A stretch of DNA of 42,118 nucleotides from Geobacteraceae bacterium (GTDB lineage Bacteria > Desulfobacterota > Desulfuromonadia > Geobacterales > Geobacteraceae), in the NCBI GenBank assembly GCA_041484725.1, contig JBGPID010000001.1:1-42118 (forward strand). The letters are read 5' to 3'. The translations under genes were made by a program, and so were the position numbers. Shown one piece after another: positions 1-42,118 of the stretch. Under the pieces are notes generated by a model. The model did not search any database. It saw nothing but the letters and a program-made list of their open reading frames with translations, and had not been told where the DNA came from. Numbering within the stretch: position 1 is the stretch's first letter; every line of letters starts with the position of its first letter.

Positions 1-139
1 CGTCAATCTTCGGGCTTGCTTGTGCGGCGTACCGATGTACGCCTCCGCGCAATCCTTTGATTTCCTTGCCAGGACGAAAAATCCCTCGTTTCCGAATTGG
101 AAACTAGTAGTGTCTCATCCGGAGTTTCCGGATGGACAC
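1..139 (+). mobile_element. MITE-like repeat, copy 1 (left ~37 bp lies outside the window)
   Basis: Hand alignment: positions 2-139 match 33649-33786 with 8 substitutions. Positions 18-139 match the reverse complement of 41996-42118 with one 1-nt indel. Ends in the terminal hairpin GTGTCTCATCCGGAGTTTCCGGATGGACAC. It could instead be the end of a full-length IS, because the left side is not visible. Confidence 0.75.
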
Positions 140-271
140 TACACTAGCCGAATATCAGATTAAACAGAAAGCGTCCGTTACCAACCGCCGGTTTCTCATT
201 TGCGAGTAATTTTTCGAGTTCATCACAAGGTCAAGTCCGACAAACTCCTAGCCCGACTTTACCGCGTTAGT

Positions 272-1066
272 TTAGTAACTGGTCGTATCTAAAGGGGAAT
301 ATACACTCTTGGGCTTCTGAAAATACAAAATGATGCCCAAATAACCCCCGTGATCGGTAAATTCAACATGAAAGTCGCGTATGCCGGCTTTTTGCATTAA
401 GAACATAAGCTCATTCGTATTGTATGGGTTCATTTGCATTTCCGGCTCTAGTTTTTTTAAATTTATCCGAGAGCCGACGAGGAGCACTTGTCTGATAAAT
501 CGTTGTTTCAGATTCATTACAGGAGGCACACCATAACTCTTATCATATTCAGATTTTGAATATATGAATTGAATAGCTCCAATGCCTCCCTCAGCCAAGT
601 GGTTAAGGAGGTTCACAAAAATGTGCCTCCCCCTCTCAACGGGTATATGCTGAAAGACGATGACGGAATGGATAAAGTCAAAAAAAAGCCCGTCCAGGGC
701 AGAAAGGTTATCATCAGATCTAAGCAAGGTGACATTTTTCACAGAGTATTCTTCGCAGTTCTTATGAGCCTCTTTCAGCATCGAATCAGAGACATCAAGC
801 CCCACAACATGCTCGGCAATTCCCGCAAGTGGTATGACTATTCTTCCGGGTCCGCAGCCGAAATCCAAAGCACTCTTAGGGGAAAAGTCATGATCGAGAT
901 GATCCCTGGAAACTTTTAAAACATAACTTATCCAATGTCTTCCAGATTGGAAAAACTCCAATTTTGCCTTGTCGGTAAGGTTCTTACTCCGAAACATTTC
1001 ATGAACTAATGTTGCAAAATAAGGATCTTTCTTTCCCCATTTTTCCCATTCGATATCTGTGTTCAT
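272..1066 (-). CDS. class I SAM-dependent methyltransferase
   Basis: 264-aa ORF with SAM motif I LDFGCGPGR, then VVGLDVSDSML and FDFIHSVIVFQHI (Methyltransf_11/25-like pattern). Lower GC than its neighbours (24/60 in the sampled line 421-480). Confidence 0.8.
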   Translation of the reverse strand: MNTDIEWEKWGKKDPYFATLVHEMFRSKNLTDKAKLEFFQSGRHWISYVLKVSRDHLDHDFSPKSALDFGCGPGRIVIPLAGIAEHVVGLDVSDSMLKEAHKNCEEYSVKNVTLLRSDDNLSALDGLFFDFIHSVIVFQHIPVERGRHIFVNLLNHLAEGGIGAIQFIYSKSEYDKSYGVPPVMNLKQRFIRQVLLVGSRINLKKLEPEMQMNPYNTNELMFLMQKAGIRDFHVEFTDHGGYLGIILYFQKPKSVYSPLDTTSY

Positions 1067-1171
1067 ATCATCGATTCCCTCATTTTTTGCAAATGCGATA
1101 ATTAGAAATTATATCATCCGCTTTCGGCAAAGAGACTTCAACGATATGCGACATGTTCAACCTGCCGGCCA

Positions 1172-2209
1172 TTACCGCACCCCCACCACCTGCCGCAGTA
1201 TAATACGGAACAGCCTGCGCCACCATGGCAAAAGGTTGCCGGTCTGTTCCCGCCAGGCCAATAGTTCCACCAAAGCCAGTTCCGGGGTGGTCAACGCACC
1301 GGTGGTCCGGCTAATGTAAGTCGAATACAGAATCAAGGCTCCGGCAACCAATTCTTCCACTGTCAGCTTACGGGTACGCCGTGCGACCGGCAGCATGTCG
1401 GTTGTCAGACCCCACCCGGCATAAAACGGCTGGCCATAGCAAGTCACCTTTTTACCCCGCAATAGAGCTTCAAAGCCGGCCAGTGAGGTCAACGTATGCA
1501 CCTCATCCACCTGCTGCAGCAACTCCCCCATGGATATGTCTGTTACCTGCTCATTGCACCATTCCAGCGCCTGATCTTCAAACTCACCCTTTGTCCTCAG
1601 TCCTGCCACCACATCGGGATGCGGCTTATAAACAACATACGCGGACGGATTGGCCTCCCGCACGGCCCGCAGCAGTCCCATGTTGGTATTGACACCCTGC
1701 GCACCGAAGCGGATAGAGGCATCGCTCTCCACCTGCCCCGGCACCAGGATCACCCTCTTTACCCCCGCAGGTAGTTTCCACTCTCCACTCCCCACATTAT
1801 ACTTGGTCAGGTTACAGGCAACTATCCGTTCGCGAAGATATTGAGCCCGCACAACCAGTTCGGGAGTAAAGGTCGTTGCTGCCAGAAGTTCCTCAAGATC
1901 AGAGGGGCGTGTTGCATCAAAATAAATACCGCTTTTATCGAACACCCAGGAGACCGGTTTAATCAGGTCGGCCCCCAACCCCACCGAACGCAAGAAACCG
2001 TCCTCAAGCCTGACAATACTGACACGTTCAGGACACTCTTCAGGCAGAGGAGTGCTGCCCCACACCACCAGGGTGGAACCGGCCGGCACTTTAGCGCAGG
2101 ATGAACTGTTCACTACGCGTGAACTACCGACAAACCGCCTGAGAATCTTCAGCTTCCTGCCGGACAGGCCATAGGCGTATACAAACGGCGGCAAGGCTTC
2201 GGGCCGCAT
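1172..2209 (-). CDS. kpsC: KpsC-like capsule biosynthesis protein (Capsule_synth family, single domain; predicted beta-Kdo transferase)
   Basis: 345-aa ORF. VVWG...VSIVRLEDGFLRSVGLG...FDKSGIYFDATRPSDLEELL follows the pattern I recall for the start of a KpsC domain. Only one domain is present. The start overlaps the stop of the upstream GT by 1 nt (TAATG). Confidence 0.8.
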   Translation of the reverse strand: MRPEALPPFVYAYGLSGRKLKILRRFVGSSRVVNSSSCAKVPAGSTLVVWGSTPLPEECPERVSIVRLEDGFLRSVGLGADLIKPVSWVFDKSGIYFDATRPSDLEELLAATTFTPELVVRAQYLRERIVACNLTKYNVGSGEWKLPAGVKRVILVPGQVESDASIRFGAQGVNTNMGLLRAVREANPSAYVVYKPHPDVVAGLRTKGEFEDQALEWCNEQVTDISMGELLQQVDEVHTLTSLAGFEALLRGKKVTCYGQPFYAGWGLTTDMLPVARRTRKLTVEELVAGALILYSTYISRTTGALTTPELALVELLAWREQTGNLLPWWRRLFRIILRQVVGVR

Positions 2210-3378
2210 TACTTGCCCACCTCTGCCAGCAATGCATCAACCCTCTTGAAGTGCTCATCCCAGGTAGGCGCAAAAAACCTGGAAATCCGTTGCAGTTGAC
2301 GATTGCGCAGCTGATTGCCCTGCGTTGCATATTCGATGATCATGGCTATCCAGCCCATGCTATCCAGTGGATCAAGATAGTCGGGTATATCATCGGCAAT
2401 CTCACGAAACACGGTCAGGTCACTGGCTATGACCGGTGTGCTGCAGGCCAGTGCCTCCACCAGCGGCAGACCAAACCCCTCGACAAAGGATGGAAACAGC
2501 AAAGCCTGTGCATGGTGCAGCCAGGTTGCAAGTTCGGCGTCAGAACAGGCAGAAAGCTCTAGAATATGCTCCCGCAGAGGTTCGCAACGCTCCAGCAGAT
2601 CTACCACGTTCTCACATTCCCAGCCCCGCTGCCCGATGATGACCAGCAGTGGCGCCTGATCTCCCATCCGCTCTACCAGTCGCTTCCAAACATGTAGCAG
2701 CATCAGATGGTTCTTGCGTGGCTCGATGGTTCCCAACACCACAAAATAGGGACGTTCAACCGGACGCATTTTCGTCGCAGCAGCAAAGTCAGGTGGCGCC
2801 AGAAAAGCCGGCGTCGCCGGCGGCAGCGGCACCCCCTGTGCATCCGCAAAGGCAGCAAGCGCATCCAGCGTGGCCTGCGAGTTGGTTATCACCCCCCGGG
2901 CTAATTCAAGCACCATCCGCATTCTGATCAGGTGTTTTTGCTGTTCTCCGGGGCGACAGAATTCAGGATGGGTTATCGGTATCAGGTCATGCACCATGAA
3001 CACCGGGCGAACCTGCATCCGCCGTAGCAGATCCGGATAACGATGGTATTCGAGTCCGCTATGACCGATATTGAAATAAATGGAGCCGCTCAGATCGCGT
3101 GACAGTATCCCGGCGGCGGCTCCCTGCGCAATCAGCCGCCAGGCATGGGACTTGAAATCAGATGGGGGATGAAGCAACAGATGGAACAGGGTTTGTGAAA
3201 ATTTTTCAGGAAGGACAACACTAAAGCGGCCGTCACGTATAAACGCACGAGAGCGGAGGCCGTAATGCCGGACATAGGCAAGAGCAACCCGGTCAACCCC
3301 GGTGGGAAGCCGTCCCTTCATCTGCCTCCCCACCAGGCGGGACACATCAATCAGGAAAGGGCTGTGAGCGGCGTTCAT
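2209..3378 (-). CDS. glycosyltransferase family 4 (GT-B, Glycos_transf_1)
   Basis: 389-aa ORF with the [21 protein letters not shown] (EX7E-type) motif and an N-terminal FLIDVSRL...TGVDRV pattern, as in mannosyl/rhamnosyltransferases of O-antigen and capsule loci. Confidence 0.85.
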   Translation of the reverse strand: MNAAHSPFLIDVSRLVGRQMKGRLPTGVDRVALAYVRHYGLRSRAFIRDGRFSVVLPEKFSQTLFHLLLHPPSDFKSHAWRLIAQGAAAGILSRDLSGSIYFNIGHSGLEYHRYPDLLRRMQVRPVFMVHDLIPITHPEFCRPGEQQKHLIRMRMVLELARGVITNSQATLDALAAFADAQGVPLPPATPAFLAPPDFAAATKMRPVERPYFVVLGTIEPRKNHLMLLHVWKRLVERMGDQAPLLVIIGQRGWECENVVDLLERCEPLREHILELSACSDAELATWLHHAQALLFPSFVEGFGLPLVEALACSTPVIASDLTVFREIADDIPDYLDPLDSMGWIAMIIEYATQGNQLRNRQLQRISRFFAPTWDEHFKRVDALLAEVGK

Positions 3379-3380
3379 TC

Positions 3381-4583
3381 TTATTTGGTCAGCTGGGCCG
3401 CGGCGATCGTCGGATAGGCCACGGTCATAACGAGATTCAGGAATTTCTGCAGCTCGGCTGCCGGTGCGTTGGAGACATACAGTACATCCTTATTGTTGAT
3501 CTGGAAGTTCTGGGCCACCAGAAAGCTGGCCGGGTCGCGCAGGTTCATCCGGTACACCACCGGCACCCGGTTATCCGGTGTGGTTGCCACCGGTTTGGTA
3601 GGCCAGTCAAGGGCATCCGCTGTCTCAAAACGGAAAATGAACACGCCCCGTGCATCGGCCCGCGCATCCTGCAGGCCGCCGCTGCGCGCCAATGCCTGGG
3701 CCAGGGATATACCCTGGACCTCAAAATTCACCTCTTCGTTCTTGCCGGTTGCGCCAAGCACCGTAAAACTCAACGGTTGATACAGCGCTGTAATGACGTC
3801 ACCGGGCTGCAACAGGATATTCTGCCGCGGATCACGAATAATGGTTTCCAGCGGCATAGCATACACCTTGTCGCCACGGGTAACCTGCAAGGTCATCTTG
3901 TTCACCGGCTGGCGAACGCCGCCGGCAGCTGCCAGGGCATCAAGAAGTCTCTCACCCATGGGGGTCAACGGCATCCTGGTGCTGGCTCCCATCTCACCCA
4001 CCAGGGTTACGTTAGAAGTCGTATTTCTGACCAGCCGGACCAGTACCTGGGGTTGATTGGCTTTCCCTTGCAAGCCTCTTTCAATATCAGCCTCGATCTG
4101 CTGCAGTGTACGACCAGCGGCCTTCACCGGGCCGACAAACGGAAAGGTTATGTTTCCCTCACTGCTCACCATCTGTTCGGGAAATCCGGGAAGTCGCGTT
4201 GTTGCCGCACCGGAACGCAGATCACTGACAGAAATGCCGAACAAGGTGGCTGGCGGCGCCTCCCAAAGCGACACCTCCAATACATCACCGGCCCCCACCT
4301 TGAATGATCTGTCCTGCGGAGGGAGAAGCATTTCAGAAAAAAGCTGTTCCCGACGCTTGACTGTCAGACTGCGCGCCACCTGATCAGTCACCTCAACCAC
4401 CTGCAAGGTGACAACATTCTGCTCGGTTTTGGCACTCACAATATCTGATGTAGTCGGGCCGGAGAGAGGCAAGAAGCTGTTACAACCGGAGAGTATCGGT
4501 AATAGAACCGTAAGCAGTAAAACCCACCGACGACAAACAGAAAACAATGTTGATACCATGTTCATTCTCTCACTTTCACACAA
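3381..4583 (-). CDS. outer-membrane polysaccharide export protein (OPX, Wza-like lipoprotein; Poly_export + SLBB)
   Basis: 400-aa ORF. Signal peptide with lipobox LLPILSGC. VGAGDVLEVSLWE (Poly_export) and LQPGDVI (SLBB-like) motifs. The true start is probably an internal Met (4565 or 4559). Confidence 0.85.
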   Translation of the reverse strand: MCESERMNMVSTLFSVCRRWVLLLTVLLPILSGCNSFLPLSGPTTSDIVSAKTEQNVVTLQVVEVTDQVARSLTVKRREQLFSEMLLPPQDRSFKVGAGDVLEVSLWEAPPATLFGISVSDLRSGAATTRLPGFPEQMVSSEGNITFPFVGPVKAAGRTLQQIEADIERGLQGKANQPQVLVRLVRNTTSNVTLVGEMGASTRMPLTPMGERLLDALAAAGGVRQPVNKMTLQVTRGDKVYAMPLETIIRDPRQNILLQPGDVITALYQPLSFTVLGATGKNEEVNFEVQGISLAQALARSGGLQDARADARGVFIFRFETADALDWPTKPVATTPDNRVPVVYRMNLRDPASFLVAQNFQINNKDVLYVSNAPAAELQKFLNLVMTVAYPTIAAAQLTK

Positions 4584-4744
4584 GTTCTGTGTAATACATC
4601 ATCGGTCTGTTTGGGTTAAAAACCCTTCAACAGAGTGCTCTATCACTACATACCACATGCTGCTATGTATCACCATAAAAAAATATTGCGGCAATTACAC
4701 CAGTAGTATTTTCAACCCCGTCAAAAATGTAAATGAAAACTGCA

Positions 4745-5695
4745 TTATTCCGCCGCAATCATCATCCGGATAACATCTTTCATCCGGTATTGTGCCTTCC
4801 AGCCTAGTTCCTTCTCGGCCCTCGCAGGGTTACCCTTGCTTACCATGATTTCAGAGGGACGGAGAAGTGATGCATCGGTAGAAACGTATTCCTGCCAGTC
4901 AAATCCGAGCTGAGAAAACACCTCAATAACAAAACCTTCCAGCGTATTGGTCTCACCTGTGGCAATGACGAAATCCTTTGGTTCATCCTGTTGCAGCATC
5001 CGCCACATGGCGCCCACATACTCTGGAGACCACCCCCAGTCGCGGGCAATTGAAATATTACCCAGCTGCAGTTTTTCCTTACTGCCTGAAGCGATACGAC
5101 ATGCCGTTGATACAATTTTACGTGTTACAAAACGAGTGGGGCGTAATGGCGACTCATGGTTAAACAAAATGCCGGTGCATGCATACAAATTGTACGCCTC
5201 CCGATAGTTGGCCACTTCCCAATGAGCAGCAGCCTTTGCAACAGCATAGGGGCTGCGTGGATGGAACGGCGTGAGTTCATCTGCCGTCATACCGTCGGTA
5301 TTTCCAAAGCATTCACTGGAGCCGGCGCTGTAGAACCTGATCGGCTGCTGCAGAAAACGTATCACCTCCAGCAGATTCAACGTGCCCAGGCTCAGGCTTT
5401 CCAGTGTTTCCACCGGCTGTTCAAATGAAAGTCCTACCGAACTTTGTCCCGCCAGGTTATACACCTCGTCCGGCCGTACCTTGACCAGAGTCTGCAACAC
5501 ACTGCGAAAGTCATTCAACGCCATGGAAAGTTGAATAACATCCTGCTTGATACCCAGTCGTTCAAGATTGTGAAATGAGGAAATCTGAGCATCACGGCTC
5601 GTTCCGTATACCTCATACCCCTTCTCCAGCAGTAGCTTTGCCAGATAAGTACCGTCCTGTCCCGAAACCCCCGAAATCAATGCCCGTTTAGCCAT
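4745..5695 (-). CDS. gmd: GDP-mannose 4,6-dehydratase (short type)
   Basis: 316-aa ORF. N-terminal ALISGVSGQDGTYLAKLLLEKGYEVYG Rossmann motif, then SPYAVAKAAAHW (YxxxK) and FNHESPLR. Confidence 0.9.
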   Translation of the reverse strand: MAKRALISGVSGQDGTYLAKLLLEKGYEVYGTSRDAQISSFHNLERLGIKQDVIQLSMALNDFRSVLQTLVKVRPDEVYNLAGQSSVGLSFEQPVETLESLSLGTLNLLEVIRFLQQPIRFYSAGSSECFGNTDGMTADELTPFHPRSPYAVAKAAAHWEVANYREAYNLYACTGILFNHESPLRPTRFVTRKIVSTACRIASGSKEKLQLGNISIARDWGWSPEYVGAMWRMLQQDEPKDFVIATGETNTLEGFVIEVFSQLGFDWQEYVSTDASLLRPSEIMVSKGNPARAEKELGWKAQYRMKDVIRMMIAAE

Positions 5696-6612
5696 TAGCC
5701 CGTTTCTCCCTTTCCGCCATCTTCAGGTCCGCATCCACCATCATGGCAACCAGCACCGCATCAGAGGTTTTCTCCATCACTGCATAGTCAATCGAATCAG
5801 ATGGTGATTCAGCAAAGGAGGTCTTATCCAGTCGGACAAAATCCTGGTCTCGTCGCCCTGCGGCAAAGGCTGCCTGACAGGCTGCCAGCATTTCCGGAGC
5901 AAAGGTTTGCAGCTCCTCCAGATAGCGCTTTGCACTAAAAAGAAACATCCCGCTGTTCCAGAAATAGTCCCCCGATGCCAGATACCGCTCAGCCGTAGTC
6001 AGATCCGGCTTTTCTACAAAAGAATCAACCGTAAAAGCAGTTGTCTGACTGGTTGGTAGTTCCTGGTCATCTGTAAGTTGTTCATTCAACAACGCATGAG
6101 ACTCTTTTCCCGCCTTGATATATCCATATCCGGTTTCAGGTGCTGTAGGTACAATACCAAAGGTAACCAGCTTTCCCGCTGCTGCCAATGGGACTCCCGC
6201 AGTTACCGCCTGCTGAAAAGCTTCAACATGTTGCACATCATGGTCAGCCGGCAGCACCAGCAGCAAGCTGTCATCACCGGCGGCAAAAGCTTCCAGGGCG
6301 GCAACAGCTGCCGCCGGCGCCGTATTACGTCCACAGGGTTCCAATATGATGGTAGCTGAAGGTACACCTATGCAACGAAGTTGCTCGGCAACCATAAAGC
6401 GATGTTCCTCATTACAGACCACAAAGGGATCCGCAACGCCTGCAATACCGCTGGTGCGTAATGCCGTATTCTGCAACATCGTCTGATCATTTACCAGAGG
6501 CAGCAGCTGTTTGGGGGTACAGTTCACGAGACAAAGGCCAGAGCCTGCTGCCCGTTCCTCCGGACAGGACAACCGGGATAACTTTTATCGATGCCTGTTT
6601 CAGATCACTCAT
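5688..6612 (-). pseudogene. manC: mannose-1-phosphate guanylyltransferase, frameshifted at a C5 run and lacking the C-terminal isomerase/cupin part
   Basis: The ATG at 6612 opens [33 protein letters not shown], then leaves the frame. The rest ([16 protein letters not shown]...SIDYAVMEKT) continues in the frame of ORF 5688..6572. The switch is at the GGGGG run on the + strand, 6513-6517. The protein ends ~20 aa after SIDYAVMEKT and overlaps the gmd start. Confidence 0.75.
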
Positions 6613-6642
6613 CAATCGACTCCCTATCGACGTAATGTTTCC

Positions 6643-7752
6643 TCAACCAATAACTTTTCTATAAACTGCTACCGTCTCTTCAACACAACGATCCCATGTG
6701 AACCGCCTGGCCACCTGGAGTCCGGCCTTTACTGCCTGTGCTTTCCATATATCATCGTCAAGCCCCATCCTGATCGCATCGAGCAGGGCATCCTCATCAT
6801 CCGGTTCCACCAGGCAGGCAGCCCCACCTGTCACCTCAGGCAGAGAAGAACAGTTTGATGTTATCACCGGCACCCCTGAGGCCATCGCTTCAAGCACCGG
6901 CAGACCAAACCCTTCGTAGATGGATGGATACACAAACAGGCTGGCTCCGGCATACAATGCAGGGAGGTCTGACTCCGGTACAAACCCTTGGTAGCGCAGC
7001 CACCCTTCCGCACAAAAGCGTTCAATTTGCTTGTGGATATCTTCACTCTTCCATCCCTTGCCACCTAACAGCAGCAGTGGGTATCGGGCGCGCAGGGCGG
7101 TGGGGAGACGGCTATATGCCGACAAGAGGCGATCTATCTTCTTACGTGGTTCGATGGTTGATACGCACAGTGTGTAGCTACCGTGCTTCAGGTTGAAGCC
7201 TTGCATGACATCAGCCGTCTCTGCAGCGACTCGTGGCCGAAACAGGCCGGATACCCCGTTCGGCACCGTCGTAATCCGGTCAGCAGGCCAGCCGAGAAAA
7301 GCGATTATTTCCTGGCGCATAAACTCGGAAACAGCAATCAAATGCAAAGCCCGCGAAATAGTGCTGTCGAATTCTCGTTCATACTGCCTGATCCGCTCGA
7401 TGGGGTGCGTCTCAGGGTATTTAAAAACAGACAGATCATGGATCGTTGCCACGCCGATATTGGCACAAGCTGGCAGAAAGAAGTTGGGGCCATGGAACAC
7501 CTCACCTCGACAATCCCATGTCAGGCGGGCCTCACGCAGCCAGCGCGGCTCCTGGCGCTGCAGCCAAGTTCTCCGTATGTGCGGTTGCGCGGTATTCAGT
7601 AAAAGAGCGAGATCTGATATCCACTTTCCCTCCCGGTAGAATCTGACACGAATCCCCTGAACTGCAGGTAGACGGGTAGCCAGTTCCCATGTATATCGCC
7701 CGATTCCGCTTAGCGGGGGGGTAAGTGCATCAACAGACAGAACTATGTGCAC
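6643..7752 (-). CDS. glycosyltransferase family 4
   Basis: 369-aa ORF with [26 protein letters not shown] and an N-terminal [11 protein letters not shown] pattern. Confidence 0.85.
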
Positions 7753-7998
7753 ATGTAAACCTCAATTTCAAATTTCGAAGTTGACAACAGCCCCGTACCG
7801 CTTAGATCATTTGAAACTATCTTTAAGCATGACATTCGTCATGCAGACTTTCTCAGCTTATTGCCTGAACGCTTCTTGCCTCGGCCTCCACGGGAACTGG
7901 CCGGCATCGGGGGAGCTGCTGGCAATACTCAGCTGCGCGTCGCCCGTCACCCACTGTTCAACCGGTGGTGGTAGATCAACCGGTAATGCCAGCGCTAA

Positions 7999-8622
7999 TC
8001 AATATATGCCGTCTGGCCTTACCTTTTCTATGACACACTCAATTTCATAAGGTCCGGCAGCGTGCTGAGTTTGCGGCAAGAAGAAATCAGCAGTGCAGAA
8101 GCGCTCACGAAGATGCGCCACTCTATATTCACTTCTAGGCAGCGATGATTCAACTTCGTAAAGCAGCCGAGACGCTGTATAAAACCGCTTGTGATCGCCA
8201 TTAAATACTGATGGTGGTGTGCGTCTGCGCTCATACGATTCCATCAAAGGCACAAACAAGATTATTGTTCCTCCATAAGCGAGTGATCTAAAGCATTCGC
8301 GAAAAAAGTACCCGTAGTCGGCTATGTGTTCAAGCAAGTGGGACGCATGGATCGTTCCGACTTCCCCGTCTTTGAAAGGGAGATTTTTGCCATCATAGCC
8401 CGGAGTATCAATATCAATTCCGATTGCGTCACGAAAAACTGGAGTCGATCCACTCGCGCCTTTGTAGCCAATATCTACAACAAAACCGGGCCTGACGAAT
8501 TCATCCCAGAATCCTTCTGCCAATCTTTGATCAAACAATCTTGTGGGTTCGCCCTGTAAATTGTCTGACTTAACTAAGTCAATTCTAACCACGGTTTCAT
8601 TGTTCAGCATTTTGCACTCCAA
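7999..8622 (-). CDS. SAM-dependent methyltransferase (Methyltransf_11/23-like)
   Basis: 207-aa ORF with VVDIGYKG (motif I-like) and LPFKDGEVGTIHASHLLEHI...GGTIILFVP. Lies in the low-GC block. Confidence 0.6.
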   Translation of the reverse strand: MECKMLNNETVVRIDLVKSDNLQGEPTRLFDQRLAEGFWDEFVRPGFVVDIGYKGASGSTPVFRDAIGIDIDTPGYDGKNLPFKDGEVGTIHASHLLEHIADYGYFFRECFRSLAYGGTIILFVPLMESYERRRTPPSVFNGDHKRFYTASRLLYEVESSLPRSEYRVAHLRERFCTADFFLPQTQHAAGPYEIECVIEKVRPDGIY

Positions 8623-8640
8623 TGCGAAAGCCTTGGGAGA

Positions 8641-11523
8641 TCATGCATCTATTCTGAAGCTTCTCATGGCAATTGCTAATTTACGGCTATCACCATCGTC
8701 AGGCATTCTTGAATCAGGGAGCTCAAGCTCTAGTTTATTGTGTCCGACTTGGAAGTTTTGAGCCTGCATGCTTAATTCGATATGGCGGCCGTCTTTAACT
8801 TCATCGAATATTTTTTTTCCATTCAGCCTAGCGATTATGCGTTGTTCCCCAAGCGTGTCGATAAGTAATGTCAGAGTTCCACATGCAGGCATGGTTTCAG
8901 GGCAATCAAATTGCATTGCCGCAGTATCCCCATCTGTCCAGCGGAATTGAGGTTCTATCCCGCTAAAACCTTTCCATTCAATATAATTGGATTTGTAATC
9001 TATTACTACACCTGGATAAATACTCGTTAAGTCTGGTGAAACGGAGTAGGTCGGGTGATTTATTGAAATTGCAGCGGCAATGTTTACGAGACTAACTCCC
9101 ACCTCACTAGGAATTAAAGGGGCAATGGAAGAGATGAGCTCCTTAACGATAGTGCTCGGGTTTTTTTGCAATGGAATACTCTGCGTGAATTGTCTTTCAT
9201 TTTTTCCAATCAGCCTTTTTTTGCCGCTGACTGCTTCTGTGGTCTTGGCATAAACATCCGCAACTGAGATTTCACTCAAGCAAAAAACAGCATTAGGGCA
9301 ATCTGATCGCTTTGCACCGTGACAGGGGGCACATTCGGCAGCCCTATGGATGACATAACTGTCATTAAACTGTGGCGCCCATTCGGAAGGTAACTCGTGT
9401 CCGGAGTAAAGACCAATAACCGTAAGCCCCAAATAGGAAGCCAAATGCGCGCCACCGGAGTTATTACTTACACAAACAGAGTTACCTGAAAGCGATCGTG
9501 TTAACCCAGAGAAGTCAAGACCTATGTTGACATGCAATTTGCCGTCTGACTTAAATCCAAACTCCGAAGCTTCATTGTGGTTAGCAAAGTAAACATTAAT
9601 AATCCGTACGTTTGGATCACCCACGAGCAAATCCACAAGTGCAATAAAATTTGATTTATTCCATTCTCTGGCATCATTGCCAGCCTTGGGAAAAATAGCT
9701 ATTGCTCCCTGTTCGGGATCTTCTTTTTTACCAAGATCAGGGAAAAAGATAAAATCATTAATATCGCTTGGTATCGCATCTACTAGCCTCACCATCTGGC
9801 TAGCTATTGGTGTTATGTTCAATGGTGTAGTCTTGAACGGAACGTCGGGATATGCACGAATGGTAATGTCGAGCTTGTTATCAATTTCCGCATCAAAAGT
9901 TTCATAGCCGACTTTGAGATCAGCTCTTGTCTTGGTTAACAAGAAACGACTGTCTGATTGTCGGCGTAAGTCAATTGCTATGTCATATTTTCTCAATTTC
10001 TTTAGAAGAGCCTCTTGTATGTCAGAAGTTATTGATGGCGGTTCTGATGACTTGCTCTTAAAGAAGTCATATGAGTAAACATTGTCGAATAGATTCAATT
10101 CTTGAGCAATGGGAGCATTCCAACTTCCAACGATGATATCGATGGATGCATAGGGGTATCTTGCCTTGAGTTTAGCCAGTGCAGGAATTGCAAGGATGAA
10201 ATCCCCCATGTGGTCTAACTTAATGGCAAGAATTTTAAGGTGGCGTCTCTTGAAGATAGATGTTTTCTCAATACTCAAGAGAGTTGATACATGTGCGGCA
10301 TTTCCTCGACCAAAATCTTGCAACGCATTTAGTGCGCGTTTGGCACTTTCATCCCAGGAAAAGGTTCGGAAATGAGTGCGCCCATGCGCAAGGAGACGGG
10401 CACGGAAAGTCTCATCGGTCAACGCCTGCTTGATCTTATCGCTAATAGCTGCAACCGAATTGGGATCAAACAGTGCGTCGCTGAGCCCAATCACCTCTGG
10501 TAAGCTGGTTACATTGGCAGCAATTACGGGGGCTCCACAAGCCATTGCTTCGAGTGGTGGCATACCAAAACCTTCGTGGAGTGATGGGAAAACGAAAAGT
10601 GCACAGCTGTTATACAGGCCAATTAAATCGTTATCTTCTATATAGCCAGTAAAGAGAACCTCATCATCGGACAGTCTGTTTTTCTTGGCGGTTTGCAAAA
10701 GGTCCTGAATATTGCCTTCAGGAATTTTGCCGGCAAATACTAATTGATAGCCTTGTCGTACTTTGATCGGCAACTGTGCGTAAGCCATGATCAGCCGGTG
10801 GAGATTTTTAGTAGCATCAGCACCTCCTGTATACATGACAAATGGTTTGCTAATGCCTAATTTATCCCAAACTTCTTTTTTCTCTCTGTCTGAGAGATTC
10901 AGTACCCGGAATGACTCGTCACATGCTCCAGAGATATTAGCAACCTCATCTTCCTCAAAATCAAGCACACCTAATGCCTCTTGGCGCGCACTTTCTGAGA
11001 TCGCCAGCAGCTTTTGACTACGCTTGAGCGAAGCAATTTTACGGTAGTACCAGTCCTGATGGATCTTGCTGGATCTGAAATGTTCATCAGGGCTAATGAG
11101 CGGAATCAAATCGTACAAAATGACAGCAGTGCGCACGTTATTGTCCAGTATTCCTATACTACCAACAGCGTCATCTCCGAATCCCTCAAAAAGACTCGTA
11201 ATCAGAACCACATCAGGGCAAAGACTCGCCAAAAAAGCTTCGCGCATTCTTTCGGCGACCTCTCGACGCCAATGGTTGGCTGGGTCGACCTCTTTTGTCG
11301 GGCCAAGAGCATGCCAGACACGAATATTTTCTTGTGGCAATAGACTGTTAAAGTCGGCACAGATTAATTCAATCGTTTCTGGGAAAAGTCCATTTAAGGC
11401 AAGAATTATTTCATGATCTCCGTGATTTCTTACTATAGCCTTCGCTAAGGAAAGAGTGTAACGGCCGATACCACGGAATCGACTTCCAGTTTGCGCACCC
11501 TGCATGTCGATGACGATACGCAT
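8641..11523 (-). CDS. three-part glycosyltransferase: N-terminal GT4 + central GT9 (heptosyltransferase-like) + C-terminal ~150-aa uncharacterised domain
   Basis: 960-aa ORF. GT4: [12 protein letters not shown]...[35 protein letters not shown]9: [29 protein letters not shown]...[24 protein letters not shown]...CAPCH. The C-terminal part ([17 protein letters not shown]...LNGKKI...) has no motif I recognise. Confidence 0.8.
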
Positions 11524-13610
11524 CAGATCGTTCCCCTTTTTTTTGAATTTTCCACTGTTTGAGATAAATTAGCAAAAATCCGTTGTGCGGGTAGAGAAAG
11601 ACTGGATGTATCCGGTTTTGGTAGGGCTGCGGGTGGAGCGGGGGGCTTAGCTTGTGCCTTGTTTCCTGCGATATTGTGCTCCATGTCGTTGATTGAGACT
11701 TGGAGTGCACCCATTGCATGCTCCAGGTTCGCCAATCGTTGGGTGGATTCCTGTTCCAGCCTTGTCAGTAGTTGTGCAATACAACCAAGGGCATTCTCCA
11801 ACCGGTTAAGTTGTTGTTGCGTCCGCTGCCGGCTGAACCAACCTGGAAAGAGGAGAGCCAATAACTTGTGTTTGCTCTTATGTTTCCGCAGTACACCATC
11901 AAGCCCTGTAAGTTTCAGACCACTGAGCTGTGCTTCCTCTGACCCTGCCAATTGAACTAAAACAGATTCCTTGCTGTACCCTTTGCGCAGCCTGCCCAGA
12001 TAGTATTTCCTCCCCGCCGGATCAGGCTCTCGTCCGAGCAACGTGAGATATGCTCTACGGACAAACTGTTCATCATAGCAGGCAAGAAGATCATCGACGG
12101 TTTCGACAGCGGTCACATTTTTTCTAATGGTGTTGGTGGTCATACTTGCACTCTCTTGAGGAATTTGATAATGATCGGGTTCAAGAAACTGGTTTGTTGT
12201 TTCAACAGGAATGTGGACAAGATTATCAGGCGTGGGGATGACTGTAGGTGAAGAACATGCAACTGACGGTTCTGTAGTTTCAAATAGGCCCGCCAGTTTG
12301 CGTAAAGGTGCGGTAATCCACCATGAAAAGCTGGAGCGGATGCCATCCATTTCCACCTGAAGTACTGTCAGAGCCTGTTTTAATTGTATAACAGCCTGTT
12401 GTTCTGACTGAAGCTGCTGTTTCAGATGCTCTTCAAATGCGGCAGCGGTCTGTCTGGACTGCTCGTGCTGTTGTTGATGGTGGGCCAGCGTATCGGCAAA
12501 ATGTTGTTGCAGTGTCTGAAGGTGCAGATTCTGCTCTTGACGCAGAGAGTCTTCCCGCTGTGCAAATTTCTGTTGCAGTGCCTTTACCTGCTCGGCGTAT
12601 ATTCGACGCAGTTCTGTCTTTTCACTTTCTGCAGACTGCTGAGTCATTAGCAGCTTTTCGCCATACTCCTTTTCCCGTTGGGCACAGGTACGTAGCAGGT
12701 TGTCCAACTCTTCACGCAACCTATTCTCACTGTCTGCAAACTCTTGCCTTGCAGCCGAAATCTGTTCCTCGGATTCCTTTTCGCGAGAGGCAAGTGTACG
12801 TAATAGGTTCTCCAATTTCTTAGCCTGTTTGTCAATGATTGCTGCATTTGCCTCTGCAAGCTCTTTGGCAAGTGCTTGTTCCTGCTGCCGATGGCGCTCG
12901 ATAACCAGCGAACAGAATGGAGCGCTGGCAGTTCCATTTAGCGTAAAATCGTCAAAAACATTGGGCCCTGCTCGAAAAGCTTCTGCAAGTTGTGGTTGGC
13001 TGGAAGAAAGGTAATAGCGATTTAAGCCATCAAAGTAGACAGGTTTATAGCCCTTCTGCAAAAGGATATCTTCCCATTGTGAGTATGTTTCAGTTTGCGT
13101 CAAGGGAAGTGTACTTTCAACTACCACAATCCAGGGTCGTGCCTTGCTGCTGCCCCAGCCAAGGAGAACCTGCAACTCCATGCCTTCAACGTCAATCTTA
13201 AGCCAATGAATATCTTTTTGCTCTGCTTGTTTGAAAACATCAGCAAGGGTAATGCAGGGAACCGTAATTTCCCTGACTTCAAATCCTCTCTCTCGATGTC
13301 CCTGAGCGATCTTAGCATCACCAGTGGAAAGGCCGGTCTCAGGAAGTTCATAAAAAACGATGACACCATGAGAATCGCTGACAGCTGCCTGGATCACGCT
13401 TTCATCAGGCCTATCTCCCCTGAGCAAGGCAGCATAAGCCGGGTTAGCCTCGACACTGATACCTCGCCACCCTTTTTCGTAAAACGCCTTGCTTACTGAA
13501 TCAATGATCGGATGCTGGGCGCCGATGTCAATGTAAAAACCATTTTCGACATGGCCGAGCGCACGCCAGAGCATGACATCTTCAAAATTTTGCGCGTAAG
13601 ATATTATCAT
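11523..13610 (-). CDS. FkbM-family methyltransferase fused to a long coiled coil and a DUF4214 domain
   Basis: 695-aa ORF. N-terminal YAQNFEDVMLWRAL...FYIDIGAQHP...GISVEANP (FkbM/Methyltransf_21 pattern). About aa 235-445 is Pro/Gly-free and rich in E/Q/K/L/A. C-terminal FVRRAYLTLLGREPDPAGRKYYLGRLRKGYSKESVLVQLAGSEEA (DUF4214 pattern). Confidence 0.8.
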   Translation of the reverse strand: MIISYAQNFEDVMLWRALGHVENGFYIDIGAQHPIIDSVSKAFYEKGWRGISVEANPAYAALLRGDRPDESVIQAAVSDSHGVIVFYELPETGLSTGDAKIAQGHRERGFEVREITVPCITLADVFKQAEQKDIHWLKIDVEGMELQVLLGWGSSKARPWIVVVESTLPLTQTETYSQWEDILLQKGYKPVYFDGLNRYYLSSSQPQLAEAFRAGPNVFDDFTLNGTASAPFCSLVIERHRQQEQALAKELAEANAAIIDKQAKKLENLLRTLASREKESEEQISAARQEFADSENRLREELDNLLRTCAQREKEYGEKLLMTQQSAESEKTELRRIYAEQVKALQQKFAQREDSLRQEQNLHLQTLQQHFADTLAHHQQQHEQSRQTAAAFEEHLKQQLQSEQQAVIQLKQALTVLQVEMDGIRSSFSWWITAPLRKLAGLFETTEPSVACSSPTVIPTPDNLVHIPVETTNQFLEPDHYQIPQESASMTTNTIRKNVTAVETVDDLLACYDEQFVRRAYLTLLGREPDPAGRKYYLGRLRKGYSKESVLVQLAGSEEAQLSGLKLTGLDGVLRKHKSKHKLLALLFPGWFSRQRTQQQLNRLENALGCIAQLLTRLEQESTQRLANLEHAMGALQVSINDMEHNIAGNKAQAKPPAPPAALPKPDTSSLSLPAQRIFANLSQTVENSKKRGTI

Positions 13611-13615
13611 GATGT

Positions 13616-14358
13616 CTAAGAAACCCTATCCCAGCAATCATTTGCTGAAGAGTATGTTGTGGTTTGTAATGGGTCGCAATCATAACCAAGCGCTTCAAAA
13701 AAAGTTTTTTGTACTCTATAAATTCCAAGGGCAATATTTTGCGGAAGTAGTGATTTCCACAGCCCAGGCTGGCCTTGCCAGAAATGCTGGTTGTTTGATG
13801 TAGCTCTTAGTTTCTCGATTAGGAGAGAATCCACAACTTCTTTATAATCATTGGTGGGCTTTCCTAATCGCCATGCAGTTCTCTCCAAGGTGTTAATTGT
13901 GCTGCAAACCAAGTCCTCATAGCGAACTTTGATTGTTTGTTCTGATAGCCACCATTCAGAAGTAATTGAGAGGATTGAGCTGGCTCTAGCTCCTGTTGCA
14001 TACGAATAAAAAGCTTCAGATGTTGGCCGCTGGTTGTGAATTAAACGTTCATCCCCCCCTCACTTTGCAGCCAGCAAGCAGTTTGCGGTTCATGGGGGGC
14101 AAAATGTAGCACCGACAAAAGTAGGTCCAAGGGGTGTCGAGCTATAGTAACCACATCAAATCCATGCAACTTCAGTAAGGAGTTAAATTGTGATTCATTG
14201 TGCCAATGAATCTGAACAATGCAATTCTCTGGCAAATCTGCCCAATTTATCGCTTGGGGATAATGGACAGCATTTTGTTGCAAGTCATAGAGGCTGGACA
14301 ACAGCATCCTAAGCCACGAATTGCCAGAACGTGGACTACTAACCAACGCAAGTCTCAT
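13616..14358 (-). pseudogene. sulfotransferase split by a 1-nt frameshift in a G7 (coding-strand) homopolymer
   Basis: N-terminal ORF 14041..14358 has the PAPS 5'-PSB loop SPRSGNSWL and ARHPLDLLLS. The frame of ORF 13616..13912 is open back to 14059 and reads GGDERLIHNQRP...IKVRYEDLV...HFWQGQPGLWKSLL. The frames meet at the C7 run 14053-14059 (+ strand). One extra G would restore a ~247-aa protein. Confidence 0.8.
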
Positions 14359-15650
14359 AAATCACTCGTTTTTGGATTTCCATTGCGATTTGAGCATGTA
14401 GCAGTTCCATCAATGCCGCAATAAGGAAGGAGGAGTTTCACTGTGCATGACCAAGTTGGCGATGTTCGTGGCAAATCCAATTTGTTGATTGAAAGAGCCC
14501 CCAACCATGTATGAATGGTTTTCGCAAGGCTTTCAGACTGCCCTGATTTAAAGTAAGTAATTGCATTATCGACTACTTCCCTAAACACCGGAATATCCCT
14601 GGCCAATACAGGCTTACCATAGTGCATCGCTTCAACCAGCGGCAGACCGAAACCCTCTGCTTCGGAAGCAAGCAATACACCAGTTGCCACACCATAAAGC
14701 GCCTTCAGTAACTCATCACTTGCATCATCAAACCAAAAAAGGCGTCGATTTAATTCGGCATTGGAACGCAATCGCTGCTGCAGTGGCTCAGTCTTCCAAC
14801 CCGGCCTGCCTGCTATGACCAGATTGATATCGTGTCCTTGCTGCCATAGAAGTTCAAAAGCATCCAAAACGTGCCCATACCCCTTGCGTGGTTCTAGTGT
14901 ACCTACCATAAGTACGGAAGGCACTTCTTCCATCTTGACCAAGAAAGCTTGATGATGCGGCTCCAGTCCAGTACTTGGCATGGTTGCATCAATATCCGCT
15001 CCCAGGGGGATTGTGCGAAGCCTTAATGCATCTTTGGACAACCCGTATCGGCTAGAAAGCCAAGCCTGCAGATCGCCTTTCACGGTTTCTGAAATACAGA
15101 TCAAGTCATCCCCATAAATGGCCAGGGTACGGAGCCATCTGTCAAAGGTCTTCCGGCGCTTGGGATTGAACCAGTGGGGATGCAACAGCGGCAGTATGTC
15201 GTAGACGAGAAAGCAGAGCCTTACTCCGCGCCGTTTCCATCCATACAGTTGGTCCTGATGGCGCGGCAGCAGATGCGCTGCCAGATCAAGTCCCAGAAAA
15301 ATATCGCCGAAATCCGCCGTCGCCGGTTCGGCGTCACGCCGTTCCTGCACGCCGGCCTGTAGACAAGTTGATGTTATAGGTGCATAACGATATTCCCGGT
15401 TTCGTTCCGCAAAAACCGGCCGGACCTCATATCCCGCCGGTGGGTTTTCCATAAGGTGCGGCAATATTCCGCGCACCACCCGCTGAATACCGGTTCTGGC
15501 ATCATGTTTGATGACTTCAGAAACATCAACCAGCAATTGTTTAGGCTTATGCCCCTTTTCCCTCACCACCCGCCCAGACTTGCTCACAAGGGCACGGGAG
15601 ACGGATACCGGAAGTTGGGCAAAAATTAAAGCGGATATATGACGAATCAT
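14355..15650 (-). CDS. glycosyltransferase family 4
   Basis: 431-aa ORF with [25 protein letters not shown] and [36 protein letters not shown] overlap with the sulfotransferase start. Confidence 0.85.
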
Positions 15651-16306
15651 ACCGTGGCAGAATGCTCCTGGTAATAGGCCAAGGCCTCTTCCACCCGGTC
15701 GAAGTTGTGAAGCCTCCCCGCCGTCAGTACTGCGGCCTTGTCGCAGTTGGCTTTAATAAAATTCGGATCGTGTGATACAATTATCATGGCGCGGTCCTTG
15801 CGTTTTTCGAACAGCTCAACGCGACACTTTTCGTGAAAACGGCTGTCACCGACGGCGATTATCTCATCGATCAGGAAACAATCAAACTCGACTGCCATTG
15901 AAATGGCAAAGGCCAGTCTGGACCTCATGCCGGATGAATAGGTCTTGACCGGTTCTTTCAGATATCGTCCCAGTTCGGAAAACTCCTGTACAAAAGGGAT
16001 CTTCTCTTCGGTGGTGGCTCCATAAATTCTGCAGATAAAGCGCAGGTTATCCAGACCGGTCAGGGTGCCCTGGAAAGCGCCCCCGAAGGCAAGAGGCCAT
16101 GACACGCCCATCTCGCGTCGAATCGTTCCGGATGTCGGCTGTTCGGCGCCGCTGATCAGGCGGATAAGTGTTGATTTCCCGGAGCCGTTCCTGCCGATTA
16201 TCCCTATTTTTTCGCCAGGATTGACCGTAAAGTTGACCTGATCAAGCACAGTGACCTCTCCATGGCGGGTATGATAACGTTTTACCAGGTCGGTTATCTG
16301 AATCAT
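15647..16306 (-). CDS. kpsT: capsule polysaccharide ABC transporter, ATP-binding protein
   Basis: Walker [10 protein letters not shown], signature YSSGMRSRL, Walker B CFLIDE. Short form with no C-terminal carbohydrate-binding extension. Start chosen at MIQITDL (ATGA overlap with the kpsM stop); the track ORF extends to 16372. Confidence 0.9.
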
Positions 16307-17121
16307 TCCGGGGTTACCCTTTTGCTGATATATCGCTCCTGGGATAGAGCAAGAACGGTCAGCCCCAGACACACGGAAGCCATATATGTAAAGTTATAGT
16401 GGGAGTGGACCTGGCTGCCAAAGTACCCTTCCCGCAGTATTTCTACTCCGTGCACCATCGGCAGGCAGAGGACAACCTTTTGAAATGTCGGCGGCAGCCA
16501 GTCAACCATGAAGGCTGCACCTGATAAAGGGAAAAGCAGGTATGACGTTGGGTGCCATAATTTTTCCACCACTTCGGTCCGTTCGCTAAGACAGCCCATG
16601 AGTAACGCAAGCGAAGCGCCAAACCAGGCGGTCATAAACCAGCCCAACAGAATCTTAATAATATCCTGTGGTCCCCGCATCCAGCCTATCGAGATAAAAA
16701 AGGTGGACAACACTATGAATGAAGTGGTTGCACCGGCAGCCTCCAGTAGTATGCGGGCGGCAAACACATCAATGACTTTGACATTGCGGTGATACATAAG
16801 CGCCAGATTGGGTTCAACGGCGCCGACACAACGCGATGGCATGTTACGCCAAAGCAGAACCGATGAGTAACCGGTGATGGCAAAGGCTACAATGGGCATA
16901 CTGGAACCGTGATGCATTTTGGCAAACGACCATAACGCCGTAACCCCCAGCGTAAACAGCATCGGTTCGACAAAAAGCCACATGAAACCGATGTTGTGAC
17001 GGCCATAACGGGTAAGCACCTCGCGCATCAAAAGGGCGCCGATTACCCGCATCTGGATCTTGAACGAGCGGTACAGTGGGGTATGGGTATTATTGTGCAC
17101 GGTTAGAGTCTCATCAGTCAT
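16303..17121 (-). CDS. kpsM: capsule polysaccharide ABC transporter permease (ABC-2 type)
   Basis: Multi-TM ORF of ~272 aa directly upstream of kpsT with typical ABC-2 spacing. Start chosen at MTDETL (8-nt overlap with the kpsE stop). Confidence 0.85.
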
Positions 17122-18274
17122 GGTGTTCACGCACACCGGCAATCAGCATGGTCAGTACGCCCCAGCAGATCAACCCCACCGCAAAGGTCGTGAAGATCGC
17201 CCTGAACCGCCGCGGTTCAAAAGCTTTATCGGGCTTGTTCGGCTGCACGATACGCTCCAGGTACAACTGTTTGCGCAGGGCTTCGTTGCGGGCCTGTTCC
17301 AGCGCGGCCAGGGCAGTGGCAAGCTGCTTTTCGGCAAAGGACTGCTCCAGGACCAGTCGCTCGTATGCGCTGGCCTGGCCGCTGAATGACTGATCGTTAC
17401 CGGCCACCTTTGCGGTTTCAGTGGCAATTTCCTTCTGTAGTATTTCCACCCGCTTTTGCAGCACCGGCACTTGTGGATTGTTTTCAGTAATCATGCGGAT
17501 CTGCGCCAGCTCGGTCGTGGCGGCAATCAGTTCATCCTGCAGCTTTGAAACCCGCTGCAACTGGATGGCTGACTGTTTTACCGGATCAAAGACCGCCTTC
17601 TTGTTACGATAGGCTGAAAGGGCCAGCGAGGCCGCCTTGTCCTTCTTGTCCGCATCGGCCACCTCCTGGGCGGCAGAGCGTATCATGTCCTGCCTGCCCC
17701 TCTCGTTCAGCTTGTTCACCAGTTGTTCACTCATCTCAAGCAACTGCTCATTGATCCTGGCAGCCTGGTCCGCTGAGAAGGACCGGATTTCCAGGGTGGT
17801 GATGGATGATGAGCTGTCGTTGTTGATGGTGACGATCTTTTTCTTATAATATAGGTGCAGCGCCTCGAAGCTTTTGTCCCGCCAATTCGTCCCTCCAAAG
17901 CGGCTGATACGATCAATGCTTGATGCGCCATAGGTAGCTGCTATGGCCAGTTTATCGTTTAACGCCTTCAGGGCGTCACGGGATTGGATAAAATCCTGGA
18001 CGGTGTAGCTGTCATCCTGTGAGCGGGAAAAACCGGACCCTTTCAGAAACGAGCCCAGGAATGAGGCGGTCTGGCGTTCTGGGGTGCGGACGACAAAACG
18101 GGATTCCGAGATGTAGACATCGGAAGCCATGAAGCCGTAGTAGATGATCGCCGACGTGGTCGGCAGGACAACCGTCAGCAGAAAGAGGCGGTTTACGCCC
18201 AGGATGCGCTGTTTGAACTTTTGAGACCGTGATGAAGGCGCTTGCTCTAGTTCGGAGGTTTCTGGTGATTGCAT
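17114..18274 (-). CDS. kpsE: capsule export inner-membrane protein (PCP-3, KpsE/CtrB-like)
   Basis: 386-aa ORF. N-terminal TM then SDVYISESRFVVR, a long coiled periplasmic region and a C-terminal TM (FTTFAVGLICWGVLTMLIAGV). Confidence 0.85.
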   Translation of the reverse strand: MQSPETSELEQAPSSRSQKFKQRILGVNRLFLLTVVLPTTSAIIYYGFMASDVYISESRFVVRTPERQTASFLGSFLKGSGFSRSQDDSYTVQDFIQSRDALKALNDKLAIAATYGASSIDRISRFGGTNWRDKSFEALHLYYKKKIVTINNDSSSSITTLEIRSFSADQAARINEQLLEMSEQLVNKLNERGRQDMIRSAAQEVADADKKDKAASLALSAYRNKKAVFDPVKQSAIQLQRVSKLQDELIAATTELAQIRMITENNPQVPVLQKRVEILQKEIATETAKVAGNDQSFSGQASAYERLVLEQSFAEKQLATALAALEQARNEALRKQLYLERIVQPNKPDKAFEPRRFRAIFTTFAVGLICWGVLTMLIAGVREHHD

Positions 18275-18348
18275 GGTGTGCTGTTTCCCTTACATGTACA
18301 AAAGTGATTGCGACCTTCAGGCTGCTTCATCTGTATCTGCTTGAAAGG

Positions 18349-19686
18349 TTACTGCAGCTCATCTGCCAGTGTTTGAACGGTTGTTTTAATCTGCATTTCC
18401 GTGTGCATGCAAGAGATAAAAAACCTGAGTCTGGCCGATTTTTCAGGTACTGCCGGGTAGAGGATCGGCTGAACATTGATGCCGCGCTGAAGCATGGCAG
18501 CCGAGAGGCGGGCTGCCTTGAGGGAGCTGCCGGTAATGACCGGAATAACCGCCAGTCCCGCGCTGGTGCCGGAGTCTATGCCTGCCTGCTTTGCCAGGTG
18601 CAGAAAAAGTTGCCCCCGTTCCTGCAGAGCTCTCACCCGATCCGGTTCACGCAGCATGATCCTTAGAGCCGCCAGCGAGGCAGCCGCCAATGGTGGCGAC
18701 ATTCCGACGCTGTATAGAAAACCGGGGGCCAGAAATTTGAGGAGCTCCACCAGAGCAGTTTCACCGGCAATGAACCCGCCGCAGCCTGCCAGGGTCTTGC
18801 TGAGGGTTCCCATCCAGATATCAACCTCACGGCCATCCAGCCCAAAATGTTCACGAATCCCCAGCCCCCTTTTTCCCATCACGCCGAAGGAGTGGGCCTC
18901 ATCCACCATCAGGAAGGCACCGTGCCTTTTTTTGAGCTCCACAAAGCGGGGCAGATCCGGATAGTCGCCATCCATGCTGTAGATCCCCTCCAGCACGATC
19001 AGCACCCGCTCAAACTGGCGGCGCTGGGCGGTGAGGATGCCATCCAGGGCCTGCCAGTCGTTGTGGGGGAAGGAAAGCCGCTTTGCTCCGGAAAGCTGTA
19101 TTCCCTGCAGAATGCTGTTATGAATCAGATCGTCATGCAGGATCAGGTCTTTGGGGCCGAACAGATAGCCGATGGTACTGACGTTGGTGGCATGGCCGCT
19201 GACAAAGACAACGGCATCGTCAACACCGTAGACGTCCGCCAAGGTGCGTTCAAGGTCGCGGTGGATCTGTTTTTCACCGGAAACCGGTCGGCTGGCCGAT
19301 ACCGAAGTGCCGTAGCGATCAATAGCTGCCTTGGCGGCTTCCGTTACCTCGGGGTGTCCGGACAGGCCCAGATAGTTGTATGTGGCAAAGTTGATAAAAA
19401 CCTTGCCATTAATACTGGTGGTTGCGCCGGCAATCCCGTCGTGAACCATAAAAAACGGGTTGCCAACTCCGAGCCTGGCGGCGCCGTTGACTATGATCCG
19501 CAGCTGCAGGTAGCCTGGGTGCTTATCAAAACGACAGAATTTTTCCTGAACCCGGACAGCCGGCCCTGCACCTGATCCGGTGGCGACCGCAGGGGCAGCG
19601 CTGGCGGTGGTCTGATCCACCTGCCGCAGGCGGCGTTCCAGCACCTGCTGGATCAGCTTGTCCTTGATCCGGTCGGTAAGTCCCAT
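18349..19686 (-). CDS. alpha-oxoamine synthase family PLP enzyme (BioF / serine palmitoyltransferase / CqsA-like)
   Basis: 445-aa ORF with NFATYNYLGLSGHPEV, HNSILQG, DEAHSFGVMG and GTLSK(297)TLAGCGGF. The start lies 1 nt after the PKS stop. Confidence 0.9.
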   Translation of the reverse strand: MGLTDRIKDKLIQQVLERRLRQVDQTTASAAPAVATGSGAGPAVRVQEKFCRFDKHPGYLQLRIIVNGAARLGVGNPFFMVHDGIAGATTSINGKVFINFATYNYLGLSGHPEVTEAAKAAIDRYGTSVSASRPVSGEKQIHRDLERTLADVYGVDDAVVFVSGHATNVSTIGYLFGPKDLILHDDLIHNSILQGIQLSGAKRLSFPHNDWQALDGILTAQRRQFERVLIVLEGIYSMDGDYPDLPRFVELKKRHGAFLMVDEAHSFGVMGKRGLGIREHFGLDGREVDIWMGTLSKTLAGCGGFIAGETALVELLKFLAPGFLYSVGMSPPLAAASLAALRIMLREPDRVRALQERGQLFLHLAKQAGIDSGTSAGLAVIPVITGSSLKAARLSAAMLQRGINVQPILYPAVPEKSARLRFFISCMHTEMQIKTTVQTLADELQ

Positions 19687-19687
19687 C

Positions 19688-22600
19688 TCAGTCTATCATC
19701 CGTTCAGGTGTCGTTGCCGCAATGCCGGCCGCGATATCGTAGAGGGCTGCCTCAGGGATATCGGCAGCATGCAGGCGTGCCATATGGGCAACCTGGTCAC
19801 TCAGCGCATCATCACCATCAGGCTGTTCACCCCCACGGATGTGGGTTACGACCAGACTGGTCAGCTTGGCGATGGTGGGCCCTTCGGTCATGGCCATCAC
19901 CGGCAACTGTATGCCGAAACGGGCTTCAAGGGCAGTCATAAGCTCAACCCCCATCAGGGAGTCCAGCCCCATCTCATACAGTGATCGATCAAGCGTGATC
20001 TTGCCAGGCTGCAGCCGTAGGATCTGACCGATCTCCTGCTTCAGGATATCTGCAATCACGCTCCGCAGTTCGCTGTCCGGCAATTCGGTCAAACAGAGCA
20101 TGCTGTCGGCTAGTTTATCATCAACATCCTCATTGCCGTAACGGCGGGAGAGCCAGGCAAACCTTGCATGAGCGGCACTGGGCAGGAAGCGACGCATGGC
20201 CGGCCAGGCAAGCTCCAGCACCCCCAGCCCGGAACGGTTGGACAGCAGTAGCTGTTCCAGCACAGCAAGGGCCGTGTCTGAATGCAGCGCCTTCCCTCCC
20301 AACCGGCACTGCAGTGACTCCTTGATCTTCCGGTTACGGGCCAGGAAGCCAACATCGTCAATCGCCCCCCAGCGCACCGCCGTGGCTGGCAGTCCGGCAG
20401 CCCGTCGCATCCGGGCCAGCCCTTCCAGCCAGCCATTGGCTGCTACGTAGTTACCCTGTCCCGGATTACCGAACAGGGTTGTAGCCGATGAAAACAGCAC
20501 GAAGTAGTCCAGCTGCATACCCTTGGTCAGGTGGTGCAGATACAGTGCCCCCAGAACTTTGGGGGCCAGCACCCGCCGGATCTGCTCCGGTTGCATGGTG
20601 CGCAGCAGGCCGTCATCAATCACCGCGGCGGCATGCACGATACCTTTGAGCGGCGGTAGCTCATGCTCGATGGTTTTCAGAAGCCGGGTTAGTGCTGACC
20701 TGTCGGTAACGTCACATGCGGCGGCATGCACCTGCACTCCCTGCTGCTGCAGCGCCCTGATTGCTTCCTGCTCTTCAGGCCCTGCAAGGCCGCTGCGGCT
20801 GACCAGCGCCAGACTGCGGCACCCTTTGGAAACCAGCCAGCTGGCGGTACGCAGACCGAAGCCTCCCAGACCACCGGTTACCAGCCAGGTTGCATCCGTG
20901 GGCAGAGTTAATGTTGGCGGTACGGATGGCTGCAGGGGATGGGGATGACTGATTCCGTTACAGTAGGTGACCACCACCTTGCCGATCTGCTGTGATTGCT
21001 CCATGTAACGGAAGGCATCCACCACCTGGTCGGCCTCAAAAGTGGTGTAGGGAAGCGGATGAAGCGCCCCCTGCTCAAAGAGCGCCATAATCTCGTCAAA
21101 GAGCCGACGGGTCAGCTCAGGCTGTAGCTGCATCACCTGATCGGTATCAACACCGAAGTAGCTGATGTTGTTTCTGAAGGGGCGCAGCCCGATGTGGGTG
21201 TTTTCATAGAAGTCCCGTTTCCCCAGTTCCAGAAAACGACCGAACTGTTTCAGTATCCGCAGGTTGCGGTTGATAGCCTCACCGGCCAGTGAGTTAAGCA
21301 CCAGATCAACACCTGCGCCGCCGGTCCGCTGCAGTATCTGGTCGGCAAAATCCAGGGAACGGGAATCGTAGATATGTTCAACCCCCATCAGGCGAAGGAA
21401 ATCCCGTTTCTTATCCGTTCCGGCCGTGGCATAGACCTCGGCGCCGCACCAGTGCACGATCTGAACGGCCGCGAGACCAACGCCACCGGCAGCGCCATGA
21501 ATCAGCACCTTTTCGCCCGGCTGCAGGCGCCCCAGATGGCAGAGGGCGTACCAGGCCGTAAAGAAAGCGGCCGGAATGGTGGCCGCAGCCTCAAATCCAA
21601 GTCTTGCAGGAATATGGGAAGCCGCAGATGCCTTGGTAACCGCCCTGGTGCCAAAACTGGCCGGACCGAAGGTAACTACCCGGTCGCCCGGGGCGAAGCC
21701 GGTCACCGCCGGCCCGGTCCTGGTGACGATACCGGCGCATTCCAGCCCCAGGTTTGCCCCGGCAAAGCCGTTTTCAACGGCTTCATCGGACAGAAGCCCC
21801 AGGGTATACATGAGGTCGCGGAAGTTAAGCCCGGTGGCATGCACCTCGATCTCAATTTCATCCTCCACAGGAGCAATGCAAGGGGACTGTTCCCAACGCA
21901 GGTTCCTGAGCTGACCGGGAAGCTGGAAACCGAGACGGACCATGGTCTGATCCGGATCAACCAGAGCACTGCCGGTACGCCCTGGTGGTGTCTCCAACTC
22001 CAGCCTCGGCACGTAGCGCTTCCCGGCAGGGGTAATGATCACCTCCTGCTCACCGTCAGATTGCTCTATCTCCTGCAGCAGGGCCACAGCCGCATCTTTC
22101 GACAGAGTGCCTTCAAGGCAGATCAGGCGCAAGTCAAGACCGGCGCATTCATTCATCATGCTCCGGCTAAAGGCCCAGAATGAACTGTCAGCAATGGCCG
22201 ACACTCCTTGTTCACCTGCCGGCCAGTCGGCAACATCGGCTGCGGCGCCGGTCGTCAGCAGCCAGACCGGGACGGACACCTGCAGTCGTTCAAGGGCCAT
22301 GGTCATGGCCGATGCAGCGGCGCAGCGCTCCACCTGATGGGCAAGGTATGCATCGCCATCCAGGGTATCGGTCGGGATGCCCGACCCTGTCAGAAACAGG
22401 ATGCCAAGCAGATCACCAGCCTCAACCAGGGAGTGCCGCAGGTTTTCCTCTGAGCAATCGGAAAGCCGTGCACAACGGTTTCCATTGGCTGTCACCAGAG
22501 TGGAAATAATGCCAGCCAGGTCGGCGGATGGGCCCTGTTCGTCATGCACCAGCAGCAGAGTGCGTTGTTTGTCACACTGCGAAAGCGTCATTTGAGGAGC

Positions 22601-25600
22601 AATCGACTTCTGCACTGTCAGAATCCAGGGTCCGGAACCGTGCCGGGGAGCAAGGTCAAACTGCTGGATATTCTCATATCCTGCCGCATGGAGGCTGTCT
22701 TGCCACCAGGTTGACGGGGGGTGCCAGAGTTCATGACCAAAGGCAAGGAATCCTGCCCAGCGTAACGGGTGGAGGCCAACCAGGATAATGCAGCCCCCTG
22801 GGGCCAGAGAAGCCCCGACAGCGGCGAGGGCCTGCTCTGCAGCAGCCTGGCTGCTGAAATCACAGTTAACGATGGCCAGTTGAGCCGTAACAGCAAGGTT
22901 TTCCTGCGTTTGAGAAAGATCATGCAGATTGATGGCGTGATGCTGCTCACGCTGCTGCTCAGTGCGGTCAAGGGCCAAGGATGAACCGGAGGCGAAGTGG
23001 TACTCACTGCGTTCAATATCAAGAGCGCTGCAGATCTGGTCAAGCCAGAGCGACGTCTCCTCACCCAGCTCCAATACAGCCAGCCGTTCGCCTTCCGGCA
23101 GCCCCTGCAGCAGGTCGGCAACCAGTTGGCGCAAATGACGACCAACAATAAACCGGCCGGCGCCCCCCAAAGCCTGCTGCAGCAGCTCTGACAGAACAGC
23201 TTCCTGATGAACTCCTGCATCCTGAAGCGGCTGATCGTTCATCAGGCTGGAGAGCAGCAGACCGACACGCCCCACCCGGTGGATCAATGAGAATCGGTCG
23301 GGATACTGATTGACAAGCCCCAGCCAGAGCTGCCGGGCTTGAATGGTATCCTGCTCATCCGCTTGAATCTGCAGGCCCGATTCGATCCTCAAAACGGCGC
23401 CGTCTTCGATCGTTATCTCAACAAGGGGCTGAAGATAAGGACAATCAGCGTAGAGCCTTTGTAACGTCGCCTCGCTGACATGACAACCGTCCGTGGCTAC
23501 CCGTTGCAGGGCCTCAACCGTAAAACGGCTGCAGAGGCTTTCCAGCAGAGGGTCCAGCTCTTCAACAAAACCGGCCACTGACTGATTGTCGGCAACCAGC
23601 CCGGCAGCCGACGCCATTGTATCGGCAACTAGTTTGACCAGTTCTGTCGGAGGTCTGACAACAGTACCAGGTAACGGTTTGGGGACGCGGTGATAATCTG
23701 GATAGCAGAGTGTATCCACCCCCTGTTTCCGGAGCCTTATCCTCCGGAAACGAACCTGGCTGATGTCGGCTAACGGCCTGCCGTCAGCATCATACAGCAT
23801 GAAATCCGCAGTCAGCGAGTGCGGCCCATGGCCCGTCAGGGTTGCCGTGGCATAACGGGGATGCGTCATGCCCGGCTGATAGCGAACGCGCTCAAACGTT
23901 ACCGGAACGTAGGTCATGCCTCGATAGCTGGAATGCTCTGCCTGCACTATCTGGAACACCAGCTGGAAGGCGTTATCCAAGAAGGTTGGGTGCAGATGAT
24001 AGCCTTCCAGACCAGTTTGCAACACATCCGGGGTCCGCAGAACGGCAGAAGCGCTTCGACCATCCACCCAACCATGCAGAATGGATTGGAAGGCAGGGCC
24101 GTATTGGAGACCGGCCTGCCTGGTCAAGAGTCCATGGGAGCGGGCATCAAAATCAGGTTGTCGATTTGGAGCTGTAAAAGGAGCTACACCCATAAACCCT
24201 GCACAGGGAGCAGGGACGATCCGTGCCACTCCGTGCAAGGTCCAGGGTGAATCACTGAGCAGATCCCGCCCATTGATGGTTACCGTTCCATTGTTCGGAG
24301 CAACTGACAGCCGGACAATGCGGGTTATGCCGTTTTCCAACAACAACGGCGCCCTGATCTCAAGATGTTCAAGCTCAACAGGGCTGTCAGGCTTGAGAGA
24401 AAGGGCTGCTGCCAGGACAATCTCAAGGAAACCGGTGCCGGGGAAAACCACGGCGCCACCAACAGCATGATCGGCAAGCTCCGGATAGAGCGCGGTGTCA
24501 AGCCTATTTTCCCAGGTCAGTTCATACTGCTGCAGGTGATACCCCAGCAGGGGATGAAGCTTGCGGCGTTCCAGTATCCGGGAAGATTCAGGTGTTACCG
24601 GATGCCAGCAACGCTCCCGCTGCCAGGGATAGTTGGGCAGCCGCACAAAGCGACCCGGTTTCGGAAACAGGGCCTGCCGGTTGATCGCTGCTCCCGCAAT
24701 CATGGCCTTTGCAGCAGCCTTGCGAACGCGTTGCGGATCATCATCCCCTCGCAGTAAGGTTGGGATGACACAACCATCTACGCCTTTGCTCTCCATGATA
24801 TCAAGAATATAGTTTCTGAGGATCGCATGGGGGGTAACACAGACGAAAACATTCGTCCCGGCATCAAGGATAGCGCCAACAACCAGTTCGAACAGTACCG
24901 GCTCACAGATATTTTTCCACCAGTAGGTTGCATCCAGCCGGTCACCGGTCAGCTTCCCTCCGGTCACGGTGGAATAGAACGGAATGGATGTCTCACCAGG
25001 AGCAAGGTCTGCCAGCACCTGCAGGAGCTCCGTCTCGATACTGTCCATGACAGGACTGTGGAAGGCATAATCCAGATCAAGCCGCCGGAAGGCAATCTCC
25101 TGCTTCGTGAGAAACGCCTCATACTGTTCCAGCTCGTCGGCTGAACCGGAAATGGTGACGCTCGTGGGGCTGTTGCAGCCTGCCAAAGTCAAGGAAGGCA
25201 ATGCCATTTGCGAAAGCTGTTCAGTTGCCTGGTCACTTCCGATGCTGACCGCTGTCATCTTGCCCAGCCCTTTGGTCAAACCCTGTAGACGGCTACGGCA
25301 GTAGATCACCTTGACCGCTTGCGGCAAGGTCAGGGCGCCGCAGGCCCAGGCTGCGGCAATTTCGCCCACGCTGTGACCAGCCACTGCAGTTGGCTCAATA
25401 CCCAGACTGCGCAACATGCAGGTGAGGCCTATCTGAATTGCAAACAGGGCCGGTTGGGCTATCTCGGTAAACTCGTAACGTCCAGAGCCGTTTCGTCCCG
25501 CCAGTTCATCTACCAACGAAAAATCGGCATACTGCCTGAAAAGAGTATCGACCTCCTCTACGGCCTTAAGAAACACAGGGTCTTTCAGCAGCTCATTCCC

Positions 25601-27247
25601 CATCCCCTCCCACTGGGCGCCATTGCCGGCATAGATGAAGGCCGGACCGGATGGGTTAGACAGCTCAACACCTTGCTCCACGGAACTATCGTCAAGCCTG
25701 TCATCGGAAAAGGCCTGGAACTCTTCTGCAACTTTGCGAAGATCGCTGCCAAACAAGACAGCGCGGCAAGGATGCAGGTCCCGCCGAAACAGGGCGGTAT
25801 AGGCAACATCGTAGAGCGGCAGATCAGGCTGTGTTTCCAGCAATGTCACCATATCGCGGGCAGCGGACTTCAAGGCGAATTCGTCCCTGGCCGAGATGAC
25901 CAGGGGAAGTTCAACAGAATGGTCTGGAGTTGCAGTTTGATTTAGATCAGTTGTTCCACCTTCAAGGATGACATGGGCGTTAACACCACCAAAGCCAAAG
26001 GAGTTTACCCCGATATAGAGCGGACCTTCCTGCCTGAGGGGCCGGTTTTCGGTAACTACCTCCAGGTTAAGCCCTTTGAAGTCAATGGCAGGGTTGAGAA
26101 TTGTGACGCCGATAGTGGCCGGAACCATCCGATGCTGCAAGGACAACAGGACCTTGACCAAACCGGCCACGCCGGCGGCGGCCTCCATGTGCCCCAGGTT
26201 GCTTTTGATTGACCCCACCGGCAACGGTATCTCCTTGGGCCGTCGCTTTCCCAGAGCCTCCCCTAGGGCGCGTGCCTCAATGGGGTCCCCTACGGCAGTG
26301 CCGGTGCCATGAGCCTCAAAGTAATCTATGTCGGCAGGATCAAGTCCGGCCTGCCTGCAGGCCTGTTCAATAAGGCCAGCCTGTGCGTCGGCATTGGGCA
26401 CGGTCAGACCGGATTTACGGCCATCGGTATTAACCGCAGTGGCAGCCACCACCGCCAAGATGGGATCGCCATCGGCAACTGCCTGCCCATACTCTTTCAG
26501 CAGGAACAGCCCGCCCCCTTCAGAGCGGACATAGCCATCAGCAGAGGCATCAAAGACATTGCAACGGCCGCGGGGGGAAAGCATGGATGTCTGGGCAAAA
26601 ATGAGAAAACCATAAGGGTGGAGATGCAGGCTCACCCCGCCGGACAAGGCGTAATCAATTTCGCCGCCGGCTATGGCGCGGCAGGCCTGATGAAAGGCAA
26701 CCAGCGAAGAGGAACAGGCAGTATCAATCGCCATGCTGGGACCATGCAGGTCAAAAAAGTAGGAGATGCGGTTAGCGGTAATACAGATGGTATTGCCGGT
26801 AGCAACGGTTGCATCAATGGCGTCCAGGTCATCCGCCAGGCGGTAGGAGTAATCGGAGGTAGAGATGCCGATGTAGACGCCGCAGTTGCTTCCTCGCAGG
26901 GATGAAGGCGGGACACCGGCGTTTTCCATCGCCTCCCAGGCAAGCTCAAGCAACAGGCGCTGCTGGGGATCCATGAAGGACGCCTCGCGGGGAGAAATGC
27001 CGAAAAATCCGGCATCAAACCCGGCTACGTCGCCGATTGAACCGCCGGCAAAGGTATAACTGCACCCGGGATGTCCCTTTACGGGGTGCTGAAAACTATC
27101 CTTGCTCCAGCGTGACGGATCAACCTGGGTCACAAGGTCACGTCCGGAACAGAGGTCATGCCAGATGTCCGATGTATCAGTCCCTGGCAACCGGAAGGAA
27201 TAGCCAATAATTGCCACTTTTCTGTGCAATATATCTCCTAAGTGCAA
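19688..27247 (-). CDS. type I polyketide synthase, fully reducing single module (KS-AT-DH-degenerate MT-ER-KR-ACP, no thioesterase)
   Basis: 2519-aa ORF. KS: DTAC(178)SSS, EAHGTGT, KSNLGHMEAAAG. AT: GHS(626)VGE and YAFHS. DH: LH(898)PLLG and H(927)AVGGAVVFPGTG. MT-like region with degenerate motif I VLELGEETS (~1391-1399). ER: LIHGAAGGVG (~1915). KR: TGGLGGFG (~2120) and NYVAAN. ACP: GLDS(2430)L. There is no ATG at the ORF top; the likely start is TTG at 27229, preceded by AGGAG. Confidence 0.95.
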   Translation of the reverse strand: MHLGDILHRKVAIIGYSFRLPGTDTSDIWHDLCSGRDLVTQVDPSRWSKDSFQHPVKGHPGCSYTFAGGSIGDVAGFDAGFFGISPREASFMDPQQRLLLELAWEAMENAGVPPSSLRGSNCGVYIGISTSDYSYRLADDLDAIDATVATGNTICITANRISYFFDLHGPSMAIDTACSSSLVAFHQACRAIAGGEIDYALSGGVSLHLHPYGFLIFAQTSMLSPRGRCNVFDASADGYVRSEGGGLFLLKEYGQAVADGDPILAVVAATAVNTDGRKSGLTVPNADAQAGLIEQACRQAGLDPADIDYFEAHGTGTAVGDPIEARALGEALGKRRPKEIPLPVGSIKSNLGHMEAAAGVAGLVKVLLSLQHRMVPATIGVTILNPAIDFKGLNLEVVTENRPLRQEGPLYIGVNSFGFGGVNAHVILEGGTTDLNQTATPDHSVELPLVISARDEFALKSAARDMVTLLETQPDLPLYDVAYTALFRRDLHPCRAVLFGSDLRKVAEEFQAFSDDRLDDSSVEQGVELSNPSGPAFIYAGNGAQWEGMGNELLKDPVFLKAVEEVDTLFRQYADFSLVDELAGRNGSGRYEFTEIAQPALFAIQIGLTCMLRSLGIEPTAVAGHSVGEIAAAWACGALTLPQAVKVIYCRSRLQGLTKGLGKMTAVSIGSDQATEQLSQMALPSLTLAGCNSPTSVTISGSADELEQYEAFLTKQEIAFRRLDLDYAFHSPVMDSIETELLQVLADLAPGETSIPFYSTVTGGKLTGDRLDATYWWKNICEPVLFELVVGAILDAGTNVFVCVTPHAILRNYILDIMESKGVDGCVIPTLLRGDDDPQRVRKAAAKAMIAGAAINRQALFPKPGRFVRLPNYPWQRERCWHPVTPESSRILERRKLHPLLGYHLQQYELTWENRLDTALYPELADHAVGGAVVFPGTGFLEIVLAAALSLKPDSPVELEHLEIRAPLLLENGITRIVRLSVAPNNGTVTINGRDLLSDSPWTLHGVARIVPAPCAGFMGVAPFTAPNRQPDFDARSHGLLTRQAGLQYGPAFQSILHGWVDGRSASAVLRTPDVLQTGLEGYHLHPTFLDNAFQLVFQIVQAEHSSYRGMTYVPVTFERVRYQPGMTHPRYATATLTGHGPHSLTADFMLYDADGRPLADISQVRFRRIRLRKQGVDTLCYPDYHRVPKPLPGTVVRPPTELVKLVADTMASAAGLVADNQSVAGFVEELDPLLESLCSRFTVEALQRVATDGCHVSEATLQRLYADCPYLQPLVEITIEDGAVLRIESGLQIQADEQDTIQARQLWLGLVNQYPDRFSLIHRVGRVGLLLSSLMNDQPLQDAGVHQEAVLSELLQQALGGAGRFIVGRHLRQLVADLLQGLPEGERLAVLELGEETSLWLDQICSALDIERSEYHFASGSSLALDRTEQQREQHHAINLHDLSQTQENLAVTAQLAIVNCDFSSQAAAEQALAAVGASLAPGGCIILVGLHPLRWAGFLAFGHELWHPPSTWWQDSLHAAGYENIQQFDLAPRHGSGPWILTVQKSIAPQMTLSQCDKQRTLLLVHDEQGPSADLAGIISTLVTANGNRCARLSDCSEENLRHSLVEAGDLLGILFLTGSGIPTDTLDGDAYLAHQVERCAAASAMTMALERLQVSVPVWLLTTGAAADVADWPAGEQGVSAIADSSFWAFSRSMMNECAGLDLRLICLEGTLSKDAAVALLQEIEQSDGEQEVIITPAGKRYVPRLELETPPGRTGSALVDPDQTMVRLGFQLPGQLRNLRWEQSPCIAPVEDEIEIEVHATGLNFRDLMYTLGLLSDEAVENGFAGANLGLECAGIVTRTGPAVTGFAPGDRVVTFGPASFGTRAVTKASAASHIPARLGFEAAATIPAAFFTAWYALCHLGRLQPGEKVLIHGAAGGVGLAAVQIVHWCGAEVYATAGTDKKRDFLRLMGVEHIYDSRSLDFADQILQRTGGAGVDLVLNSLAGEAINRNLRILKQFGRFLELGKRDFYENTHIGLRPFRNNISYFGVDTDQVMQLQPELTRRLFDEIMALFEQGALHPLPYTTFEADQVVDAFRYMEQSQQIGKVVVTYCNGISHPHPLQPSVPPTLTLPTDATWLVTGGLGGFGLRTASWLVSKGCRSLALVSRSGLAGPEEQEAIRALQQQGVQVHAAACDVTDRSALTRLLKTIEHELPPLKGIVHAAAVIDDGLLRTMQPEQIRRVLAPKVLGALYLHHLTKGMQLDYFVLFSSATTLFGNPGQGNYVAANGWLEGLARMRRAAGLPATAVRWGAIDDVGFLARNRKIKESLQCRLGGKALHSDTALAVLEQLLLSNRSGLGVLELAWPAMRRFLPSAAHARFAWLSRRYGNEDVDDKLADSMLCLTELPDSELRSVIADILKQEIGQILRLQPGKITLDRSLYEMGLDSLMGVELMTALEARFGIQLPVMAMTEGPTIAKLTSLVVTHIRGGEQPDGDDALSDQVAHMARLHAADIPEAALYDIAAGIAATTPERMID

Positions 27248-27353
27248 ATTTCAGGCGCAGTCAGCAGACTAACCCTATGAAAATTACTTATATTAAAGAA
27301 CAGTTACATGTTATTTCACATTATTTACTAAATTCTAAAACATTTATAATACT

Positions 27354-28175
27354 TCATTGAGTAAATATTGCAATAAATTCTTTTGTTGTGACAAAACGTC
27401 TTTCCGCGTTCCGCAGGTTTTCAAGCACTTCTGCATCGGGCCAGGAATCATGGCTGTCAGAATGATCCTGATGAATACCACCAGAAATCCTACCTGTCGC
27501 TTCAATTGTGTCCAGCAGCATACGGATCCCGAACCTAAACAGCTTGCAATTCAACGATAAGCAGCTGTCTTCGGCTTCTACCGGTATAGCTTTGGTCGCT
27601 ACCACCGGGCCGGTATCAAAACCCTGATCCTGAAAGTGTACTGTTACCCCTACCTGCTCTTCTCCCCGTGCAAGGGCGTGGATGACCGGATCAACCCCTT
27701 TGTACTCGGGCAGCTGACCGGGATGGATGTTCAGGCAGCCCTTTGGCGGCAGGGCAAGCAGTTCCGGACCGATCAACTGGTTAAAGTGGGCCGACAACAT
27801 CAGATCTGGATTGCACGCCTGCACAAATGCAATACCGTCGGCAACGTTGATGTCTCTCGTTTGCAATATTGGCACACGGTTACGCGCCAGGTATTTCCCC
27901 ACCGGATCATGGCGCCACAGACGACGCAACTGGGTGTGCAGCGACGTTACCAGCCACAAATAGGCTGCATAACGTAAACCGGTCCGGCGCACCAGCAGGA
28001 TAGCATCCCACCAGCTCCAACCCTTTTTCCGCAAAATCCGGGTAGAGGCAACCACCCCCACCAGTATCAGGTGAGGAGACCTGATCATTTCCTGCAGCAC
28101 AATGGTGGAGTAGATGCTGGGACAGGTACAGAAGACGACACGAAGCGGCGTGTTTAGAGATGTTGAAGCGTTCAT
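27354..28175 (-). CDS. formyltransferase-fold protein (Formyl_trans_N-like)
   Basis: 273-aa ORF with CLNIHPGQLPEYKGVDP (the N-x-H and HPSLLPxxRG-type motif) and FDTGPVV (Asp of the N/H/D triad). It carries an unusual hydrophobic insertion near the N-terminus. Confidence 0.7.
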   Translation of the reverse strand: MNASTSLNTPLRVVFCTCPSIYSTIVLQEMIRSPHLILVGVVASTRILRKKGWSWWDAILLVRRTGLRYAAYLWLVTSLHTQLRRLWRHDPVGKYLARNRVPILQTRDINVADGIAFVQACNPDLMLSAHFNQLIGPELLALPPKGCLNIHPGQLPEYKGVDPVIHALARGEEQVGVTVHFQDQGFDTGPVVATKAIPVEAEDSCLSLNCKLFRFGIRMLLDTIEATGRISGGIHQDHSDSHDSWPDAEVLENLRNAERRFVTTKEFIAIFTQ

Positions 28176-29734
28176 CGGATAATTCCAACGGCAGGTTGCA
28201 GACAGTTTTCTTGATGGCTCACTAATCCCATCAACTGGACAAGCAAAACAGGAAGTTGCTCAACCCGCAGTGTAGACGACAGACCATCTGCCTGCTGCTG
28301 ATTACTCCAGACCAGGTAATCAACTGTACAATCCGGAGCACCAAGTCTGCGGTAGACCTCCGGCATTATCGGCAGGTGATCACCATACAGACAAAACCAC
28401 GCGCCCCGTTCCATGGATTCAAGCTGTTGCCGCACCATGCCCAGCAACTGGTCGGCTTGTTCAATATGCCTCAAGTAAACGGTCAAATCATCACATCCCT
28501 GTGGTTGGCTGGTCGTATAAAGACGTTGACGGTCTTCCGGATGGGCCTGCTCAAGGTGAAGTGGGCCATGGTTTTCCATTGTGATGACAAACAGGAAAAC
28601 CGGCGGTGTCTCTGTTCTTTCATGCCGTGCAAGCTCTCGGCAAGCTTCTCGTGCAACCGCTGCATCCCCCACATACTGACCAACGTAGTCATTTTTATCA
28701 AACTTGGAAATATCTATGAATTCATCAAAGCCCAGCAGGGGAAAGATCCTTTCACGGTCATAGAACCCGGCTGAGTAGGGATGCAGACAGACCGTGCGAT
28801 AGCCCATCTTTTTCAGAAATCCAGCCAGGGTCGGCACCCCCTGATGGGCCATGCGACGGTATGGCTTGAAGCGATGGATACCGAGCTGACTGTTGGCAAT
28901 GCCGGAAAGAAATGCAAATTCAGTTCTTGCGGTGTTGGCCCCCCAGGCAGGCACTTCCAGCTGGCCGTGGCTGACGGCACTCTGCCTGAGATTGTCAAAG
29001 TTGCGAAGCAGCTCCGGGGAAATCCCTGCGATCCAGCGGCGCGGGTCAAAGAAGGACTCGCTCTGGATCACCACCAGGTTGGGCAACTCGCCCTTTGGTT
29101 TGGGCGATGGAGCGGCAAAACAGGTTGCTGCCTCCCCCTGCCAGGGCTGCTTTTCCGACATGCCGTAATGCCAGAGAGTGGGTAGCAACCCCAGACGGGT
29201 CAGGTCTTCACCAGGGTCAAGCAGCAGACGTACCTTGCCAGTGAAGCCGAACAATATCAGACCAGCACCGGCAACTGCCGTAACCGTCGAACCGGCGGCA
29301 GCCGGCAGCATGCCAAGAGATTGTTCCAAGCGCAGGCCGGTTGCCACAGCCACCACAACGGCAAGTATGACCGTAAAGCCAGACCACAATCCTAAAAACG
29401 GGAGATAGAAACGTGGATACCGCAAGGCATCCACAAAATAGCTTAAGTCCTGATAAATAAACGGTTCACGCAGAGATTGATACTTGGCATTGCTGATCAG
29501 GATCACGAAGAGCATCAGAACCAACAGACCGGCGGAAGCAAACCAGGGACGACGGAGCAGTAGCAGCAGAAGTGTGTACAACAGCAGCCAGATCCCCAGA
29601 TGCAACATTAGCGCTTTGCCTGGACGTTGCCAAGGATGTACGGGCTGCGGTTTAAGCAGCAGTTCCAGAACAAAGGAAAGGACAAGGCCAAGCAACAGCG
29701 GCCATGTTATTGTCTGCCACGCCTGCTCAGCCAT
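28172..29734 (-). CDS. membrane-anchored sulfatase/alkaline-phosphatase-superfamily protein (LtaS / phosphoglycerol- or phosphoethanolamine-transferase-like)
   Basis: 520-aa ORF. About 5 N-terminal TM helices, then LVVIQSESFFDP and WGANTARTEFAFLSG (nucleophile-Thr context typical of LtaS/MdoB-type enzymes). Confidence 0.75.
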   Translation of the reverse strand: MAEQAWQTITWPLLLGLVLSFVLELLLKPQPVHPWQRPGKALMLHLGIWLLLYTLLLLLLRRPWFASAGLLVLMLFVILISNAKYQSLREPFIYQDLSYFVDALRYPRFYLPFLGLWSGFTVILAVVVAVATGLRLEQSLGMLPAAAGSTVTAVAGAGLILFGFTGKVRLLLDPGEDLTRLGLLPTLWHYGMSEKQPWQGEAATCFAAPSPKPKGELPNLVVIQSESFFDPRRWIAGISPELLRNFDNLRQSAVSHGQLEVPAWGANTARTEFAFLSGIANSQLGIHRFKPYRRMAHQGVPTLAGFLKKMGYRTVCLHPYSAGFYDRERIFPLLGFDEFIDISKFDKNDYVGQYVGDAAVAREACRELARHERTETPPVFLFVITMENHGPLHLEQAHPEDRQRLYTTSQPQGCDDLTVYLRHIEQADQLLGMVRQQLESMERGAWFCLYGDHLPIMPEVYRRLGAPDCTVDYLVWSNQQQADGLSSTLRVEQLPVLLVQLMGLVSHQENCLQPAVGIIR

Positions 29735-30494
29735 GATAACCCAACACGCGGAGCAGACGCCCGGAAATCACCGGGGGCAGTATTGCGAGTAGCCAGCAGC
29801 CAATGCTCAAGGGGAAAGGAAAGCTGATCCGGGGACGGTTGGCTGCCAAGCCTCGCCTGATCGCCGTGGCAGCTTGATCGGCTGACCAGAGAAACGGCTT
29901 GGGGCCCGGAACCGAGCTGGACATCCGGGAGACAACAAAGCCGGGCATGACCAGATTTACTTTTATACCTTCATGTTCAAGACGGCACTGCATTGCCTCG
30001 GCGTAATTCTTGATGGCCGCCTTGCTGGCCGAATAGCTGGGGGTTATCGGCATGCCGTACCATGCGGCAAGAGAACTGATTAAAGCAATTTGCCCACTCC
30101 CCTGTCGACGCATAAACGGTAGTACGGCCTGCACGGTGCCCATGGTGGCCAGAACATTGACCTCAATCACCTCTACAATTGCTTCCCAGCGTTCTCCGTT
30201 GTTGTCAGCGGTACTGCTGACCCCGGCATTGGCAATCACCAGCTCTGGATGTTCCTGCTCACAGACAACCTGAAGTTGTGCCATGAACCGTTGATGATCT
30301 CTCAGATCAGATACCTGTGTCACGACCCGAGCACCAAGGCTCCGACAGTGCCCGGCCAGATGTTCCAGCCGCTCATCACGTCCGAACAGAATCAGAGTTT
30401 TACCCGGCGCGGCATACTGTTCAGCCAAAGCGCTGCCAATCCCCCCCGTGGCCCCGGTGATCAGAATGGTCTTCGGCTCTTCAGACCTGCTCAC
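29727..30494 (-). CDS. short-chain dehydrogenase/reductase (SDR)
   Basis: 255-aa ORF with ILITGATGGIGSALA and YSASKAA (YxxxK). GTG start overlapping the kpsS stop (GTGA). Confidence 0.9.
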   Translation of the reverse strand: MSRSEEPKTILITGATGGIGSALAEQYAAPGKTLILFGRDERLEHLAGHCRSLGARVVTQVSDLRDHQRFMAQLQVVCEQEHPELVIANAGVSSTADNNGERWEAIVEVIEVNVLATMGTVQAVLPFMRRQGSGQIALISSLAAWYGMPITPSYSASKAAIKNYAEAMQCRLEHEGIKVNLVMPGFVVSRMSSSVPGPKPFLWSADQAATAIRRGLAANRPRISFPFPLSIGCWLLAILPPVISGRLLRVLGYHG

Positions 30495-31747
30495 AACAGT
30501 TCTTCTAGAGGAGATCGTTCTGCGGTAAGTCTGGCCACCGAGTTTTCAACTGCCAGACGGATACCATTGGCACAATAAAAGCTGCCGTTCACCAGGGTAG
30601 CCTGAATCACAGTAGCTTTGAAGCAGTGGAACAGCTCCGGGTCAGGGGGAGCTGAAGCCCGCCAAAACTGATCAAGCGTCCCCTGAAAGGTAAGGCCCGG
30701 CAAATTATAGATCGGATCACCGAGGGTAATGGTGGGACAGTTGAACTGCAATGCCACACCACCAACGGTGCTGTTGACGGTAACGGTCCCCCGGGCATGT
30801 TGTACCAGCAATTCCAAATTTCCGGTTTCCAGGTAGTCGATCCTACCCACAATCCCAAAACGCTGTTCAAGCTTTCTAATAACACGAGGATAGTTTACCA
30901 GCTCCATATCAAGGGGATGATTCTTGATAACCAGACGGCTGTCTGACGGTGCATGAAGCGCAAAGGATTCCATGACAAATTCCATCACATCGGTCATATG
31001 TTCAAAGTCGGAATGATCACGAATCTGGGCGTCACTATTCAGCTGCAGAGGGAGCAGATAGAAGGGTATGCGAGATGTGATTAATGCACTGATCGTTGCG
31101 CTGTCGCGTTGCTCATTCCTCGGTTTCAGCGCTAGTCGCTTCAGATACCCGGCATACATGACTGGGGCAATGTTGGGAGCATGGGTACGGTACCCTGGGA
31201 AAAGAACGGAGTTTGTTGTGCTCGCGAGATGATATAGAACATCATGCATGGCCCTGACACGAAATGGTGATTGAAGTGGTTCTGGTGGTGGAATATTCGT
31301 CAAAAGCCTGCCGGTCTGCCGGTACCAGTCGGGATCGCGGGGCAACAGCGAATGAGCATTGACCCCTCCGCGCTCCAGGGTCACCCAATTGGGGCGGAAA
31401 TAACCTTCCTCAAACACATGGACGCGTATACCATCTTTCCGGGCCAGTTCAATGGCCGGACGATGAACCGGACGGCGGTCACCGAACAGGATTATATCGG
31501 TAACACCGGCTGAACGACATTTTTCAATCAGAAACGTGGCAAGCTGTGCTACCCGCCACCTGAACGTCCAGGCTGGTCGTCTTCCCCAGTAGGCAGTATC
31601 ACCACCGTTAAAATTTATCTTTGAAACCAAGTGCCCATCTGCCACTAACCGATCGGCTAACCGGGGGAAAAAAGGCGAACAGACACCTTGTAAGAAGAGA
31701 AAAGAATGATGTGGTCGGGAGTTATGTGACAGCGTGAACCGTTTCAT
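30491..31747 (-). CDS. kpsS: KpsS-like capsule biosynthesis protein (Capsule_synth family; predicted initiating beta-Kdo transferase)
   Basis: 418-aa ORF with FLFLQGVCSPFFPRLADRL...VSKINFNGGD...IILFGDRRPVH...VHVFEEGYFRP, the pattern I recall for KpsS. AAGGAG lies 9 nt upstream of the ATG. It is the first gene of the long minus-strand operon. Confidence 0.85.
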   Translation of the reverse strand: MKRFTLSHNSRPHHSFLFLQGVCSPFFPRLADRLVADGHLVSKINFNGGDTAYWGRRPAWTFRWRVAQLATFLIEKCRSAGVTDIILFGDRRPVHRPAIELARKDGIRVHVFEEGYFRPNWVTLERGGVNAHSLLPRDPDWYRQTGRLLTNIPPPEPLQSPFRVRAMHDVLYHLASTTNSVLFPGYRTHAPNIAPVMYAGYLKRLALKPRNEQRDSATISALITSRIPFYLLPLQLNSDAQIRDHSDFEHMTDVMEFVMESFALHAPSDSRLVIKNHPLDMELVNYPRVIRKLEQRFGIVGRIDYLETGNLELLVQHARGTVTVNSTVGGVALQFNCPTITLGDPIYNLPGLTFQGTLDQFWRASAPPDPELFHCFKATVIQATLVNGSFYCANGIRLAVENSVARLTAERSPLEELL

Positions 31748-31893
31748 ATGTTATAACTCCTTCTCCAATCTATCCAACTTTGCATACCATTCCCTCGATT
31801 ACCCGCAGTCGCATTACAGTCTGCAGAACGGCAGGGCAAAAAACCTCCTCATCAGGGATACAATCAATAATATGGGCTACGTTGAAGCCAAAT

Positions 31894-31911
31894 ATTTGCA
31901 GATCTGCAAAT
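31894..31911. promoter_or_regulatory. perfect 18-bp palindrome ATTTGCAGATCTGCAAAT in the kpsS leader (candidate operator)
   Basis: Read directly and self-complementary over all 18 nt. It lies ~150 bp upstream of the kpsS ATG inside a 377-bp AT-rich non-coding region. Function is unproven. Confidence 0.3.
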
Positions 31912-32124
31912 GTTGTCAGTTGTCGTGTTAGAGCCCCGCTGGCTGCATATTCTGGATAACGTGATTCTGCATATTCCGATTTCCTTGGCTATCATCTCTG
32001 TTAAACTTTATCCCAGTCATGAATTTCCGTTTAGCAATCAACTCCTGCAAAAAAACTAAAAATTTTTCAACTCCGATATGTTACTGCACGGTATTTCCAT
32101 ATCAAATTGAAAATTAGATGTCAA

Positions 32125-32313
32125 TCACCATTTGAAATCTGACCCAAAGGACGCCAAGTATTGACCCTGCCAAGTTTGTAATTTCCTTATTATCCGCGCC
32201 TGCCGCAATTCCTGGAGCGGCATTTCCCGCAAAAGCTGCTGGGTCTGTTCCTCCGCCTTGGCGCGGGCCTCCGGCGACATCTTCGATCGTAACGTGCTGT
32301 AAGGTTTTGTCAT
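32125..32313 (-). CDS. XRE/HigA-like antitoxin fragment (N-terminal helix present, HTH core apparently missing)
   Basis: 62-aa ORF. MSPEARAKAEEQTQQLLREMPLQELRQAR matches the N-terminal extension that I recall in ~100-aa XRE-type antitoxins. The expected LTQxxLAxxLGVSQ HTH does not follow. Possibly an internal deletion. Confidence 0.35.
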   Translation of the reverse strand: MTKPYSTLRSKMSPEARAKAEEQTQQLLREMPLQELRQARIIRKLQTWQGQYLASFGSDFKW

Positions 32314-32340
32314 GAAATTATGTCCCCTTCAGTCTCATTC

Positions 32341-32703
32341 TCACGCTGCCAGTTTGGTCGAGGCCGTGATCTCCTCCCATGGCACCACATATCGTCCGGT
32401 TTCATCCTTCTCAACCAGCCCGATGTTTTCCAGGGCCTTCACGTCGTCATGGACGTTCTTGTAGTGCCGATGAAGGAGTTTTGCCAGGGCATAGATGGTC
32501 ATTGGTCCGGACTTGTGCAGGGTATCCATAAGGACAAACCGCTTTGGTGGGATGTATTCCAGAGAAGTCTTCATATCGCCGAAGTAGCCACGCTCAACAG
32601 GTTTATCAGGAAATATTCCCTTATCCGCATTCGTCAGGATCTCACTGATTTCCCGGTTGTACTCTTCTTCGCTGACGATCCCCACCTTGAAATCCCTTTT
32701 CAT
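32341..32703 (-). CDS. winged-helix DNA-binding antitoxin candidate (TumA / HVO_A0114-like)
   Basis: Start chosen at MKRDFKVGIV (ATGA overlap with the upstream stop). The C-terminal half, MTIYALAKLLHRHYKNVHDDVKALENIGLVEKDETGRYVVP, looks like a winged HTH. Confidence 0.55.
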   Translation of the reverse strand: MKRDFKVGIVSEEEYNREISEILTNADKGIFPDKPVERGYFGDMKTSLEYIPPKRFVLMDTLHKSGPMTIYALAKLLHRHYKNVHDDVKALENIGLVEKDETGRYVVPWEEITASTKLAA

Positions 32704-32996
32704 ACATTCCCTCTCGATAGCCGCCATGCGGCCTTGTCGGCGTTGAAATCCCTGAAAAGCTGAATAAGGCTGACAAAACGGTATGGTTCTTCCCTGTCGC
32801 CGAAGTGTCGGTGATCACCCTTGCCTTGCTCGTTATCGTACCGGACGATGCTTGTTCCATCGGCAAGGCCGAAATAAAAGCGATACTTGAACGGATGGTT
32901 GCAACCTGGAACCGGTGATGTCAACTGCCACACAATGACCTCCGTAACGGTACCGTCAACGGCTCGCTTGTCCTTGATTATCAGTTCAGCACCCAT
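32700..32996 (-). CDS. TumE-like (DUF6516-like) toxin candidate
   Basis: 98-aa ORF. VIVWQLTSPVPGCNHPFKYRFYFG...VRYDNEQGKGDHRHFGDREEPYRF matches my memory of the TumE/DUF6516 signature (FKYR..Y..., YDNE.GKGDHRH). Confidence 0.55.
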   Translation of the reverse strand: MGAELIIKDKRAVDGTVTEVIVWQLTSPVPGCNHPFKYRFYFGLADGTSIVRYDNEQGKGDHRHFGDREEPYRFVSLIQLFRDFNADKAAWRLSRGNV

Positions 32997-33111
32997 TGAG
33001 ACCCCGGCTGTATATAGCTTTTTTTACCATATAAATAGAAAGAGGGCAAATAAAAAAAGAAGTACGCCTACCGTTGTTACTTCGCTTCCATATTTCCCCT
33101 GTGTCGGGTTT

Positions 33112-33498
33112 TCATCGCGCCACCTTAACCTTACCCTTCGCCGCGGCAAGACTGACAACCTTCCCGGCGCTTTTCCCGGTGACTATGCTTTTCAGCTTCC
33201 TTTCCCAAGCCTCCATTGCAGCCTGTTTTTCCTTGTCATAGGTGTAACGGACATAGACATGGGTGACCACCCGTTTCCGGTTGGTTACGTGGTTCTGGAT
33301 GCGGTCTATGGTCTGTTCGTCTATGCCGATCTCCGCCATATGGGTTGATACCGTTCGCCGCAAGTCGTGGGGTGTGAATGGGTCGACCCCCAGGATGTTC
33401 CTGACGGCAGAATACGGATGCCGAAGCCTTCCCCTTCCCTGATATCGACGATCTTCCCTTCAGGCTTCAGGTTCGATATGAACCGGTCGGTAAACCTC
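33112..33498 (-). pseudogene. P4-type tyrosine integrase remnant with a large internal deletion
   Basis: From the ATG at 33498: MRFTDRFISNLKPEGKIVDIREGEGFGIRILPSG (DUF4102 arm-binding N-terminus). About 33 codons later it joins, out of frame, to ...ILGVDPFTPHDLRRTVSTHMAEIGIDEQTIDRIQNHV...YVRYTYD (box II H-x-x-R and the C-terminal Tyr region). The ~250-300 residues normally between the two parts are absent. Confidence 0.8.
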
Positions 33499-33509
33499 AT
33501 AACTCACCC

Positions 33510-33569
33510 CGTGTGGTCTCACTTCTGCGTGGTTTCGTGCGGTCCCTCGTGTGGTCTCGTGTAGTCTGG
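33510..33569 (+). repeat. cluster of short direct repeats (CGTGTGGTCTC x2 plus two degenerate copies); candidate integrase arm-type sites
   Basis: CGTGTGGTCTC occurs at 33510-33520 and 33548-33558. Related CGTGGTTTCGTG is at 33528-33539 and CGTGTAGTCTGG at 33558-33569. The cluster lies between the integrase start and the tRNA fragment. Confidence 0.45.
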
Positions 33570-33610
33570 CAATGAAAGAGATGCTTGGAAACTGACAGGC
33601 ATGTTAAATA

Positions 33611-33786
33611 GTTTCCATCCGGAAACGGTCCTTTCCCGCCCTGGCGGTGTCAATCTTCGGGCTTGCTTGTGCGGCGTAACGATGTACGCCTCCGCGCAAA
33701 CCCTCGATTTCCTTGCCTGGACGAAAAATTCCTCATTTCCGAATTGGAAACCAGTAGTGTCTCATCCGGAGTTTCCGGATGGACAC
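33611..33786 (+). mobile_element. complete MITE (176 bp) with 16-bp terminal inverted repeats and a target-site duplication
   Basis: The left end GTTTCCATCCGGAAAC and the reverse complement of the right end GTGTCCATCCGGAAAC match at 15/16. It is flanked by TAAATA(G) on both sides (33605-33610/11 and 33787-33792/93). There is no room for a transposase, and internal hairpins are present. Confidence 0.8.
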
Positions 33787-33880
33787 TAAATAGAGTATAA
33801 TAGACTATATGCCAATATGTTAGGTGCATTATTTGGAACATTTTGAAAATTTAAAAACACTCTGAAACCTATTTTCAGGA

Positions 33881-33927
33881 GACTCTTAATCGTCAGGTCC
33901 GCGGTTCGAACCCGCGCGCGCCCACCA
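33881..33927 (+). tRNA. 3' fragment of a tRNA (Lys-CTT-like), not a complete gene; probable att-site remnant
   Basis: Anticodon-loop-like CTCTTAA, TCGTC, variable AGGTC, T-arm CGCGG-TTCGAAC-CCGCG, acceptor 3' strand CGCGCCC, discriminator A and CCA ending at 33927. No complementary GGGCGCG 5' acceptor strand or D-arm lies upstream, where the sequence is AT-rich and unrelated. Confidence 0.6.
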
Positions 33928-33930
33928 TAA

Positions 33931-33971
33931 AAACAAAAGGGGTTAGCTCATGCAGCTAACCCCTTTTGTTT
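33931..33971. terminator. bidirectional rho-independent terminator
   Basis: Perfect 18-bp stem (33931-33948 pairs with 33954-33971) with loop CATGC. T-runs follow on both strands. It lies between the tRNA fragment (+) and the histidine kinase stop (-). Confidence 0.75.
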
Positions 33972-34009
33972 GTGTTGATATCATTGGCCTTTCGGAGTAC
34001 GTATTTGCG

Positions 34010-36355
34010 TTACGCCCACTTTTCCAGGATTGCCCCGATCTGTGCCGCATTGAACGGTTTCGAAACATAGTCGTCCATCCCCGCCGCGAGACAAAGCTCC
34101 CTGTCACCTTCCATGGCGTGGGCTGTTAACGCGATGATCGGTACCCGCCGTCTCCCTCCGCCAATCTTCGCTTCCCTCTGGCGTATCATACTGGTTGCCT
34201 CATAGCCGTCCAGATCAGGCATCTGGCAATCCATGAAGACCAGATCATACTCCTCACTGAAGACTTCCTCCACGGCAAGGCGGCCGTCATCTACCACTTC
34301 CACCAGGCAGTCCAGCCCCTCGAGAATCAACCTCCCCACTTCCTGGTTAACCGGGTTGTCTTCCGCCAGCAGTACCCGCAACTGCTGATCGCTGGGGCGG
34401 CTTTCCGTCACTTTTCCTTGAGCCTCACCCTCGACTTTTTGCCTGGCAATTGTGTGCGCTCGCTTGAGGCGCACCGTGAACCAGAACAGCGACCCTTTGC
34501 CCGGAGTGCTTTCCATGCCGATATTTCCGCCCATCATTTCCACCAGTTGTTTCGAAATGGCCAGTCCCAGACCGGTCCCTTCGTGGCGTCGCGCCATGGA
34601 GCTGTCGGCCTGGGAAAAGGCGTCGAATATCTTCCGCTGAGCGTCAGGAGTTATTCCAGTGCCGGTGTCGCGCACTTCGAAACGTAACAGGATATCCTCC
34701 AGCGTTTCTTCCTCAAGCCTCGCTTCAAGGTAAACTTCCCCATGTTCGGTGAATTTGAGCGCATTCCCCTTGAGGTTGATCAAAATCTGCCGCAACCTGA
34801 CCGAATCACCCTCTACAGTGTCAGGTACGGACTCATCAATGTATAGGGACATCCCGATGTTCTTTTTCTGCGCTTTGAGCCAGAAAAGATCGTTTACTTC
34901 TTTAACCGTATCTCTGATCCTGAAAACGACCGGTTGCAGCTCCAGCTTGCCCGCCTCGATCTTGGAGAAATCAAGGATGTCGTTTATGACGTACAATAAT
35001 TTCTCGGCTGAGCTGTGCGCCATACGGGCAAGCCGCAACTGAGGTTCATTCATATTGGAATCAAGCAAAAGATCCAGCATCCCGATCACGCCATTCATCG
35101 GTGTGCGGATTTCATGGCTCATATTGGCCAGGAACTGGGATTTCGCCTTGCTCGCCGCCTCGGCGGCCTCCTTCGCCTCGCGGAGCACCTCTTCCGCCTG
35201 TTTGCGCTCCGTTATGTTAAGCGCCACGCAGACTACTCCCTGCACCGTATTGTCCATGCCGTGCATGAGGGAAGCGGACAATAACACCGGAATGAGCCGA
35301 CCGTCCCTGGCCCGGTATGTGGTTTCGAGATTGTTTACATAGCCCCTGGAAATAATGTCGGCAAACTCATTGCTGTCTGAAATCGTATTTCCGACTAACC
35401 ATGTTGACGACAGAATAGTGCTGAGCTGACTCCCTATCAGCTCCTGTTCTTCATAACCGAGAAGGGCCAGCGTCGCCCTGTTGATACGCTCTATGACGCC
35501 GTCCGGCTTTGTAACCACCAGCGAGTCATTCATGGAGCGGATGATGTTGTCCGTATATTCATGGGCGGCGATGATCTTTTCCTGGGAGAGGCGCAGTGTC
35601 TCCGTCATCATATTGAAAGAGCTGCCGAGACGCTCCAGCTCGTCGCCGGTCCTGATGTCCGCCCGTGCGGTCAGATCACCCGCGGCGACCATCTGGGTGG
35701 TGACGTCGAGGATTGAAATGGGTCTGGTCAGCCTGCGGGCGAACAGGAGGGCCACCCCGACCCCGGCGATGATGCAGAGGAGGGCGAGAAAGGTAGTGCG
35801 AAGATACATGCTGCGGATGTCGGCGTTGAATTTTTTGAGGGAGAGGCCGATATGGATCCATCCCCAGTCTATGCCGGAGTACTGGAACGGATGAGAGTAG
35901 TGGAAAACCTCCTCGGTTGATACCTCACTTTTCAAAAATCTGCTGTTCGCGGTCCTGCGCCCGCCGCGGGACCAATCCCCTGTCAGTGAAGCCTGTTTCC
36001 ACCCCTCCTTTGTTATTACCAGCGAGAAGCCGTCGTTGCGGGTCACGACCACATAGACGATTGTCGGGCTCTCCCTGACGACCCGCATGCAGTGCTCCAC
36101 GACCGTGCCGAAATCCTCGGTGATGATGGCGCTTGCCGTTACCTGGTCGATGGAGGTGACCGTGCTCTTCGCCTCCGACTCCATGGCGTCGAGGATAGCC
36201 GTGCGCTGGAACGGAATAGTGGCGACGGCGAAAAGTCCCAGGGTGACAACGATGAGGGCCGATGTGATGATGGTTACCCGCAGGACAATACGCTTGGGGA
36301 GTAACTCCCTGCTTAACGATCGTCGGCTTTTACCGATGAATCCATGACGTTTCAT
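34010..36355 (-). CDS. hybrid sensor histidine kinase (periplasmic sensor-HAMP-PAS-HisKA-HATPase-REC)
   Basis: 781-aa ORF. HAMP region, PAS (VVTKPDGVIERINRATLALLGYEEQELIG), H-box SHEIRTPMNG, G-box GTGLGLAISKQLVEMMGG. Receiver: LLAEDNPVNQ...DLVFMDCQMPDLDG...KP. Confidence 0.9.
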   Translation of the reverse strand: MKRHGFIGKSRRSLSRELLPKRIVLRVTIITSALIVVTLGLFAVATIPFQRTAILDAMESEAKSTVTSIDQVTASAIITEDFGTVVEHCMRVVRESPTIVYVVVTRNDGFSLVITKEGWKQASLTGDWSRGGRRTANSRFLKSEVSTEEVFHYSHPFQYSGIDWGWIHIGLSLKKFNADIRSMYLRTTFLALLCIIAGVGVALLFARRLTRPISILDVTTQMVAAGDLTARADIRTGDELERLGSSFNMMTETLRLSQEKIIAAHEYTDNIIRSMNDSLVVTKPDGVIERINRATLALLGYEEQELIGSQLSTILSSTWLVGNTISDSNEFADIISRGYVNNLETTYRARDGRLIPVLLSASLMHGMDNTVQGVVCVALNITERKQAEEVLREAKEAAEAASKAKSQFLANMSHEIRTPMNGVIGMLDLLLDSNMNEPQLRLARMAHSSAEKLLYVINDILDFSKIEAGKLELQPVVFRIRDTVKEVNDLFWLKAQKKNIGMSLYIDESVPDTVEGDSVRLRQILINLKGNALKFTEHGEVYLEARLEEETLEDILLRFEVRDTGTGITPDAQRKIFDAFSQADSSMARRHEGTGLGLAISKQLVEMMGGNIGMESTPGKGSLFWFTVRLKRAHTIARQKVEGEAQGKVTESRPSDQQLRVLLAEDNPVNQEVGRLILEGLDCLVEVVDDGRLAVEEVFSEEYDLVFMDCQMPDLDGYEATSMIRQREAKIGGGRRRVPIIALTAHAMEGDRELCLAAGMDDYVSKPFNAAQIGAILEKWA

Positions 36356-37296
36356 GATTTCCTCGTCAACTTTGCCAGCAGTCTGTCCCGCTCCTGAAGA
36401 AGTTCCAGGGTCCCTTCGAGATAGGAAGGTTGAAAAGGCATGACCCTTTCGATATGGAACAGGGTGAATATCTGTTTCCCTACAGGTTTTTCATGAAGAT
36501 GTAAGGCCGCATATTCTATTGATTGCCTGAACTTCTCATTGACCGTTCTGGGGATACAGGTGATATCGTCTATCAGGGATTTCGATTCAGAGAGTACGAG
36601 GAGTTGATGCCCGATCTGTGGATTCAGGGCCTTGCTGGTCTCAAAGGCTGCGCGGCTGACGATGGCAGCGTCAGCATGCCTGAAGAAGACCGCCATGATC
36701 GCCTGTGATGCGGACGTAGATTCTTTCACCTGGCGAAAGAAGGATGATCGGTCCCGTTTCCCCTCGCGCATCAAGAGGACATCGAGCCAGATGTGGCTTA
36801 TCTCCTGCTTTTTGGCCGAGGGGAGATTGATCGTTTTCCCCTGAAGATCGGTGATGGTTCCGATTCCGCTGTCCCTGCGAGCGATCAGCAGGAAATTTCG
36901 CCCTTTTCCCACATTGCTTGACGCGACCACCGACGGTATTATTCCGGTCTCGTTACGAATTTTCAGATAATCGAGGGGCGTGAGTGAAACTATGGACAGT
37001 TCCCCCCTTTTGAGCGCCGTAATAAGGTCGGCGTTATCCCGGAAGATGACGGTCTGCGGTGCCGCCTTTACCCCCATGGCGAGGCTCAGTTCCCTTGTCC
37101 AGAGCTCCATGGCGGCATGGGCGTCACGCGGGTCTATATCGGAAAGAATGCGAGTAGAAAAGCCAACACGGACGAACTTTGGGAGAACTTCCGTCAACTC
37201 CGCGCCGGTGAGCGACTCTGCCGCAAGGGAGGCCGGCGGGAGCAGCAGGATAGCGCATAGCATAATGTAATATAACAAAGGTCTTGCTGTTCTCAT
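36352..37296 (-). CDS. periplasmic PhnD-like (phosphonate-bd/COG3221-type) substrate-binding protein, paralog A
   Basis: 314-aa ORF with a signal peptide. Shares FF+xADAxxVS/TRxxFxxxxxLNPQ and ...VPFxP...Y/L motifs with the next three ORFs. Overlaps the kinase start. Confidence 0.7.
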   Translation of the reverse strand: MRTARPLLYYIMLCAILLLPPASLAAESLTGAELTEVLPKFVRVGFSTRILSDIDPRDAHAAMELWTRELSLAMGVKAAPQTVIFRDNADLITALKRGELSIVSLTPLDYLKIRNETGIIPSVVASSNVGKGRNFLLIARRDSGIGTITDLQGKTINLPSAKKQEISHIWLDVLLMREGKRDRSSFFRQVKESTSASQAIMAVFFRHADAAIVSRAAFETSKALNPQIGHQLLVLSESKSLIDDITCIPRTVNEKFRQSIEYAALHLHEKPVGKQIFTLFHIERVMPFQPSYLEGTLELLQERDRLLAKLTRKS

Positions 37297-37307
37297 TAGC
37301 GAATTCC

Positions 37308-38270
37308 TCAGTGTCTTCCGGCGATCAGGTTTTTCTGCCTGGAGTGCTCGGCGTAAAGCGCATCAGTCCCCTTCATGTTGCCCGGAGCGAACGGGACAAG
37401 TTTCCTCACTTTGAAAAGCATGAGGAGTTGTTTGCCTTCCGGGGTCTGGTGGAGGGTCAGGAAGGCCTGTCTGAGCTTCTCTTTGGTCTCCTCGGAAAGC
37501 CTGCGGTCCACGGCGATGATTCCCTGGGAAAGTTTCCCTCTCCGGGAGATAACCTTGAGCTCACTGCTTATCTGCGGGTTCAGCTCGGCAGTCAGGTCAA
37601 AAACCTGCCTGGTCACGACACATGCGTCGGCCTGGCGGAAAAAGACAGGGAAGACCGCTTTCGCCGCCGTCCGGGTTTCTTTTACCGATGAGAAGTATGT
37701 GTCGAGCCCCTTGCTCCCTTCCTCCATCAGCAGGTTTTCGAGCCATGCCGTATACATGTCGAGGCACCTGGGGTTCCTTGACGGCATGACGATGGTCCGG
37801 CCCCTCAAGTCCCGAATGGTGCGGATGCGGCTGTCTTTTCGGACGAGGAGGAGCAGTTCCGTTTCAGTTCCGTTGTCCGATGCGGTGATAAGGAGAGGGT
37901 CGATGGGGATCTGTTTCTTCAATTCAATGTACTCTTCCACCGGCGTCGCAAGGACATCGATTTTCCTGTTTTTCAGGTCCGCTGCCATTTCGGAGAGGGT
38001 ATCATAGAAGCGGGTCTCCCCCTTTCCGAAATGCTGCCAGGCAACCTTTTGTATCAGGACACTGACCGCGGCCCTCATATCGGTATTGGTTACATCCTGA
38101 AATGCGCTCCCGGTGAAGCCGATCCGGAGCCTGGAGTTATCCTCTGCGTCCGCGCGGCCAACGGGGGAAATGATACAGGCAATAATCAGGTAGAAGATGA
38201 CCGCAATCATGCCTTGATATTTGAGTCTATGACTGAAGTCTGGATGTGTGATTAGCGATCCCATATTCAC
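37308..38270 (-). CDS. periplasmic PhnD-like substrate-binding protein, paralog B
   Basis: 320-aa ORF. FFRQADACVVTRQVFDLTAELNPQ and N-terminal TM/signal. Confidence 0.7.
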   Translation of the reverse strand: MNMGSLITHPDFSHRLKYQGMIAVIFYLIIACIISPVGRADAEDNSRLRIGFTGSAFQDVTNTDMRAAVSVLIQKVAWQHFGKGETRFYDTLSEMAADLKNRKIDVLATPVEEYIELKKQIPIDPLLITASDNGTETELLLLVRKDSRIRTIRDLRGRTIVMPSRNPRCLDMYTAWLENLLMEEGSKGLDTYFSSVKETRTAAKAVFPVFFRQADACVVTRQVFDLTAELNPQISSELKVISRRGKLSQGIIAVDRRLSEETKEKLRQAFLTLHQTPEGKQLLMLFKVRKLVPFAPGNMKGTDALYAEHSRQKNLIAGRH

Positions 38271-39220
38271 CTTTTCCTGCTTCGGGTTCTCAGTTCATTG
38301 TATTCCTTCAGGAACGCCTCTACGGACGTCAGGTATTCAGGGCGAAACGGGACAAGCCTGCTCATGCGGAAGAGTGTCAGCAACTGTTTCCCTTCAACGT
38401 CCCGGTCAAGCGTCTCCAGGACCTCTATCAGTCTTTCCCGCTGCCGGCTGTCGCAACCCTTCCTTATACAGATTACCCCGGTCGCTACCGGCGTTGATGC
38501 CTCGATGATCTGTAAATCCTTGCGCAGCTGGGGGTTGAGCTCGGCCATGACGTCAAAGCTGCGGCGCGACAGAATGCAGGCGTCGGCCCGTTTGAAGAAA
38601 ACCGGCATTACCGCCTGTGACGGGGTAACTACTTCCTTCAGGGAGGAGAAAAAACGCTCCGGTTCATGTACCCCCTGTTTCATCATCAGCATATCAAACC
38701 AGAGTCTATGAATTTCACAGTGAGAACCGCTTTGCTGCAGAAACGCTTTCCCCCTGAGGTCTCCTACCGAATGGATACCGCTATCCCTGCGGGTGATGAG
38801 TATGAATGTGTCGTACAGCTCTTCTCCACGCGCCGAGATGAAGAGCGGTTCCAGTAATCCCCGGCTTTTTAATCCTAGGTACTCATTGGAAAGAAGTATC
38901 ACCAGATCGATCTTGCCTGATTTCAGTTCCTTTTCCATTTCGGAACAATTCTGGAAAATTCTTGTCTCCGCGGTCCCGTTATTATTCCTGATAACGAGAT
39001 TTGACCAGAGCTTGGCGGCAGCCTGGGCGTTTTCCTTGACCCGATGGGTAAAGATGCTCGACGAATATCCGATAACGGCGGAAAAGGGCTCGCGCTCGAC
39101 TCCCTTTTTGTAGCATAAGGCATGCACAGGCACAAGCGCAATGAGCAGGGCAAGCAGGATACGGATGAGGGCGGAACCGGCTTTACCGGCTCCGAACGGT
39201 TTCATGATGATAAGCTTCAT
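38267..39220 (-). CDS. periplasmic PhnD-like substrate-binding protein, paralog C
   Basis: 317-aa ORF. FFKRADACILSRRSFDVMAELNPQ, signal peptide, 4-nt overlap with paralog B. Confidence 0.7.
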   Translation of the reverse strand: MKLIIMKPFGAGKAGSALIRILLALLIALVPVHALCYKKGVEREPFSAVIGYSSSIFTHRVKENAQAAAKLWSNLVIRNNNGTAETRIFQNCSEMEKELKSGKIDLVILLSNEYLGLKSRGLLEPLFISARGEELYDTFILITRRDSGIHSVGDLRGKAFLQQSGSHCEIHRLWFDMLMMKQGVHEPERFFSSLKEVVTPSQAVMPVFFKRADACILSRRSFDVMAELNPQLRKDLQIIEASTPVATGVICIRKGCDSRQRERLIEVLETLDRDVEGKQLLTLFRMSRLVPFRPEYLTSVEAFLKEYNELRTRSRKR

Positions 39221-39384
39221 CTTCTCACTATCCTTTTCTTCAAGTTTCGATGCTTCCCATAGAGCGCCTCCGTCCCCCTAAGGTATTCGGGCCGGAAGTA
39301 TGCCTGGACACGGTCGGCAGCCACCGCCGCAAGCGTGTATAATCCTGCACTGATGGGCGGGCATCGTTTGATGCGGGGTCCCAT
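39217..39384 (-). pseudogene. C-terminal remnant of a further binding-protein paralog
   Basis: 55-codon ORF, below the track cutoff. It ends ...AYFRPEYLRGTEALYGKHRNL. Compare VPFRPEYLTSVEAFLKEYNEL (paralog C) and VPFAPGNMKGTDALYAEH (paralog B). Nothing upstream of that motif is recognisable. Confidence 0.4.
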
Positions 39385-39386
39385 GG

Positions 39387-39998
39387 TCAGTGATTCCTTC
39401 GTGCCGTTGCGTTGTATCTACCCCGGTGCTCCCTGATCACTTTTTCAACAGCTGCCAGATGCTCGCCCCGGAAAGGGACGAGCCGGTTGATCCTGAACAG
39501 GGTCAGGAGCTGCTTCCCCTTGGGATCGGTGTGCATCTCCAGAAGGGCCTCAAGCATCGCATCGCGCCGCTGGTTCCGGACGTCCCTCCTCACGGTGATT
39601 ATTCCGGTTGCAAACCCCGGAGACTTTTCCAGGATTCTGAGGTGGCGGCCCAGCTGCGGGTTCAGTTCGGCCAACGTTTCAAACGAATTCAAGCTCGCAA
39701 TGCATGCGTCCGCCTGGCCGAAAAAGACCGGCAAGATTGCCTGGGATGCCTTGGGATGGTCGATGATAGCGCTGAAAAAACCACGGGAATCCGAGGACCC
39801 CCTGCCCAGGAGCAGGATGTCCAGCCACTGAATCGGTATGGAGCCCTGCTGCCCTGATTCTATCCTCAGGCTCTTGTTGCGGAGCTGGCCCACCCGCGTT
39901 ATACCTCTGTCATTACGCACCAGCAGCAGGAGCTCGTCATAGAAATTCTTTCCGTAGTCGGCGGTCAGCACCGGGAGGAGAGGGATGGTTTCACGCAT
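39387..39998 (-). CDS. PhnD-like substrate-binding protein paralog D, 5'-truncated (no signal peptide, first ~110 aa missing)
   Basis: 203-aa ORF that aligns from ~residue 110 of paralogs A-C (LLLLVRNDRGITRVGQLRNKSLRI...FFGQADACIASLNSFETLAELNPQ). Only 28 bp separate it from the TolC stop. Confidence 0.55.
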   Translation of the reverse strand: MRETIPLLPVLTADYGKNFYDELLLLVRNDRGITRVGQLRNKSLRIESGQQGSIPIQWLDILLLGRGSSDSRGFFSAIIDHPKASQAILPVFFGQADACIASLNSFETLAELNPQLGRHLRILEKSPGFATGIITVRRDVRNQRRDAMLEALLEMHTDPKGKQLLTLFRINRLVPFRGEHLAAVEKVIREHRGRYNATARRNH

Positions 39999-40026
39999 TT
40001 ACCCCACACTATCCATGGAGGAGTTT

Positions 40027-41517
40027 CTACATGGCGCCTTTAATAAGGTTCGAAACCTCCGTCCCCACCACAAAATCGAGGTTCGCCCTTGCCTCGATAT
40101 TGTCGAACAGCGATTTCCGGTATTGGGCCTTCATCAGGGACTCGATCAGTTGCGCCTCGATGACGTCCTTTGTTTCAACCATCTCTTCCTGATAGGCGCG
40201 CTCGTTCAGCGCCCTGTTTTCCTCGGCGGCCGTTGCCGCGGCCTCGGAAGAGCCCTTCTGCTGCTGGGCGCTCATCATCTGGATGAAGATGTATTTCACC
40301 TGAAGGGCGATCCCTTCCTTGAGGAGATACTGCTGCTCCTTTAACCTGCCGAGCCGCGCGCGCGCCTCCCGCACCTCATTGACGGTTCTCAGGCCGTTGA
40401 AAATCGGCAGATCGATCCCTATGCCAATAGTCCAGGAGGTCTTGTTCTCATTTGTGACGATACCTCCATCATAAGGATTCTCGATGCGGGTAAAGCTGCC
40501 GAAAAGTCCCACTTTTGGCAGATGTCCACTCTTGGCTTCGTCGATCTTTGCCTCTGCGGCGGCCAGACCGGCGTCAAGAGTTGCCCAGTCCGGGTTGAAC
40601 AGGTATGCCTCGCTGACCAAGTCTTTCAGGTCTGACCGGCTAGGGGTGAAAGGAAGTTCCCGCAGAGCCAGGTCGATGGGGGTGTCCCATGGGATACCCA
40701 TAGAGTTGGTGAGGGCAGCTTTTGCCAGCTGTTCGTTCGCCTCAAGCGCCGTGACGGCCGAGCGGATGGCCTCCACTACTGTCTTGTTGCGCAGATAATC
40801 GGTTTTTTTCACCTTTCCGGAACCCTGGGTGTAGAGTTTTTCGGTCAGTTCGAGGGTGACCTCCATCCGCGCCAGGGTGTCCTTGCCGATGCGCAGTAGG
40901 TCCCCGGCAAGAACGGCGCCGTAATAGTAGCGGGTGATGTCATTGGTGATCTGCAGGTCAGTGCGGCGGGCCTCTTCCCTCGCAGCGCGCATCCCCTCCT
41001 TGGTCTGGCGGACCAGGGAGCTTACCTGGCCGCCGGTATAGAGCGGAAGGTTGGCGTTCAGGGTGGCGTAGAAGTTCTTCTTGTCCATCAGCTTGACATT
41101 CTGTTCGGGGATGGTGAGTTTCGGCAGGGGTAACCCTGGCGGCAAGGCAATATCCTTCTGCGGAAAAACGAAATTCGGATCATGATCCATGACTGAATAT
41201 GCTGCCTTGACGCCGATCTGTGGCCAATACCCCGAAAGGGCCTGGCGGTGTTGAGCTTCGGCTATCTCCAGGCTGAAACGGGAGGCCCCCCGGGAATGGT
41301 TTTTCCCTTGGGCGATATCTATGCAATCCTTGAGTGTCAGCGCATTCAGCTGCACTCCATCAGACCCCGAGTTTTGTTCGATTACTCTGGCAAAACTCGG
41401 CGACACAGTCCCCATGAGTATCCCCAGCAAAAGAGATAAAAAAAAGACAAAACAATTTGCCTGAAGAAAAGGCCCTCTCCGGGTTTCTCTCTCTCGCATG
41501 CAATCCCCTCCGAACAT
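40027..41517 (-). CDS. TolC-family outer-membrane efflux protein
   Basis: 496-aa ORF. Signal peptide (FFLSLLLGILMGTVSPSFA), two OEP-like repeats and long helical segments. Confidence 0.8.
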   Translation of the reverse strand: MFGGDCMRERETRRGPFLQANCFVFFLSLLLGILMGTVSPSFARVIEQNSGSDGVQLNALTLKDCIDIAQGKNHSRGASRFSLEIAEAQHRQALSGYWPQIGVKAAYSVMDHDPNFVFPQKDIALPPGLPLPKLTIPEQNVKLMDKKNFYATLNANLPLYTGGQVSSLVRQTKEGMRAAREEARRTDLQITNDITRYYYGAVLAGDLLRIGKDTLARMEVTLELTEKLYTQGSGKVKKTDYLRNKTVVEAIRSAVTALEANEQLAKAALTNSMGIPWDTPIDLALRELPFTPSRSDLKDLVSEAYLFNPDWATLDAGLAAAEAKIDEAKSGHLPKVGLFGSFTRIENPYDGGIVTNENKTSWTIGIGIDLPIFNGLRTVNEVREARARLGRLKEQQYLLKEGIALQVKYIFIQMMSAQQQKGSSEAAATAAEENRALNERAYQEEMVETKDVIEAQLIESLMKAQYRKSLFDNIEARANLDFVVGTEVSNLIKGAM

Positions 41518-41519
41518 TA

Positions 41520-41921
41520 TTATTTATCCATATACTGCAATGCATCCTTAAGGGCGGCAATGACAGCAGCATATTGCGTTTCCAGCCGGTCAAAAAGTTT
41601 TTTCGCCTCTTCTATGGAGTTGGCTTTGCCTGACCGCTCCAGTTCGGCGCAGAGAGCGCCGAGACCTAATGCCCCCACGTTCATGCTGCTGGACTTCAGG
41701 GCATGGGCGGACTTGAAGACTAAAGTCCCGTCTGCCGTGCTGATCGCGGTCTTGATCGCCTCCATCAGCATTGGCGCGGAATCAAGGTAAATTGTGATAA
41801 TTCGCCGGCGGGGATCAGGCCCCCCAGGCTTGCGGAATGCCAGGAAGCTACCGAGCACGCTCCACTCTATAACGCCATGTTGCAAGAAGTTCCTGCTGCC
41901 CTCTTCTGTTGTTAAAGTCAT
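41520..41921 (-). CDS. Hpt (histidine phosphotransfer) domain protein
   Basis: 133-aa ORF with the SAHALKSSSMNVGA (HxLKGS-type phospho-His) motif and LCAELERSG. Confidence 0.75.
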   Translation of the reverse strand: MTLTTEEGSRNFLQHGVIEWSVLGSFLAFRKPGGPDPRRRIITIYLDSAPMLMEAIKTAISTADGTLVFKSAHALKSSSMNVGALGLGALCAELERSGKANSIEEAKKLFDRLETQYAAVIAALKDALQYMDK

Positions 41922-41995
41922 GTTGCAATCCTCTCTGTTATTACTTTTCGGAATTTTCTTAAATTACTTGAATATTGAAGTCAAGATTCTAGATA

Positions 41996-42118
41996 GTGTC
42001 CATCCGGAAACTCCGGATGAGACACTACTTAGTTTCCAATTCGGAAACGAGGGATTTTTCGTCCTGGCAAGGAAATCAAAGGATTGCGCGGAGGCGTACA
42101 TCGGTACGCCGCACAAGC
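41996..42118 (-). mobile_element. MITE-like repeat, copy 3 (inverted; inner part cut by the window edge)
   Basis: The reverse complement equals positions 18-139 except for one extra A (GGAAACTAAGTAG versus GGAAACTAGTAG). It lies 74 bp upstream of the Hpt start codon. Confidence 0.75.

Follow-up and report, generated by a model that had tools for sequence, protein, structure and literature searches.

The window, a 42,118-nucleotide stretch of Geobacteraceae DNA on a metagenome contig from an uncultured bacterium, contained a real lipid gene set, consisting of a polyketide synthase (PKS), an amino-ketone synthase of the AONS family and associated genes, within a capsule locus. This lipid module is a further instance of the rkp-1/wcb type inside an ABC-transporter (kps-type) capsule locus, and it harbored a formyltransferase-like gene (FT), which is mainly what separates it from the studied rkp-1 and wcb examples. 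The module type itself is not new, having been known genetically since the 1990s. The genes matched the rkpA/G/H/I/J and Burkholderia-type wcbR/T/P/Q/O sets, for which a specific capsule lipid has long been proposed as the product, its structure still being undefined. The gene components that mark this type were present, namely a PKS with an adjoining AONS, an SDR, an LtaS-family protein and a KpsS homologue. The minus-strand order was kpsS, SDR, 5-TM LtaS/GacH-type gene, FT, PKS and AONS, followed by kpsE/M/T, sugar genes, kpsD and kpsC. KpsM, KpsT, KpsE and KpsD are export proteins of a group 2-like, ABC-transporter-dependent capsule system. The closest related locus was found in a Geobacter MAG. 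The features are as follows:

30491-31747, minus strand: kpsS-like gene (RkpJ/WcbO equivalent), 418 aa; Pfam Capsule_synth, 1.5e-80
29727-30494, minus strand: SDR oxidoreductase (RkpH/WcbP equivalent), 255 aa, hydrophobic C-terminus; adh_short, 1.6e-39
28172-29734, minus strand: LtaS/GacH-type phospho-alcohol transferase (RkpI/WcbQ equivalent), 520 aa, 5 TM; Sulfatase, 1e-39
27354-28175, minus strand: FT, formyltransferase fold, 273 aa, N-domain only; Formyl_trans_N, 2e-27
27230-27353, no strand: AT-rich intergenic gap before the PKS, 26% GC, with AGGAG as a ribosome-binding site and a weak match resembling a promoter
19688-27247, minus strand: single-module fully reducing type I PKS (RkpA/WcbR equivalent); Pfam and NCBIfam domains, motifs
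25955-27223, minus strand: PKS KS domain
24689-25639, minus strand: PKS AT domain
23735-24556, minus strand: PKS DH domain
22787-23074, minus strand: PKS pseudo-MT
20966-21925, minus strand: PKS ER domain
20357-20893, minus strand: PKS KR domain
19838-20062, minus strand: PKS ACP domain
19691-19837, minus strand: PKS tail, ~50 aa
18349-19686, minus strand: AONS-family PLP enzyme (RkpG/WcbT equivalent), 445 aa; Aminotran_1_2, 5.5e-47 (bioF/SPT-like)
17114-18274, minus strand: kpsE; TIGR01010 BexC/CtrB/KpsE, 367 bits
16303-17142, minus strand: kpsM; KpsM match, ABC-transporter export
15647-16372, minus strand: kpsT; ABC_tran match, ABC-transporter export
4745-15650, minus strand: serotype-type region with GT4s, an FkbM-type and another methyltransferase, and a GT4+GT9 fusion
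3381-4583, minus strand: kpsD-like outer-membrane polysaccharide export protein; Poly_export, SLBB_2, NCBIfam polysaccharide export protein
1172-2209, minus strand: single-domain KpsC, 345 aa, one GT107 beta-Kdo transferase domain; Capsule_synth, 3.6e-40

Enzymes of the lipid module

Gene coordinates, order, strand and junctions agreed with the original prediction. The overlaps were 4 nt (GTGA) between kpsS and the SDR gene, 8 nt between the SDR and sulfatase-fold genes, and 4 nt between the latter and FT; PKS and AONS were separated by 1 nt, and a 74-nt gap lay ahead of kpsE. Translation of the PKS probably begins at the second of two TTG codons (27229), shortly behind an AGGAG; this gives 2513 aa, in agreement with the JGI call. 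The AT-rich gap that had been described ahead of the PKS was present, and with this later start its length becomes 124 nt instead of 106 nt. A promoter scan returned 19 matches, compared with 12 ± 3.7 expected, which is not above chance.

The PKS architecture was KS-AT-DH-pseudoMT-ER-KR-ACP (Pfam/NCBIfam calls KS, AT, PS-DH, ER, KR and PP-binding), and no thioesterase (TE) domain was present in the protein. The MT was degenerate, with motif I reading LELGEETS and Methyltransf_12 matching at 15 bits where its cut-off is 30. Domain models and motifs upheld the predicted architecture, missing TE and degenerate MT. The KS, AT and ACP active sites, on whose placement the original prediction had been staked, fell at the expected positions (KS/AT motifs DPQQR93, Cys178 in TACSSS, HGTGT313, GHSVG624 and YAFH727; ACP DSL Ser2431), as did DH His898 and D1091xxxQ, ER GAAGGVG1918, and KR GGLGGFG2125 and Tyr2267. 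The tail of about 90 aa that had been assigned downstream of the ACP holds if counted from the phosphopantetheine serine (~88 aa), whereas only about 50 aa follow the ACP domain. Following the reasoning in PMC3908369, the xAFH motif suggests that the extender units are malonyl. The PKS was collinear with S. meliloti RkpA in BLASTP (34% identity in an alignment of 1425 aa and 41% in one of 831 aa, the two printed alignments covering query residues 11-1395 and 1687 onward) and 41% identical to the Caballeronia PKS. Both the tail of the PKS and the N-terminus of the AONS had short conserved motifs, which could be docking elements.

The AONS-family enzyme contained the predicted DEAHSFG262 motif and the PLP lysine in S-K297-T, and its position immediately after a TE-less PKS is, as predicted, one from which it could off-load the chain. 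Its N-terminal extension of ~75 aa held a conserved helix. All scores against the curated bioF, KBL, SPT and ALAS models were below cut-off, with SPT models giving 216-292 bits against cut-offs of 500-670; the best PDB match was the bacterial SPT 3a2b (2e-61), and the enzyme may work in an SPT-like manner despite these sub-threshold scores. Identity was 52% to the S. meliloti protein, 58% to that of Caballeronia and 52-73% across locus homologues. In the SPT, Fum8, CqsA and BioF systems, an AONS-family PLP-lysine enzyme is likewise positioned to take an acyl thioester from a carrier that has no thioesterase. The window enzyme differs from them in its N-terminal extension and in its donor, which would be the ACP of a dedicated megasynthase. 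Membership in a bacterial sphingolipid pathway was considered and rejected, on the basis of the SPT scores and the missing ceramide synthase; a Pfam scan of cluster ORFs of at least 100 aa gave no N-acyltransferase except FT.

KpsS, the predicted first beta-Kdo transferase on the lipid acceptor, scored 271 bits with the NCBIfam KpsS model, below the equivalog cut-off of 600. The SDR was 25% identical to RkpH (E 8e-17), and its PDB matches were generic (3-oxoacyl reductase, 17beta-HSD11/13). The predicted 5-TM sulfatase-fold protein was confirmed by a Sulfatase domain and five hydrophobic segments, the multi-TM N-terminus being accompanied by a sulfatase-fold domain with a Thr nucleophile and Glu/Asp/His metal ligands. 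Residues E226, T268, H389, D452 and H453 were invariant in the family, among whose members are RkpI and the WcbQ of Caballeronia. The best PDB matches were GacH phosphoglycerol transferase, LtaP and LtaS, whose Thr nucleophile and metal ligands are kept by the window protein, although unlike them it belongs to a Gram-negative capsule-linked clade. Characterized LtaS/GacH/EptA-type enzymes work outside the cytoplasm. In 120 sequences (117 database homologues and 3 locus translations), K+R counts were 6.5 for loops 1+3 on the catalytic-domain side versus 2.6, a difference that is ambiguous for topology, with loop 3 holding the invariant functional residues K84 and R89. The charge-bias comparison with Listeria LtaP was weak.

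FT had no counterpart of the C-terminal domain that FMT and ArnA possess; these two and PurN were its best PDB matches. It contained a basic/hydrophobic, partly conserved, family-specific insertion of ~45 aa (residues ~45-90). N149-I-H151-P, G160VDP and D187 were conserved at 95% or more in 118 homologues; in the alignment, N149, H151 and D187 fall on catalytic positions of FMT, and the SLLP motif reads GQLP. FT keeps the Asn-His-Asp catalytic set of N10-formyl-THF transferases and is a putative member of these. No formyltransferase is known to act on a lipid amine. FT was present in one of the 80 surveyed loci. It adjoined PKS-AONS in all nine complete FT contexts (the window contig, a second contig with identical proteins, L003-L005, L011 and L094-L096) and lay next to AONS on a tenth, the short contig L006. 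Furthermore, two Pseudomonas loci, L010 and L087, encoded a GNAT N-acetyltransferase 3' of the LtaS-like gene, and the Caballeronia locus L007 had an LpxC-like gene between PKS and AONS. These genes are amine- or amide-directed and therefore point to an amine-bearing intermediate. The N-modifying role originally suggested for FT gains support from its place beside PKS-AONS and from the Pseudomonas GNAT genes.

Related capsule loci

Relatives of the LtaS-like marker were found in at least 582 species-representative genomes. Comparable gene sets occurred in S. meliloti (rkp-1), Caballeronia (wcb-like), a Pseudomonas plasmid, Marinobacterium, Thiolinea and metagenome contigs.

The window shared five protein families with the rkp-1 cluster of Sinorhizobium meliloti/fredii (rkpU, rkpA[BCDEF], rkpG, rkpH, rkpI, rkpJ), a correspondence that the original prediction overlooked together with the identical lipid-carrier hypothesis. 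The PKS were collinear (34-41%), the AONS-like gene lay directly downstream (52%), the KpsS homologue of the S. meliloti locus was 38% identical, and RkpI had identical invariant catalytic residues to the LtaS-like protein. Gene order differed, being PKS-AONS-SDR-LtaS-KpsS in rkp-1 and KpsS-SDR-LtaS-FT-PKS-AONS in the window, and no formyltransferase-like gene was found in the S. meliloti rkp-1 locus. The Sinorhizobium export and sugar genes are located in separate regions (rkp-3), whereas the window contained a single co-directional cluster. The rkp-1 cluster (rkpA-J) was described in 1993-97 with the hypothesis of a “specific lipid carrier” (PMC4881576, PMC7902896) and is needed for the secretion of KPS and poly-Kdo (PMC4881576). 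The KPS of S. meliloti 1021 bears a lipid anchor (PMC5539429, PMC7902896).

The Burkholderia wcb parallel drawn in the original prediction proved real. For the CPS-I wcbO-P-Q-R-S-T block of B. pseudomallei/mallei, plasmid p2 of Caballeronia insecticola served as the representative. It contained genes for an SDR, an LTA-synthase-family protein, a PKS, an LpxC-like protein and an AONS, with kpsD/M/T/E after them. Its SDR, LTA-synthase-family, PKS and AONS genes were 36-58% identical to their window counterparts. An LpxC-like deacetylase gene separates PKS from AONS in the Burkholderia-type block, which lacks a formyltransferase; the window instead lacks an LpxC-like gene and carries FT on the upstream side of its PKS. 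The genes wcbQ, wcbS and wcbT are required in the lung (PMC4631991). The wcb block has been published as capsule lipid biosynthesis with a product that is not known, and little is known of wcbPQRT according to the literature (PMC11766843); the earlier description of the module as recurrent but uncharacterized was accurate. A requirement for the K-antigen capsule has been shown genetically for Sinorhizobium and Burkholderia only (PMC4881576, PMC4631991).

KpsS, the KpsC GT107 domain and KpsM/T/E/D were common to the window and to the group 2 systems of E. coli and Neisseria, where poly-Kdo is made on lyso-phosphatidylglycerol by KpsS and KpsC. The window KpsC (E 9e-85 to PDB KpsC 6mgd) has one such domain instead of two, kpsF and kpsU were not in the window locus, and the six lipid-module genes are additional to the E. 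coli set. The serotype-type region also contained a mannose-1-P guanylyltransferase gene and a GDP-mannose 4,6-dehydratase-like gene, and GC dropped to 0.43-0.48 over 8-15 kb.

Candidate pathway and alternatives

On balance, and with restrained confidence, we favor the reading that the PKS-AONS-FT-SDR-LtaS-like module would make the lipid that receives the KpsS/KpsC Kdo linker of the capsule. Gene content, intact catalytic motifs, homology to RkpA/G/H/I/J and WcbR/T/P/Q and gene linkage in many genomes are established, whereas the chemistry of each step, the amino acid used, the step order, the membrane face of the LtaS-like enzyme and covalent capsule attachment are inferred. Drawing on malonyl units, the iterative PKS would make an acyl chain, saturated and unbranched, that stays bound to the ACP of the same protein. 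Because the PKS has no thioesterase, the AONS-family enzyme would release this chain by decarboxylative Claisen condensation with an amino acid, yielding a long-chain 2-amino-3-ketone. FT would place an N-formyl group on the amine and the SDR may reduce the ketone, so that the product would be an N-formyl long-chain amino-ketone or amino-alcohol. The LtaS/GacH-type enzyme, with phosphatidylglycerol, would then set phosphoglycerol on the lipid, or between lipid and glycan, leaving an acceptor or anchor that resembles lyso-PG. Next, KpsS and the one-domain KpsC would add beta-Kdo, glycosyltransferases would lengthen the chain, and KpsMTED would export it.

The genomic neighborhoods of the SDR bear on whether these steps belong together. 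SDR and LtaS-like genes formed the tightest pair, adjoining in 47/47 full-flank loci, with PKS-AONS within 10 kb in 22-23 and not within that distance in 24-25. The SDR is thus tied more to the LtaS-like gene than to AONS, and the ketone-reductase role originally given to it is therefore one possibility. In locus L026 the pair lay among glycosyltransferases, with neither kpsS nor PKS within 10 kb, and in L094-L096 PKS-AONS-FT trios were free of nearby kpsS, SDR and LtaS-like genes; therefore, the two halves may not form one linear pathway. Together with the action of GacH, LtaP and LtaS, the best solved relatives, on extracytoplasmic glycans, this favors an alternative in which the SDR-LtaS-like pair, like GacH, adds glycerol-phosphate at the periplasmic face to the exported polysaccharide or another envelope glycan, and PKS-AONS(-FT) makes a separate, free envelope amino lipid, which may be needed for capsule export or retention without a covalent link. 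We consider this unlikely, though deserving of some weight. On the other hand, kpsS was directly upstream of the SDR-LtaS-like genes in 58/80 loci, often with kpsC (which adjoins kpsS in many related loci); kpsS-SDR-LtaS-like was contiguous in the window and most of the 80 loci, with PKS-AONS often adjoining. Four window genes overlap by 4-8 nt, coupling FT to the LtaS-like gene, and rkp-1 mutants lose KPS secretion altogether, not just decoration, according to the summary in PMC4881576.

A further, improbable reading is that PKS and AONS make a carrier or primer lipid, not the final anchor, which serves transiently in cytoplasmic assembly and is later removed or exchanged, the LtaS-like enzyme moving the phosphoglycerol-linked glycan between lipids. 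LtaS/GacH enzymes cleave the PG phosphodiester and move glycerol-phosphate to a new hydroxyl, and the window protein conserves the catalytic residues for this chemistry. Formyl or acetyl addition in some loci and an LpxC-like deacylase in another act in opposite senses, which suggests a protect/deprotect cycle, but a complementary deformylase was not found in the window. The original rkp-1 proposal was itself a specific lipid carrier (PMC4881576). Sequence alone does not separate carrier from anchor. It is very improbable that PKS-AONS makes a diffusible, CqsA-like amino- or hydroxy-ketone signal or a secondary metabolite that is unrelated to the capsule. The AONS family includes CqsA-type autoinducer synthases, and the NCBIfam alpha-hydroxyketone autoinducer synthase model gave 148 bits, under its cut-off; however, a fully reducing iterative PKS of 2500 aa implies a long chain, kps/rkp linkage was kept in genera of the alpha-, beta- and gamma-proteobacteria and in MAGs labelled Geobacter or Desulfobacteraceae, and rkpA and wcb genes are genetically tied to KPS (PMC4881576, PMC5539429).

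Gene layout and relation to known capsule loci

The lipid module of the window, which derives from a JGI metagenome contig, contained the following genes.

Genes of the capsule lipid module (positions in the window)
30491-31747, minus strand: kpsS; 4-nt overlap with the SDR gene
29727-30494, minus strand: SDR (oxidoreductase); 8-nt overlap with the sulfatase-fold gene
28172-29734, minus strand: sulfatase-fold membrane protein (LtaS-like); 4-nt overlap with FT
27354-28175, minus strand: FT (formyltransferase-fold); separated from the PKS gene by an AT-rich gap (26% GC)
19688-27247, minus strand: PKS of ~2500 aa; ends 1 nt before the AONS-family gene
18349-19686, minus strand: AONS-family gene (alpha-oxoamine synthase); followed after 74 nt by kpsE, kpsM and kpsT

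Gene coordinates and a strand and junction check placed all of these genes on the minus strand at close spacing and bore out the gene order, strand and overlaps of the original prediction; the HMM annotation that it had called for (Pfam and NCBIfam) upheld each assignment. The cluster continued downstream in the same direction through glycosyltransferases, methyltransferases, a mannose-1-P guanylyltransferase, a GDP-mannose 4,6-dehydratase-like gene, kpsD, and a single-domain kpsC. The lipid module therefore truly sits inside a complete ABC-transporter-type capsule locus. Promoter and terminator counts across 13.5-33 kb were not above shuffled expectation, and the scan thus gives no information on co-transcription. 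The RfaH ops element (GGCGGTAG) was discarded, as its only two occurrences both lay within the PKS gene, on the wrong strand and at chance level.

GC content was 0.43-0.48 over 8000-15000, a glycosyltransferase and methyltransferase block, compared with 0.55-0.61 in the PKS gene, which fits a swapped serotype-specific region. Products of this block include an FkbM+DUF4214 protein of 695 aa and a GT4+GT9 fusion of 960 aa. Two small genes (32341-33000, minus strand) separate the capsule locus from a sensor kinase; they encode a 128-aa HVO_A0114/MarR-like protein and a 98-aa TumE-family protein, and resemble a regulatory or toxin-antitoxin-type pair. Three tandem genes (34010-39220, minus strand) immediately precede a 781-aa hybrid kinase (HAMP-PAS histidine kinase/receiver); JGI calls on the same contig assign the two kinase-proximal ones to Phosphonate-bd (PhnD-like binding protein).

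The gene set corresponds to rkp-1 of Sinorhizobium and wcbO-T of Burkholderia, and very probably belongs to that kind. Its nearest related locus among the matches listed was that of a Geobacter MAG. In S. meliloti, rkpU is followed by a PKS gene (2502 aa), a PLP aminotransferase-family gene, an SDR gene, an LtaS-family ORF that is unannotated in the record, a KpsS-like gene annotated as a capsule biosynthesis protein, and kpsF. The window PKS was collinear with S. meliloti RkpA (34% over 1425 aa and 41% over 831 aa), and identities were 52% for AONS, 38% for KpsS, 34% for the LtaS-like protein, and 25% between SDR and RkpH. Reviews give rkp-1 as rkpABCDEFGHIJ, with rkpA-F forming one large fused gene in sequenced strains. 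WcbR/RkpA is a recognized PKS clade (PMC3908369). The Burkholderia parallel drawn in the original prediction is real, since a Caballeronia insecticola plasmid carries a matching block of Burkholderia type (SDR, LTA-synthase-family protein, PKS, LpxC-like deacetylase, and AONS, then kpsD/M/T/E), although the older and closer rhizobial rkp-1 precedent had been missed. Its view of the module as recurrent but uncharacterized was right. Literature searches on the chemical characterization of WcbR/RkpA products and on KpsS/KpsC together with a PKS returned nothing relevant. The module is thus of a known kind, and what is new here is a cassette-specific formyltransferase that is absent from the two studied systems.

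E. coli KpsC has two domains, whereas KpsC of the window (1172-2209, minus strand; 345 aa; PDB KpsC 6mgd, E 9e-85) has one GT107 domain, which suggests a Kdo linker with a single linkage type. Many related loci had a single-domain kpsC whose immediate downstream neighbor was kpsS.

PKS, AONS and amine-directed enzymes

The PKS contained KS, AT, DH, ER, KR, and ACP domains with active-site motifs as expected. Its methyltransferase region was degenerate (motif I reads LELGEETS; Methyltransf_12 scored 15 bits against a cut-off of 30), and domain and motif analysis of the window PKS detected no thioesterase. AONS carried the PLP lysine K297 and the DEAHSFG motif. All of these features agree with the original prediction, except that the tail after the ACP domain, described there as ~90 aa, is ~50 aa (19691-19837) by the domain boundary. 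The PKS probably starts at a second TTG (27229), six codons downstream of the listed TTG (27247), which is probably unused; the second TTG is preceded by AGGAG and is the start called by JGI. This start gives a PKS of 2513 aa and an FT-PKS gap of 124 nt. Behind an acidic linker, a conserved xxH(A/G) motif closes the PKS tail, and the AONS N-terminus (19423-19686) has a conserved opening helix, GLxxxLKDKLIQQALERRL; these two elements could serve in docking. The amino-acid substrate of AONS was not assigned because its SPT, KBL, BioF, and ThAOS relatives score too alike to choose among them.

In alignment, Asn149-x-His151 and Asp187 of FT match the catalytic positions of Met-tRNA formyltransferase. 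Across 118 homologues, conservation of these positions reached 95% or more, and so did that of parts of a ~45-aa basic/hydrophobic insertion; by this alignment FT looks like an active enzyme. FT is rare: an exhaustive search of 1.84 billion representatives (E <= 1e-30) yielded homologues in only 81 clusters at the 50% identity level. Nine complete genomic contexts were examined, and FT adjoined PKS-AONS in every one: the window contig, another contig encoding identical proteins, L003-L005, L011, and L094-L096; on a further short contig (L006) it adjoined AONS. The last three loci, L094, L095, and L096, each held a stand-alone PKS-AONS-FT trio (about 680-10900), with 4-nt overlaps in two of them; within 10 kb, kpsS, SDR, and LtaS-like genes were all absent. 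The left flanks of the trios carried glycosyltransferase or FkbM-methyltransferase genes (L095, L096) or an LPG_synthase_C gene (L094).

Other lineages carried different enzymes. When the best 80 of at least 582 related loci were compared with the window proteins by tblastn, FT was found in one (the Geobacter MAG), and was not found in the S. meliloti, Caballeronia, or Pseudomonas loci. In Pseudomonas sp. TMW 2.1634, a GNAT N-acetyltransferase gene (L010, 15355-15957) immediately followed the LtaS-like gene, and a second Pseudomonas locus had a GNAT homologue at the equivalent position (L087, ~11565). The Burkholderia-type locus of the Caballeronia plasmid contained an LpxC-like N-deacetylase between PKS and AONS (L007, 23071-23997). 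The variable accessory enzymes of these loci all act on amines or amides. An AONS product would be amine-bearing, and the occurrence of three different amine- or amide-directed enzymes points to an amine-bearing lipid intermediate, for which it is the best sequence-level support at hand.

Distribution and the LtaS-like protein

The distribution scan covered one genome per GTDB species, with conserved motifs of the LtaS-like protein as the query. Of 600 matching stretches, 582 encoded a relative, which puts the marker in no fewer than 582 species-representative genomes; solving the chemistry would therefore be of wide relevance. For 47 of the 80 compared loci, both flanks reached 9 kb or more; there, the SDR gene was always adjacent to the LtaS-like gene, even without PKS-AONS nearby. 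kpsS was present in 37 of these loci and single-domain kpsC in 28, and PKS plus AONS occurred within 10 kb in only 22-23. PKS-AONS was found in both orientations and on both sides of the LtaS-like gene among the surveyed loci. PKS-AONS(-FT) and KpsS-SDR-LtaS-like form two units of the module that are separable. The SDR-LtaS-like pair without nearby PKS-AONS was seen in a Nitrosomonas MAG (L026) and 23 other survey loci; in this MAG, the pair (9193-11551) lay behind three glycosyltransferases, with kpsS absent within 10 kb.

The nearest solved relatives of the LtaS-like protein were the GacH phosphoglycerol transferase, the LtaP primase, and LtaS. Its Thr nucleophile (T268) and metal/substrate ligands (E226, H389, D452, H453) were invariant in the family, with RkpI and the Caballeronia homologue among its members. 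From these relatives and residues, the protein can reasonably be predicted to move a phospho-alcohol from a membrane phospholipid, the likeliest being glycerol-phosphate taken from PG. By the positive-inside rule, the side rich in lysine and arginine is cytoplasmic, and an outward-facing LtaS would show the opposite bias to that of the LtaS-like protein. In 120 aligned sequences (117 database homologues and three locus translations), loops within residues 1-200 had a K+R count of 6.5 on the catalytic-domain side versus 2.6 on the other, with poor calibrators (a Bacillus relative with extra TM helices and a Listeria LtaP with a truncated start). Loop 3 contains an invariant motif, K84...R89-E90-P91...D96, and the bias is partly due to two invariant, probably functional charges in this loop. 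An inverted topology with a cytoplasmic catalytic domain is not claimed because the bias leans on these residues and the calibrators are poor.

Possible capsule anchor and alternatives

The analysis shows gene content, motifs, homology, and linkage, and from these the chemistry is inferred; the most likely route, slightly more probable than not, runs from PKS-AONS-FT through SDR and the LtaS-like enzyme to KpsS/KpsC. The xAFH motif and inactive methyltransferase region suggest that the iterative PKS would use malonyl units to build a chain that is saturated and unbranched. AONS, possibly docked through its N-terminal helix to the H(A/G) motif of the PKS tail, would free this chain as a 2-amino-3-ketone, FT would formylate the amine, and SDR would reduce the ketone. 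The LtaS-like enzyme would then add a phosphoglycerol link, yielding a lyso-PG-like lipid to which KpsS and single-domain KpsC would add beta-Kdo. A more tentative proposal, less likely than not, is that the product mimics lyso-phosphatidylglycerol: a phosphoglycerol lipid with one N-formylated, long-chain, sphingoid-like amino-alcohol chain, which would be a capsule anchor of a kind not described before. Here PKS-AONS-FT would supply a neutral amide lipid, SDR and the LtaS-type enzyme would install its hydroxyl and phosphoglycerol head (by a periplasmic-face swap of the glycan from PG onto the lipid, or with an inward-facing catalytic domain), KpsS and single-domain KpsC would prime it with beta-Kdo, and one amine would be tuned by a lineage-specific formyltransferase, GNAT, or LpxC-like enzyme.

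The separability of the two units also suits the main rival, in which the SDR-LtaS-like pair decorates glycans in the manner of GacH and PKS-AONS-FT makes a separate envelope lipid. This rival is rather unlikely, as kpsS, SDR, LtaS-like, and FT genes are tightly coupled in the window, and rkp-1 mutants have a secretion defect according to a review. Models of a transient carrier or anchor swap, or of a signal molecule, are less likely. A secondary metabolite or signal was rejected as the main explanation because the linkage to capsule genes persists across several bacterial classes.

The lipid of rkp-1/wcb-type modules is a question of about 30 years' standing, and bears on capsules in legume symbionts and in B. 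pseudomallei, a select-agent pathogen. The module itself would not surprise a specialist; some modest information comes from its two-unit structure and the FT/GNAT/LpxC-like pattern. The window alone, from an uncultured organism, neither answers this question nor makes the lipid structure more testable; comparison across loci sharpens the tests through concrete predictions and culturable carriers for each variant, which are Marinobacterium profundum (FT), Pseudomonas sp. TMW 2.1634 (GNAT), Caballeronia/Burkholderia (LpxC-like), and S. meliloti (none).
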